Shown: in pieces, positions 1 to 64,000 of the stretch
Position numbering within the stretch: position 1 is the first letter of the stretch
Layout of the letters: every line of letters begins with the position of its first letter
Source of the DNA: Strigamia acuminata
Taxonomy: Eukaryota
Assembly: GCA_949358305.1 (NCBI GenBank)
Contig: OX442314.1
Span: forward strand, 27,342,001-27,406,000
Direction: 5' to 3'
Length of the DNA: 64,000 nucleotides
Program-made: the position numbers and the translations under genes
The notes under the pieces: generated by a model
The model's database searches: none
What the model saw: only the letters and a program-made list of their open reading frames with translations
What the model was told of the DNA's origin: nothing

Positions 1-3000
1 CGAAATCACATACGGCAGCTCGAACCTCCAAAACGAAGACAGCACGTCGATCTGAGTTCTATAATCTTGGAAACTGATATTCCTGGGCCTGAACCAGGTA
101 CAGTAACTCAATTTATTTCCAGTGAGGGGTTTCAATAATGCGATGAGGATCTGATTATCTGATAATGAAAACAATAAATTTAATTGCTAGAAGAGTCGCC
201 ATTTTGTTGTAGAAAACTGGAACAAGTGTGAACACAAGACTTTCTAAAAGTGGGCGGGTTTTGTAGAAAAGTAGTTCAAGTGTGAACGTGGCACAAATTT
301 AAATTACTTTGTTTTTGAGTATCTCCGATAGTTTTGCGGAAGGATGCTTGTAAGGTTATAAAAAGATCATGCTATGACTTTGAACTCGTACAACCAAGTA
401 CGATCCAATTATGAATCCATTGCAGCCAAGCACATGGTTTAGACTTTAAACATGCCAAAAATCAATGTGTGTGAACCTTGGCCATATGAGAATGAATGGA
501 ATCATAATTTAAGTGCTAAAATCATCTGTTCGGATTATTATACTTTAGCATATTTTTACATTTTCTGAAAGCCCATAATAAAAACCCAACAATCATAGAA
601 AAAAATTAAATTGTTGCAGTAATTATTTTACAGTATTAATCTAAAAACATAGGAAACAAACAAGTAAACATCTGTAATGCATGGACGCATTACCTATTAG
701 ACTTCTAAACCGCTTCTACACGAGATTTAACTCGTTGCAAATGCGCGATGTAGACGGTATGCTGAGTTCATTGCAGTTGTCCGTTTGGCTCTAGCTGCTA
801 TAGTTTTTGCGGAATTGATACGGACGGACAGACGGACATGATCGTTTTATTAGACTTTCTAAACATCAGGTTTAGAAGTCGAAAAGCAATACGTGATGGG
901 AGCATAACGTAGTCAGTTCTGAAGTTCATTTGACCTGGATCCAGTTTTTAGATCTAGGTGGATCCAAGATGTCTGACCTTAATCAATCCATTGTTTTCGA
1001 ATGACAGGATTGATTGGAAATATAACTTATAGGTCATAAATCTATAAGTTATAAAAAGTGCAATCGCAAAACCTCTAATGTCACATAAAAAATTTTTTTG
1101 AACCATCATGAATGATTAAAAAAATTCTGAATCAAATTTTGAATCACAGTCAGTCTGCGCATGTGCATGACTGTCTGATTCGAACTGATGATGGAGGGCA
1201 AGAAGACTGCGACCATCATGCATTGCTGTTTGTTATCTACGTTTTTGGATTGTTGTTATAAAATAATTACTTAATCAATTTAATCTTTAACTTTAACTTT
1301 ATGACTTTATGACTTTATGACTTTTATAAGGCATTTAAGGAGAATAAGTCACTTTATCTCTCGGAATTGAACGCACCGAAAATATTAAAGATGGAGAAAT
1401 TTAGGCGAAACTAAACACTAAGATTTGAAAATTGTGTATGCTCTGTATTTCTACAGATCCAGCGATGGTTCAATATGAGATTCGAATAGCAACGGGAGAT
1501 ATATTTGGGGCTGGAACTGATGCAAACGTTTATATTTCGGTTTTTGGGACCAGTGGCGAATCTGGAAAGCTACAAGTGACAAAGAAGTACACAAATTTGT
1601 TTGAACGTGGACGAACCGACTGTTTTATAATGGATTTGCCGGATGATTTGGGAGAGTTGACCAAGGTAATTTCACTCTACACTTTTTGAATTTTGCAGAT
1701 TTAATTAATTAGTGGTAAAACTGTGATATTGAAGTACAGAAGATGCGAAAGCTGGAATGTATTTGTGAGGTGTAAAAATAGGAAAATCAATATTGATTGA
1801 AAACTCTCAATTTGAGCAAGTGTTCAATTGAGAAAGATCTGTTTCTGGCAGCTTCAAAAAGCTGCTGACATTTAACAACGACGCTTAAGACAGGTGGCAT
1901 TTCTAATCATTCAAGCTTCAGTTCAATCTGGGTGGAAATGTGCAAACACGGTAAAAGCATTTGCACCACTATGTCAACCGATCTTTCTTTCCTTTGGTAT
2001 TTGCATAGCCAGAATGGAAAAAAGTATTCAAAACTAAGTTTGGGAGTTTATCCCATTTGAACTCGCAAATCAAGACACTAGAGATAAAAAACTTAGATGT
2101 TTCTTAGACTAAACTTAGAGTAAGAATAAATTTTATTATTTTGCATATTTCAATTTTTTTTTTGCATATATTGGAATTTTTTGTGCATATTATATGCGCC
2201 TATAACAAAATTTATTTTGCATATATATCCGGGGTCTACTGATCATGTGTAGACGTGTTTGTGCAAATCGAGGGCCTTATTGGGCCTTATTTTAGGGCCT
2301 AGGTCCTTTATATTTTTTTGAATGAAAATCAATAATCATGTTTACCAATATCAATGAACCGTAGTGAAATGTGCACATCTTATTACGATAATGCGTTTTC
2401 ACTGACGCTCTTTGATTGTTTTAGGGGAGAGCCAGCTCGCACATAACACAATTGCCTCGATCCTGGCACATGTTACAAGCGCCACTTGGTTCTCGTGTTA
2501 AATCTCATAACAAGACCTAACATGATAGTGCTACTCTTTATTCAGTGTGCCTTCTGTTTCTCATTGCACATTTGAAGGCTGTGATGGCATTTCGGAAACG
2601 CCAAATCTCATTGTCACTATTCTTTCGTATTTGATACATTTACACGCAATTCTTTTTGGAGAAAACCTATATTGAGGAAACGAACCGACATCAATAGATC
2701 TTACCCAATCACAGCGCATCATTAAAATAATACGTTAATGTTGGACATGAACGTAGCCACTGCCTAAATCAAAACTTAAAAAAAAAGAGCCTGTAAAAAC
2801 AGAATTGGATGTGCAGTCGTGTTCAAAAAAACTGGACCCTCACTCTGGCTGGCAGTTGAAATTGTGAGTAATTTCGTATTTTGCCACTAGGTGAAACACC
2901 AGACATCAGCAGGTGAAAATACTTGTATAATACTTGTAGCAGACAAGAGTATACAAGTTTAATCACTTCTTGATGTCTGGTGTTTAACCTAGTGGCACAA

Positions 3001-3534
3001 CACGAAATTACTTGCAATTTCAATTGCCAGCCTAGAGTGAGGGTCCAGTTTTTTTGAACACGATTGTACAGTCGAAACTTGTTATAATGAACAGGGCTGG
3101 ACTGGGAACAAATTTATTGCCGGGAAATCTGGGTGTCCGGGCCACAATTAATGAAGTCGGGACAGGCCAGAGCGGGCGGCCACGGGCCCCCGGGAAACTC
3201 CCGGTAGCCCGCCGGGCCAGTCCAGCACTGATAACGAATTGCAAGGGACCGAAAAAACCGTTTTGTTATAATTATAACGAATTTTTTTAAATATACAAAA
3301 GGCTAACTTACTAACATTTTGCTTTCTGACTAGCTTCGCATTGAACACGATGACAGTGGTTTCGGTGCAGCTTGGCTCTTGGATTGTGTGCACATCACTA
3401 ACCTGGCAACCCTTGTATCAAATGTTTTTCTCTGCAACGAATGGTTAGACAATGAACACGGCACATTTCGCGACCTTAGTCCATTGCAAGTGGGTTCTGT
3501 CGAAGATGGAGCCACACAAACCGACGAAGACTAA
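1..3534 (+). CDS. Single PLAT/LH2-domain protein, tandem copy 1 (5' end outside window)
   Basis: Exons <1-97, 1457-1665, 3334-3534 with GT-AG ends and compatible phases. Translation ...HVDLSSIILETDIPGPEP/DPAMVQYEIRIATGDIFGAGTDANVYISVFG...LFERGRTDCF...LGELTK/LRIEHDDSGFGAAWLLDCVHI...FLCNEWLD is one complete PLAT domain; TAA at 3532-3534. Confidence 0.85.
2814..3066. mobile_element. MITE with ~65-bp imperfect TIRs (CAGTCGTGTTCAAAAAAACTGGACCCTCACTCT...), Tc1/mariner-like
   Basis: 2814-2878 is the imperfect reverse complement of ~3002-3066; TA follows the right end. Confidence 0.65.
3092..3230. mobile_element. 139-bp hAT-like MITE (TIRs CAGGGCTGGACTGG/CCAGTCCAGCACTG)
   Basis: 8-bp TSD ATAATGAA/ATAACGAA (7/8 match). 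Related copies at ~4398-4501 and ~23690-23738. Confidence 0.75.
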
Positions 3535-3936
3535 GATGAGTTTATTTATTTTCTATAACTTTTCCAGATTTCTTTACTAACAGCTTTAATTAAACACCAC
3601 AATTCAATGTGATTGCTTTCTGTCCGTTTGATAAATAAATTATTGTCATTTATTCTTCTATCCGAAGTATTTTCAAATGTTATTGCTTATGAGCAAATTT
3701 TCCAAGCAGTTTTCCATTAGACCATTAGATGCACTTACTACTTCACCAATGCATTACATACACAAGTCTCTTGAAAATTAACTTTACTGTTACATACGCT
3801 TTTTTTTGTTTACAGTAAAAGCTGTTTTATTCGGCAGGGGATTAACCGGAAACCTCTATTATCAGGAATCTAACGTGCACTCCTCTTGCTTGTGGGAATC
3901 TCTCAATTGCCCCTGCTACCCCTAGATTACACCGTC

Positions 3937-3964
3937 AACCTAACCTAACCTAACCTAACCTAAC
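3937..3964 (-). repeat. (AACCT)5 tract, i.e. (TTAGG)n arthropod telomere-type pentamer, interstitial
   Basis: Direct reading: aacctaacctaacctaacctaacctaac. Confidence 0.7.
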
Positions 3965-5301
3965 TGTATCTAAGCACCTTAAAAACGGGATTGCTAAAGT
4001 GAAGTAATCCGGATTTCTCGATAGAAAAATTCTTTTGGGGTTCCACTAATAACTTTTTTTCGAGGCTCGCAAAACCTCTAGCCGGCTTTACTTACGGATG
4101 GCGAAGTCAGTTTGAAATTAGAGTTCATCTGTGACTGACAAAAGCAGAAATAAAAGCTATAAATATTTTCTCAACGATAGAATCACTAAATACCTCTGCG
4201 GATGATTTTGATATCCGGCAATCCTATGGTCCCGACCTTGTCAGATAAAATAGCTTTTACAGAATATTGTTGTAGTATTCGAGGACAATCAATGTTCATG
4301 GTGAAAAATTTGTGAAAGATCCAAAATTGAAAGAAAGAAAAAAAACCGTGGTTTTTGGTGCTCACAATTAAATGCCGATGTAATGTGCAGTGCAGTGCAG
4401 TGCTGGACTGGCCCGGGCAGGCCCGAGGCAGGCCCACCGTAGCCTGTCCCTGGGGCCCGACGCATCCAGATTTTCCAGTACTAAATTTGTAGCCAGTCCA
4501 GGGGTCGGCAACTTGCGGCTCTTTTGATGTCGGAGAACAGTGAGAATAGATGGAGTAGAGAGTAGACGGACAGCTAACCGTCGTGTTAGTGGCTCTTTAA
4601 TTGTAATTTTTGGTTCTTCCGTCTCAAAAGGTTGCTGGCCACTGCCCTCTAACGCTGAGGCTCCAAGTGAACGCTTTTTCAACAACTGGATATGCATCCC
4701 AAGCAGACGGGTCATGGCTGACCTAGATTTTGTTTCGTTCATGCCTGGTGGATGAGATTGGATTTTTACTTCTGTAAAAATAACAGCTCCATCAGGGCTG
4801 AAGAGAATGGTGGGGGTCGCCAGTCCAAATTACCCGGTCACGACTATGTTGAATACAGGGCTTGAAATGTACCGGAGCAAATTATGGAAAAATGTTCTGG
4901 TTTCGTGATATTTTTTTTTATTGTGATTTTGTGATTGTAAGAATAATTTGTTCAAACATCCGGTTCGTAAAATTTTCCATTTCGAGCTCTGGATTGAATA
5001 AATGTATTTTTTCCTGTTTCGTTTGTATACCAGGCACGGCATGTACTTTTTTCTTTCTTTCTTGTTTTGTTTTTTTCAACTTCAGTAAATGTCCTGTATA
5101 ACAATTTATAGCTGGTCCACCAATCTTGCCACACATTTTTTTCTTAGGGGGCCCAAACTAGCTCTTGGAAGCTCTGAAAGCCATGTTTCCATTTCAACAG
5201 CTGATTTCACAACACAGTACAGAATAAATTCTCCAATATGATGAAAAACTATATATAAAATTTATAATATATATATATACAGTATTTATATAGTAAAAAG
5301 C

Positions 5302-5563
5302 AGTGGCTATGTTCATGTCCGACGTTCATGTATTATTTTAATGACGCGCTGTGATTGGTTGAGATCTATTGATGTCGGTTTGTTTCCTCAACGCACGTTC
5401 TCTCAAAACGATGTTTTTGAGATTTTCCCATCTTTTTTTCTTACAAGGGGGGCTATGTCCCCCATGACTCCGAGTATTTTCATCAATGTATCTACGCATC
5501 TCTCAACCAATCATAGCGAGTCATAAAAATAATACGTCCATGTCCGACATGAACATGGCCTCT
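5302..5563. mobile_element. MITE with TIRs GTGGCTATGTTCATGTC...GACATGAACATGGCC
   Basis: Imperfect terminal inverted repeats; a related fragment lies in reverse orientation at ~2655-2761. Confidence 0.5.
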
Positions 5564-7160
5564 TCGATAATAAAATGGGTGACATATTTTCATGCATATA
5601 TTCTTTTCTGCAGAAACTTTATTACAGGCCCAGTGCATAGTCTAAAGGTTAAAAATCGAGTGCTTAAACATTATTGACATACCAGTATTCAACTTTTGTA
5701 TATATCAATAATTTGATGATGAAATTTTATTAGCAGTTGCTCTTTCATTTATGTATTTATTTAAATTCAAGCTGTGTGCCAGCTTGTATTGATCTGATAA
5801 AGGGTGTTTCCGTTAGCATTGGATTTACGATCATAGTTCATTTATTCGACAGTGAAAAAATAGTCTTTTTTTTATTCACATTTAAGGAACTGGTTAAGGC
5901 AGGGGTCGGCAACCTGCGGTTCTTTCGATGTCAAGATCAAATACAATAATATTGAAACAAAAATGTTAGTGGCTCTTTAAAAACTGGGAAATTTTGTAAA
6001 TTGTAAATTTTGGCTCTTCCGTCTCACAAGGATGGCTCTTCCGTCTCACAAGGATGGCTCTTCCGTCTCAAAGGGTTGCCGACCCCTTTGAAAATATGGG
6101 TTGGCATTAAACTATTGGTGGGTTTTCCTTTCAAGCAGGTTGTACTGCATTGACCATACAAAACACACCAAACAGTGTATTGTATTTTTTCTATTTGCAT
6201 AACAATGTTTCTAAAAATAAGTTCTACTTAATGCAGTTATAATAATGCCGCCCACAATAAGAAAACTACAAATTAACGATGTTATAATGTTATTTTGCAA
6301 TGATTTTTCTCATAGAGGGGGGCAACCATTGTTGCGATCACATGATTGTATCACCTGACCGCATTTTTCCAAAGGTTATAATTAAATATGGTTGTTAAGT
6401 TTGTTTTTGTAGCAAACAGAAAAAGAATTACTGGAATAAAAGTTCAAATGGAAATCAATGTGTACCAACATAATGTAGCTTAGTAAAATAAGTTGAATTG
6501 TTTTGTTTACTGCTTCAACATCTGTCACTAAACCACTTGTAAATACAATTATTACAGTCCATATTTTAATATTCATGCTTTATTACCTCAATATTTGCCA
6601 TATGGAAATGAGCTTTGAATACAAATATTTAAAACAATTAAATACTTTATATTCATTTATTTAACTTGTAATTATATTGCCCTTACTTGTTTAATGTGTG
6701 GACATTTTTCATTCATTTCATTACAATGAGCTTGTATCTTATAGAATTTTTTAATTAAAATTTTCAATATATTTTTACTCCACATTTCTTGCTCTCTTTT
6801 CTTTAAAACAATTATTTCCTACATAAATTTATGTGAGTTGGTCGTTTTTAAATAAAATTCCATATTTCATATTGTACAACCCAGTTGCAAAAACTCGAAT
6901 GAGCTGATTGGATTTTTTTGAAATGTATCACAGTTACAAAAATAAAGCTAACTTTTGATGTGTTTTGAATATTGTTAAAAACCTTTTTTCCACTGAAAGA
7001 GAAGAGTTTAATTAACCTAGTTTAGTTGGTTTCAGATAATTTGTCTATTTCATAACTACACAGTGATTGAAAGAAAAAGCACTTTATTTGAAAAGATAGA
7101 GTGATTGTATATTTTTGCAACTGGGTTGTATAAATATATCTACCGGGTATATTGAATTTT

Positions 7161-7174
7161 GTAGCTATAGCAAC
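7161..7174. promoter_or_regulatory. X-box variant (GTAGCTATAGCAAC) of PLAT copy 2
   Basis: Homologous position to the 16740 X-box, just before the leader exon. Confidence 0.6.
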
Positions 7175-7928
7175 AAATCAAACTCCTAACATAACGTGTA
7201 ACTAGAATTGACAGTTATTCTGGATATCTTAACGTCGTTTTAACGTCCGGCCATATTGTGCAGGTGGGTAAATTATAGTACCAAATTTTGAGGGGATTAC
7301 TAAGTGACTAAAGGAAATTGATTGGCGGTTTTGCCATTAGAATTGAAAGGTGTGGATAAACATGTAGATATGAGTAGATATGGAAACGTTATAGATATTG
7401 GATTGATCGATATCAAAACAGTACCAAACCTCAATTCGTTTATTAAAACCGACTTCTGGTTTGTTGATAAATGGTTTTATAAAATCGGTTTCGAAGTTTG
7501 AGCAAATCATTTATTAGCTTGCAACCAAGGGTAGAACCAGGATTAAGTGGATATAAAACTTCATAACATTGCCCTAATTGTCACTAAAATTCCATCATTT
7601 TTGGTTGCAAAAACAAACATAAATCAACATGGCGCCAAGAACGTCAAAACCAACAATGACGTCACAGGAATTCCAGATGAATGTAAAAAGGTGAGGAACT
7701 AATTACTTTTACATGATATGGTGCTGACCTAAGTAAGGATGTTTGATTCTTGAAAAAGTACCCTTGTGCAGCGCCTAAAGTAATGTAGAAATAAAAGATG
7801 TTGATTTCCGTAATTCCTTTGAGGTTTTGGCGTCTTGACAATGGTTTTAACAAGAATTTATATTTCCATTAGTTGAACATGGAGGTGTGTCAGTAGAGGA
7901 TTAATAACACTTTTATTTTTATTTAGAC

Positions 7929-9991
7929 ATGGTTTCTATGATACGTTACCGTGGTCAAGGATTTGCTGCCCTGCGAACACCGAGACCTCCGTCACGTGAA
8001 CCAAAACCCATAACGAAGCTCGAAATTCCAAAAAGCAGACAGCATGTCGATCTGAGTTCTATAATCTTCGAAACTGATATTCCTGGACCTGAATCAGGTA
8101 CGGTAACTCAATTTATTTCCAGTGAGGGGTTTCAATAATGCGATGAGTATCTGATTATTTGATAATCAAAACAATGAAAATTGAATTATTTTGAGTATCT
8201 GTGATAGTTTGCGGAAGGATGCTTGTGGGGTTATAAAAAGATCATGTTATAACTTGTAACTCGTGTAACCGAGCATGATCCAATTATGAAATATGTTAAT
8301 GACACAGCACTCAGAATCCATTACAACCACACATGGTTTAGACTTTAAACAGAAGTCGGGTCACTTCATCGAATCCCGTTCCATCGAATGGCGGGTTTTC
8401 GATGACACGCACCGATCGGAATTTAATTCGATGAGATGACCCCTGTTTTCCAAAATTCCAAGAAATGCGATAAAATGAAAATTCGATGAAACGGGATTCG
8501 ATTTGCTTTAAACATGCCAAAAATCAACAACTTGGCCATATGAGAATGAACGGAATCATAATTCAAGTGCTACAATCATCATTGTTTATATTTCAGCACT
8601 TGAGTGACTAGGTCAATAGGTGTGTTTAATTTTTTAAAGGAGTAGTCGCTTCTCTTCCTTCCTTTTCCACAAGTCACTTTATGAATGGACGCATTAATTT
8701 GTTAACCAAATGCTAAGTTTGAATAATTTCAAAAATAACCACCATTTACCGTATTTCGTCGAATCTAAGATGCATTTTTTACCCATAAAACAGAGTGCAT
8801 CTTACAATTGATGGCGTCTTAGAATCGAATAAATACGGTAACGTGAAAAGATGAAAACATCTGTGCATATGCAATGCCATCGGTCACAATTCCATAAACA
8901 ATGTAAGGAAGTTCAAATAGCGTCTTTACTCTTTACGTATAAGTAATCTCTCAGAATTAAACGCACCGAAAATATTAAAGATAGAGAAATTTAGTTGAAA
9001 CTAAACAATAAGATTTGAAAATTGTGTATACTCTGTATTTCTACAGATCCAGCAATGGTTCAATATGATATTCGAATAACAACGGGAGATATTTTCGGGG
9101 CTGGAACTGATGCAAACGTTTATATTTCGGTTTTTGGGACCAAAGGCGAATCTGGAAAGCTAAAACTGACAAAGAAGTACACAAATTTGTTTGAACGTGG
9201 ACGAACTGACTGTTTTATAATGGATTTGCCCGATGATTTGGGAAAGTTGACCAAGGTAATTTTACTCTACACTTTTTGAATTTTTTATACGGGTGTTTAA
9301 ATAATTAGTGGTAAAACTGCTCAATCTAATGTCTACGATATAAAGTACAGAAGATGAGAAAGCTGAAATGTATTTGAGAGGAAAATCAATATTGATTTGA
9401 AACTGTCAATTTGAGCAAATGTTCAATTGAGAAAGATTTGCTTCTGGCAGCTTTAAAAAGCTTTAAAAAGCTGCTGACGTGTGACAACGACGCATTTCTA
9501 ATTATTCAAGCTTCGTTCTAATCACTCAAGCTTCGTTCTAATCACTCAAGCTTCAGTTCAATCTGGGTGGAAATGTGCAATCACGGTAAAAGCATTTGCA
9601 CCACTATGTCAACCGATCTTTCTTTCCTTTGGTTGGTATTTGCATAGCCAGAACGAAAAAAAGTATTCAAAACTTAATTTGGGAGTTTATTCCATTTAAA
9701 CTCTCAAATCAAGACTCTAGAGATAAAAAACGTTCTCTATAGATTATCTTATAGTTAAAGACTGGTACTAAAATTTTGCTTTCTGACTAGCTTCGCATTG
9801 AACACGACAACGGTGGTTTCGGTGCAGCTTGGCTCTTGGATTGTGTGTACGTCAGTAACATGAAAACCCGGGTATCAAATGTTTTTCTCTGCAACGAATG
9901 GTTAGACAAGAAACACGGCACATCTCGCGACCTTAGTCCATTGCAAGTGGGTTCTTTCGCAGATGTAGCCACACAAACCGATGAAAACTAA
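7929..9991 (+). CDS. Single PLAT/LH2-domain protein, tandem copy 2
   Basis: Coding exons 7929-8097, 9047-9255, 9791-9991, plus a leader exon ending at 7263. Nearly identical to copy 1 (GAGTDANVY, HDNGGFGAAWLL, CNEWLD motifs). Confidence 0.85.
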
Positions 9992-11131
9992 GATGAGTTT
10001 GTTTATTTTTTGCAAGTTTTACAGATTTACAGACTTAAGGTGACTAAGATAAATTTGATAGTACTAATTTGATGATGCTTTACAACTTTGTAATTGAAAA
10101 TTTTTCTCTAACCTGTTTGGTTTAAAAGTTAGAAAGTGAATGACCTTGAAACTGGCCTTCAAAGTCAAATTTGATGACATCATTGGATTGCGCTCACCTA
10201 CTTCCTATACGATCGCTTCATCAAAGTTGGCCGAGATGCAATTGCTCAGGAATTATTTGGAGGGGACCAGACTTTGATGATGAAATTTTATTAGCAGTTG
10301 CTCTTTCATTTATGTATTTATTTAAATCCAAGCTGTGTGCCAGCTTGTATTGATCTGATAACAGGTGTTTCCGTTAGCATTGGATTTACGATCATAGTTC
10401 ATTTATTCGACAGTGAAAAAATAGCCTTTTTTCCTATTCACATTTAAGGAACTGATTAAGGGCAGGTTGTACTGCATTGACCATTCAAAACACACCAAGC
10501 ACGGTATTGTATTTTTTCTATTTCCATAACAATGTTTCGAAATATAAATTCTACTTAATGCAATTAATTTGGCAACAGTTATAATTAAATTTGGTTGCTA
10601 AGTTTCTTTTTCTAGCAAACAGAAAGAAATTACTGGAATAAAAGTTTAAATGGAAATCAATATTAGTACCAACATAATGTAGCTTAGTAAAATAAGTTGA
10701 ATTGTTTTGTTTACAGCTTTTACATCTATTACTAAACCACTTGTTAATACAATTATTACAGTCCATATTTTAATATTCATTATTCATGCTTTTATAATTC
10801 AATATTTACTATATGGAAATGAGCTTTGAATACAAATATTTAAAAAATTAAATATTTTATATTCATTTATTTAACTTGTAATTATATTGTTATTATATTG
10901 CACTTGTTTAATGTGTGGAAATTTTTCATTCATTTCAATGAGCTTGTATCTTATAGAATTTTTTAATTAAAATTTTCAATATATTTTTACTCTACATCAT
11001 TTCTTGCTCTTTTTTCTTTAAAACAATTATTTCTTTCATAAATTTATGTGAGTTGGTCGTTTTTAAATAAAATTCCATATTTCATATATTGTACATACAC
11101 ATTATAAATATATCCGGGTGTATCGAATTTT

Positions 11132-11145
11132 GTAGCTATGGCAAC
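11132..11145. promoter_or_regulatory. X-box variant (GTAGCTATGGCAAC) of PLAT copy 3
   Basis: Homologous position to the 16740 X-box; one mismatch to it. Confidence 0.65.
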
Positions 11146-11462
11146 AAACCAAAACTCCTAACATTGAATTGACGCTTATTCTGGTTGTTTTAACGTCGTT
11201 TTAACGTCCGGCCATATTGTGCAGGTAGGTAAATTACAGTACCAAATTTTGAGAGGATTACTAAGTGACTAAAGAAAATTAATTGGCGGTTTCGCCATTA
11301 GAATTGCAAGGTGTGGATAAACGTGTAGATATGGGTAGATATGGAAACGTTATAGATATTGAATTGGTCGATATCAAAACAGTGAGATTGTTTGCATTTG
11401 TCACCTATCGTAATCATAATCAATATCTCATACTTGGGGTGTCATGACCATGTCAAGAACAC

Positions 11463-11525
<63 letters not shown>

Positions 11526-11532
11526 CTTATTT
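11463..11532. repeat. (TTTA)n microsatellite
   Basis: About 17 units directly before the exon acceptor at 11535. Confidence 0.95.
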
Positions 11533-11536
11533 AAGC

Positions 11537-13220
11537 ATGGTGTCTGTGCTACGTTATCGCGGATATGGACTTACTCCTCTGTCTGCGTTCGGGGATGAAC
11601 AGCAAGGACTTTCACCTCACAAAAACGGCATCAGACGGCTGGATCCTACGGATAAAAGACGACGTCCGAGTTTTTTTGCATCATCAGTTTCGGACACAGG
11701 TACTGTATTGCCGTGCTTTTAGTGGCGTGCCACTATAAATGAGACAAAAAAATTAATTAATTAGAATCTTTTGCAAGGTGTTTTCATTTTTTTTTCTGGT
11801 GGTAATTGAGAAACCAGTGAAAGAAACTTTCAAAATTTTCCTTAATTAATTTTTTTACTCAACTATTTTTAATTTTAATTTTCCATTTGTTTTTTTTTAA
11901 AGATGTTGATGTGGTTAAATACGAAGTTCGAGTAACTACTGGGAAAAAAAAGGGGGCTGGAACTGACGCAAATGTTTACATATCGTTTTTTGGGACCAAT
12001 GGCGAAGGTGAAAAATTACAACTGGCCAAAACATCCAAAAGTACATTCCAACTTGGAGGAACTGATTGCTTCATAGTGGATCTGCCTGTTGGTTTAGGAG
12101 AACTGACCAAGGTAAACAAAACTATAATTTCTCTTTCCCTTTCAAATTTTTAAAATACAATGTACTCTGTATAGCCACAGCGTTGTCCGGACAGGTTTGG
12201 AGGTCCCGACCTATACCCTGCAATGTTAAATCCCTTCTCCCGTCCGGACAGCTTGTTAGTTCGGACAACTTTCTGGGACACAGAGCACACTGTAATGATT
12301 TATAACAGCGTTTCCCAAACTAAAGGTGGAAACACAAGGGAGCGGGTAAAATTTAAAAGCTTGCTTTTACTTGAAAAAGCGGCTAAAAACTCGCCCGCTT
12401 GAACAAACACAAGCTTGCGTTTTTATTCAAAGCTTTATTTTGAAGCGAACTTGTACTCACCCGCTCCGATCAAACTGAGTTTGATTTACCAGCTTCAAGC
12501 TTGCTGGTGTTCTGGTCATGTGACTTTGACAGCCAATCAGAATGGTGAGGAAATTCTTGGAGGAGATTTTGGCGGGAATTTCTGGCTAGCTACCTAGCTA
12601 GCTTGAGTTTTCCAGTTAAGGTGGTAAGCCAAATGCGGGTCAAGTGAGCTTGTAAATGACTCCCTCTTTAAACTTGTAGTAGCAAGCTTTGGAATTTTAC
12701 CCGCTCCCTTGTGTTTCCACCTTAAGTCATTTTTTGTTTACAATTGAATGGTCGTTGGGTGCTCTTTTTGAAATTTATTTTCAGAGGCAATCTTATGCTT
12801 CCCTGCACGTATGGGGAAATGGACACTTATTCTCTGCACTACGTGTTATAAATATCTGCACTTGCCACCAAGTGAATTGTGTTCAAAACTGTGCTAACCT
12901 CTAAACCAATCTATCACTAGCTCTGCATTGGACATGACGACACTGGCTTGAATGCAGCGTGGCTCTTGGATTGTGTTCATGTCACTAACCGGAAAACTCT
13001 GGTGTCGACGGTTTTTCTTTGCAACGAATGGTTGGATAACAAACACGGCACATCTCGCGAGCTTAAACCATTGCAAGTGGGTTCATGTGAAGGTGCTACC
13101 TCAATCAACACGACCACCAGTAGGAACCATTCCGCGCAAGTCAAACATACATTTTGGCACAAACTTAAGGAAATTAAAAAAGTGTTTACATTTTTAACGC
13201 CAAAAAGCTGGGGAAAATAA
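11537..13220 (+). CDS. Single PLAT/LH2-domain protein, tandem copy 3 (divergent, longer C-terminal tail)
   Basis: Coding exons 11537-11699, 11903-12111, 12921-13220: YEVRVTTGKKKGAGTDANVYISFFG...LCIGHDDTGLNAAWLLDCVHV...FLCNEWLD. Same intron positions as the paralogs. Confidence 0.8.
12324..12722. mobile_element. PIF/Harbinger-like MITE, copy 1 (TIR AGGTGGAAACACAAGGGAGCGGGTAAAATT)
   Basis: 30-bp TIRs, TAA target-site duplication; second copy at 24366-24765. Confidence 0.85.
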
Positions 13221-14108
13221 TTTTTGAATGCATTTTTACCAGTTTCAACAAGGGAAAGCGGAAGGCGCATTTATTAAGTCATTTAAACTTGTTTACATTT
13301 TTTAAACCAGTCTAAATTTAAGATTTTACATGTAAATTTTTATATTTAGGCTGCACTTAGTGCAATTTTTTTTCGATAATTATTGTCACTTATTACACTT
13401 CTAATCTGACTTTTTAAATCGAAAAACCGATTCTCTCGATTATCTCGATTTTCCTTGGCGGAAATGACGCAAAACGAGCCATATTTTTGAGAATCGGATT
13501 CTCGAAAAACCGATTTTTATAATCCACGTGTGGGAGGGATTCTTTGGATTTTGACCCGATTTCAACTCGTTTTTCTCCAATAGAAGAGTGGTTTTATGAT
13601 GTAAACTCAAATATAATAATTTTATTATCCAAATGTGGTTGTAAATTTTTTTTTGGCTGAAATGAACTTCAAGGGTTGAAAAATCGATGTCTACTCACTT
13701 AATTGCATTTTATTTTTTTCCTTTCTTGAAGGAAACGTAAATTGATGATGTCTCTATGCACTCTAACCACCAATGTAAATAGTTTTTGTTTACGGTCTAT
13801 ATTTGATTAAATTTTTTATTTTTGCATTTAATTGCAAATAACTCTTTAAATTTTTAAAATACTTTTTATTGCTTAATTCTATTGATTCTGTCGTATTTTT
13901 TATGTGACATTCTCATTAATTTTATTTTATATTACACATACATGTATCATAAAATCTTTTTCATTAAACTTTTCAAATTATATGTTTCTCTTTTCAAATG
14001 TTTAGTTTTTTTCTCTTTTTTAATTTAATTTTGTGACAACTAGTCTTCTAAGTTAAAAAGTAGTAATTTTAATTGATTTTTGTACCGGGAAATGAAATAT
14101 CGAGTTTT

Positions 14109-14122
14109 GTATCTACGACAAC
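14109..14122. promoter_or_regulatory. Degenerate X-box (GTATCTACGACAAC) of PLAT copy 4
   Basis: Homologous position to the 16740 X-box; several substitutions. Confidence 0.4.
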
Positions 14123-14147
14123 GAGCCAAACCCAGCTCTAACATACC

Positions 14148-15878
14148 ATGGACACAACTAATCTGGATTTCGTAACTTCATCTTGCTATCTGGGCAGGTA
14201 GGTGCAAATAATCGAGGAAAACACTAAATTTCACAGCCACAACTACAATCACAAAGTGCACTGCACGACATTATCGCAACTTTTGTTCAAATTGTATCAC
14301 ACAACCTCATACATTCTGTGTGACAATTTGCCGCTGTGTGCCGCAAGTTGACAGATTTCTATTGACGTTTTCGACAAACATGGACGCAGATTGAAATTGG
14401 CATTAATTTACCATTACCAATAGATCAAAAAATTAATTTCTATCCCATAAAGTACACAATATTTTGTCAGTAATTAATTTATTCACCCAAAAAGTGCAAT
14501 TTTTCTCCAATTCTGTTTTTACATGGTCTTTTCTACACGATTTTGATTTAACTCGATCTATAAAAATAAATTCAATTCCGTTTTTAGACGATTTCTTTTG
14601 ATTTAACACCTTTTTATAAAGATACAAGTAGCTGCAATCAAATAATCGTGTCTTAAATGTTTTTGATGTTTGTGTGTTTGTTTTTGAATCGTTTAACACC
14701 ACAAAAAAATCAAAACACTTATAACACACATTACAACATGCAGCTAGTAGGCGCATTCAATAACTCATAAACGGTCGTTTAAACCCGTTTAAACAAACTT
14801 TTAAATAAGATTTTCGTTTAAAAGCTCATTTAAATGGGTGAAAACGGGCTGAAAATAAACAGGTCGTTTAAATCTCCGCGTTCCGAGTTTTTTGGGTCTC
14901 GTTGGCATCCATCTTGGATTTCCGTCAGATCGGTCGCAACCATCTCGATCGTATGTACAATTCTGAAGCAGTTATTGTTTGTTTAGAGTAAACAACAATA
15001 ATGATCATCACTATGGGCTGGAAACAATAGAAAAAAGCGAGGAAAGCAAACTCTCTCTCGGAAAAAAATACCCGTATGCGACTTGCGTACAGAAACTCCG
15101 TGATTAATTTTACTTTCCCTACCTGTTTTATTTTAAAGTATGTCGACGGTGGTACATTACCGCGGTTGTGCATTTCACACCTCTTCAGAAGCGAGAGCAA
15201 GACGTTCAACATCCCGAAACCACCTCAGGGACCTCGTGCCTGCAAAGAGGACACACGTCGACCTCAGGTCTATTATTTTGGAAACTGACATCACTGGGCG
15301 TAAACCAGGTATACAACAATCCATTAGTCTTCCAATGCCATTAATAATTAACAAATCGATTATTTAAAATATCTTTTATTGATTTTTATATTTCTACAGA
15401 TCCAGCTAAGGTTCAATATGAGATTCGAGTAGCAACTGGAGATACCTTTGGGGCTGGGACCGATGCAAATGTTTACGTAGTGGTTTTTGGAACAAATGGC
15501 GACTCTGGGACGTTACAACTCACGTCGAAATACACAAATTTATTTGAACGTGGTAAAACGGATTGTTTTATAATAGATGCACGTGCGGATTTGGGAGAGT
15601 TGACGAGGGTAAGATACAAATCTTTCGTCTTATCTAGTCATTGATTTTTATATTTCAAAATTTTTAACTAGCTTCACATTAAACACGATGACACCGGTTT
15701 CGGCGCCGCTTGGCTCTTGGATTCTGTGTTTATCACCAACCTGGAAACTGAGGCATCGTACATTTTTATTTGCAACGAATGGTTAGACAACGAACACGGA
15801 ACATCTCGGGATCTTCGTGCAATGCCGGAGGATTGTGAAGACGAGTTTGGTGGTGGCACAGAAACCGATGAAGACTAA
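14148..15878 (+). CDS. Single PLAT/LH2-domain protein, tandem copy 4
   Basis: Exons 14148-14197 (in-frame upstream ATG; alternative start 15140), 15139-15308, 15400-15608, 15672-15878: YEIRVATGDTFGAGTDANVY...LHIKHDDTGFGAAWLL...FICNEWLD; TAA at 15876-15878. Confidence 0.8.
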
Positions 15879-16739
15879 AAGATAGGTTGCTTGTATTGTA
15901 ATAATGTAGTACAGATGAATGAATTCTGATTTTACCCAAGCATTTAGGCCTACCTTTTATTTTTATTTTTATTTTTTAATTTTACTTGGAATCTTTTAGA
16001 AAGGCGGCTTTAAATTATTAATTTTTATGTATTGTCTGTCTGTATGTTATTTCTTGTGTACGTTGGTCTGTTTTTTTCTTTTCTTATCATACAAGATCTT
16101 GTTACTGTGCGTTTATTCATTGTAAGTACACGCAACATCATACACTACTGTAAGTTTTATTAGTCCTTGGGAAATGAGGCGCAAAATTGGTCACTCTGGG
16201 CCCTGCGTTATGTCATTTACATTAATCATTGCTAAATGCTACTGTTGCTAAGTCTTTATAATAACTGGTAAACAAATAAAAATTCTATTAATATTTATTG
16301 AAAAAAATTTTTAAATAAAGTCAATTCAATGGCGAAAAGCGTTTATTTAACTATCTACACAGGAAGTGCAACTTGAATTGATTATGCCTCCATCTATCAT
16401 TATCCATTGTAAATATAACTATTGCAACCCGTATTTAAATATTAAAATAATAATTATGGTATGCGTCACAATATATATCGAATGTTTAATTTATAATTTA
16501 CTATATTATATAATTTTGTTCAATTTTTAATGAATTCCATTAACTATAACTATAATTAACTCTACAAAATTACGACATTAAGTTACAAACATTTGTGTGA
16601 AACTTTAGCAATTATCTTTTTACTTTCCACACATTTCTTTTAGAATTATTTTTTTTGCGGTTTGTGCAAACTCATGTTTATTAAATTCACAGTCATCGAT
16701 TTTTAAATAAAACCGAAAGAGAAAAAGTATTGAATTATC

Positions 16740-16753
16740 GTTGCTATGGCAAC
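16740..16753. promoter_or_regulatory. RFX X-box (GTTGCTATGGCAAC) upstream of the six-PLAT gene
   Basis: Near-palindromic match to the RFX X-box consensus, immediately 5' of the leader exon that ends at the GTAAGT donor (16841). Confidence 0.75.
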
Positions 16754-17168
16754 AAGCCAAACCCAGCCCTAACATAACATGTGACTACACTTGACACTAT
16801 TACTCTGTATTTTTTACCACCATCTTTCCATTTTGTGCAGGTAAGTGAACAAAATTACAAATTCTAGATGCTGCAGATAAGCATTATACATTACTGAATT
16901 ATTTTTTTTCTAGTTACTGAGTACCTAAATACACCAGAACTCGTTTATACTGGTGGTTAATGAAACCATGTGGATCTGTCATTAATTCAACTAATGTGTT
17001 AAGTCATCATTAATTTTTCATAATAAAGTTTCTTTATTTCTATGACCACGCCTAAACATCTAACTGAATAACACTCTAATTTTGGATGTGTGAAGTGCAT
17101 TGACAAGTAAACAAACTTGTTTATAAATTTTTCAACTCCAAAAGATTTATTGTTTAATCATTTTTTAG

Positions 17169-20100
17169 TGTATAGACCAAGGTCAGCATATTATGCACGG
17201 CCCACTAAACTTTTTCATGTGTCTAAAGTGGACATGAATGACTTTTTCCAACCACAAATACTTTCAGCTTCTAAAACAAATGGTTTATGAAACCAATTTA
17301 TCATTCTTACTATTAAAAAATGACATTTTTATTATTTTTAGTAAATAGATACCAGTTTAAAGGATCAGCTAGTGATATACCTCAACAGTATAGAAAAAAG
17401 GTTTTTTTAAATTTATTATATTATATTTTATTTATTTATATCACACATATGATTGCAGGCTTTTGGCATTGAAGATGGAAGTGGAAAAATTGATTATGAA
17501 GTGACTGTAAGAACTGGGCAACAGGAGCTGGCAGGAACAACTGCCAATGTAAATAAGTAAAATGTGATTAACAAATTAATTGACTATATATTAACTGCCT
17601 AAAGATGTGGACTTCATTCAACCATTGAATAATACAAATAATTTAAATTGTATTTTTTTTTTTTAAATTCTAGGTGTACATGAAATTAGTTGGCAAATAT
17701 GGGACAGTAGCAAAACAAAGGTTAAAGGTGATGAGTTTTCCTCATGGGTCAGTTCGGATTTGTAAGATACATGGACCTGAAATTGGAGATTTAAAATGTG
17801 TACTGGTGGAAGTAAGTTATGGAAATTATTTTTTTAAAAAAATTGATTACATTTTGTAATTATTTAGAGTGATGCATTTGATGAAAAGGACTGCTGGTTT
17901 ATTGTTGACATTTTAATACACAATTGCAATACTAATCAGACATGGCACATTCCATGCCACTCTTGGCTATCATTATGGAGAGGTGATGGACGAGTATCAA
18001 AGTTTTTTACTGCTAAAAGTTACCAGTCAGCACATTTTACTGAGGTTAATAGCTTAGGTAATGTTTTATGGCAACTTTTCAAATATTTTTAAATACATTT
18101 ACTGAATTTATTTCTTAGATTATGAAATAACAACAGTGACGGGCACAATAGCAATGGCTGGAACGAGTGCCAATATATTTTTGACACTGTATGGTGAAAA
18201 GTTTGTGAGTCCTAAAATACATTTGGTGTGCAATGACGGAGATTGTTTCCGGCGCGGAAAACAAGACAGTTTTTTTGTCCGTGCTCCGAATGTTGGATAT
18301 TTAAAGCAAATCAAAATTGAGCATGATAATTCGGGAAATTCTCCGAGTTGGTATTTGGAAAAGGTCAGTTTCAATTTATACATTTGTGGTAAATTAAATG
18401 ATTGTCAGAACCCAATTTCAGTGCAGAGTTTTCTATTGCAGCGCAGCTCCGTGTATTGCAGTGAAGCGCTGTGTATTGCAGCGCAGCTCAGTGTATTGCA
18501 GCGCAACTCAGTGTATTGCAGCGCAGCTCAGTGTATTGCAGCGCAGCTCAGTGTATTGCAGCGCAGCTCAGTGTATTGCAGCGCAGCTCAGTGTATTTCA
18601 GCATAGCTCAGTGTATTGGACTGCAGTACAGGGTGTTGCAGTGTGTTGCAATGCAAAGTGATCTGATGCAATGTGATTTTTCCGAGAACTTGAACGTTGC
18701 AAATGAAAATCGATTATTTTCTATACAAAACTAAGATTTATTCGAAACCATTTGAACCTAAATCTTTCTATTCCTGTTGACCTTATTTGGAGCAAAATCA
18801 GGAAATGATAAATAAATGTTGGGCTAACAGTAAACTTGGCACTGCAACAATATTTTTTTTTGGAATTCTATTTCAGTCAATGATAAATTAAATGATTTCT
18901 TATTATAATTACAGGTTATAATTACAGATTTGGATAAATCTAAAATATTCACATTTAACTGCAATAATTGGTTAGCTGCAGATAAGGGAGACACCTCCAT
19001 AACCAGATATCTTCGCTTATCTAAAGAAAGTGCTGAAAATGAGGGTAATTTTATATTATTTAACAATTTTTTTAAAAACAGACATTAATTTAAAAAAATA
19101 ATTTTTAATATTCATCAGTTGAGAATTACAGAATCGATGTATTGACTGGCAGTCAAATTGGTGCTGAAACCGACTCCAAAGTGTATATTTCTTTATTCGG
19201 TCAATACGGAGAATCCGGAGAGCATATATTAGAAAATGGTATAAATAGTTTCCAACGAGGGAGGTATTTAATTATAAAATCTATTTATATTATTATTTAT
19301 GATTGATGACGTTTCTTTTATAGTTTAGGCCAATTTTTCATCACTACGCCATCGTTGGGAACGATCCGTCGCATTAAAATCCGGCACGACAACAACGGCA
19401 TCGTCAATCCCAGTTGGTTTCTTGAAAAAGTGTCGATCGAGAACATGAAAACAAACACTACCTACGAGTTTCATTGCCACAGATGGTTGTGTGAAACCAG
19501 AGGAGATGGCAAAATCGAAAGACACTTAGTTTTACATTCAACCGAGTTTTGCGAAACTACATCCCCTGGTAAAATATAGACCTATACAGAGTGTACAGAC
19601 CCAAATATAGGATGCTATATGTAAGGGTCCCATTTATTGGCCCACTAAATTTCCTTGGATTCCCACTAAAAAAAAACTAAATCTTCCACTAACTGACTTT
19701 ATCACTAAATTAATTTTTTTGTTCCACTATTTTAACTAAACCCAAATAAACTAATTTTCCTATGTAACGCAGAATAATCAAGCGCGTAAGAAATTGAGCG
19801 GTTGTGCAACTGCGGTTATTCAAGCGTGCAAATCACTTATTTGCGGTTATGCAACCGCAGATGCAAGTAACCTGCGGTTAGTCAACTTCAGGTGTTTGCT
19901 GTAATTCAACCCAACATTTTAAAAAAAATTTGGTTATTCAACCCTTTGTACATATTTTCACAGACTGTTGTGCAGGAAAGCCTTTTATTCACACTTCTAA
20001 ATGTTTTTTTTTATTTTATTTTTTTTTTAGTGTATTTATACACTGTGAAAATTTCGACTGGAGAAATGACCAATGCAGGAACCACTTCATCCGTGTTTAT

Positions 20101-21839
20101 CATTTTGTACGGAGGCGTTGATGGTCAAGAATCTAGTGGCAAAATATGGCTAAATAGAGGAAAATTCAAACGTGGCTGTTCAGATATATTCGATGTTGAA
20201 CTTCCTGCTTTATTAAGTCCATTGTCGCGGATAGCGGTTGGTCACGACAATGTTGGGACATCTCCATCTTGGTACTTGGTCTCGGTAAGTTAGTGATACA
20301 ATAACACTTAAAATAATCAATAGCACGTATTTTTTTTTGGGAATCTGTTAGGTGGCCGTCAGTTGTTTGGACACTGGAATCGAGCAGTTTTTCCCAAGTC
20401 GTCAATGGTTGGCGCGGAGTCATGGCGACCGTGCCATTTGTCGAGAACTATATGAAGATATTAAGTTACAGCGAAGCAGGAAAAAACGTGATATTGAGGA
20501 CTTGTAAACAGCCAAAATTAGCACTTAGAAAATAATTTTTCTTTGCACTTTGCAGTTATTCCTTGGATGGTTACAATTTATACGGGATGTCAATTGGGAT
20601 CGGGCACCGATTCCGATGTGCATTTAGTTCTGTATGGTGAGAAAGGGAAAACTGACCATTTGAATCTTTGGAACGATTCAAAGAATTTCCATCTGGGAGC
20701 TGCTGATCAATTCCAGTTGGCTACAAACGATGTTGGAACGCCAACTAAAATCAGAGTTTGGATCAATAATGATGATCTTGTTAGTGGATGGTATTTAGAA
20801 AAGGTAGGAAACTTTAATGGTTGTTGATTGATTTTATTGCAGAGATTTTCTTTTACCAAATAGGTGGAATTTTCCAATAAGTTGACCATGCAAACCTACG
20901 TATTTTATTGTAATCGTTGGCTGTCGAAAACAAAAGATGATGGCCGAATACTTCGCGAGTTTCCAGCCGAAGGTCCTGGCATCCACAATCGTTTATCGAG
21001 TCAGTTAATTTGGATTGGAGTTTGAGCGATACCAATATTTTGTTACCTTCCATGTAAAAAAAAAAACTTTAATTTTTAATTATCAAAATATAAGCATTTT
21101 TATATGATTTTTTGAAAATTTGGGGGGGGGATTTCAGTTTTGTTACGTAATTAGGGGGCGGGAGGTTCGGGAATTTAATACGAACATGTTACAGAGGGGG
21201 GAAATTTCCAAATTTAGCGTTACGTAATTTATGGACGGCCCCTAATTATGTTATCCTTCAAACCCTAATTCGATCATGGGTTATTTTATTTAAATGTATC
21301 GTAGAAGAAGAAATAAGAAGAAATATTTCTTTTCCTTATCAGTTGTACAATATTCAACTCTGGTGTACACGGGTAACGAATACAATGCTGGATCTGTAGC
21401 AACTGTTAGCATCTGTATCTATGGTGATTTAGGAGACAGTGGTCAAAGAGTTTTGCAATCAGCAAATGAAGGCAGCAAGTTTGAAAAGGGACAAGTAAGT
21501 ACTGATTACATTACATACTCAACCAAATTGACCTGATCAAATTCATGCTGAAAACATTGATTTAGGTTGAAGAATTCAGCCTTGAAGCAGTGTACTTGGG
21601 TAATTTGTATCAAGTAACCATTAAACATGAAACAAACAGACCAGGAGAAGGATGGTACCTGGAGAAGATTATCATTTGGCCATCAAACAGGGAGCCACAA
21701 ACAAAAACAATTTTTTTATGTAACAGGTAAAGAAACTTCACTTTGAAATACCAAAAATGAAAAATACCTAACTTTTCTGCTTCAATATTTTAGTTGGATA
21801 AACAATGAAGAGAAGGATTTATTCCCTCTTCAAACATGA
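17169..21839 (+). CDS. LOXHD1: Multi-PLAT protein with six PLAT/LH2 repeats, LOXHD1-like (orthology unproven, start codon not resolved)
   Basis: About 15 short exons splice into six PLAT repeats starting YEVTVRTG (~17495), YEITTVTG (~18121), YRIDVLTG (~19127), YTVKISTG (~20038), WMVTIYTG (~20564) and YSTLVYTG (~21351), each with the HDN..W.L..V and C..W(L) motifs or variants; TGA at 21837-21839. Leader exon ends at 16840. Confidence 0.75.
18434..18618. repeat. 20-bp minisatellite (GTGTATTGCAGCGCAGCTCA), ~9 units, intronic
   Basis: Direct tandem repeats without spacers. Confidence 0.9.
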
Positions 21840-22046
21840 AGAAAATGTCTCATTTTTATTTTTTTTTACTACCGGTAGCCTGGTTGAAAAAGTTGTTTAC
21901 ACACCTTCTGTGTCACTATTGCTTAAGTCAATATTAGACTATGGTTTGTGCAATTTGATCACATTTTTTTCAGATACAACCTGCATAACTTGTGTAAATA
22001 ATTGTAACATTTGTAAAATATTGCATAATTCATTTAAAAACAACTA

Positions 22047-22458
22047 TCGTACTGCCTCATTTAAACGCCCAGGTGTTTAAATTTTTTTTGGGCCGACCCG
22101 CCAGGCGGTAATTTGAAACCAGGCGTTTATTTGAACCAGGTGTTTAACCAGAAAAATAGTCCAAAATAAATTTTTGGGAAAACAAAGTAGCAAAAACAAA
22201 TTTTTTTTTGGAAATAAATTTTTAATTTTATAATTTGCAATCATCTACACATCCCATTTAGTTAATAAGTGATCAGAAACAGCAAAGGCACCCGGAAAGT
22301 GCCAACAATTGCAGCAGCATCAATTTTTGTGCGGCACTTCAGAAACGTTTTGTAGACGTAATTGGCCATTCCCCGTTTGCCCAGCGCCAAATTGAAACCC
22401 GGCGTTAAAACGGGCCCGGCGTTCGAATGAATCCGGGCGCTTAAATGAGGCAGTGCGG
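22047..22458. mobile_element. MITE with TIRs (C/T)CG(C/T)ACTGCCTCATTTAA, TA-flanked
   Basis: Terminal inverted repeats flanked by TA; related fragment at ~25840-25900. Confidence 0.65.
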
Positions 22459-24365
22459 TAAGTCTAATTAATGTGTAAATGAGCAAGTATAAGATAGATT
22501 ACACCATCATGTCAAATAGATTTATTAATTGCACTTCAGTTTAAAATACAAATCACAGAAATGTCTGTATAGGCACTTTGGGATATCATTTATTTTGTAA
22601 AAATATATATTTCTTATGTATACACCTAATGCACTAATCTTAATAAACAATAATAATGAATAAATAATAAAACTGTGCAAACAATCTGAAGAAAACAAAA
22701 ACATGCTGAATTTTATACAATTTTAGAATAGAAAAACCTAATAATAACAAGCGAAAGGTAATATTTGCAACTTACCAATAACATTATACCTATTTAGCAT
22801 TTAACAACCGTCGGCCTGCAGTGGCCATTAATATCTTCATAATTATTAAACCAAACAATTAGTATCACTATAGCAACTCACTCTAGATATGAACAATCCA
22901 CAAATTTACAAATAATTTCAACCGCACTCTGTAGTCATAATTGATTTTTCAAAAATTTGAGCTACACCTGTCAACATCAACATCACAACAAACATGCCTA
23001 CAAAAACAAACCAACCCACAGGATCCATTGGTAAAATATTTACAAATTAATGTTTAATATTAGTCAAACTAATATTAAAATATCACTCAAGAAGTCAAGT
23101 TTCTTGCCCTTATGATGCTTTGAAGAGTAAACAGACATTTTCATGCACATCTAGTGTGACTTAAAATTGATAAAAATGCAAATGACAATTTCTTTTGCCG
23201 CTCAAAAGTGCTGCCCCAAGCACATCCCTACTTTAAACAAAAATTCTCAAAATGTTTCAATTTCTTTTCCAAATTTTATTGAGGGCCTCATTTTTATTGA
23301 TACTTAATTTGAAATAATCTGCCCCCTTTTACATTCCACAAGAAAGTTCATCTTAAGACAACTAACTGTGTGCGATTACTTTTTCTATGCTTTGGAATTG
23401 GGGACATGTGGCTAATACTTTTACGGTTATTAGAAATCTGATAATTATATGAAGGAGCTAAATGGAGGGTTTTAATGTGTTTTAGTGTGGAGCAATTTTG
23501 AAAAGAATATGATTGTTGTTGGTTCTCTAGCAAAGCTTTAAAGATGAAGTCAAAAATTCCCATTGGATAAGTTTAAACCAGCAAACGTGACATGGAATGG
23601 CCGGTGGCCCGTAACGCTGTGAATTATTTTCTCCTTTTGTTGTGGATCGATCTATCCAAAATTCCCTGTATAAATTTGTTCTTGTGGCCCGACCTGTCCA
23701 GATTTCCCGGTACTAAATTTGTTCCCAGTCCAGCCCTGATTGTGGACCACAAACACGAGGGCCGGCTTAAGGCACAATCGAGCAATACAATCGTACAGTG
23801 CACTAAATCTTAGAAAGCAAATTAATGCGGCCAAAATTCACTAACCTAGCTGATAGAGCGCAAAAAAGACCAATTGTAATTTTCGTGCATTCAAAACAAT
23901 GTATGACAGGCGTAAAGGGCGCTGTATACCTGAAGCCAGCTATGAAAAACACTAGGTGCAATCAACCCTTGGGACGATAAGCAACTTAATTTCCTTACAT
24001 GTCTTTTAGAAAGGCACCCCCTTATCTTCCTTACTGATGTAACTTACCGTATTACCCCGGTTTAAGTGGCATGTCACTATAAGTGAAATTACCAACTTTT
24101 GGAAATACCACTTACGAATGCCGCTAAAAACGGGATTTACTCGCAGCCTGGTCAAACCCATACTCCAGCAGCATGCCGCTTAAAGCCGGGTAATACGGTA
24201 TGCATTGAACTTGCGCAGTATTGATGTTCTTTTATCGAGTTAGATCGGTGATCATCTTGGAAACTACACAAAGTTATCAATGCGTTCAGTCTTAAAGTGA
24301 CTTATGGAAAAGGAAGAAAGGTTGAAATGACTTCGCCTTTTACAAATTAAACGCACCTACTGTTA

Positions 24366-24765
24366 AGGTGGAAACACAAGGGAGCGGGTAAAATTCCAAA
24401 GCTTGCTAGTACAAGTTTAAAGAGGGAGTCATTTACAGGCTTACTTGACCCGCTTTTGGCTTACCAGCTTAACTGGCAAACTCAAGCTAGCTAGGTAGCT
24501 AGCCAGAAATTCCTGCCAAAATCTCTTCCAAGAATTTCCTCACGATTCTGATTGGCTGTCAAAGTCACGTGACCAAAACACCAGCAAGCTTGAAGCTGGT
24601 AAATCAAAATCAGTTTGATCGGAGCGGGTGAGTACAAACTCGCTTCAAAGCAAAGCTTTGAATAAAAACGCAAGCTTGTGTTTGCTCAAGCGGGCGTTTT
24701 TTTTAGCCACTTTTTCATGTAAAAGCAAGCTTTGGAATTTTACTCGCTCCCTTGTGTTTCCACTT
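24366..24765. mobile_element. PIF/Harbinger-like MITE, copy 2 (inverted relative to copy 1)
   Basis: Same TIRs, TTA target-site duplication; internal sequence is the near reverse complement of 12324-12722. Confidence 0.85.
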
Positions 24766-25008
24766 TTACTGTATGTAAATATCAATAATTGTGCTGTGAG
24801 CTGCAGAAAATGGCAATGTCAAATAGCAACACACACAAATTGTTTACTTACTAATATAATTCCCTTCCCCCTATATTATAATTTCCCTGGCAAAAACATG
24901 ATTCTGAAACATGGATTCAACGTTTCGTGTATGAATTTTTGACCGTAACTATTGAATTATTATAAAGTAGAAAAATAATCTCAAGTATAGATGACAAAAA
25001 GAGAAAGC

Positions 25009-28000
25009 CTATAAAGAGTCCATTGTGTTGTAAACTCCTTTTCTCTTTTTGTTATTTTTATACCCAGGTAATGCTTGTAACCGGCCGGGTTTCTTAGTTG
25101 ACATATCATCAGGACTTCCGTTGCCACTATCACCACTCTGCAGAAAACTTTTTTCTCCAGAATTGATAAAGTTTGAGTTAATACCATTGCTAAAGTATGA
25201 TCCATTGACTGATGAACTTAAATTGAGACCTGCTAATGTATCCTTGCTACCAAGCGAAGATAGTCCATTTCCATTCAAATATGAACCAGCACTAGTTGAT
25301 TTTTGAAGGACTGTATTGAGTGAATGTATATTTTGAGTAAATATTACAATTTAATCAATTTCTTGTAGAGCTTACACAAATTTCTCCCACATGAATCTTC
25401 TTTAGCTTTCTGTAAAAGCTCTGCAGTCCTTCGAGGCTTAAAATAATTGCCAGCAATATCTTCTTGAGCACCTTTTTGAAGCTTCTGTTAATAACAATAA
25501 TAAATTTTAATTCCAAATTACATTTTAGTGGCTGGAGTTTATACCAGGTGGTTTAGCATTATGATTATTAGTGCATTCATGGAAATTATTCAAAATTATC
25601 AAAAGTGCAGCAATATCTGCTCCCGACCTTTCTTGTAGTGCTTTGCCGTCCATTTTACGGTAATTTTTTTTGCATATGTTACCTGTGACAACACTACACA
25701 AGCGACTTTTTTTACCATTTGAAAAACTTTATAACCCGTGAATAGAAAATGGTAATTTTTCTGCAAAAATCTCCATTTTTTTGCAAAAAAAAGGCGATTT
25801 TTGGGGATTCGACGCCAATTCCATAGATCGCCGATGACTGCCGGGCGCTAAAACGGGCCCAGCGTCTTACTGAACCCGGACGTTTAAACGAGGCGGTATG
25901 GCAATGATATTAGCATTTACCATGTTTACATGTACCCAGTTATCTGGATAAATGAAAATGCGAATTTTACTTTTCTGGAAAATTGATCATGTAAACAAAT
26001 CAGTTTTCTAGAAAAAACAGACTTATCTGGAAAACTAAATTCCAGTTGTACGAGCTAGATTTTGGGCGTTTTGCGCATTGAAAACTGCATGTAAACACCC
26101 GTGCATGCAAAAATTCAAAAACTTGGATCAAGATATCGTCAGATCGTTGAAGTAAAAATACGTTAGGCTTACGTACCAACGACATTTGGTACCAAAATCA
26201 ATGTGAAATCAGCTAAAACCACCATTTTTGGGATCAGAATTTGCATATTAGGCACCATTGCAAAGATCGAGCAAAAACCTCTTTTCTAACCACCATTTCA
26301 TTTGTTTGGCTGAAATGGATCAACAGCCATTTTGTTGTTCCAGATAATCAAAGGGCAGTATGGGTAATTCTCGTATGACGTCACGTTTATCAGAAAACTA
26401 ACGTCATGTAAACGCAAACGGTTATCCAGATAAATAAAATCCGAATATTCACTTATCTGGAAAACTGTGACCATGTAAACATGGTAAATGACTGGTCCAT
26501 TTTCTAGATAGTGAGACCATGGTGTGGTCTATAGGCCAATGATTCTTCATCTGTTTGGGGTCCAGTAGACCCCTTAGATTCTCAAAATATTTTCTCGCAC
26601 CTCCGAATGCACTCTTTTATAATGTAAAACCACTGGCACAGCATATACAGCTACCCATATTACTTTAAGAAACTTATCTTCTCCATCATTGCTGGCATCA
26701 TCATCATGCAAAGTTGTGTATATATTAACCGGGCTTGCAGGTATACCATTAACCATTTGCACTCTGCCTCCTGGTTGAATACCTAGATCCAAACAAAAAA
26801 TTTCCAATAAATTTCTAATTTTTGTTAACTAGACAAAGTAAATTTTACCTGCTGGTGGTAATTTGGTTTTACAAATTTGCAAATCAGGTAATCGCCAACA
26901 CTGTTGATCAGCATCCCATTGGGATTCGTTCTTAATTTTGTCTAAGTTACTGTAGTTACAGTCCCTTCTGATGCAAGGTTGAACTTTAGTGAGAATTTGC
27001 TGCATTAGTTTAACATGTTGATCTTGTTTGCGTATTGTTTCTAAATAGTCCACTCTGTCTCCTTCGAATTCACTGTGGATATCCCGGATTTCTATTTGCA
27101 GTGAATCAATCTTTCTTTTGGCTTTTTTGAGCAATTCTGTTTTGGCTTTTAGTTCTTCCTGAATGTTGTCATAAACCTTGAGCATAACCAAATCATCTTC
27201 ATTTACTTGATGCAATGCTTCTATATTAATGAAAAAAACATATATTGGTTCAACCCACCAAAGTTTTAATAGATTCGTGCAATAACTGAAAAACACAGCA
27301 ATAGAATGTCCTCCAAATGGATGTTCTATTGTATCCAATTGACATGTTTGGGACTCTAACTCCCATTAGTTGAGCCGGATTACACCTAACTGTGGACTGT
27401 GCTGTGCTCTACTGCGCGGAAAAGTAGTTCCGTTTAATTTCAATGAATTTCAGTGTAAAAAGTGATTAGAATGATGGATTGTATTTAATTTGTAATAAAA
27501 TTGTTAATTTGCTAAATCTGCTTTTTCCCCTTTTAATCAATCAAATAATGTTAGCATAGTTTGTAGGGTTTCTGTTTTCCCGCCTTTTTTTAATTCCCGG
27601 TTCCCGGTACCAAAATGGCCGGGACTCCCGGAACTAAAAAAGGTCAGGCGACTAAAAATGACTGTTTTTCGTCAAAATTGGCCGTTATTCGTCAAAAATA
27701 GCCATTTTCATCATCGAAACGTTACAAAATGTAACGTTTCAATGACGAAAATGATGTTTCAGCAACGTTTTGACCATTTTAGATGCAACCAGTTATTTTT
27801 TCAAATTACCTGGTTCCCGGTTCTGTTATTTTTCAACGGGTTTTCCGGTAACAAAAGGCTATTGGCCGGTTAAACAAAGGTTTAGTTTTTTATTGGTTGT
27901 TTTGCCTATAGTCTGTGCACGGTATCTTGATGCTAAATTCGTACTGCGCATCCCATTCTGCGCAGACGATTTTATAAATCCAGTTGTTATTTAGCAGTAT

Positions 28001-31000
28001 TAAGCCTAATATTAGGCCTAAGTAATGCTAAAATAAAGTAAATACACTACAATAAACTCATAATTAAAAGTAATTTGCAACGTAGTACCAAAATATTTTT
28101 GTTTATTTACCTTATTTTCGCATTATTAGGCCTAATATTAGGCTTAATACTGCCACATAACAACTGGAATTAGAAAATCGTCTGCGCAAAATGGGATGCG
28201 CAGTACGAATTTAGCATCAAGATAACGTGCGCGGACTGTAGTTAGATTACAATTCTGGTGTTATGGGCTACTTTTGTGCCAATACACCAGTGAGATGGCT
28301 CAACCAATAGGAGTTAGGATTACATTGTATCGGTTTGGTGTATAACTTAACACATGGCTCCGTTCCCAATTTTTGTTGTAAATAACATCAATAAAATACC
28401 CTGTAAGTTTTTAAACCGCTTTTCCGCTGCTCTTTTCTTCTTAAGTCTCTTCTCTTTGAGTTCTTTGTCGTTTACTCTTTCTCCTCCAACCATCTGCTCT
28501 TCCAACTGTTGTAGCCTAAAGAATGAATTAAAAAAAATTTGTATTATAATCCAACATTTAGAATATCCATCACAATAAAAATAATTCAAAGTATTTAATT
28601 TTTACAGTCAAGCTAAATATTTTTGCCACATTACCAATGTTAACACTTGAACAAATTATTACCTTTCCAGTGCTTGGACTTGCATGTTTGTTAATGTGTG
28701 CGGATCGCTTGTATGTAAAAGAGATAGATTTGGTATCCTAAAATATTAAATTAATCTATATACCTTTTCAATGCATTTCCTTTTGAATCTGTTAATGGTA
28801 TTTGTTGAACATCATTTTCAGGAACCTTTAAAACATAAATGTTTCATTAGTACTGTATTTGATTAATGTATTAGTTAAACATGATTATGACCATTGTCCA
28901 AACAATTTTAATACCCAAATACGTCGCAATATTGGCACCTCCAACCCTTGCCATTGTTATTGTGACATACGGTACAGAATTATTGCATGCAAACAACCAT
29001 GCTAATTGTTACAACTAAATCTGGGATTCGGGATTCAATAATTAAAGATTCGAGAAGGGTTCAGAAAGATTCAGGTAATTGTCGTACACTTTGCATGCAG
29101 CATCCCTTGATTTGTACAGTAGGGAGCAGTGTTGTATCGAACGCAAACTATTGGTTCGCGTTTGCGACCTCAGTTGGTTAGTTCACGAACTAAGATCGCG
29201 AACTAGTTCACTTTTACAAGTGAATGCAAAAAACGAACTTACAAGGGGAGAGCACCAATAAGCTATCACAGATTGTTATAATATTAAACAAGAAGGATTG
29301 TTATATCATGCTGAATGAGACCCTAAAATAATTTTATTCCATAGACAGCCAACAATGCAAACAATGAGCTCAAAGTTGGCACTATTTTGTCTGTGTATAC
29401 ATCAAATCTGAGCAATCAGGCCTAGTGTATGAATACTGTAAACAACAGTTGCTAGGTAAAAAATAGTCCCAAGATCCAAGTTCAATTTTATCATTTGAGA
29501 TTCAATGATGTCATTTCCTCTTTTGATATCACATGACATATGACATCAGAACTTTGTTCAACAACATGACTGTCTTCATGAAGACAATAATAGTTTGTAG
29601 TGGTGGTCCAGTGGTTCAGGCAATGGACTAGGAATCTTTCCACACAGGTTCAAATCCTGGTGTGTGTGAAAATTTTTTACTTTTATTTTTTATTTTTTTT
29701 TAGCAGTAATTTTAATGTTTGTAATTTTATGTTTGTTAAAAAATTAAAATTAATTAATTAAAGTTTTCTAAAAACAAACATAAAATTACAAACATTAAAA
29801 TTACTGCTAAAAAAAAATAAAAAATAAAAGTAAAAAATTTTCACACACACCAGGATTTGAACCTGTGTGGAAAGATTCCTAGTCCATTGCCTGAACCACT
29901 GGACCACCACTACAAACTATTATTGTCTTCATGAAGACAGTCATGTTGTTGAACAAAGTTCTGATGTCATATGTCATGTGATATCAAAAGAGGAAATGAC
30001 ATCATTGAATCTCAAATGATAAAATTGAACTTGGATCTTGGGACTATTTTTTACCTAGCAACTGTTGTTTACAGTATTCATACACTAGGCCTGATTGCTC
30101 AGATTTGATGTATACACAGACAAAATAGTGCCAACTTTGAGCTCATTGTTTGCATTGTTGGCTGTCTATGGAATAAAATTATTTTAGGGTCTCATTCAGC
30201 ATGATATAACAATCCTTCTTGTTTAATATTATAACAATCTGTGATAGCTTATTGGTGCTCTCCCCTTGTTAGTTCACTTTTAAGAGTGAACTTGAACGAA
30301 GTGATGAAAACAAAGTGATGAAAACGTCGCAAAAACATAACTTTTTGCATTGGTTTTAAATGTTTTGATCACTTTTTACAACGAAAACAGTGGCAAAAAC
30401 AGCCGTTTTCGTCATTAAAATCAATGAAAACTGCTTTACTAAAAAAAAGGTGTTTTTTTTCCCTTCTGCAAGCCACAAAACATAAAAGAAATTAATTTCA
30501 ATTTCTTAAAAAAAATTGGTAAAGTGAACTGAACTATTGGTTCAAGTTTGTGAACTTGAACTTAGTTCACTTTGAAATAAATTGTAGTGAACGTGAACTA
30601 GTTCACACGGTGATGAACGCGAACTTAAACTAGTTCGTGATTTGGTGAACGAGATACAACACTGGTAGGGAATTCACTGTATTATACTATAATTGAAACT
30701 AAAGAGTTTGGATAATCTTACCGCATGCTGTTTATTGCTTAAATTAGAAAGCTCTTCTTCATATTTTTGTTTTAAACTGGACACATGTTCTTGTAATTTG
30801 GCATTACTCCTTTGTTCTGCATGATATTTTTCTTTTAATTCATGCATCATTTGTTCATATTCCTATAAAAATTCACATTTTTAAAACATTTATATTGCTA
30901 AATTGCCATAATCTACTCAAACTAACTTGTTGTAATTTTTCTTTTGCTCTGTTTACTTCATCTGTGAATAAAAGTAAATTTTGTTTTAAGCATTACAAGA

Positions 31001-31725
31001 TCCAAAACAACATTTTAATTTCTGATACCATTAATATCTGGCTGGGCTGCAGAACTAATTTCACCACTTTCAACCATTCTCTTTAACCTTAGAATCTCCT
31101 CTTGGTATTCTCTGAGCAAAGTGTCCTTAGGATCTTCATTAATCTTTGGTTTATTCTTGATATTTTTTGTCCTATTTGCATATCTTAGTGTACTTAAAGT
31201 TTCATCATAGTTGTTGTCTGCTGGTGACAAACAAGCCACCATCAAAGTTTTAGTATTTCCACCTAATGAATCCTGAAAAAACAAAAATGCATATAAAGTT
31301 AGCAGTATGGACAAATCTTGTAATATTTACCTGTAATAATCTAGTTAATTTTGAATCTCTGTATGGAATATGCGTAGATTTTCCATCAACTAGAGCTGAA
31401 ATAACATTTCCAAGAGCTGACAAAGACAAATTAATTTTCGTTGCTTCTTTGAGTCTGTCTCCTGATGCTCCAGTCTTGGCCTGTCTTTCACTTCCTGCTA
31501 AATCCACTAAATTTAATTTTCCCTTTCTAATATGCTGCTTGTCATCTGTGCTATTTGTGTCCATCATTTCAACAGAAACAGTAAATATTGAATGCGATCT
31601 AGATGAATCAGCATTCATCAGTGTCGATCCAGTTGATCGGTTTTTCCAACCCTGGTTCATGATATCTTCACATTCCTTCACATTGTGCACTGGATGCCAG
31701 GACAATCCTGAATAATAATAATAAC

Positions 31726-31763
<38 letters not shown>

Positions 31764-33766
31764 TGATGATGATAATAAAAACAAAAACAACATTTATTTA
31801 ACCTGGTATATAAACTCCTTTGTCAGAATGCTCTTTCAAGTCCAGCTTCTTTTTGCAGTCTATTCCTAACAGGTCTCGTATTTCTTCGTTATAGATTTCA
31901 AGGTAAGAAGAGTGTACCAAATATTTTGCATGGTCTGATGTTGCAATTGCTTCAAAAATGTGCTCAAAAGAACGTGGTATGATTCCTCTTTGGGTTGGAG
32001 GATTCAAAACACCCTGCATACTGAACGATTTTCCACATCCAGTTTGACCATACGCGAAAACCGTGCTGTTGTAACCTTCTAAAACGCCCTGAAATAAATA
32101 CGATTTAATTTATTTATTGTGTTGACTGAGAGCTGGAAATTTGGTACACATTGCTTTGAAGGACATGCCCTAAAATGCAAGTTTGACCAGATCCTGGGAT
32201 CTAATTGGGTGGGTGCTTTTTATGGCATGCCATAAAAGTCCAATCCTGCTGGGAAATTGGGGCTCGTTTTATCCGGCACTGCCAGATAATTCGAATTATG
32301 CAGAACCCTGGACGAACTCACGATGTTAAGGCATGCCATCTAAAGCTTAGGTATATAATACTTTTTTCTTTTAGAGAATTGCATACACCAGCGTTTCTCG
32401 CCCCACTAGCGGGTTGCTAGCTGATTTTTGATGGGGCGCAATAGTAATGCTTTATCTTACACATTACTAATTTTACTTATTTCCACAACTTTGATCTGAG
32501 AATTGTAGAAATAAGTAAATAAAAAGGAATTACAGGAAAATAAAGGGTTACGAGATGACTTTTTCTGGCTAGTCAATAAGCATCACTTAGGGTTTCAGTA
32601 CTGGGAAACCCAGTGAGAAATCACAGTACCGGGAACCGGGAGATTTGAGAAAAACCGGTTCCGTCCATAATTCATTGCTGAAACGTCATTTTCGTCATCA
32701 AAACGTTATATTTTGTTACGTTTCAATGATAAAAATGGCCATTTTTAACAAAAAACAGCCAGTTTTAACATGGAAAATGGCTAAAAATGGCTAAAAATGG
32801 CCATTCTTGAGGAAAAACGGCCATTCTTGACGAAAAACGGCCATTTGTCACAAAAAATGGCCATATTTTTGCCATTTTTCGTTGCCTTTCGCCTAATTTT
32901 TTTTAGTCTCGGGGGTACCGATTTCCCGAGAGTACCGCCCCTTTTGGTACCGGAAACCGGGAATTCCAAAAAGGCGGAAAAACAGAAACCCTAGTATCAC
33001 TAAAAATTTCAAAGTGCTGGGGATGAAGTGGGTCGCGATAGACTGCCTTTCTAAAAAGTATGCCGTAATGTTAAAAAGTTTGAGAACCCCTGGCACAAAC
33101 TATGTACACATAGCATCAGTTTTGTGTAAAACTTCGAATGTGACTTACGAGTTAGTGAAACTTGCACGTTAATCACCCAAAACGCATTAAAAAGTTCAAA
33201 TGGGGGTGGCTATCATTTTTTTTTGAACTATCACATATTATGTATTACCTCTACTAATGGATATGCAATTTCATTATAAATCTGCTCTGTAGTGGAATCC
33301 AATCCATAAACTCCATCAAATGTGAAGCACTTTGGCGGTGCATTCGGATCACCTGGGTTAATTATTGTACAATCATTCTTATCCATGGACACAACCACCT
33401 GCACAATAAAAACAAAGTGTCATTAAATTGCTGTGAAAAAAGTGAATCCTTCTCATTTCCATTTAATGGTAAAAATTGATTTAATGATTTAAAAACAAGG
33501 ACTAAATTATTCTGGGAAAATTAGATACCCATAGCCTTGAACTGATGTTCTGGGATTTATTTTTTCCAAAAAATACTTCCTTCTTGTTGATGGCATTAAA
33601 CTAGGTCACTTCTCCATTGTCTATACTCCATTGTTCTATTCAAAATGCTACTCACATTCACAACCAATTAATAAATAATGATCCTTACCTTACTACTCAG
33701 ATCTATCTCTCTTTTATTCAATGGCCTACACCTTACAATAACTTTGACAGTTTCACAAGTTGCCAT
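25009..33766 (-). CDS. KIF17: Kinesin-2 family motor KIF17/OSM-3
   Basis: Exons 33766-33689 ([17 protein letters not shown]), 33398-33249, 32088-31803 (P-loop [15 protein letters not shown]), 31707-31331 ([34 protein letters not shown]), 31272-31029 ([17 protein letters not shown]), then coiled-coil exons 30961-30927, 30862-30722, ~28825-28400 ([12 protein letters not shown]) and ~27220-26850 ([23 protein letters not shown], typical of KIF17). Tail exons end at the stop at 25009; the 3' exon limits are approximate. Confidence 0.9.
25914..26490. mobile_element. MITE with TIRs CATTTACCATGTTTACATG/CATGTAAACATGGTAAATG, in a KIF17 intron
   Basis: Perfect 19-bp terminal inverted repeats with internal CATGTAAAC and TTATCTGGA sub-repeats. 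Confidence 0.65.
27910..28238. mobile_element. Fold-back MITE with ~120-bp TIRs, TA-flanked
   Basis: GTCTGTGCACGGTATCTTGATGCTAAATTCGTACTGCGCATCCCA... is mirrored at ~28125-28238; nested inside older repeats at 27355-28318. Confidence 0.75.
29242..30268. mobile_element. 1027-bp fold-back element: 496-bp inverted arms, 35-bp spacer, TTA TSD (PIF/Harbinger-type target)
   Basis: Arms 29242-29737 and 29773-30268 are reverse complements with no mismatch noticed by eye. TTA is duplicated at 29239-29241 and 30269-30271; the empty site GAACTTAGTTCAC matches a sub-repeat of the host element at ~30558. Confidence 0.9.
29597..29668 (+). other. tRNA-derived Pol III cassette (A box, B box, downstream T-runs); mirror copy on the - strand at 29842-29913
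   Basis: A box TGGTCCAGTGG at 29604-29614 and B box GGTTCAAATCC at 29647-29657 at tRNA-like spacing, followed by oligo-T. The acceptor stem does not pair, so it is not a bona fide tRNA. Confidence 0.6.
31711..31776. repeat. (AAT)n/(GAT)n microsatellite filling a short KIF17 intron
   Basis: Direct reading. Confidence 0.95.
32588..32993. mobile_element. hAT-like MITE (TAGGGTTTC...GAAACCCTA)
   Basis: TIRs plus 8-bp TSD GCATCACT/GTATCACT; related copy starting at ~27564. Confidence 0.75.
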
Positions 33767-33876
33767 TGTTGTGTTCTGAAGTAATTATCACTATCCAATT
33801 TCCTAGAAAATAAAAAAACACAAGAAATTGTAACATTGAAAATTAACTGCAGAATAAAATTTCTGAAAAGAACTTA

Positions 33877-33890
33877 GTAACCATAGCTAC
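33877..33890. promoter_or_regulatory. X-box-like site (GTAACCATAGCTAC) upstream of the first KIF17 coding exon
   Basis: Matches the RFX consensus; a second partial site at 33916-33929. KIF17/osm-3 is a ciliary transport motor. Confidence 0.5.
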
Positions 33891-34707
33891 TGATCAATAA
33901 CTTTATAACTCCTAGGTAACTATGGCACTAGTAGTGTTGTCCACTGTGAGACCAGTTAGTCTACAAATCAATAGATTGATTAGCAACATAAAAGCTAATT
34001 CTGTTGAAACCACTATAAATTCAAGTCTTAAAAATGCAATAGCACAAAATTAAGCACAACAATTAATTACTGTGGACCATTATAAGTCCATAACTCTTTT
34101 TTCCATGCCACTATTGTTAGTAACAATAAAATATGAATGCCACATTTAATAATGCACAGTCATAGTTTGCATCCACATTAAATTGTCACAAAAAGATAAC
34201 CATCAAATAGAAGCGTTCAACATTGATTTTGTGATTATATTGTAAATGTAGCATATTTATTGGAAATCGATTGACAAACATTGTAAAATAATTGTGCAAT
34301 AATTCAATCATACTTTGACTGGGTCATCACAGAATTATGTCACCAAAGCCAATAAAAATAGAGTGTAATATTGTCATCCCTGCACTATGTTCAGTTGACA
34401 CACAAAAAGTCGTTAGAACTATTTTGATCATAAAAGAAAACACCTTTAGTTTGCATTCACATCTTTCTAAACCAATCATTTGTTTTGTTGGGTATTGAGT
34501 ATTCTACGTAAGTGACAGGTAGCTATGTAAACTACAATTGCCTTAAATTCCATCATTATTCACCCGTCAAAAGATGTATGAGAACAATAAATGACTTTTG
34601 GCCTTGACTTTGAATGAGTTTAATAAATGACAATTATTGCACCTACCAAGTGTTTAACCTTGAAATCACACCCCTGCCCCCTGCCATTTTATCAGATTAC
34701 TCATATA

Positions 34708-34977
34708 CCGTATTTTATCGATTAAGAGCCGCAGCTCTTATTCAAAACTGCCATTTTTGTCAGCAATTACAATTTCAGTTTTTCGTTTGTTACATTTGTT
34801 TAATGTAACGAACGAAGTCTGAACGTCACGAACGAAGCGTAAGTTCATCGTTCGTGAGGTTAAATACGGAAACGATACCGTACTTTTGTAAAAATACGGT
34901 ATTCTTGGCGTCTCAGCCGCGGCTACTATTCGAGGGCGGCTACAATTCGAGGGCGACTCTTAATCGGTAAAATACAG
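34708..34977. mobile_element. TA-flanked MITE with CCGTATTTT-type TIRs (pogo/Tigger-like)
   Basis: TACCGTATTTTATCGATTAAGAG...CTCTTAATCGGTAAAATACAGTA; similar TACCGTATT...AATACGGTA elements at ~8747-8840 and ~24045-24200. Confidence 0.6.
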
Positions 34978-37352
34978 TATCTTCTTAGCAGTTGTATTCC
35001 ACTTATTTATTTCATATATTTCTTCCCAATTTCCGCGCGAAATATTGCACGCAACCTATTTGCGTGATTGTGAACAACAATTCGCAGCATTGTAAACTAG
35101 CCTTTATACATTGTTAAAATGTGAAGTGGAAAACCCTTTACGAATTGATTATTCATTCAAATTGATCGATACTGGCAACTGAACGATGATACGCTCAATT
35201 GAACGATGACATGCTCAATTGAATAATGATACGACACTCAATTCGTGACGGGAATGGCTCTTCAACAATGCTACTAAACCCTTAGCCCTGCTACGGTAAT
35301 ACACTTTATAACAGGGGTCGGCAAGTAATTTTAAGCGGGGTCCGGATACTATTGAAAATTTTTATCGAGGTTCAGAAAAAAAACACTTAAAAGCCTTACT
35401 AAAAACCTAAGAAAACGGAAAAAAACACTTAAAAACCAAATAAACCCCCCAATAAACACACACAATCCAAAAAATACCAATAAAACCTAAAAAACACGAG
35501 AAAAAACAGGAAAAACAAAGAAAAAAACATAAAAAAACCAAAGAAACCGAGGGAAAAACGTCACCGCGGTCCAAGTTTACCGGTATTTCCTTTCCTTATA
35601 AACAACTCATACGTTAGAGCTATTTTCCAAACTGTCAGACAAAGTTACTCGCCTCAATTACACATAATTGATTCCAAAATGCGATCGATAAAAAGTCAGT
35701 CCATCTAGTATCCACATCTGCACAAAAATGTAGAACCAACTTCTACTTAATGGCTATTAATTCATCACAGAAAACACGTTACTCTTTCGACCTTAACCCA
35801 ATTCACGATATAAACAAACACTAGGCGCATTCAATAAAACGTTTCACGGGCGAATTACACAGTTCGACGAGAATTAACACGAGATTCTCGTGCAGACGTT
35901 TGGATGGTCATCTCCAGGGGATGTACTTCATTTTAGCGATTTCATTTTAGCGATTTCATTTTAGCGACACACCATTTTAGCGAACATGTCATTTTAGCGA
36001 CACAAAAACCTAGGTGTAATTCCTAAGAAGGAATACTTAAGACAGCACGAGTATCAGTGGCGTGCGGTTGACATGGGTCCACGAGCCTAGGGAACCCAAG
36101 GAGGATTAAAAAAAGTGTTTTCTTGAATAAATATACGGAAAATCTTAGCTAAAAAGCCCATCAACCCAACATTACGCCACTAATGAATACATTCAGGGCT
36201 CGAAATGGAAAATTTTACGACCCGAAACAAACACCACTTCAGAATTAAAAAAAAAAATTGTTTAATTGCAAAATCGCAAGAAAAAAAATATCACGAATAT
36301 TTTCCGTAATTTAGTAGTGCTAATTTGGTGTCCATTTCACACGAAATGTAATAGAATATATCGATAGTTTTAAAATAATGATCAAATCATGAAATAAAAT
36401 GCGCGTAAAAATATTAAGTAAGTGTTAAAATAGCCTTACCTTAAGAATTATTTATGATATTCATGTGTAAGTCACTTATTGATGTTTGAGGAAGACAGGA
36501 TAAAAACAGTAAACAACAAAAAAAGAAACAAAACGAGTTCAATAATCAGATCTTCATGTCACGTAAACAATTTCATGATCGGTGTTAGAAAATCGTGTCT
36601 GAGAGGCTGGAAGTGCCATTTTGTGATTAAAAATCCACCTGTTTGGGTTGGCACTTGCACTCTTTTATCCAATTTTCAACGGGCAATGCTCACTTTTTTC
36701 TGCTAGCTAATTTCAGCATGGCTCGTTACCAGGAGCTGCCGGTCCTAGCAACGGAAACTCACGTTGCTCTATGACGCGTGCGGCTCCGACCAATAAAAAT
36801 TTCTCGTTTTTTACGTCGGTTTTATTGTTTTATTAAATTAGAAAATTGGTATTTTCGTTTTGGGAAAGAAAAAGTTTTTGGTGGTTATTTTTTCCAATAA
36901 AATTCATTTCTGTACAATTTTCATTGCCACTTTAATTAGAGACAAAACGACTCGTGTCATTGCTCCCTATGTGGAATTTGGGTGATTCCTTCTCATTAGA
37001 AACACGCAATCTGTTGACACATGAATAAATTGAACAGTTTTATCTTTTATTTCTTGTTTTGGTTTATTATTAGTCTGTAATGTCTCATCCGGTCTGCGTC
37101 TAGAAAAACCGACCTTTGGTCAGAGTTGAAAATTAAAAATCTTTCATTTTATTTGAAAGAAATAAAATAAAATTTTTTTTTTAAAAATGTTGTTTTATAT
37201 AAATATTTTGATTTAAAAAAATGTGATATTTTTTATTGCGTGTAAAAATAGTTTTATATCGTTATTTTGATATTTATCTGAATATATTATTTTTATATTT
37301 TCCAAAATATTGGAATATCGATTTTCAGATTCTGTAATTTACCGCTAGATAG

Positions 37353-42478
<5,126 letters not shown>

Positions 42479-43516
42479 ATATATTAATGTTTACAAAAAT
42501 GTTAAGGAAATTAATCTAGTCTTGTAGTATGAAACGTCCAGCTCGAAAATTAAAAATCGCAAATATTTTCGTAGTCAAAAAAATTATTTTTTTCTCGGTT
42601 TATTTCTGTTTTATCTTTTTAACAATTATTTTATTTAGAAACAGTAGAACTGGGTCCCGCGGCGGCTTGTCCCCTCTTTCTGGGCCTTGGTTTGGTTCCC
42701 TCGCGAAAACCATTTCTGAAATTGATTTTGAGATGTTATAAAAATTTCGAATTTTTTTTTTTTTTGGAATTGAAATTTGAGTTTTTTGTACCGGAATTTG
42801 CGATAAATCGTCTTCAAATAACGAATGCGACCGGTTCCAGTTGTTTTTCGACGTTGGGCTTTCTCGCTCCAATTATCTGAAATTAATTTTTGATTTTAGT
42901 TAGTTTTTTCTTTGGGTGATTTCGGTGATTTTTTTGTCATTTTCAACGTACAGTGACGAAGCTTCGCCGCCGGGTAACCGCATTGCGCACATTTCGACTT
43001 CTGAATGTGGTAACTAGACCTTCCACAACGTCTGCACAGCGTGTGTGTCTTATTTCTCCGTTTACCAAACGATGAAGTACCTTTCGTCTAAAATATATCG
43101 AGAAATAAAAATGGATGCACAATTAGGCTTAGGAACCTAAGAAAGCTACAAATTTCTCAATCATCCGTTATTTTTTAAGAAATATAACATTTCCGAGTTT
43201 AAAAACTCGAACTAACGATCACTTCATACCATTTATGTAATATTTAACCATAAATATAAATAATAATTTGCAGATTGAAATGGATTAGTGAAAACGTACC
43301 ATGTTGCTGGCGAAGAGCACTCGACCACCACTACCGGATGTGATGTAAACGGAAGTGAAATTTGCAAAAGAACAATCCTAAAACGCGCCGTAACTGTACC
43401 GCTTGTAGTCTAAAAAGCTGCCGCTAGGGTAAATATATGTTTATTGAAGATATCTCGTTTTATCGTCGTATTTTCAATCAAGTTCTCAGCGGATTCAATT
43501 TCATTAGACATTCATA

Positions 43517-45218
43517 ATGGTAAGTATCGAAAGAACATAATTCATTGTTAAAAAAGTACAATTTACTAATTTATTTTCTTTGATTTATGAAAGGGCGAAC
43601 GAAAAGGACAGAATAAATATTATCCGCCAGATTACAGGCCTGAAAAAGGATCGTTGAATAAATACCATGGAACTCACGCACTTCGAGAACGAGCGAGGAA
43701 ATTGGATCAGGGAATTCTTATTATTCGGTATAAAATCAAAGAACTAAATTTAAAAATAAAAATTTAATTTGTGATTTATTTTTTCACGCAGGTTTGAAAT
43801 GCCGTATAATATTTGGTGCGACGGCTGCGGAAATCACATTGGAATGGGCGTACGATACAATGCGGAGAAAAGAAAGGTCGGGATGTATTACTCGACGCCT
43901 ATATATCAATTTCGAATGAAATGTCACTTGTGCGACAGCCATTTCGAAATGAAAACAGACCCACAGGTATATATTGGATTTTGAGACCCAAAAAATGAAT
44001 TACTAATCACAAAACACGTAAAGAAATGCACTTTATTAAGAGAAATGCATAAAAATCAATTTTTTAAGTGTAAAACTTTGATTTTTATGTGTAAAAATGA
44101 ATAAAAATTATTTTTAACGCGTAAAAATGCATAAAAATCATTTTTTAACGCGTAAAAATGCATAAAAATAATTTTTTTGTGTGTAAAAGTTAGATTTTTA
44201 CCTGTCAAAAAGCATAAAAATTAATTTTTCTTGAGTAATAGTTTGATTTTCATGTGTAAAAATATAATTTTAAGCGCTCAAATGCATTTTTTAGGTGCAA
44301 ACCCTACCCCAATGAGCAATAAAATGCATATTTAATTCGCTACTGCTGCATTATTTATTGATTTTAAAAAAAAAGTAAATTTATTTTGAAATTTTACTGT
44401 AGAATTTGGATTACATTGTCGTTTGTGGTGCGCGGAGACAGGAGAGACGATGGGACCCGACGGAGAATTCGCAAGTGGTTCCCGAGGATAAAGACACGAG
44501 TCAGAAGTTGGCCACGGATGCGATGTTTCGGCTGGAACACGGAGCCGAAGATAGAAGGAAGGGAAAGGAAGCTGCGCCCTCTTTAGCGCGGCTCGAAGAC
44601 ATGCAGAATCGATGGAAAGACGATTACATGAGCAATAAATGCTTGAGACATATTTTTAGAGTAAATTTACTGCATTAACATTTTGTTAAGGGTGAGAATT
44701 TGAATTAAAATTTGTCATTTTTGTAGGAAAAAAAGAAGGAAAGTCAAGAAAAGGAGAAGAATAATAAATTGCTGCTGATTAAATCGTCGTTAAATATACC
44801 GTTAGTGGAAGAGAACCCGGAAGATGTGAAGATTGCAAAGTTGCTGAAATTAACTCCGCTACAAAGTAAACTAATAAAGAACAAAATTGAAAATTTCATT
44901 TAAAATAATTCAAATTTTTCGTATAAAATTTTAAAAAAAATAACAATTTCATTAAAAAGTTTAAAATTTCATTATTACATGTCAGAATTTTATAATTTTT
45001 TTTCTCGTGAAGGTTACGAAGAAAGACAGCGCGAAAAGAGAATTGAAATCGATTCGAAACCGATTCTCCCTCAAACGATCAAGAACTGTAACCCTAACCA
45101 ACTGGATTTAAAAGTTAAGCGCCAGGAATTAGTGAGGATAAAAAATAGCAATTCAAATCCCGAAACCAGTAAATCGTTAGTTGCGAGCGAATATAATGAC
45201 AGTGGAGACAGTAATTAA
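43517..45218 (+). CDS. CCDC130: Splicing-related coiled-coil protein CCDC130/YJU2B (CWC16 family)
   Basis: ATG|gtaagt at 43517, then exons from 43594: MGERKGQNKYYPPDY...HALRERARKLDQGILIIRFEMPYNIWCDGCGNHIGMGVRYNAEK...MKCHLC...LATDAMFRLEHG...SLVASEYNDSGDSN*. Confidence 0.92.
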
Positions 45219-45378
45219 TTGTTAATTAGTTCATCATCTCATCTAACAAACTGTTTTGTTGTAAATAATTTTGAAATAAAGTTTTTCCATACGTATCGGT
45301 CTTTCTTTAGTCGCACAGTGCGGTGCTGTCCTTCAGCAAGCGAAGCACACTCGTACACGTCGTAATCATTTTTATAAA

Positions 45379-46924
45379 ATGGCGGCAAGTTGCATGTTTT
45401 TAAACCACCAAAACACGATAAACGAGATGTTTAAAAACTGTATCGACTTAAGAGCGTGTTCTCACGATTGTAAACTCGTCCACTCGACAAATTCTTACGA
45501 AATTAAGGAAGTATTTTTTGATATCCGATCAGAATACTTAATGGATACCCAAGCCTTGTCACGTGTTTGTAATCAACGACGTAAAAGAAGAAGAAAAATC
45601 GAGATAAAAGACGAATTTACGACTTATCACAAAGAGGTAATTTTATAAAATAAATAAAACCACATTCTTTTAATACACTGAATTACTTATTGAAGGTTTG
45701 CGAACTTATTGACAAGTGCGAACGATGTTGGAAACGTGAATGTCTCTCTGGTGAACCGAGTCGAGAAGAGATTTTATTGAATAATATTTTTGCCCGAATG
45801 GCGTCGAAAATAATTGATGACAACTGTAGCCTGTCGGAAATGTGTTCAAAAAATGCGATTGAGGATAACGAGCCTATAACTCGTAAAATAACAAGTATAA
45901 TGTTGAAACTATTCTACAAAATAATGTTTTTATTAACTAAATCTTCAAAATTTAGGTGACTGTCATGTTGAACAGAATCTAAACTTTGTAAATAAATTAA
46001 TAACACACGAAGAAGACTACGCGTGCGTTATCAAATGGGGTTCGAAGGATTTTTTACTCCCTGCAAACTCTTGCTTTTTATTATCAAACGATTTAAATCA
46101 TTTAATCAAAACGAAGAGGCAATTTGACGTCGTTATCATCGACCCCCCATGGAATAATAAAAGTCTGAAGAGGAAAAAATGGTTTGTAATTATAATTAAT
46201 TCATTTAAAATTGGTTAAATAATTTTCTTTTTAAATATTCAGTTATAACACGTCATCGGAAGTAGAATTTCTCAGTTTGCCGGTTCGAATTTTAGCGAAT
46301 AAAAGTTGCCTGGTGGGTGTGTGGACAACAAACAATAGTTATTTGATTAATTATGTGAAATCGCAAATGTTTCCTCATTGGGGCGTGGAATACATCACAG
46401 ATTGGCACTGGCTTAAAGTATTTTTAGCGAGAATTTGTAATTTTGGATTGATATTTACAGCTGTTAATTGGTTTTTAGGTGACGCGTTACGGAGAGTTTG
46501 TTGTCCCGTTGGATAATCATACAAAGAAACCGTACGAAAACTTAATTCTCGGTCGTGTAATGGGCTCGACGATAAACATACCAAAGGATTTGATTTTTGT
46601 CAGCGTTCCTAGTTGTTTTCATTCGCACAAACCACTGATCAAGGGTGAGAAAGAGATCAATGCGTTAATTGTAGGATATGCATTAGAATGTTTAATTTAT
46701 TTTTACTTAGATTTATTGAAGGATTTTGTTCCAGCGAAGGCGAAATATTTGGAAATATTCAGTCGTTCGCTTTGTTCAGGCTGGACCAGCTTCGGCGATG
46801 AGGTAGTAAACATACAATGTGTTCTGTGCAGTAGTTTTTTAATTTAATAGAATTCTGGTCTAACAAAACAATTCATTTCTAGGTACTAAAATTTCAACAA
46901 ATTGATCTATACGTCAAGAAATGA
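45379..46924 (+). CDS. METTL4: N6-adenine methyltransferase METTL4 (MT-A70 family)
   Basis: Spliced exons give FDVVIIDPPWNNKSLKRKK, VGVWTTN, WHWLKVTRYGEFV, KKPYENL, VSVPSCFHSHKP and LEIFSRSLCSGWTSFGDEVLKFQ; TGA at 46922-46924. Confidence 0.9.
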
Positions 46925-47417
46925 TAATTCATCGATTTCGAATGGAATAATGACCGCAAACAGTGAGCACTTACGAATTTATTTTTTTCGAAATATAAAT
47001 TTGCTGACTACAATTTTCAAAATATAATACAGGGGCGCCATGTTAGCTGCAAAACGTGTTAAAAGTGTACAAATATTACACGGATTCATTAGTATGTGCG
47101 AATAACTTTGCAGCAAGTGATAAAACATGACCCAATTGGTAGTTTGTGCATTACATAACTCATTGCACATTCACTCGGCATGCTATTATGGCCAAACTGA
47201 ATAATAATGTCCAAAAAGCATTGACAAAGACAAGTTTGCTTTCTGTGGTACGTCCGTAAGCTTAGGACAGGCGTCTGAAAGGTGTCAGGTCCAGCAGTGA
47301 TGCGTTTACACAATGTGAGGCTCCAAGGTGCTGGGTAACTTCGGGGTCCCACAGGCGAATTTACGGTCTGTAGGCCTTCTTAGCAGTCGTTTTCGGTGCT
47401 CTTCACACAGATGGTGA

Positions 47418-50400
47418 CTATTTTTTCTTTAATTTTAGTAACTTAGAAACCAGCTTTTGCATGAGTTGTGGAATTGCAAGAATAGAAAAGCCAAGCATCA
47501 GTGAAAAACAATTTCCAATGTCACAACACAGTGCAACTCCAGTGTAGGATAATACTTGTGAATACTCTTCAATTATGTTATTCAGTGGACTAAGACCAAG
47601 AACTTTGATTGGCCATGCTTCGGGATGTTGAAAGTGAACATATGTGTCAAACACTTGTTCTTCACAAAGTGGATGACAACCGCACTCGTTCATTACATTA
47701 GTAGTTAAAGATCTGTTCATGAACAATGCTAATGAAGTTTTAGCATCTGCAATATTGGTACAATCATCTTTTTTGATGTTGACCAAAAATGGTAACCTAA
47801 AAATATTTGAATAACATATTACAAACTACATAGTAGAACGTTTAGTACAAAGTTCGTAAATATCATTTCTTTAGTTTTTTTTCTATTTTGCTAAACAAAG
47901 AAAAACCGAACAAATGATACGTATGACAAATTTTTGCGTAAATACTAAAAGAAAAAATACTCACTTGCACTGAATTTCGTTATAAATCTTGTTGTCGTAG
48001 CAATCGTCTTGGCATCTTTTATGTTTGTCTCGGTCAAGGCAAGGTTGAGATTGTAAATTCAATCGGATGGTCTAAATTAAAACAATTGGTTAAGCAGTTT
48101 TGTTTACAATTGTCTGCAAACATACTTTAAGCATTTTGAATGTGAGAATGGTAAACGTATTTCTTTTAATAGATCTTCTGCTCTTGAGAATTGATGGAAT
48201 GGATGGGATTGTTGCTTCGCTTTGTTGAAAGTACACCTGCAGAAAGATAATTATATTTTATCGTAGTATTCAAGATCAGTTTGCTTCTGATGAAATAGCC
48301 TTGCAGTTAACTAAAATACAAGATGGTGCAGGTATATTTTATCTCTGTGCATTCTGCTAAGGTCTATAGTAAATTTCGGTGATCCATAATGACGGCGACG
48401 TTCGTACGCGCATACAGATGTTGCTAATATTCAAATGTGCGACGTCGTGGATACGAATTGTTTCATCATGTAAATCCGCGACTTCGAGGTGCATTTATAC
48501 GCGCATACGGCATTATTTAGTTTGATTATGACAGTAAGTTTGTGCAGTTAGCTAAGCGCCTGAGTGCTGTGCAAGATCAACAGTTGATGACAAATGGAAT
48601 TCATTCATTACTTCGTATTCATCTGGCTTACAGATTTGACGCTTGTTTGGTCGAAAACTAAAAAATATTACTGTAGCAACACCAGCATAAGTTAGTGGAC
48701 CTAAGAAAACAATGTCGTTTTAGTCGTTCTCTAACTTTTGCACAAATTTTTAATTACGCATATGAGATTGATAGCATGTTCCTGTGTGCATTGGTATTTT
48801 GCTCCAAGATACATTCGATCTAAATCCTGTGTTCTGATAAGAAAATACTTTTTACCGGTGTATATAATTTTCTTAAGTTTGGTTGAATTTGATTAAAGGC
48901 ACGAGTTTCATCTAGCACTCACATTTTATCTAATGGGTTATGCCTTTTGAGTCAATGGCATTGATCCCTCAATGCTTATTGACACAACAGACATTTTTAA
49001 ATATCGAACCAAACACTCACACTTGCAGCAAATTCCATGATGACCTTATCCATTACGGGTGTTTGAAATCTCCATACATCTTCCATCGATGATTTTTTCC
49101 CTCTGATAGTCTTATTCATTAAATCAATGAAGTGAATTTTACATTCTGGAATGCCTGTAGTGTTGGCATATTGGCTTCTGTAGTGTGTCATTAAGGGTCC
49201 GTCCATACATGCAATTACGTTGGGCAAATATAATGTGTCATTTTCTTGAATAGTTACTACATATCTTGTCGGTTCGCTCAAATATAATGTGATTCTTTCT
49301 TTGCTTACATAAACCGCTAGTAAGCCGGAAATAAAAACAAGAATACGATACAACGTTCGTTGAAGCTTGGGCGAAGTTTCCATTGTCTTTTTCTTCAAAT
49401 TTTCCGATTTGATTTGATTAACAATTTTGGTTTTTATCTGAGCTTGTAGTCGAACAGGTCTGATATAATTGCAGAAGAGGAGCAAACCAAAGTGTACAAT
49501 TTCGATTATAGAGAGGAGAGACAATCCCAAGCAAAATCCTAGGTTGCCACCCAAATCGATCACCAAATTCGGAATTTTGTAAATGTAGATTTCTGTCATT
49601 CTGACAAATGTTTCTTCCATCACTTTAAAATTTATACTTGCTAAATCTTTACTACTGGGTTCATCTTCAAAATCTAACAATGAAAGATGAATAATTTTGT
49701 TATAATTACACATCAAAATGATAATGTTTGACTTAACTAGTATCGGTGTGCATTACTAGGAGATAAACTCTTGTTTGACAAGGTCTTAAGCAACCACATT
49801 CAATTGTTGCCAGCGTGGATGTTTCGGGTTTATATGAGTTTTCATACACTTGAGCCACGATTGATTTGTTTGCTTCCAAACTGCAGTCTGGCAGATTTTT
49901 GTCAGCCATGTAAGGCAACCTAAGCTTAAGTTAACAATCTATTAGCATACTAATGAATGATCAATGTGTACTTTAGGTAAGTTTAAACCTGCACTTTGGA
50001 TCGGTTTTGAGATTTTGCTTGGTCACACACTCTTTATAACATTCGGTCTGCTTCTCCAGGCTGGGCTCACAGTAGGGGTTTCTTGAAGGCAAAAATTGAT
50101 ACTTGCAGGAAAGAAATACAATTTTACTATTTTAGTTATATGTATTGATTTACAAATCAAATGTATTATAAATGCATAAAGATAACTAATTATGCAACGC
50201 GATTCACAGTTGAATAAGCTGCAAGAAATATACGAGCAAGCAATTATAACTCACTTGACGCAAAATAAATGAAATTTTAATTTCAATTCCCATCTGCGTT
50301 GTCATGGTATATCTATACGGCATGACACCATCCTTCGGAGACATCTAGTATTAAATTGTGTTATGTATATTATATTACTTTTACACTATACTCTTGTTCG

Positions 50401-53009
50401 ACTCAAATATCAAAAGGGTGGCCTTCTCCTATTGGCCGAGCCGTATCACTGGTATAGTGCTCCAAAAATATAGACCCAAACACCAGAAATGCATTACAAT
50501 GTACAGACATTGTAATCGATTGCCTACGTAACAGCCAAAATTTCAAAACTGTTTGCTTTCCAGACAAAGCCACCAATAAACAGAACAAACATGAGTTTTA
50601 CATTTATATGTGCATAAAACTTTATTTTCTAAATGGAAATAACATTTTATAATAAAATACAATTAAAGTTATATCAATTTAAATGGTCATAATAATCTAA
50701 AAAATAAATAAAAATAAAAACTATTTCTCCTAGTGGTAGTAATACAGACTGGATTTAGGAGTAATGCGGCTCGGCCAATGGGAGAAGGCCACCCTTTTGA
50801 GTCGAACAAGAGTATAGCTGCATTTAAAAAAATCATGTTTCAAATGTTGTAGGTGTTTGTTTTTCTTATTCTTTTTTTGACATCAGAAATCAAAAACACA
50901 AACACATACAGTGGTCGCCAAAGGTTTAGCACCACTACTGTCATTTGCACTATTTAGTGCTTTCAGATACAAAATATGAATTTGGCATTAAATTCTGCTC
51001 TGAGAAAATGCTAAAACATTTAAACAAATCATACATTGTAATTAACAATAGTAATTTTTATTGTTTGTATGCAAATTGTTGCTGGACAAACGTTCAGAAA
51101 ATCATTGTTGATTTGAACAACACATTTAAATATTTTGTTTGCTAACCGACTAATAAGCAATCAGCTTATTAGTCGATTCGTCAAATCATGACGAATCGAT
51201 TTTGACAAAATGAACTGACCATAATCATTGGTGCTTTACAGGTCCCATTTTTCTTAAAGACGGCATTAAATTTTCTGTTTAGAGCTAGTTTGTTTATAAT
51301 ATTTTGTTTGCTAACCGACTAATAAGCAATCAGCTTATTAGTCGATTCGTCAAATCATGACGAATCGATTTTGACAAAATGAACTGACCATAATCATTGG
51401 TGCTTTACAGGTCCCATTTTTCTTAAAGACGGCATTAAATTTTCTGTTTAGAGCTAGTTTTACATCTAAAAAAATAGCTTACTCAAAAATTATATAAACA
51501 GACAAGATAATTATCGTATATTAATTTTACCTGTTGTTATAATTAGTGTACGGCCAAAAACATAATCGTTGTATTTTAATGCAAATGTTTTATCTTGATT
51601 TGTATAATTGCCACTTTTTATCTTAGTGCCAAGTAACACAGTTTTGCCCTTAAAAAAAGTTATTGGCAAGTTATTGGAAACAATATTTGTTAATACGGCT
51701 TTCTTAGGTATCCAAAAGAACAGTATACAGGGTGTCCCAAATGAACGAAGCCAGTCAAGTAACGAAAAGACCATTTGAGTGAGATGAATGAAACGAATGT
51801 AGTACTAGTAAACTAAGTGAGGGCATTTCAAAAATGTGAGACAATTTGACCTCTGACCTTTTCTTCAAAGTCATTCCTACTCTAACTTCTAAACTAAGAC
51901 TGGTAGAGCAAAATTCTCAATTGAAAAAAGAAAGAGCACATTCTGTTTAGTAGAAAACTGCTTATCAAATTTACTCCGACACAATAACAGATAAAATTAC
52001 GAAAAAAATAAATCGTGAGAAAGTCAAAACATTCCAAGAAAAGTGCTTTATTTTGCTGACATTCTAAGTACTACTTCAAATTACTATGGAGTCATGAATT
52101 GTTATTAATTTAACTGATATTTTAAATGATATTTCACAAATAAAATTATGAAAAAGTCAAAAAATACAAAAACGAAAACCAAGATCAAGACTATTTCATG
52201 ATTTATTTTTTTTGTAATTTTATCTGTTATTGTGTCGGAGTAAATTTGATGAGTAGTTTCTACTAAACAGAAGGTGCTCTTTCTTTTTTCAATTAAGAAT
52301 TTGCTCTACCAGTCTTAGTTTAGAAGTTAGAGTTGGAATGCCCTTGAATAAAAGGTCAGAGATTAAATTTTTTCACATTTTTGAAATGCCCTTAGTTAGT
52401 TTACTAGTACTACATTTGCTTCATTCATCTCACTCAAATGGTCTTTTCGTTATTTGACTGGCTTCGTTCATTTGGGACACCCTGTATATAATTTCTTTTT
52501 AAATTGCATAAAGGAATAAGGTAACTGGCCTGTTTGATTTTGAGGTGCTGCATATTTTCTGATATATTGGAATGTTCCCACAAGTTTGTATAATTTTCAA
52601 CCTTGACTTGCTGTGAGATGATTCCTCTCACTGGGATCCTGCAAGCTTTCATTAACTCTTGTGCACCATCAATTGTATTAGGTTCTGGTATTTTGTCCCA
52701 GTACTTCGACATCAATGGAGTGTCAAGAGCCACGAGTCTCACTTCAGGGAATCTGTTTTCCTGTATTGGAACAAACTCAATTTCAACTTTGTAATTTCCA
52801 GACATGTAGAAGCGAAATCTTTCCCAAGTTTGATAGCTGAAGATGCCGAAACAAACGACCAAACCAAGCAACCAAATGAAACGAAGTATTCCAGTGTTCT
52901 CGAGAACTTGGTTTATAAATTGAAAACTATCTTTGCCCGTCAGTGAAGTTTGCATTTCTTGTTGCACATATTGGCGAATACAGTTACGGGTCCGACGAAT
53001 AAGCAACAT
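47418..53009 (-). CDS. DEG/ENaC (pickpocket/ASIC-like) channel gene encoding two subunits fused in one 824-aa polypeptide
   Basis: Exons 53009-52530, 51648-51531, 51465-51389, 50344-50255, 50101-49989, 49919-49738, 49673-49021, 48833-48758, 48700-48612, 48236-48126, 48071-47965 and 47796-47418 are all phase-compatible (2475 nt). Unit 1: TM1 RFIWLLGLVVCFGIFSYQ, FPEV, Cys-rich thumb ECGCLRPC, TM2 DLGGNLGFCLGLSLLSIIE. Unit 2: TM1 RILVFISGLLAVYV, LPNVIAC, GTCY, ECGCHPLCEE, TM2 DIGNCFSLMLGFSILAI. Confidence 0.8.
50391..50812. mobile_element. TA-flanked MITE (TIR CTCTTGTTCGACTCAAA...AAGGGTGGCCTTCTCC)
   Basis: About 55-bp imperfect TIRs, TATA on both sides; intronic. Confidence 0.75.
51129..51460. 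repeat. Tandem duplication (period 169 bp) covering most of DEG/ENaC exon 3 and a double hairpin
   Basis: 51129-51291 is repeated at 51298-51460. Confidence 0.9.
51728..52484. mobile_element. Tc1/mariner-like MITE (TIR CAGGGTGTCCCAAATGAACG..., ~300-bp arms)
   Basis: Long imperfect TIRs, TA TSD, CAGGGTG terminus; lies in the first intron of the DEG/ENaC gene. Confidence 0.85.
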
Positions 53010-54390
53010 TCTAGGAGCCGTTATTTTTCTTCAAATCAACTTTAAAAGCTAAAACTACATAACAGTTTAACGTTGATGGTACTTAAATGATGAAAACTAA
53101 TTATATTTTAAATTAACTTTTGTATTTGGAAATAATTTTAAATTAATTTAATTTCTTTTTCACACGAACTTAAAATGATTATGGTTGTAAAACTCCGCAA
53201 GTTAATTTGTTTCCAATTTAATGTTTTCTAAGGCAATGACTCTTTTCAATTTGTCAACAGCAATGAAAGGAACTAAAGTCATTAAAGTTTAATGAAATAT
53301 TGACATTTCAATACTATAAGCTGAATTTATGATGGAAGTTTGCGAGATAGGAGTCAGTTCATATCATTTTTTACCAAAAAGTTTTGAAAGTATAAGTAAG
53401 TCGCCACGGTCATTTATTTTGTCGCGTCCTTTGCAGGTAATGTTAAATAACCGTGGTTTGTTTTACCTGATCCTTTCTACCAAAATAATTATCTACAATA
53501 TACTAAAAGGAATAAAGTGTTTGTGACGGGTGCAGTCTTGTCCATAGCAACCTGGGGATTGATTACTATGGGTGGGACTAGACCTCACGAAATAATGGAG
53601 ACAGTGATTTCGGATTGTTGGGTTTTGGTCTTTAATCCGTTGTCTAGGGGTCGGAGTTCCTATCACCCCTTAGGGCCACACCCGCAACCGACCCGTCACA
53701 CCCAGAGTGTTTGCCCGTGAGTGACGTGGTCTGATAATACTGTTGCATATATGATGTGTGCAACTCTGACTGCAGGAATGCAGTCGTCATGTTTGTCTTC
53801 CTATTTGGGCATGAAAGCCCAAGAGAAAGTAAGACGTGTTATCTGAGTGAGATTTTGGAGTCGATTAGTTTATTTATTCCATTAAGAATGGTTGGTTGCC
53901 TCATGTACGGTTGCCTAGGAGAATCCTAGGCAACCGTACATGATTGTTGTTAGTCAAAATGAAGTGTGTAATACACAACATGCCTTCCCCCTGTAATAAT
54001 GTTACAAGGGAAAGGCAGTGCGAATGGTGGCTTGGCGTCCTGCGACGGGTGTAGTGTCCCACGATGAGCGGCGACGTAACAATTTTACTTTATGGGCCAC
54101 CTCTCAGATCATTTACAAAATTTGGTTTTAGGGGTAACCAAGGGTGGGAAAAGGAATGGCGTTGACGGTTTTGGGGGCAAACGAAAACGGAAGTAGAAAA
54201 CAACAGTTTAATGACCAACGATTAACATCAGATTTTTGCTTTCACATTTTTAAAATGTTAATTTTATTGTTAGCAGTCAGTCATTTTCTCCCCAGCATTG
54301 TTATCCACGTGCGCTCTGATTGTCAACCATCTTTGTTTTTGCATCAGTTTTACACCTGATTTCATGTAATAAAAACGTTTCATTTCACTC

Positions 54391-54556
54391 TGTCGTGATT
54401 TGATATGTATCCGCGCCACTAGATGGCGCTACGTATGGTGACACCTGGCGCCGGTGTTTACCTGCGTTGATTACCTGGAATAAAAGCTCAGTTGAATTTA
54501 GTACATCATACCAACCATTGTGTCCTTATTTTGTCTGCTAAATACAGGATACGACA
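54391..54556 (+). repeat. 5' LTR (166 bp) of a Ty3/gypsy element
   Basis: TGTCGT...ACGACA termini, AATAAA at 54479, followed by PBS TGGCGACGAGGAT (54558-54570), complementary to the 3' end of tRNA-Ser(GCU). Confidence 0.85.
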
Positions 54557-54685
54557 TTGGCGACGAGGATTAAAGCAATGAGAATCCGTTGACATCAAAC
54601 ACTGGACTTGTAAACCATCAATTTGAGTAGGGTGAGTGTGTTTGCAAAGTGGGCGTGGTCGTGTCTACACGAATTTTTCAAGAAA

Positions 54686-57411
54686 ATGGCCACCAATTTA
54701 ATTTACCGAGTGTTGCGAATTTCGATATATCCGAGGGTAATTTGGAGAAGTGGAGCCAAGCTTTTGGCTATTATTTGATTGCGGCGAGAGTGGGCGAAGC
54801 TCAGAAGTTGGCAACGCTGCTGCACCTCGCTGGAAGCGCCGTGCAGGACATTTTCGATACATTTGAGCCGGCGAATAAAGCGACGTACGATTTGGCCGAG
54901 GCCGCGTTGGCCGTTTATTTCAACCCACGGAAGAATTTGCGGTTCGAACGGCACACATTTTGACAGCAAACGCAAGAGCCCGGTGAACAAATGGACGCCT
55001 ACGTGACGCGTTTAAAAACAATGGTAAAAAGCTGTGAATTTGGGGTTTTGGAAGAAGATTTAATCGTCGATCAAGTGCTGGAAAAAGGCCGCGATAAAGG
55101 CTTGCGGCGGCGCTTGCTGCGCGAAACAAATTTGACTTTAGATTCGTTGTTAACGTTGGCTCGTTCGTCGGAAGCAAGTGAACGACACGCAACAGCGATG
55201 GAACGCACAGCAACGGAGAACATCAAGGAAAACCTCGTAAATCAGCTGGGTGAGAAAAAACAGTTTTTTAAAAATTGCGGAAATAGTAGGGGGCGTGGCA
55301 CATTTCGAAAATCCAACTCGAAGCCGCAAAACACGGACGATAGACGGGAAAACAAACCTCAAGGAGTGAAAGAATGCTATCGGTGTGGCCACAAGGACCA
55401 TCTGGCGAATGATTGCACCGTTGCTAAGAACAAGGAGTGCGGATTTTGCCATAAACTGGGCCATTTTGCCAAAGTTTGCAGGTTGAAGAGCGCCGGAGGT
55501 CGTGCACGAGGAAAGGACCGTGTCCAATACGTCGGTGTCAACGAATACGACTATGACAGCGAGTACTCGTGTTGCTTAACGTCTCAGAGACGGGATAATG
55601 GCGTGACCGTCAGAATCGAACAAGAGGTAAAATTTTTGATTGATTCGGGTTCGTCGGTAAATACAGTTGATCAGAAGACGCGGACATTATTGAAAAAGAA
55701 AGGAATTAAACTGACACCAACAAAGACGAGATTGTTTGCGTATGGAGTGAATGAACCGTTAGTAGTTAGTGGGGAATTTAATGCACAAGTGCAAACCGCG
55801 AAGAAATCTTTGAATACGAGATTTTTGGTCGTGCCGTCGGGAAAATTGCCGTTATTGTCTCGGAAAACATCCGAAGATTTGGGATTTTTGAAAATCGATG
55901 AAGAAATTGTGAATGAAATTAATAATGATGATAATTCTTTATTTGATGAGTCTGTAGGAAAACTACGAAAGGACTTGGCCAATCGAATTACGAAATTCCG
56001 AGATGTTTTCAAGGGAATAGGAAAACTAAAAGAGTTTGAATTGGAACTTTAAATCGACCCGGACGTGCGACCAGTGGCACAATCAGTGCGGCGGATACCA
56101 TTCCATATCCGTAAACAATTAGATATTGAAATTGACAATTTATTACAACAGGATATTATCGAGCCAGTTACGGGGGCAACGGACTGGGTTTCACCCGTCG
56201 TACCTGTGAAAAAGCCTGATGGCTCGATACGCATTTGTTTGGATATGCGTGCAGTCAACGAGGCCGTCAAGAGGAACCGCCATCCACTTCCCACCATGGA
56301 GGAGGTCCTCGACGAAATCGACGGCGCTGAGGTTATTTCAAAACTGGATTGTCGTCAGGGATACCTGCAGATCCCTCTCAAAGAAGATTCGCGACGTTAT
56401 ACGGTGTTCGTCACACACCGTGGCCTTTTTAGGTACAAAAGACTTTTTTTCGGAATAGCAAGTGCGCCGGAGGAGTACCAACGCATCGTGCAGAATATTT
56501 TGGCCGACTGCGAGGGCACGAGGAATTTGTTGGACGATATCGTCGTGCATGGGCGGACGGCAGCGGAACACGACGAGCGTTTGGAGAAGGTTTTCGAGAC
56601 GTTGTCTCGAAATGGTTTGACATTAAATCTCAAAAAGTGTTGTTTTGGGGTATCGAAATTGACTTTTCTTGGCCATGTTATTTCTAGAAGTGGAATTTCA
56701 GTGGCGGAATCGAAGGTGGAAGCTGTGCGAAATGCCGTAGCACCCAGGAATGAAACTGAAATTCGAAGTTTCTTGGGGCTAATTAATTATTGCGCCAGAT
56801 TTATCCCTAATTTCGCGACGGAGGCAGAGCCACTGCGACTAATGGCCAGGAAAGACGTTGCATTCGAATGGGGAAAACGCCAGAACGACGCATTCGAGCG
56901 ATTGAAGGGACTTTTATGCAGTTCGGACGTGTTGGCGTTTTTCCGAAAAAACGTCGAGACTGAATTGATCGTCGACGCGTCGCCCGGTGGGCTTGGAGCC
57001 GTGTTGCTCCAACGTCAGGTCGACGGGGCCATGAAGCCAATTGCGTTCGCGAGCCGAACGTTGTCAGATGTTGAACGCCGTTATTCGCAGACCGAGAAGG
57101 AGGGGCTCGCAGTCGTTTGGGGCTGCGAGCGCTTCAGAATGTATTTAATCGGCATGCCATTTCTCCTTATTACAGACCACAAAGCCCTCGTGACCATTTA
57201 TGGGACCAGATCCAAGCCATCAGCGAGGATGGAAAGATGGGTCTTGAGACTGCAGCCTTTCGAATTCACGATTCGTCACCGGCCCGGCAGCGCGAAAATT
57301 GCGGACGCGCTCTCTCGTTTGCTGCCGGCCGGAGAAGGGAAAAGTGTTTTTGGACGAACAGAGGGACACGTGCGGTTTATTGTTGAAAGTGCCTTGTTAA
57401 AGGCAATGACT
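54686..57411 (+). pseudogene. gag-pol polyprotein pseudogene
   Basis: Probable ATG at 54686 is out of frame with gag; in-frame stops TGA 54961-54963 and TAA 56050-56052; truncated by the nested insertion. Confidence 0.85.
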
Positions 57412-58083
57412 TGTTACGAATCAACTTAGATGTTTAATTGATTTGATCTGAATTTACGCGCAAGGTGATGTTAGCGCAAATCAGTGGGCAAAGTTCGTAG
57501 ATTTACTCTGTTTGTGCCATCGTCATATGCGGATATCGGACGGTGAATAAACCTAACTCGCTGTAACACACATTATTTATATTCGACGGGCTCAATCTCA
57601 CGTTGTGGGTCTTTACGTTTAAAAAGAATGAGTATGCGCAGTGATATTCGTATGCGGGTGGGCGTAGGATGTCACAGGCATGCGAAGGGATAAAAGGTGG
57701 GCGAAAAGAGGCGCTATTAAGTGTTAAATTAGAAGGTGCGCGTGTTAAAGCGCAAAATAAAGATCGACAAACTCAATTCAATCTAAGAGGTGTTAACTCG
57801 TTGAGAGAAGTATGAGCAGTGTGGATTATGGATAAAAGTAGCGACCAGGTAAACATGAGTCATGTGACCAGGTCGATTGGAGTGGGTGAGGGGGTGGAAG
57901 GTATGAAATAAGGTTAATTGTTGGAAATAATAAGATGCGCGCAATGAAGCTGCGCATATATTTGGAGATGAATCATCGATGTTAGATGAAAAGAAAGATT
58001 GGGAAAAAATAAGAAAACTTAAGATTGGGTCAGTCTAAGTTAGAAATGAATAAAAAAGAAGGGTGGGTAACCTGCCCGTGACA
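57412..58083 (-). repeat. 3' LTR (672 bp) of a second LTR retroelement in opposite orientation
   Basis: On the - strand it reads TGTCACG...CGTAACA and is directly preceded by the polypurine tract AAGGGGGGAGGGA (58096-58084); pol homology stops exactly at 57411. Confidence 0.8.
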
Positions 58084-60795
58084 TCCCTCCCCCCTTAGGC
58101 TTTTATTATTCGAGATTTATCGAAGGGAATAAAAGGATAAGAGACAAGGAAAGTCATACAATAATAATGCGCTATGCGCAAAAACTATACAAATTTTCAA
58201 AAAATAAACAAAAATAAACTAAAATAAAATAAATTAAACAAAAATGATGCGCGTCTGCGCAAAGACTTAACAACTCTGGCATAATAATAAGCAAAAGTTA
58301 AACAATACTAGACTAAATATCAAAAATCAATTAAATTATTAAAAGCAAAGAATTAATAAATCACCATGGCTTTTGCAAATAAATTTAAACTAAGATTTTT
58401 TGTAAAGTCACAATGGTAAATTTTAAATCATTTTACTCGAAATCACAAAACGAAACAGGGACAACACAAGGAGGGCGAACACTAAACCTAAAGGGGCCGA
58501 CGATACCTAGGACGGACGAGAGTCTATACACTTTACCCAAACAAATTATGTAATAAAAACTTTAAACACTTTTACTTTTTACTTTTTGTATAAATAAACA
58601 TTTTTTCTCGTTTCAAAATCAAAACGAATAAAGATCAACAATTTTAAATCAAACGAAAAGAAATAGCCGACACATGAGATTTATCAGGAATCGTGATGGG
58701 ATTTATTAAATCAGATTGGGTATTTATGTTATGGTAGGATGCGCGTAATTGCGCAAAATAAACACAAAATAAAGGTAAAGTACAAAATTATGCAACCTGC
58801 ATAAGGTAAGTATGATTTCAGGTTAATAGGAACTTTTAAAATGGATGCGCGAAACTTTGCGCAAGGATAATTAGGTCATTAATTCTATGAATGGAATGGA
58901 AAACAAAAATATAATATTAGAAACATAACAAATACCCGCGCGCACAACACAACTCGTATTGCCACGGAAATTAAACATGTTGATCTAAAATATCACAGAA
59001 TTAAAGTAATCATGAAAAATTAGTTAAATATCACAATAATCTTGATTAAATATTAAATATTCATAGAAAAAACATTCATTAAATAAATGAAAACATTGAA
59101 TACTAACTTGAATCATTCCAGAATAATTGCGCTAAAAATAACAATGGAAATAAAAATTAAACGAAATTAAATTCCTAAACTTCGGAAGAAATTATCATAA
59201 TTAAATGAAGATAATTCTGGAATGATTATAGCACAAAAAGATATCAAAATAATTAAACTAAAATAGATATTTCAATAATATAACTAAAAAATTATCAACA
59301 TCATAATTGCACTTAAAAACCTTGTGTTGCTGTCACGATGGTTGAGCGATGGCTGATCGTATAGTGGTGAAAAATTACGAGTGGCTTGGGATCCAAAATC
59401 GAGACAACATCCAGCTGGGCCAACAACGCACCGGTGGGAAAGCGAGTTGTTTTACTCCTCGAGCATAATAAAAGCAGCAGCGATATAAAAAAGGTGTTTA
59501 ATCATCCATTTTCTTTGTAACAAGCAGAGAGCACACTCACAACAATCTTGTGTGCTCCTGAACAATCAACTAAATAGAGAAGAATTCAGAAAAGCTCTCA
59601 TGAACTTCCATACATCAGTATTTTTAACCAAACAGATAGACACTATAGGCTACCATATAAGGTGCACAGAAATTCCAAAGAGAATTACACAAGAGAAACT
59701 ACAGATAACTTAAAATGAAGTGATTCATAATGACCACAAAAGGTATTTTAAATTAACAGTTAACTCAACAGATAACAGGAATGTTTTAATCCTTTTAAAA
59801 CATCCTCAAAGCATTTGGAAATGAAGCCAGCCAATAGGAAAGCATCACTCCATTACAACCGGTACTAATTAGACAAATGAATAGTTAAAAACTCAAATCT
59901 AAGTAAAAACTTTTGTAATCAGTTCCAATATTTTCTTATTAATAACAAATTAATTATCCAATACTAAAACCCTTGGTATTTGTCTAATTTCAAATGCAAA
60001 CAATCATCAGGACTGTATCACACCAAAATGGCTTCCTCAATTAATACAAATTAATTGGTTAGTTAATTATAAAATTAACTCATGAGGAAAACCTGAGAGA
60101 CTTAAAGAATCACTGGGATTGCAACTGGACTGTGTCAGATAAGAGCCCTTTTTAGATCTAATTTAAGATTGTAAATTAAAAATCCAATTGTCCGATTCTA
60201 AAGCACTAAAAACGTAAAAATAATTAAACAAAAATATAAATTATCAGTGAGAATTATCACAGTAGAAAAACGTGCGCAAAAAATAATAACACTTATGATG
60301 AAACACTAATAATAATTGTTTGTTCTTCGAATCAACACATCACCGTTGCCCACGTTCCTTCCATTAAGTCCTCCAACTCGAAAGATGTTTTACGGAGCGC
60401 CTCATCAATGGAATCGCATGGCGGAACGGGAAAATGATGAAGATTTAAAGATGATGATGAATGTTGGTTGTGGATACCGTGAAGATATTTAAATGCAGGC
60501 CAGCCCAAACTCAACGCACAAATGCGGAGATGTTTTATTAGGGCATTTACCAGAGATCCACGATCTGGCGGCGCATTTTGGACACAATTAGAGATGAAAA
60601 TATATGATGAAAACACAAAATAATGATGAATAGTAGGTTGATGTGCGCACAAAGTATTCGCAAATCACCAGGATCCTCGTATCAAGTCCTTCAACTCCAC
60701 GCCGAAGCGGAGGAATTTTACGAAGCGCCCATTAATACGATCTCCTGACTTCAATTTGCAAAAAACTTGCGCACACAAAGTCACGTTTAGGATTG

Positions 60796-63558
60796 TTATT
60801 CGAAATCCTTTTCCAAGATTTCGCGATGACGAGGAATTCGAAAATATTTAATCATATTAAGCGCAATTTCTACCACTATGCGCTGCGCATCATGAAAATT
60901 AGTCGCACCTCGTCGGTTAATCTCGTTCCGACAATGGTCGAGAAATAACTCGCCATATCGTCGATACAATAGATTTAATAATGGATTAGCTTCGGCCAAA
61001 GGCATGCGTAGATCACCCACGGCGAGGGAACGGAAAAGTTGTCGTTGCGCTTGTGTTGACATTCCAAATTGAAGGCACTCACCTCGACCGTTAGCGAAGT
61101 TGCAGATAATAGCCGCTGGAGACATCAAGCTAGGCAAAAGTTCTGAGGTAATTGTGGGTGGGGCATCGTCCCAACCCGAGAAACCCGGACCCGGTGGAAT
61201 GGATGGCGCAAATTCGTGATGGTGAGCTGAAGTTTGAAGCATCTCTCGCAATTCGTTTAAACGAGTTTCCTCAGCGCGTCGCTTTTCTTCCGCTTCCTTA
61301 GCTTCCTGGATCGCTTTCTTTTCCTCCTCAACACGATGGATCTCGGCAACGCGTGCTTTTTCCGCCGCATGTTTCTGCTCGTACTCCCGTTGACGTTGCT
61401 CGGTGGTCATTCGCTCGTAGTCACGACGGCGCCGAATGTGATAGATCATGCGCGAGATCTCCTCATGCATGATCCAAATCAACTGCTCCAGAACGCCATC
61501 ATGATCGTAGATATCGCATTCCGACATCCGCCTCAATACTTGAGCAGCCATATCGCGAATGCGAGTCTTCATCTGACCATGAATGTTACGGAAATCCGCA
61601 CGAAGTATCTCAAAATCTTTGTCCATCATATGTTCTAAAAGCGCAATCCACCCTTTACGTTCCATATGAAATCGGGTCTTAGATACTTCTGGCCCCTTCA
61701 CGCAAATTTCGACTTCGAATTCATCTAATAAATCGGGAATTAGTTCCAGAGAATTTACCGGTTTCGTTGTTACGCCGTATCGGTCAACTGCCAGATCGCA
61801 ATGAGAGGCAATATCTCCAAGAGCCTGTGCCCCATCAGAGGCGACAGTCGCGCTGGCTTCGGTAGGAGCCACTCGAGGGGGCGGCGTCGAAGTCTGACTA
61901 GAGGAGACCGAAATCGTACTTGGTGTGGAAGCGGCCTTTGTAGTTGTGGAAACATTGCGCGATGGTAACTGCGCATAGGTGATGGGTCCAGGCGTCGACA
62001 CTGGAATGTTCGAGATTTTTGACGCTGAGCACGATGGTGTTTCTGTTGCTTTGGCCGCCGTTGTTGTAGTAGAAGTTACACTTGAGGTTGTCACGAAAAT
62101 ATTTTTCTTTGCCAAAAGCTTCGGTCGGGCACCTGTATTGGAATTAAGATTGTTATTAGCAATTGGTTTCAAAGAAGATGCAGATAAATTCGCATTCTGT
62201 GGCGATTGTGCAAATCGTTCCCGCATCGCTGGAGGAAGTCGTGCACTGAGTGGTGGTCCGCGGGGTTGCTGCATGGTCGGAACATTGGACAATCGTGGAT
62301 CGGCCATTTTCCGCTCCAACTTTCGAACGTCCTGGACCTGTGCAGCCGGTGCTTCCGCAAAAATCTCATGAGCCACTCCACAGATGGACGGGGTTACACT
62401 GAAACTTGATTCGTTGTCCCGAACTGGTGGAGTGCTGGAACGACGCTGGGCGATTTCTTCGTTATGCATACGAGTTAATTCCGCCATTTCTTGTTCAGTC
62501 ACATTTCCCAACGTAGAACGGCCAGAATAATAGCGCAAATCACAGGGCGGATCTGAGTTCTCGTTTTTTGTAACTGGAATTGAATCAATATGGGTAGACA
62601 CACTTGTGAACATGGAATCGTCGTCGTCCTCATCATCCCCGTTATCGTCAATGGATAAACCGGCCAGTTGCGCTGTTGCTTGCGCAAGGGTTTCCTCGGA
62701 TGGCTGTGGACGGTATCTAGTCGTATTGGTGTCCCGAGTTTCGTCACGGCGCAAAGGCATTTTCGTGTCCTCGATCTTACCCAGCACTTTCTGCGTAAGT
62801 TTCTCCGTACGATCCTCTCGTCTGTTGATTGAACATGGAGGACGATTTCCTGTAAAATAGGGTAATACTGACTGGTCATTAGTGTCTATGGTATCCATTG
62901 CGCCCTGAGTCTCTGCAACCAGTTCCACTTGCTCACTCATCATCGAGGCATCCCCTGGAAATGGGTGAAAATAGCGAATTGTTGCGGATTGCATCTGATC
63001 AACAAGATGTTGTTCTTTCAACATGGGAGCCAGTCCTTCCACTTCGTCTTGGAGTAAGTTTGGCACTTGGATATATAGAAGTTGAACTACCTCAGCCATC
63101 GGATAGATCCATTGTCGCGGTGTAATGCGATTTGTGTGCGCAACCCGTTGCGCCCGGTGCCAATACCAGAAATGAATTGTCCGAAACCTCTGTATCGACA
63201 CCGGACTCCCGTTCAGTGGTCGAAAAGGCGGGTATGTCACGCTTACGATAATCACATGGTCTTGTTCATATCTTCGCAACACCCAACCGTAGATTTGGCG
63301 CATCCAAACAATGTGTAGATTGCGCCGTAAGTCCCCCCGACCGTCACACGCCCGGCACTTGCACTCCGGTCTCGGCGGGTCGATCTCTTTACCATAGCCG
63401 GAACATACCGGACATATCTCGAAATTGGGGAATCCAGCATCGAGTGGATCATCGGGATGGTTGTGCGGAAACTTTGGTGGACCCGCCGCATGTAAAGGCG
63501 GCGTTCGATAGTTTTTCGGATATTTCCTTCCCGGGAAGTCCTCATTACAACACGCCAT
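60796..63558 (-). CDS. Orphan intronless ~920-aa protein: two CxxCxGxG motifs, acidic and Ser/Thr/Pro-rich linker, coiled coil
   Basis: Open frame 63825-60796; first ATG at 63558 (context AACATGG). Contains CPVCSGYG...CRACDGRG, DDNGDDEDDDD and an E/K/R-rich helix (EQRQREYEQKHAAEKARVAEIHRVEEEKKAIQEAKEAEEKRRAEE). GC content is visibly higher than in the flanks. Confidence 0.8.
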   Translation of the reverse strand: MACCNEDFPGRKYPKNYRTPPLHAAGPPKFPHNHPDDPLDAGFPNFEICPVCSGYGKEIDPPRPECKCRACDGRGDLRRNLHIVWMRQIYGWVLRRYEQDHVIIVSVTYPPFRPLNGSPVSIQRFRTIHFWYWHRAQRVAHTNRITPRQWIYPMAEVVQLLYIQVPNLLQDEVEGLAPMLKEQHLVDQMQSATIRYFHPFPGDASMMSEQVELVAETQGAMDTIDTNDQSVLPYFTGNRPPCSINRREDRTEKLTQKVLGKIEDTKMPLRRDETRDTNTTRYRPQPSEETLAQATAQLAGLSIDDNGDDEDDDDSMFTSVSTHIDSIPVTKNENSDPPCDLRYYSGRSTLGNVTEQEMAELTRMHNEEIAQRRSSTPPVRDNESSFSVTPSICGVAHEIFAEAPAAQVQDVRKLERKMADPRLSNVPTMQQPRGPPLSARLPPAMRERFAQSPQNANLSASSLKPIANNNLNSNTGARPKLLAKKNIFVTTSSVTSTTTTAAKATETPSCSASKISNIPVSTPGPITYAQLPSRNVSTTTKAASTPSTISVSSSQTSTPPPRVAPTEASATVASDGAQALGDIASHCDLAVDRYGVTTKPVNSLELIPDLLDEFEVEICVKGPEVSKTRFHMERKGWIALLEHMMDKDFEILRADFRNIHGQMKTRIRDMAAQVLRRMSECDIYDHDGVLEQLIWIMHEEISRMIYHIRRRRDYERMTTEQRQREYEQKHAAEKARVAEIHRVEEEKKAIQEAKEAEEKRRAEETRLNELREMLQTSAHHHEFAPSIPPGPGFSGWDDAPPTITSELLPSLMSPAAIICNFANGRGECLQFGMSTQAQRQLFRSLAVGDLRMPLAEANPLLNLLYRRYGELFLDHCRNEINRRGATNFHDAQRIVVEIALNMIKYFRIPRHREILEKDFE

Positions 63559-64000
63559 GTTGGTTTCAATATGTTGATAAAAATATAATGCGCCTAAGTT
63601 GGTGGAGGCAATATTTATATAAATACACAAAACAAATAAGACGTTTGACAAACGATACTCACAATTATCAAGCGCAACAACACGAACGCGCACAGAACGA
63701 AACAAACAACGAGGAGTAAAGAATATTCCCAGGAATGTAACGAGTCGTAAAACTTTGCTTCGAGAAGCTTCGATGAACGATTGAAAACTCGCACATGTAA
63801 TAAAGTCGGGTTCGAGGTTAGACACTAACTAATTGCAATAGAAAGGCGACATCCAGTGTTGGAATTCAGAAGTTAACGAAAGTTGTCTTCGCTCAAAACT
63901 CTTGTTTCAAAGTGATTAAATAAGGATGGTGAGATAAACAAGTAACAATTCAGAACACAGAATATTAATTTAAATAAAGTGCGCATAAATTATATTAATT

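What the first reader, a model, noticed from the sequence alone, without database searches (positions are those of the whole stretch)
47418..53009. Natural head-to-tail concatemer: two DEG/ENaC channel subunits in one polypeptide
Seen: a single exon (49673-49021) runs without a stop from TM2 of a first subunit (DLGGNLGFCLGLSLLSIIE) through a ~40-aa basic linker into TM1 and the post-TM1 motif of a second subunit (RILVFISGLLAVYVSKERITLYLSEPT...LPNVIAC). All 12 exons are phase-compatible (824 aa), and both halves share a phase-2 intron in the C-R/K-LP(Y/F) motif, indicating internal gene duplication. Known: DEG/ENaC/ASIC/ppk subunits normally have two TM helices and assemble as trimers. Inference: a four-TM covalent dimer would fix stoichiometry (dimer plus a separate third subunit, or a higher-order assembly). 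I do not know of a characterised natural example, but cannot exclude one.
Basis: partly seen in the sequence, partly recalled or inferred. Interest (0 to 1): 0.9.

Follow-up and report, generated by a model that had tools for sequence, protein, structure and literature searches.

The report
Centipede double-subunit DEG/ENaC channel family
A centipede gene carries two different DEG/ENaC ion-channel subunits in one unbroken reading frame, an arrangement also seen in many predicted genes of a related centipede, which would lock two of the three positions of a likely sensory channel that is normally built from separate subunits.

Summary
Confirmed and extended. The 12-exon, 824-codon minus-strand model is open, and exon 7 runs from TM2 of unit A through a 37-residue basic linker into TM1 of unit B. 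The units are only 13-16% identical but share five introns of the same phase, three at the same aligned codon.

The window is a centipede close to, but not, Strigamia maritima. The same junction occurs in 18 S. maritima gene models at about 20-67% identity. A units and B units form separate clades (95/93 and 90/92): one old fusion, then duplication of the whole pair. Laid DNA contigs show no net frameshift in exon 7.

Nearest solved relatives are the centipede homotrimers BRTNaC1 and PDPNaC1. B units have altered pore-gate residues. Best reading: a covalent A-B dimer completed by a separate third subunit, giving a fixed asymmetric pore (inferred).

No RNA data were available; expression and assembly are untested. 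Ten literature searches found no natural example.

The parts
47418..53009 (-). Whole gene: 12 exons, 824 aa, two DEG/ENaC units (A about aa 1-421, linker 422-458, B 459-824)
52530..53009 (-). Exon 1: start codon, N-terminus of unit A (His of the HG motif replaced), TM1(A) at about 52824-52895, start of ectodomain; GC donor
   Evidence: (ASC E 1.2e-4)
51531..51648 (-). Exon 2 (unit A ectodomain; phases 0 to 1)
51389..51465 (-). Exon 3 (unit A; phases 1 to 0); most of it lies in a 163-nt exact tandem duplication
50255..50344 (-). Exon 4 (unit A; phases 0 to 0)
49989..50101 (-). Exon 5 (unit A Cys-rich thumb; ends at the shared phase-2 intron)
49738..49919 (-). Exon 6 (unit A thumb, CGC motif; ends at a phase-1 intron that unit B lacks)
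49021..49673 (-). Exon 7, the junction exon: pre-TM2 strand, TM2(A), linker, TM1(B), start of ectodomain B in one frame
49471..49569 (-). TM2 of unit A: D393, G396, N397, G399, G403-L-S405 (PDPNaC1 D372, G375, S376, G378, G382-A-S384)
49360..49470 (-). Predicted cytosolic linker, 37 aa, 9 K/R against 2 D/E, predicted helix; holds in-frame Met451 at 49383
49279..49359 (-). TM1 of unit B (predicted helix, pLDDT 85-88; hydropathy peak only 1.46)
48758..48833 (-). Exon 8 (unit B; T-G-x-C motif; phases 0 to 1)
48612..48700 (-). Exon 9 (unit B; phases 1 to 0)
48126..48236 (-). Exon 10 (unit B; phases 0 to 0)
47965..48071 (-). Exon 11 (unit B Cys-rich thumb; ends at the shared phase-2 intron)
47418..47796 (-). 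Exon 12: thumb, TM2(B) at about 47457-47534 (D791, N794, C795, S797, G801-F-S803), short basic tail, stop
   Evidence: (ASC E 1.3e-4)
51724..52488 (.). Inverted-repeat (MITE-like) insertion in intron 1; absent from some contigs
   Evidence: (joints skipping 759-763 nt)
50388..50827 (.). Inverted-repeat (MITE-like) insertion in intron 3; absent from some contigs
   Evidence: (joint skipping 438 nt)

Best explanation
The gene holds two different DEG/ENaC units (A then B) in one reading frame and is likely translated as one four-helix chain that would fill two of the three positions of a trimeric cation channel, with a separate single-unit subunit predicted to fill the third. Shown: the open frame, the two units, the shared introns, the conserved junction, and separate A and B clades. 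Inferred: (1) topology N-in, TM1, ectodomain, TM2, basic cytosolic linker, TM1', ectodomain', TM2', C-in, the same head-to-tail layout as engineered ASIC concatemers. (2) One old fusion in a centipede ancestor, after which the pair duplicated as a unit into several subfamilies of about 20-25% identity. (3) The link fixes one B beside one A per pore. B units carry Asn or Ser where the lower-gate Gly sits and usually Ser at the selectivity Gly, which a pore can probably tolerate in one copy but not in three. (4) The role is probably sensory (protons, heat or chemicals), like the nearest characterised relatives BRTNaC1 and PDPNaC1. My odds: fused gene is real and ancestral 0.93; made as one chain 0.85; dimer plus separate third subunit 0.55.
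For: Gene model: (five shared introns). Family: one search gave 46 hits; 30 were named, 22 are S. maritima, 18 of them with the A-B junction, plus one unnamed ENA protein. The distance from the TM2 GxS serine to the post-TM1 cysteine is 97-125 aa (median 104, window 104) in 21 of 21 aligned rows; linkers are 30-50 aa and basic in 19 of 19. The closest homologue T1ITA9 is 67% identical, keeps the frame through a 4-codon indel, and is 17 of 37 identical in the linker. Trees: A 11 rows 94/93 and B 11 rows 87/80; with units of 300 aa or more and a mixture model, A 95/93 and B 90/92. Profiles built without the window's subfamily assign unit A to A (147 against 119 bits for unit B) and unit B to B (198 against 70). 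DNA contigs: every exon-7 indel listed is net 0 or +3, and 17 of 36 listed coding substitutions are synonymous (P 3e-4 to 0.011). Unit A lost both Cys of a pair each kept in 17 of 18 rows, as expected for a folded protein. The AF2 model of the full S. maritima two-unit protein T1JD34 matches BRTNaC1 with unit B (Z 19.5, rmsd 4.2, 319 aligned) and PDPNaC1 with unit A (Z 19.4, rmsd 3.9, 318 aligned). Engineered head-to-tail ASIC1a dimers gave currents in oocytes (PMC4529235 passages). Human ENaC beta-gamma dimers and three-subunit forms are in the PDB (titles 9btu, 9btg, 9blr).
Against: No transcript evidence: no listed run is on record as RNA and the laid contigs carry introns. S. maritima support comes from automatic gene models, many partial, whose exon structure could not be checked. 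The search used the junction as query, so unfused A or B genes would be under-sampled. In the 66-row quick tree the window's unit A fell outside the Strigamia clade on a 2.3-long branch; only the smaller trees place it in A. TM1(B) is weakly hydrophobic. An in-frame Met451 in a good start context allows a B-only product. Only 40 of 154 substitution rows were shown, and no listed contig spans TM2(A) to TM1(B). The third subunit is not identified and no complex was modelled.
Confidence: 0.55

Rival explanations
1. The chain is made whole but assembles only with itself: three chains build two linked trimers (A2B plus AB2), or two chains build one trimer with one unit left dangling.
For: Needs no unknown partner. 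Engineered ASIC1a dimers gave currents alone (PMC4529235 passages), though lower-order by-products were seen there. Both units keep a G-x-S motif in the window.
Against: AB2 would put two Asn/Ser residues at the lower-gate Gly, where PDPNaC1 has a 0.39 A radius (PMC12714832 passage); 5 of 6 complete B units lack this Gly. This is inference, not a test.
Confidence: 0.17
2. The fusion is a co-expression device: the chain is cut in the basic linker, or an internal promoter and Met451 also give free B, and free A and B units then mix as ordinary subunits.
For: In-frame Met451 is kept in T1ITA9; 15 of 19 linkers hold a Met; the linker is basic; engineered concatemers show cleavage by-products.
Against: 4 of 19 linkers have no Met, and no cleavage motif is conserved. 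B has no N-terminal segment of its own, and the linker length is narrowly held.
Confidence: 0.12
3. Two A-B chains form a four-unit (pseudo-tetrameric) pore, as two-domain TPC and K2P channels do.
For: Even unit number. One paper argues for ASIC1a tetramers at the cell surface (PMC4529235 abstract and passages).
Against: Every related solved structure listed is three-chain where a count is given, including BRTNaC1 and PDPNaC1. Both units keep the trimer-type fold.
Confidence: 0.06
4. This copy is a decayed gene, or the fusion is a chance read-through or annotation merge of two neighbouring genes and no fused protein is made.
For: No RNA evidence. An open linker has a 3-7% chance on its own. 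There is a GC donor, two MITE-like insertions and a tandem duplication over exon 3. Multi-unit models in a midge and a leech look like merges of tandem paralogues (their units group by protein).
Against: The junction lies within one exon, so no merge by splicing is needed. It is kept in a second species and in 18 models across subfamilies; A and B form clades; coding changes are enriched for synonymous ones; indels keep the frame.
Confidence: 0.1

Closest known systems
BRTNaC1, heat- and proton-gated DEG/ENaC of Scolopendra subspinipes mutilans antennae (PDB 8ymr, 8ymw; PMC9974506)
   Same: Best sequence and structure match for the family: E 6e-20 with T1JD34, Z 19.5; compact subunit of 431 aa; centipede.
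   Different: Single two-helix subunit, three chains per entry; about 20-22% identity; no fused form found in the passages read.
PDPNaC1, proton-dissociation-gated channel of the same centipede (PDB 9jf7; PMC12714832)
   Same: Top PDB hit for the window's exon 7 (E 1.3e-5); Z 19.4 to unit A of the T1JD34 model; lacks a canonical HG motif, as do both window units.
   Different: Homotrimer of 421-aa subunits with G375-S376-x-G378. A units have G-N-x-G; B units mostly N/S-x-x-S.
Engineered ASIC concatemers (PMC4529235, PMC10329638)
   Same: Head-to-tail linkage of TM2 to the next TM1; used to fix stoichiometry; functional in oocytes.
   Different: Artificial linkers joining full termini; here natural, with the termini trimmed to a 30-50-aa linker and two units 13-16% identical.
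Human ENaC beta-gamma dimer completed by a third subunit (PDB titles 9btu, 9btg, 9blr)
   Same: A dimer of two different subunits plus a third, as proposed here.
   Different: Non-covalent, three separate genes. Only entry titles were seen.
Internally duplicated channels of other superfamilies: TPC, K2P, four-domain Nav/Cav (recalled, no call)
   Same: Tandem gene duplication turning separate subunits into one chain with asymmetric pore residues.
   Different: Four-fold pores, where two or four repeats divide evenly; two repeats do not divide a trimer.

Membership tests
DEG/ENaC superfamily (per unit) | Match to the ASC family profile | tested here: met
   Exon 7 PF00858 E 1.1e-13, 2 stretches, above cut-off; exons 1 and 12 E about 1e-4 alone; both whole units over 110 bits on a profile of 23 outside units
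DEG/ENaC superfamily (per unit) | Two membrane helices around a large ectodomain | tested here: met
   Hydropathy peaks 2.14/2.15 (A) and 1.46/1.70 (B), best other peak 0.87; AF2 helices. TM1(B) is weak in the window; family median 1.87
DEG/ENaC superfamily (per unit) | Cys-rich thumb with conserved cysteines | tested here: met
   Of 13 conserved Cys columns, unit B has 13 and unit A has 10; A lacks both partners of one pair and a TM2 Cys
DEG/ENaC superfamily (per unit) | TM2 motif D-x-G-G-x-x-G-x3-G-x-S | tested here: inconclusive
   Complete in unit A; unit B keeps D, the first G and G-x-S but has Asn and Ser at two Gly positions
DEG/ENaC superfamily (per unit) | ASIC/ENaC ectodomain fold | tested here: met
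   Tested on the S. maritima relative T1JD34, not on the window's spliced protein: both halves Z about 19.4-19.5 to centipede channels, and unit A about 14 to ASIC1
Canonical DEG/ENaC subunit (per polypeptide) | One unit, two helices, per chain | tested here: not met
   Two units in one frame, no stop; hence filed as a variant, not as an ordinary subunit
Canonical DEG/ENaC subunit (per polypeptide) | N-terminal His-Gly motif (common, but absent from PDPNaC1 per PMC12714832) | tested here: not met
   Unit A has Thr-Gly at the likely position; unit B has no such segment (by inspection)
Canonical DEG/ENaC subunit (per polypeptide) | Trimeric assembly and cation conduction | not testable with these tools
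   Needs expression, subunit counting and electrophysiology
BRTNaC1/PDPNaC1-like centipede sensory channels | Closest sequence and structure relatives | tested here: met
   Top PDB hits
BRTNaC1/PDPNaC1-like centipede sensory channels | One clade with BRTNaC1 and PDPNaC1 | not tested
BRTNaC1/PDPNaC1-like centipede sensory channels | Antennal neuron expression; heat or proton gating | not testable with these tools
   No RNA run was listed

The most novel reading that the evidence does not exclude
Soil centipedes, which lack insect-type odorant receptors, built a sensory repertoire from covalent DEG/ENaC heterodimers: dozens of divergent A-B chains act as tuning modules, each completed by a shared single-unit co-subunit into an asymmetric pore. 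Separately, some arthropods went on to single-chain three-unit channels (two Halocaridina rubra models and one S. maritima subfamily look three-unit), the DEG/ENaC counterpart of four-domain Nav/Cav channels.
Probability: 0.3. Interest if true: 0.92.

Novelty: new variant of a known kind. Interest (0 to 1): 0.78.

Why it matters
DEG/ENaC channels are taught as trimers of separate two-helix subunits, and heteromer stoichiometry and subunit order are long-standing problems that labs attack with artificial concatemers. A natural, evolutionarily stable two-unit chain does not divide into three, so it forces a testable question: what fills the third position, or does the pore depart from three-fold symmetry? 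The family also offers many natural A/B pairs with asymmetric gate and filter residues for testing how each subunit contributes to selectivity. It points to an unannotated sensory gene expansion in centipedes next to BRTNaC1 and PDPNaC1. It also warns that two-domain ASC gene models are not always annotation merges.

Tried and rejected
No whole genome is held for this window, so paralogues and a partner gene could not be sought in this organism. No RNA holder listed; this is no evidence either way. The laid runs behave as DNA, with introns covered and no splice joints. A word-based search of exon 7 among proteins of 381-2000 aa found nothing among 1310 candidates; the full HMMER search found the family. 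The profile word search returned 12 proteins, 11 from S. maritima and no other centipede; it is insensitive, so range beyond Strigamia is open. A third unit in the window: none found by a unit profile over all six frames of the 64 kb (that profile included the window's own units); an in-frame stop lies 7 codons upstream of the start. One apparent stop among variants (49523) shares its codon with 49522, at the same depth in a single X1 contig, giving Tyr; rejected as a stop. The 66-row quick tree misplaced unit A on a long branch; the 31-row and 20-row trees, which left out gappy rows and distant outgroups, placed it in A. Leave-one-gene-out classification was right for 29 of 30 units, but close paralogues stayed in and fragments are biased to the junction side, so it is weak. 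ESM Atlas gave only single-unit ASC clusters; it searches only large clusters. No complex was predicted: a full dimer plus monomer exceeds the size limit and a pass would follow from likeness to solved trimers. Earlier scan findings: none. Literature: searches found no natural DEG/ENaC concatemer; the S. maritima genome paper has no hit for degenerin, pickpocket, amiloride or sodium channel in its main text.
Full report
OBSERVATION. I rebuilt the gene from the window. Twelve minus-strand exons from 53009 to 47418 give 2475 nt, 824 residues and one terminal stop. All eleven introns end in AG; ten start with GT and intron 1 with GC. Exon 7 (49673-49021) is one open frame holding the last strand and TM2 of a first unit, a 37-residue linker (9 K/R, 2 D/E) and TM1 plus the start of the ectodomain of a second unit. 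Pfam ASC hits this exon twice (E 1.1e-13); exons 1 and 12 hit alone just under the cut-off, and 5 small exons scanned did not hit. The units are 16% identical by BLASTP (E 5e-10) and 46 of 352 in a family alignment. Their introns pair up as phases 0,1,0,0,2, three in the same column and two within 2-3 residues; unit A has one extra intron. Hydropathy gives four peaks, with TM1 of unit B weak at 1.46; AF2 on exon 7 predicts helices for TM2(A), the linker and TM1(B) (pTM 0.35, a fragment).

ORGANISM. An exon of the neighbouring MT-A70 gene is 82% identical to Strigamia maritima T1ITA7. Its other exons match at 61-85% and the Saf4/Yju2 exons mostly at 92-95%. So the window is a centipede related to, but distinct from, S. 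maritima; I did not determine the species. The best hit of exon 7 is T1ITA9 (67%, E 4e-84). Its accession is two from T1ITA7, which suggests the syntenic orthologue (inferred from numbering, not checked on a scaffold). It keeps the frame across the linker through a 4-codon indel; identity is 21 of 33 in TM2, 17 of 37 in the linker and 21 of 27 in TM1.

IS THE FUSION REAL? An open linker alone could be luck (3-7%). Four lines say it is not. (a) Family: phmmer with exon 7 over 1.84 billion representatives gave 46 hits. I named 30 of them: 22 are S. maritima, 18 with the same A-B junction and 4 of a second subfamily (C); one more junction protein is an unnamed ENA record from a 1154-nt contig. 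In all 21 aligned rows the TM2 serine lies 97-125 residues before the post-TM1 cysteine (median 104, window 104), and all 19 linkers examined are 30-50 aa and basic. (b) Trees: with 31 of my 66 unit rows, the 11 A units form one side of a branch (94/93) and the 11 B units another (87/80). With the 20 rows of 300 aa or more and a mixture model the values are 95/93 and 90/92. Subfamily pairs mirror each other in A and B. Against this, the 66-row quick tree put the window's unit A outside the Strigamia clade on a long branch. Profiles built without the window's subfamily assign its units correctly in both directions. (c) DNA contigs of three runs: the exon-7 indels listed are two net-zero pairs and one +3. 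Of 40 substitution rows shown (of 154), 36 are coding and 17 synonymous, against 21% expected (P 3e-4, or 0.011 at 28%), with no true stop. Many contigs are only 85-95% alike, so alleles and close paralogues are mixed, and no listed contig spans the whole junction. (d) Unit A has lost both members of a Cys pair each kept in 17 of 18 rows, the pattern expected under structural constraint. What is missing is RNA: none was listed, and the S. maritima proteins are automatic models whose exons I could not see.

WHAT IT IS. The nearest solved relatives are the Scolopendra antennal channels BRTNaC1 and PDPNaC1. The AF2 model of the complete S. maritima two-unit protein T1JD34 (pLDDT 68, pTM 0.63, linker under 50) matches BRTNaC1 with unit B (Z 19.5, rmsd 4.2, 319 aligned) and PDPNaC1 with unit A (Z 19.4, rmsd 3.9, 318 aligned), against about 14 for ASIC1. 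BRTNaC1 is a 431-aa heat- and proton-gated channel (PMC9974506, passages). PDPNaC1 is a 421-aa homotrimer without a canonical HG motif, gated at Asp372 and Gly375, with Ser376 as proton-block site and Gly378 as selectivity site; Gly378Ser raises Na+ preference (PMC12714832, parts 1-2 of 9 and passages). On that numbering the two units differ systematically. A units have Gly375 in 15 of 15, Asn376 in 15 of 15 and Gly378 in 13 of 15. Complete B units lack Gly375 in 5 of 6 and have Ser378 in 4 of 6; the window's B has Asn, Cys and Ser.

HOW IT MOST LIKELY WORKS. The topology is compatible with one chain, as in engineered head-to-tail ASIC1a dimers, which gave currents (PMC4529235, passages; trimeric concatemers in PMC10329638, passages). 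Two units cannot close a three-fold pore alone. I favour (0.55) an A-B chain plus one free subunit. B's bulky gate residue suits a single copy per pore (inference). Single-unit models of the sister C subfamily exist (T1ITG4, T1ITG8, T1ITG9) as candidate partners, and human ENaC beta-gamma dimers with third subunits are in the PDB (titles). Rivals are self-assembly into linked trimers (0.17), cleavage or a B-only product from Met451 (0.12), a dead or merely read-through gene (0.10) and a four-unit pore (0.06). A sensory role is inferred from the relatives and from the divergent expansion; S. maritima is described as blind and without insect odorant receptors (passages).

NOVELTY. Ten searches found no natural DEG/ENaC concatemer. 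Term searches within the mite, insect ppk, sea anemone, S. maritima genome and decapod papers (passages only) showed none. The library lacks most subscription papers; the 2025 BRTNaC1 structure paper was seen only as a reference, and I read no supplements, where trees might include these sequences. The architecture sits unremarked in UniProt as uncharacterized proteins. Multi-unit models also exist elsewhere: three units in two Halocaridina rubra proteins and in the S. maritima C subfamily, and three, five and two units in midge, firefly and leech models. In the midge and leech the units group by protein, so those may be annotation merges; none could be checked here.

VERDICT. A real, old, conserved fusion defining a centipede family of two-unit DEG/ENaC genes: a new variant of a known channel kind, surprising to a specialist and directly testable. 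Expression and assembly remain untested. Interest 0.78.

Noticed in passing
P0007 (KAK7028032, 1244 aa) and P0030 (KAK7067251, 1053 aa), Halocaridina rubra: Gene models with three divergent DEG/ENaC units each; their first units group together (support 88, long branches). Candidates for single-chain trimeric channels; exon structure not checkable here.
   Followed up: partly
P0003 (T1IU28), P0005 (T1IZL2), P0043, P0047, P0048, S. maritima: A second subfamily (C) with much more similar units; overlapping models imply a three-unit chain, while P0049-P0053 show only one unit each. Either a second, younger fusion or merges of tandem genes.
   Followed up: partly
window 51129-51460: Exact 163-nt tandem duplication covering most of exon 3 and its donor; the second copy lacks the acceptor. 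Recent allele or assembly artefact; could disturb splicing.
   Followed up: partly
window 51724-52488 and 50388-50827: Two high-copy inverted-repeat elements in introns 1 and 3, skipped by contigs of runs X1-X3, so polymorphic or absent from paralogues.
   Followed up: partly
window 48990-49760, runs X1-X3: Many contigs at 85-95% identity, some going on unlike the window upstream of TM1(B): close paralogues of this gene exist in the organism; whether all are fused could not be seen.
   Followed up: partly
window 54964-57429 (+): LTR-retrotransposon gag-pol (zinc knuckle, protease, RT, RNase H) about 2 kb upstream of the start codon; Ty3/gypsy type by recalled domain order.
   Followed up: partly
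window 60799-63828 (-): 1010-codon open frame with no Pfam hit, with a Cys-rich CxxC motif pair near the start and a low-complexity middle; unexplained, possibly part of a mobile element.
   Followed up: partly
window 43594-46847 (+): Saf4/Yju2 and MT-A70 (METTL4-like, name recalled) genes lie head to tail and are merged into one S. maritima model, T1ITA7; the MT-A70 gene ends about 600 nt from the channel's stop, convergently.
   Followed up: partly
window about 11800-42500: Other neighbours: a PLAT-repeat gene, a kinesin and a protein kinase; LOXHD1-, KIF17- and AMPK-like by recalled motifs.
   Followed up: no

Follow-up and report, generated by a model that had tools for sequence, protein, structure and literature searches.

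The 920-codon open reading frame P0001 (60796..63558, minus strand, ATG to TAA) lies in the window, that is, the whole 64,000-nucleotide stretch of Strigamia acuminata DNA that was analysed, and belongs, with high confidence, to a multi-copy family in which it is kept as a gene by selection. The element that carries this orphan frame shows an excess of the pentamer GCGCA/TGCGC in every one of its segments, a feature newly reported here and absent from the original prediction. The most likely function of the product, with a probability of about one in three, is that of an intracellular accessory protein which binds the GCGCA motifs of its own element and activates this element or shields it from silencing.

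The length of the frame far exceeds the longest stop-free frame (298 codons) found among 2000 base shuffles, and the frame was intact, as predicted, on the strand sense to the polypurine tract (PPT) and the 3' LTR. Contigs from three public runs cover it at approximately 10-50 times single-copy depth. Relative to near-identical single-copy pol contigs, which provide a rough proxy for copy number, the depth of the ORF was 45-58 times in run X1, 29-39 times in X2 and 14-30 times in X3, and 9-22 times when single contigs were taken alone. The frame is therefore not single-copy in any of the three runs, and the multi-copy coverage is unbroken from the ORF through the LTR. Run X2 showed low depth at 63808-64000, which was not counted as a finding. 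Among the 38 best-supported sites out of more than 300 listed places of difference between copies, 26 were synonymous (31% expected), 12 were non-synonymous and none introduced a stop (pN/pS 0.22, P=2e-6), which indicates purifying selection. In the N-terminal 215 residues, the ratio of synonymous to non-synonymous sites reached 7:1. The only indel with a share of at least 15% within the ORF was a +3, and no frameshift was present among the common variants listed, while 10 of the 12 indels listed fell in the 3' region. Some of the low-depth diverged contigs have gaps in the ORF, and deleted derivatives are also present. Depth, the prevalence of synonymous differences and the lack of common frameshifts together are the basis for considering the ORF a selected multi-copy gene.

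The ORF is located inside an LTR element, upstream of a PPT of 13 purines (58084..58096, minus strand) that abuts a 672-bp 3' LTR of the TG..CA type (57412..58083, minus strand), with a TATA-like element at 57581 and ATTAAA at 57438. The TG of the LTR lies at 58083, and its CA end at 57412 adjoins TGACT at 57407-57411. The LTR depth is approximately 7-10 times that of the ORF. The reverse orientation of the element was considered and rejected because a TGG primer site is missing from the plus strand past the LTR, while a PPT is present on the minus strand. The 3' internal region between the ORF and the PPT (58097..60795, minus strand) is 2.7 kb long, AT-rich (32% GC) and indel-rich among copies; on the element strand, none of its frames that start with ATG reaches 40 codons. 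On the other side of the ORF, the 442 bases up to the window end are non-coding and show neither an LTR end nor a depth as high as that of the LTR. No pol of the element is seen in the window; it probably lies upstream of the ORF, which would then have the predicted env-like position. Consensus matches alone define a possible internal promoter, the TATA-like TATATAA located 63 nt before the ATG (63615..63621, minus strand), and an acceptor-like AG ending at 63594 (minus strand). The insertion at 57407-57411 cuts the RT-RNase H frame of an older plus-strand Gypsy element (54558..57411), which we take to be Mag-like and which comprises a PBS-like TGGCGACGAG, gag with knuckles, protease, RT and RNase H. 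The description of this older element as decayed holds as far as two in-frame stops are concerned, yet the decay is mild, as a 458-codon RT-RNase H frame is still open.

The GCGCA/TGCGC excess was counted in one copy of the element, over 57412..64000 on both strands, and comprised 58 occurrences against 10.3 in dinucleotide shuffles (maximum 21, n=200), with 51 GCGC cores. It was observed in all four segments, namely the LTR, the 3' region, the ORF and the leader. Within the ORF alone, 22 occurrences were found against 11.0 in synonymous shuffles, a number reached in 2 of 2000 of them. The log10 P for GCGCA in the element was -23, compared with -5.2 at best for any 5-mer in nine control segments. 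Host DNA and the older Gypsy element, making up the rest of the 64-kb window against which specificity was measured, do not share the excess. On one strand, 28 TGCGC and 30 GCGCA were counted, and nine inverted pairs of the form TGCGC-N(1-11)-GCGCA occurred against 1.6 expected, a number that none of 10000 random placements reached. Tandem-repeat masking covered 46 of the 6589 bases, the motif being dispersed and present in both orientations. None of the 51 listed variants fell in a GCGC core, but the roughly 1.5 expected there are too few to be informative. The excess is unlikely to be a leftover of CpG decay, since TGCGCA is, according to the accessible part of a study on vertebrate cells, the most stably methylated hexamer (PMC13082072). 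Avoidance of DNMT1 by GCGC contexts was also considered, as this enzyme disfavours G at -1 in vitro (PMC7381644), but it lost its support with the first rank of TGCGCA in stable methylation; in their accessible parts, neither of these two studies concerns centipedes.

The product of the ORF begins with features that partly recall DnaJ. The predicted pair of CxxCxGxG motifs was located at 63334..63414 (minus strand; aa 49-75), starting at C49 and C68 in the form C-x2-C-x-G-x-G, and probably makes up a single zinc site, with which a basic region (aa 49-160, net charge +9) begins. At three contig loose ends read by hand (63404, 63384 and 63373), the residues of the motifs are kept via synonymous codons. 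An HPD tripeptide in proline-rich surroundings (aa 34-36; 63451..63459, minus strand) is retained in one diverged copy (loose end at 63435, read by hand). The Pfam DnaJ_CXXCXGXG family, however, scored 14-15 bits, with the cut-off at 32.7, and no J-domain family matched in the profile search. As two of the four zinc repeats of DnaJ are present and no J-domain was matched, the chaperone option of the original prediction finds little support. The zinc motifs of the DnaJ type are mostly involved in contacts with proteins. Further along the minus strand follow an acidic region, mostly predicted to be unstructured (aa 161-420, net -21, DDEDDDD at 308; 62299..63078), a basic low-complexity region rich in S/T/P (aa 421-585, net +10; 61804..62298), a predicted beta-hairpin with helices (aa 610-715, pLDDT ~35-75; 61414..61731), a long charged helix (aa 716-776; 61231..61413) and a mostly helical C-terminal domain (aa 808-920; 60799..61137). 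The expected S/T/P-rich stretch and helical C-terminal part were both recovered. The expected coiled coil was not: aa 716-776, composed of 51% E/K/R and 15% LIVMF, would be more like a charged single helix. This segment includes a bipartite NLS-like pattern (aa 747-761) and, in the models, the 60-residue helix and a proline linker separate two helical units. Both models are single-sequence folds of low confidence (pLDDT 40 and 54). A possible repeat relationship among the predicted domains was rejected, its scores falling within those of shuffles. Judged by its sequence, the charge layout of the product resembles that of a transcription regulator.

The searches for relatives returned almost nothing. 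The word-index search found no homologue of the whole protein among candidates of 506-1610 aa, and for residues 30-215 none of 77 candidates of 30-505 aa reached E<=10. The single match among 1.84 billion representatives (E 5e-4), a coiled protein rich in alanine and proline, reflected composition. No match was found in the ESM Atlas, either for the whole protein or for residues 30-215, nor among PDB sequences, and viral and metagenome contigs contained no relative. In Pfam, NCBIfam and PHROGs, every match was below the cut-off or limited to the charged helix. In agreement with the original prediction, motif and profile searches detected no RT, RNase H, protease or integrase family and no CCHC knuckle (CX2CX4HX4C), and no known DNA-binding domain was detected. 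The fold searches, performed with the low-confidence models, gave nothing at E<=0.001, and no tRNA or Rfam family was found. These blank results do not prove novelty, because eukaryotic transposon proteins may be thin in the libraries, and the fold searches do not demonstrate that the product lacks a known fold. Multi-copy, selected and blank in profile and homologue searches, the ORF nevertheless appears, as anticipated, to be a retroelement gene unlike env, gag or a host gene.

How could such a protein serve its element? It might be expressed from the internal TATA promoter or from a spliced RNA; its basic zinc-finger N-terminus would contact DNA, the acidic and S/T/P regions would recruit host activators, and the long helix could span the variably spaced motif pairs. 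Family copies would then be activated in trans, in the way VANC acts on VANDAL transposons, in a genus for which transposon methylation is reported (PMC6673714, accessible part). Among the functions originally proposed, the element-wide motif lends indirect support to anti-silencing. In the accessible parts of the respective reports, VANC of the Arabidopsis VANDAL elements, whose targets are marked by dense family-specific motifs (PMC5735166), and TnpA of Spm (bioRxiv 10.64898/2026.08.24.746577) likewise combine an extra element-encoded protein with a short motif that is densely spread and specific to the family, and their hosts, too, belong to a group with transposon methylation. However, these are plant DNA transposons (VANDAL is of the Mutator type) with motifs of 7-9 bases, whereas here an LTR element bears a motif of 5 bases. 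The VANC motifs of 8-9 bases form same-orientation tandem arrays (PMC5735166, accessible part), while those described here are dispersed in 28/30 orientations and also occupy coding sequence. Binding and demethylation are proven for VANC and TnpA but only proposed here, and no Pfam family reached its cut-off for the ORF product. The proposed binding has further weak points: the link between protein and motif is indirect, so that a host factor could be the reader; no known DNA-binding domain is available; the zinc motifs recall protein-contacting ones; a DNA-binding dimer of rigid build would not easily accommodate spacers of 1-11 bases; and each of the nine pairs also folds as an RNA hairpin.

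A somewhat unlikely but serious alternative is that a host transcription factor reads the motif, the product being an unrelated protein-binding accessory, either for counter-defence against small-RNA or chromatin silencing or as a chaperone-like adaptor. The two CxxCxGxG motifs, which weakly match the zinc sites of DnaJ and anti-TRAP, and the HPD retained in a diverged copy suit such a product, although an adaptor of this kind is hard to reconcile with the missing J-domain match. As to the reader, GCGCATGCGC, which we take to be an NRF1-type motif, is absent from the element. The C/EBP site TTGCGCAA, bound when methylated (PMC4333159, accessible part), occurs three times against 0.2 expected, but its half-site GCAAT is not enriched (19 against 20.9), and the GCGCA motif is also found throughout the ORF and the 3' region, distant from promoters. 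It is unlikely that the motif acts on the element RNA through hairpins or dimerisation, with the protein as a Rev-like RNA-binding export, packaging or condensate scaffold. The nine pairs give stems of at least 5 bp with variable loop length (-6.2 to -11.1 kcal/mol) and the protein has basic and low-complexity regions; however, in six of the nine stems pairing does not extend past the 5-bp motif, the majority of the 51 cores stand alone without a partner, Rfam gave no match, and seven cores are situated upstream of the TATA-like element of the LTR, in what is probably U3.

The remaining explanations concern the origin of the ORF. It is quite improbable that it is a highly diverged gag or the sole gene of a non-autonomous LTR family without pol, presumably TR-GAG-like. 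The lack of pol in the window, the 442 non-coding upstream bases and the purifying selection, which a capsid protein would fit, are compatible with this, as is the outcome of the fold searches, in which the low-confidence models gave only generic helices (best Z 7.4 in the capsid-fold comparison, the N-terminal domain not being folded alone). Against it stand the absence of a CCHC knuckle and of any matching Pfam gag or capsid family, the splitting of the helical units by the charged helix and proline linker, the lack of any LTR end, or of a depth as high as that of the LTR, over the 442 bases before the ATG, and the 2.7 kb of non-coding DNA and PPT, rather than pol, that follow the ORF. A very improbable origin is the capture of a viral or host gene as cargo, with a function unrelated to regulation. 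The accessible part of a study of bdelloid LTR elements reports uptake of non-env ORF3s (PMC5408684) and the intronless frame would be compatible with retro-capture, but no donor emerged from the 1.84 billion representatives, word-index searches, PDB sequences or viral contigs; moreover, the ORF shares the motif excess of the element and therefore has evolved inside it. An unrecognised envelope or fusogen is extremely improbable, although the ORF precedes the 3' LTR and its product has six N-x-S/T sequons and an RRRR run at 709-712. As predicted, no transmembrane or signal-like segment was found, the best Kyte-Doolittle mean over 19 residues being 1.18 on hydropathy alone. No hydrophobic peptide follows RRRR. 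The upstream open frame has a hydrophobic stretch without a preceding ATG, and a 1-base indel at 63573 disrupts this frame in other copies. In sequence and, as far as the low-confidence models can tell, in fold, no viral fusogen matched at E<=0.001.

The self-targeting accessory protein can also be compared with other systems. Plant aORFs, such as gene23 of Grande (PMC7264820), and bdelloid ORF3s (PMC5408684, accessible part) are, like the present ORF, family-wide extra genes before the 3' LTR without env hallmarks. For Grande a nuclear product and an own promoter were reported (PMC7264820), but gene23 is antisense, whereas the ORF described here is sense, and bdelloid ORF3 variation is mostly neutral, in contrast to the clear purifying selection found here. 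The present ORF also differs in its 920 residues without an enzyme domain, and in the element-wide motif, and no pol is seen in the window. Foamy-virus Tas regulates element transcription from a gene near the 3' LTR (PMC7828637, accessible part), with a possible internal promoter like here, and the env of Oikopleura Tor has an internal promoter near the 3' LTR (PMC4402516), comparable to the TATA-like candidate, though no env is present here; neither matched the ORF product in sequence or fold. The CxxCxGxG pair is shared with the DnaJ central zinc domain (PF00684) and anti-TRAP (PF15777), but with two repeats only and scores below half the cut-offs, and unlike DnaJ/Hsp40 the product has no match to the DnaJ C-terminal domain. 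CopiaMBD of Strigamia maritima (PMC6673714, accessible part) is a centipede LTR element in which an additional protein part deals with the CpG methylation of the host; this MBD, of host origin, belongs to the Pol ORF and has been proposed to direct integration, whereas here the gene is a separate orphan. Two short peptides of the ORF had no match in the available supplements of that paper.

The function of extra ORFs in LTR elements is mostly unassigned (PMC7264820; PMC5408684, accessible part). A selected orphan ORF together with a candidate cis target offers a direct binding test for a question that usually cannot be tested. The sequence-specific anti-silencing factors found in the literature are all from plant DNA transposons; none from an animal LTR element was seen among the entries listed, which does not prove their absence. 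The host genus is among the few arthropods reported to have transposon methylation. It is rather unlikely, though conceivable, that an animal LTR element has evolved its own sequence-specific anti-silencing system, in which a new protein family reads the CpG-containing GCGCA, maybe in methylated form, and reactivates copies in trans, converging on VANC and TnpA. If true, an animal retroelement would counter DNA methylation by its own factor. If binding to the motif fails, a new selected family of 920-residue proteins and an unexplained element-wide motif are still left. As a separate observation, and in line with a geophilomorph centipede as the likely host, a kinesin exon in the window is identical to that of Strigamia maritima at 123 of 126.

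The open reading frame (ORF) on the minus strand (63558-60796) comprises 920 codons from ATG to TAA, whereas the longest frame among 2000 shuffles reached 298 codons. It is followed on its 3' side by an AT-rich stretch of 2.7 kb, a tract of 13 purines (58096-58084) and a 672-bp LTR with TG..CA ends (58083-57412). No primer site was found on the plus strand past the LTR, which indicates that the ORF is sense and that the LTR at 57412-58083 is the 3' LTR. The original prediction of an intact frame of about 920 residues, sense to a 3' LTR, was thus borne out. A TATA-like element lies 63 bases 5' of the ATG, with an acceptor-like AG close by, and a second copy of the LTR was not found within the window. 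The LTR interrupts the pol of an older plus-strand Gypsy element immediately past RNase H. This element had been called decayed; it is damaged, carrying two in-frame stops, yet not wholly decayed, as a 458-codon RT-RNase H frame is still open.

The ORF is a selected gene of a multi-copy LTR family. Of 38 ORF sites that vary between copies, 26 carried synonymous and 12 non-synonymous changes, and no stop was seen; given the observed transition bias, a synonymous share of 31% would be expected (P=2e-6, pN/pS 0.22). Of these sites, 37 came from 40 of the 328 listed variable places and one from a second listing. The synonymous to non-synonymous counts were 7:1 for residues 1-215, 13:7 for 216-585 and 6:4 for 586-920. 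Two listed indels had a share of at least 15%, one of +3 that falls within the ORF and, slightly 5' of the ATG, one of -1 at 63573; among 12 of the 71 indels in a second listing, 10 fell in the 3' region (between ORF and LTR) and none in the ORF. In hand-read loose ends, diverged copies keep the ATG context at 63558, HPD 34-36 and the zinc-finger residues through synonymous codons. Over 63554-63582, also read by hand, the ATG and its context are preserved; the first codons differ in frame, and one loose end has an agreement of only 0.58. This favours 63558 as the start codon, as does the -1 at 63573, which disrupts a 90-codon upstream extension. Against selection stand ORF gaps in a few diverged low-depth contigs and the presence of deleted derivatives. 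At 60798, one contig in each of two public sequencing runs (X1 and X2) has the stop codon and the 3' region in common with the element and then diverges into sequence open over the 10 codons seen (hand-read); these contigs perhaps represent a subfamily with another C-terminus or a different ORF at this position.

Of the six listed runs, three (X1, X2 and X3) contained roughly half the words of the element, and in X1 and X3 cover was unbroken between the LTR and 64000, ORF included. Contigs that differ little from the older pol had depths of 251-297 (X1), 100-110 (X2) and 33-51 (X3). Relative to these, summed ORF depth was 45-58x, 29-39x and 14-30x, sums that overlapping contigs raise, while single contigs over the ORF in X2 and X3 reached 9-22x by themselves. 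The ORF is therefore multi-copy; single-copy status, which would have told against the original reading, did not hold. Since read depth is not a copy number and the sums are inflated, the ORF copies are read as about ten at minimum and tens at maximum. The LTR (57412-58083) had 6.8-10.5x the depth of the ORF, where intact elements would give 2, which suggests many solo LTRs or other families with the same LTR. A loose end at 58109 joins a different internal sequence to the same polypurine tract. Contig joints at 58971-63201, 59317-60177 and 62327-63045 point to derivatives with internal deletions, present in X1 at about one to two times the single-copy depth.

The pentamer GCGCA and its complement occur 58 times in 57412-64000, one copy of the element; dinucleotide shuffles gave 10.3, and none of the 200 exceeded 21. 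Counts were 10 versus 1.3 expected in the LTR, 21 versus 2.2 in the 3' region, 5 versus 0.6 in the leader (upstream of the ATG to 64000) and 22 versus 6.6 in the ORF, where synonymous shuffling gave 11.0 and reached the observed count in 2/2000. This excess, common to all four parts, marks them as one element independently of depth. None was found in the older Gypsy (3 vs 7.5) or host DNA (20 vs 21; 24 vs 24). Among all 5-mers the log10 P was -23 (first-order model) and -13 (second-order); the top 5-mer in any of nine control segments reached -5.2 and -4.2. In the non-coding parts of the element, 23% of CpGs lie within GCGC, as against 4% in host DNA and the older Gypsy. The motif is unlikely to be a remnant of CpG decay, because the element is not CpG-poor and TGCGCA is the hexamer most stably methylated in vertebrate cells (PMC13082072, in the portion available).

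The protein opens its basic region (residues 49-160, net +9) with two CxxCxGxG motifs, as had been noticed. Next come an acidic region (161-420, net -21) and a basic one rich in S/T/P (421-585). Beyond these, the predicted structure comprises a hairpin-plus-helices unit, a charged helix of 60 residues with an NLS-like pattern and a helical C-terminal domain. Sequence searches found no relatives, and little could be read from the fold searches, as the two models, neither of them of the N-terminal domain alone, were weak and single-sequence. The env, gag and DnaJ identities each failed the tests run on the sequence, so the earlier view that the protein resembles neither env nor gag held, and its chaperone-like option gained little support. 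An env, lacking here any hydrophobic segment, is scarcely credible despite the 3' position, and a diverged gag of a pol-less family is unlikely for a protein without a CCHC knuckle. Captured cargo is slightly less probable than gag; the protein has no found relatives, and the motif excess runs through ORF and flanks alike.

We give a probability of about one third to the ORF product being a self-targeting trans-regulator, on the basis of a selected gene, absent membrane and capsid hallmarks and a dense, strand-symmetric CpG motif. The ORF would be expressed via an internal promoter or spliced RNA, and its product would enter the nucleus; the basic zinc-finger domain may bind GCGCA, and the acidic and S/T/P regions could activate the element or shield it from methylation. 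It is possible, if somewhat less so, that a host factor recognises the motif and that the product serves as a protein-binding counter-defence or adaptor: TTGCGCAA, a C/EBP site bound when methylated, was found 3 times in the element, but the motif matches neither the full C/EBP site nor the full NRF1 site. That motif pairs form RNA hairpins serving an RNP scaffold is rather doubtful. TGCGC-N(1-11)-GCGCA pairs number 9 versus 1.6 expected (0/10000 placements) and two in the remaining 57 kb of the window. Both of the latter lie in a 116-bp inverted-repeat element (27906-28241).

Among known systems, the plant anti-silencing protein VANC lowers methylation and binds motifs that are dense and family-specific (PMC5735166, in part), and TnpA behaves likewise (bioRxiv 10.64898/2026.08.24.746577, in part). 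The ORF product is not a member of the VANC class, though it may work like VANC. The 3' gene of Grande has its own promoter and yields a nuclear protein (PMC7264820); as partial texts describe, Tor env is expressed via an internal promoter (PMC4402516) and foamy-virus Tas regulates its own element (PMC7828637). Provided that pol lies upstream, the ORF groups with the additional ORFs that LTR elements carry family-wide (PMC7264820; PMC5408684, in part). Among the papers listed on Gypsy ORF3s of centipedes and on factors that counter silencing of animal LTR elements, none described this family; a description may exist in subscription papers, repeat libraries or supplements. The unexplained motif, spread over the whole element, opens the function of the orphan ORF to direct testing. 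That an animal LTR element has here its own self-targeting anti-silencing system is held to be doubtful, if a little less so than the RNP scaffold.

Elsewhere in the window, a kinesin exon and its Strigamia maritima counterpart are identical at 123 of 126 residues; over its full length the query is 89% identical to that protein and at most 79% to other listed proteins. A geophilomorph centipede is the likely host. Among the kinesin exons, arms of 509 bp, 99% complementary and 35 bases apart (29229-30281), probably represent a foldback or MITE-like insertion of recent origin. PLAT-like exons, presumably LOXHD1-like, occupy 1-21000 with duplicated blocks spaced about 4-8 kb. Several degenerin/ENaC-like exons lie on the minus strand at 47418-53030, one matching Pfam ASC weakly. 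Repeated DNA at 53500-54550, 5' of and spanning the likely 5' LTR of the older Gypsy, has a depth far over single copy.
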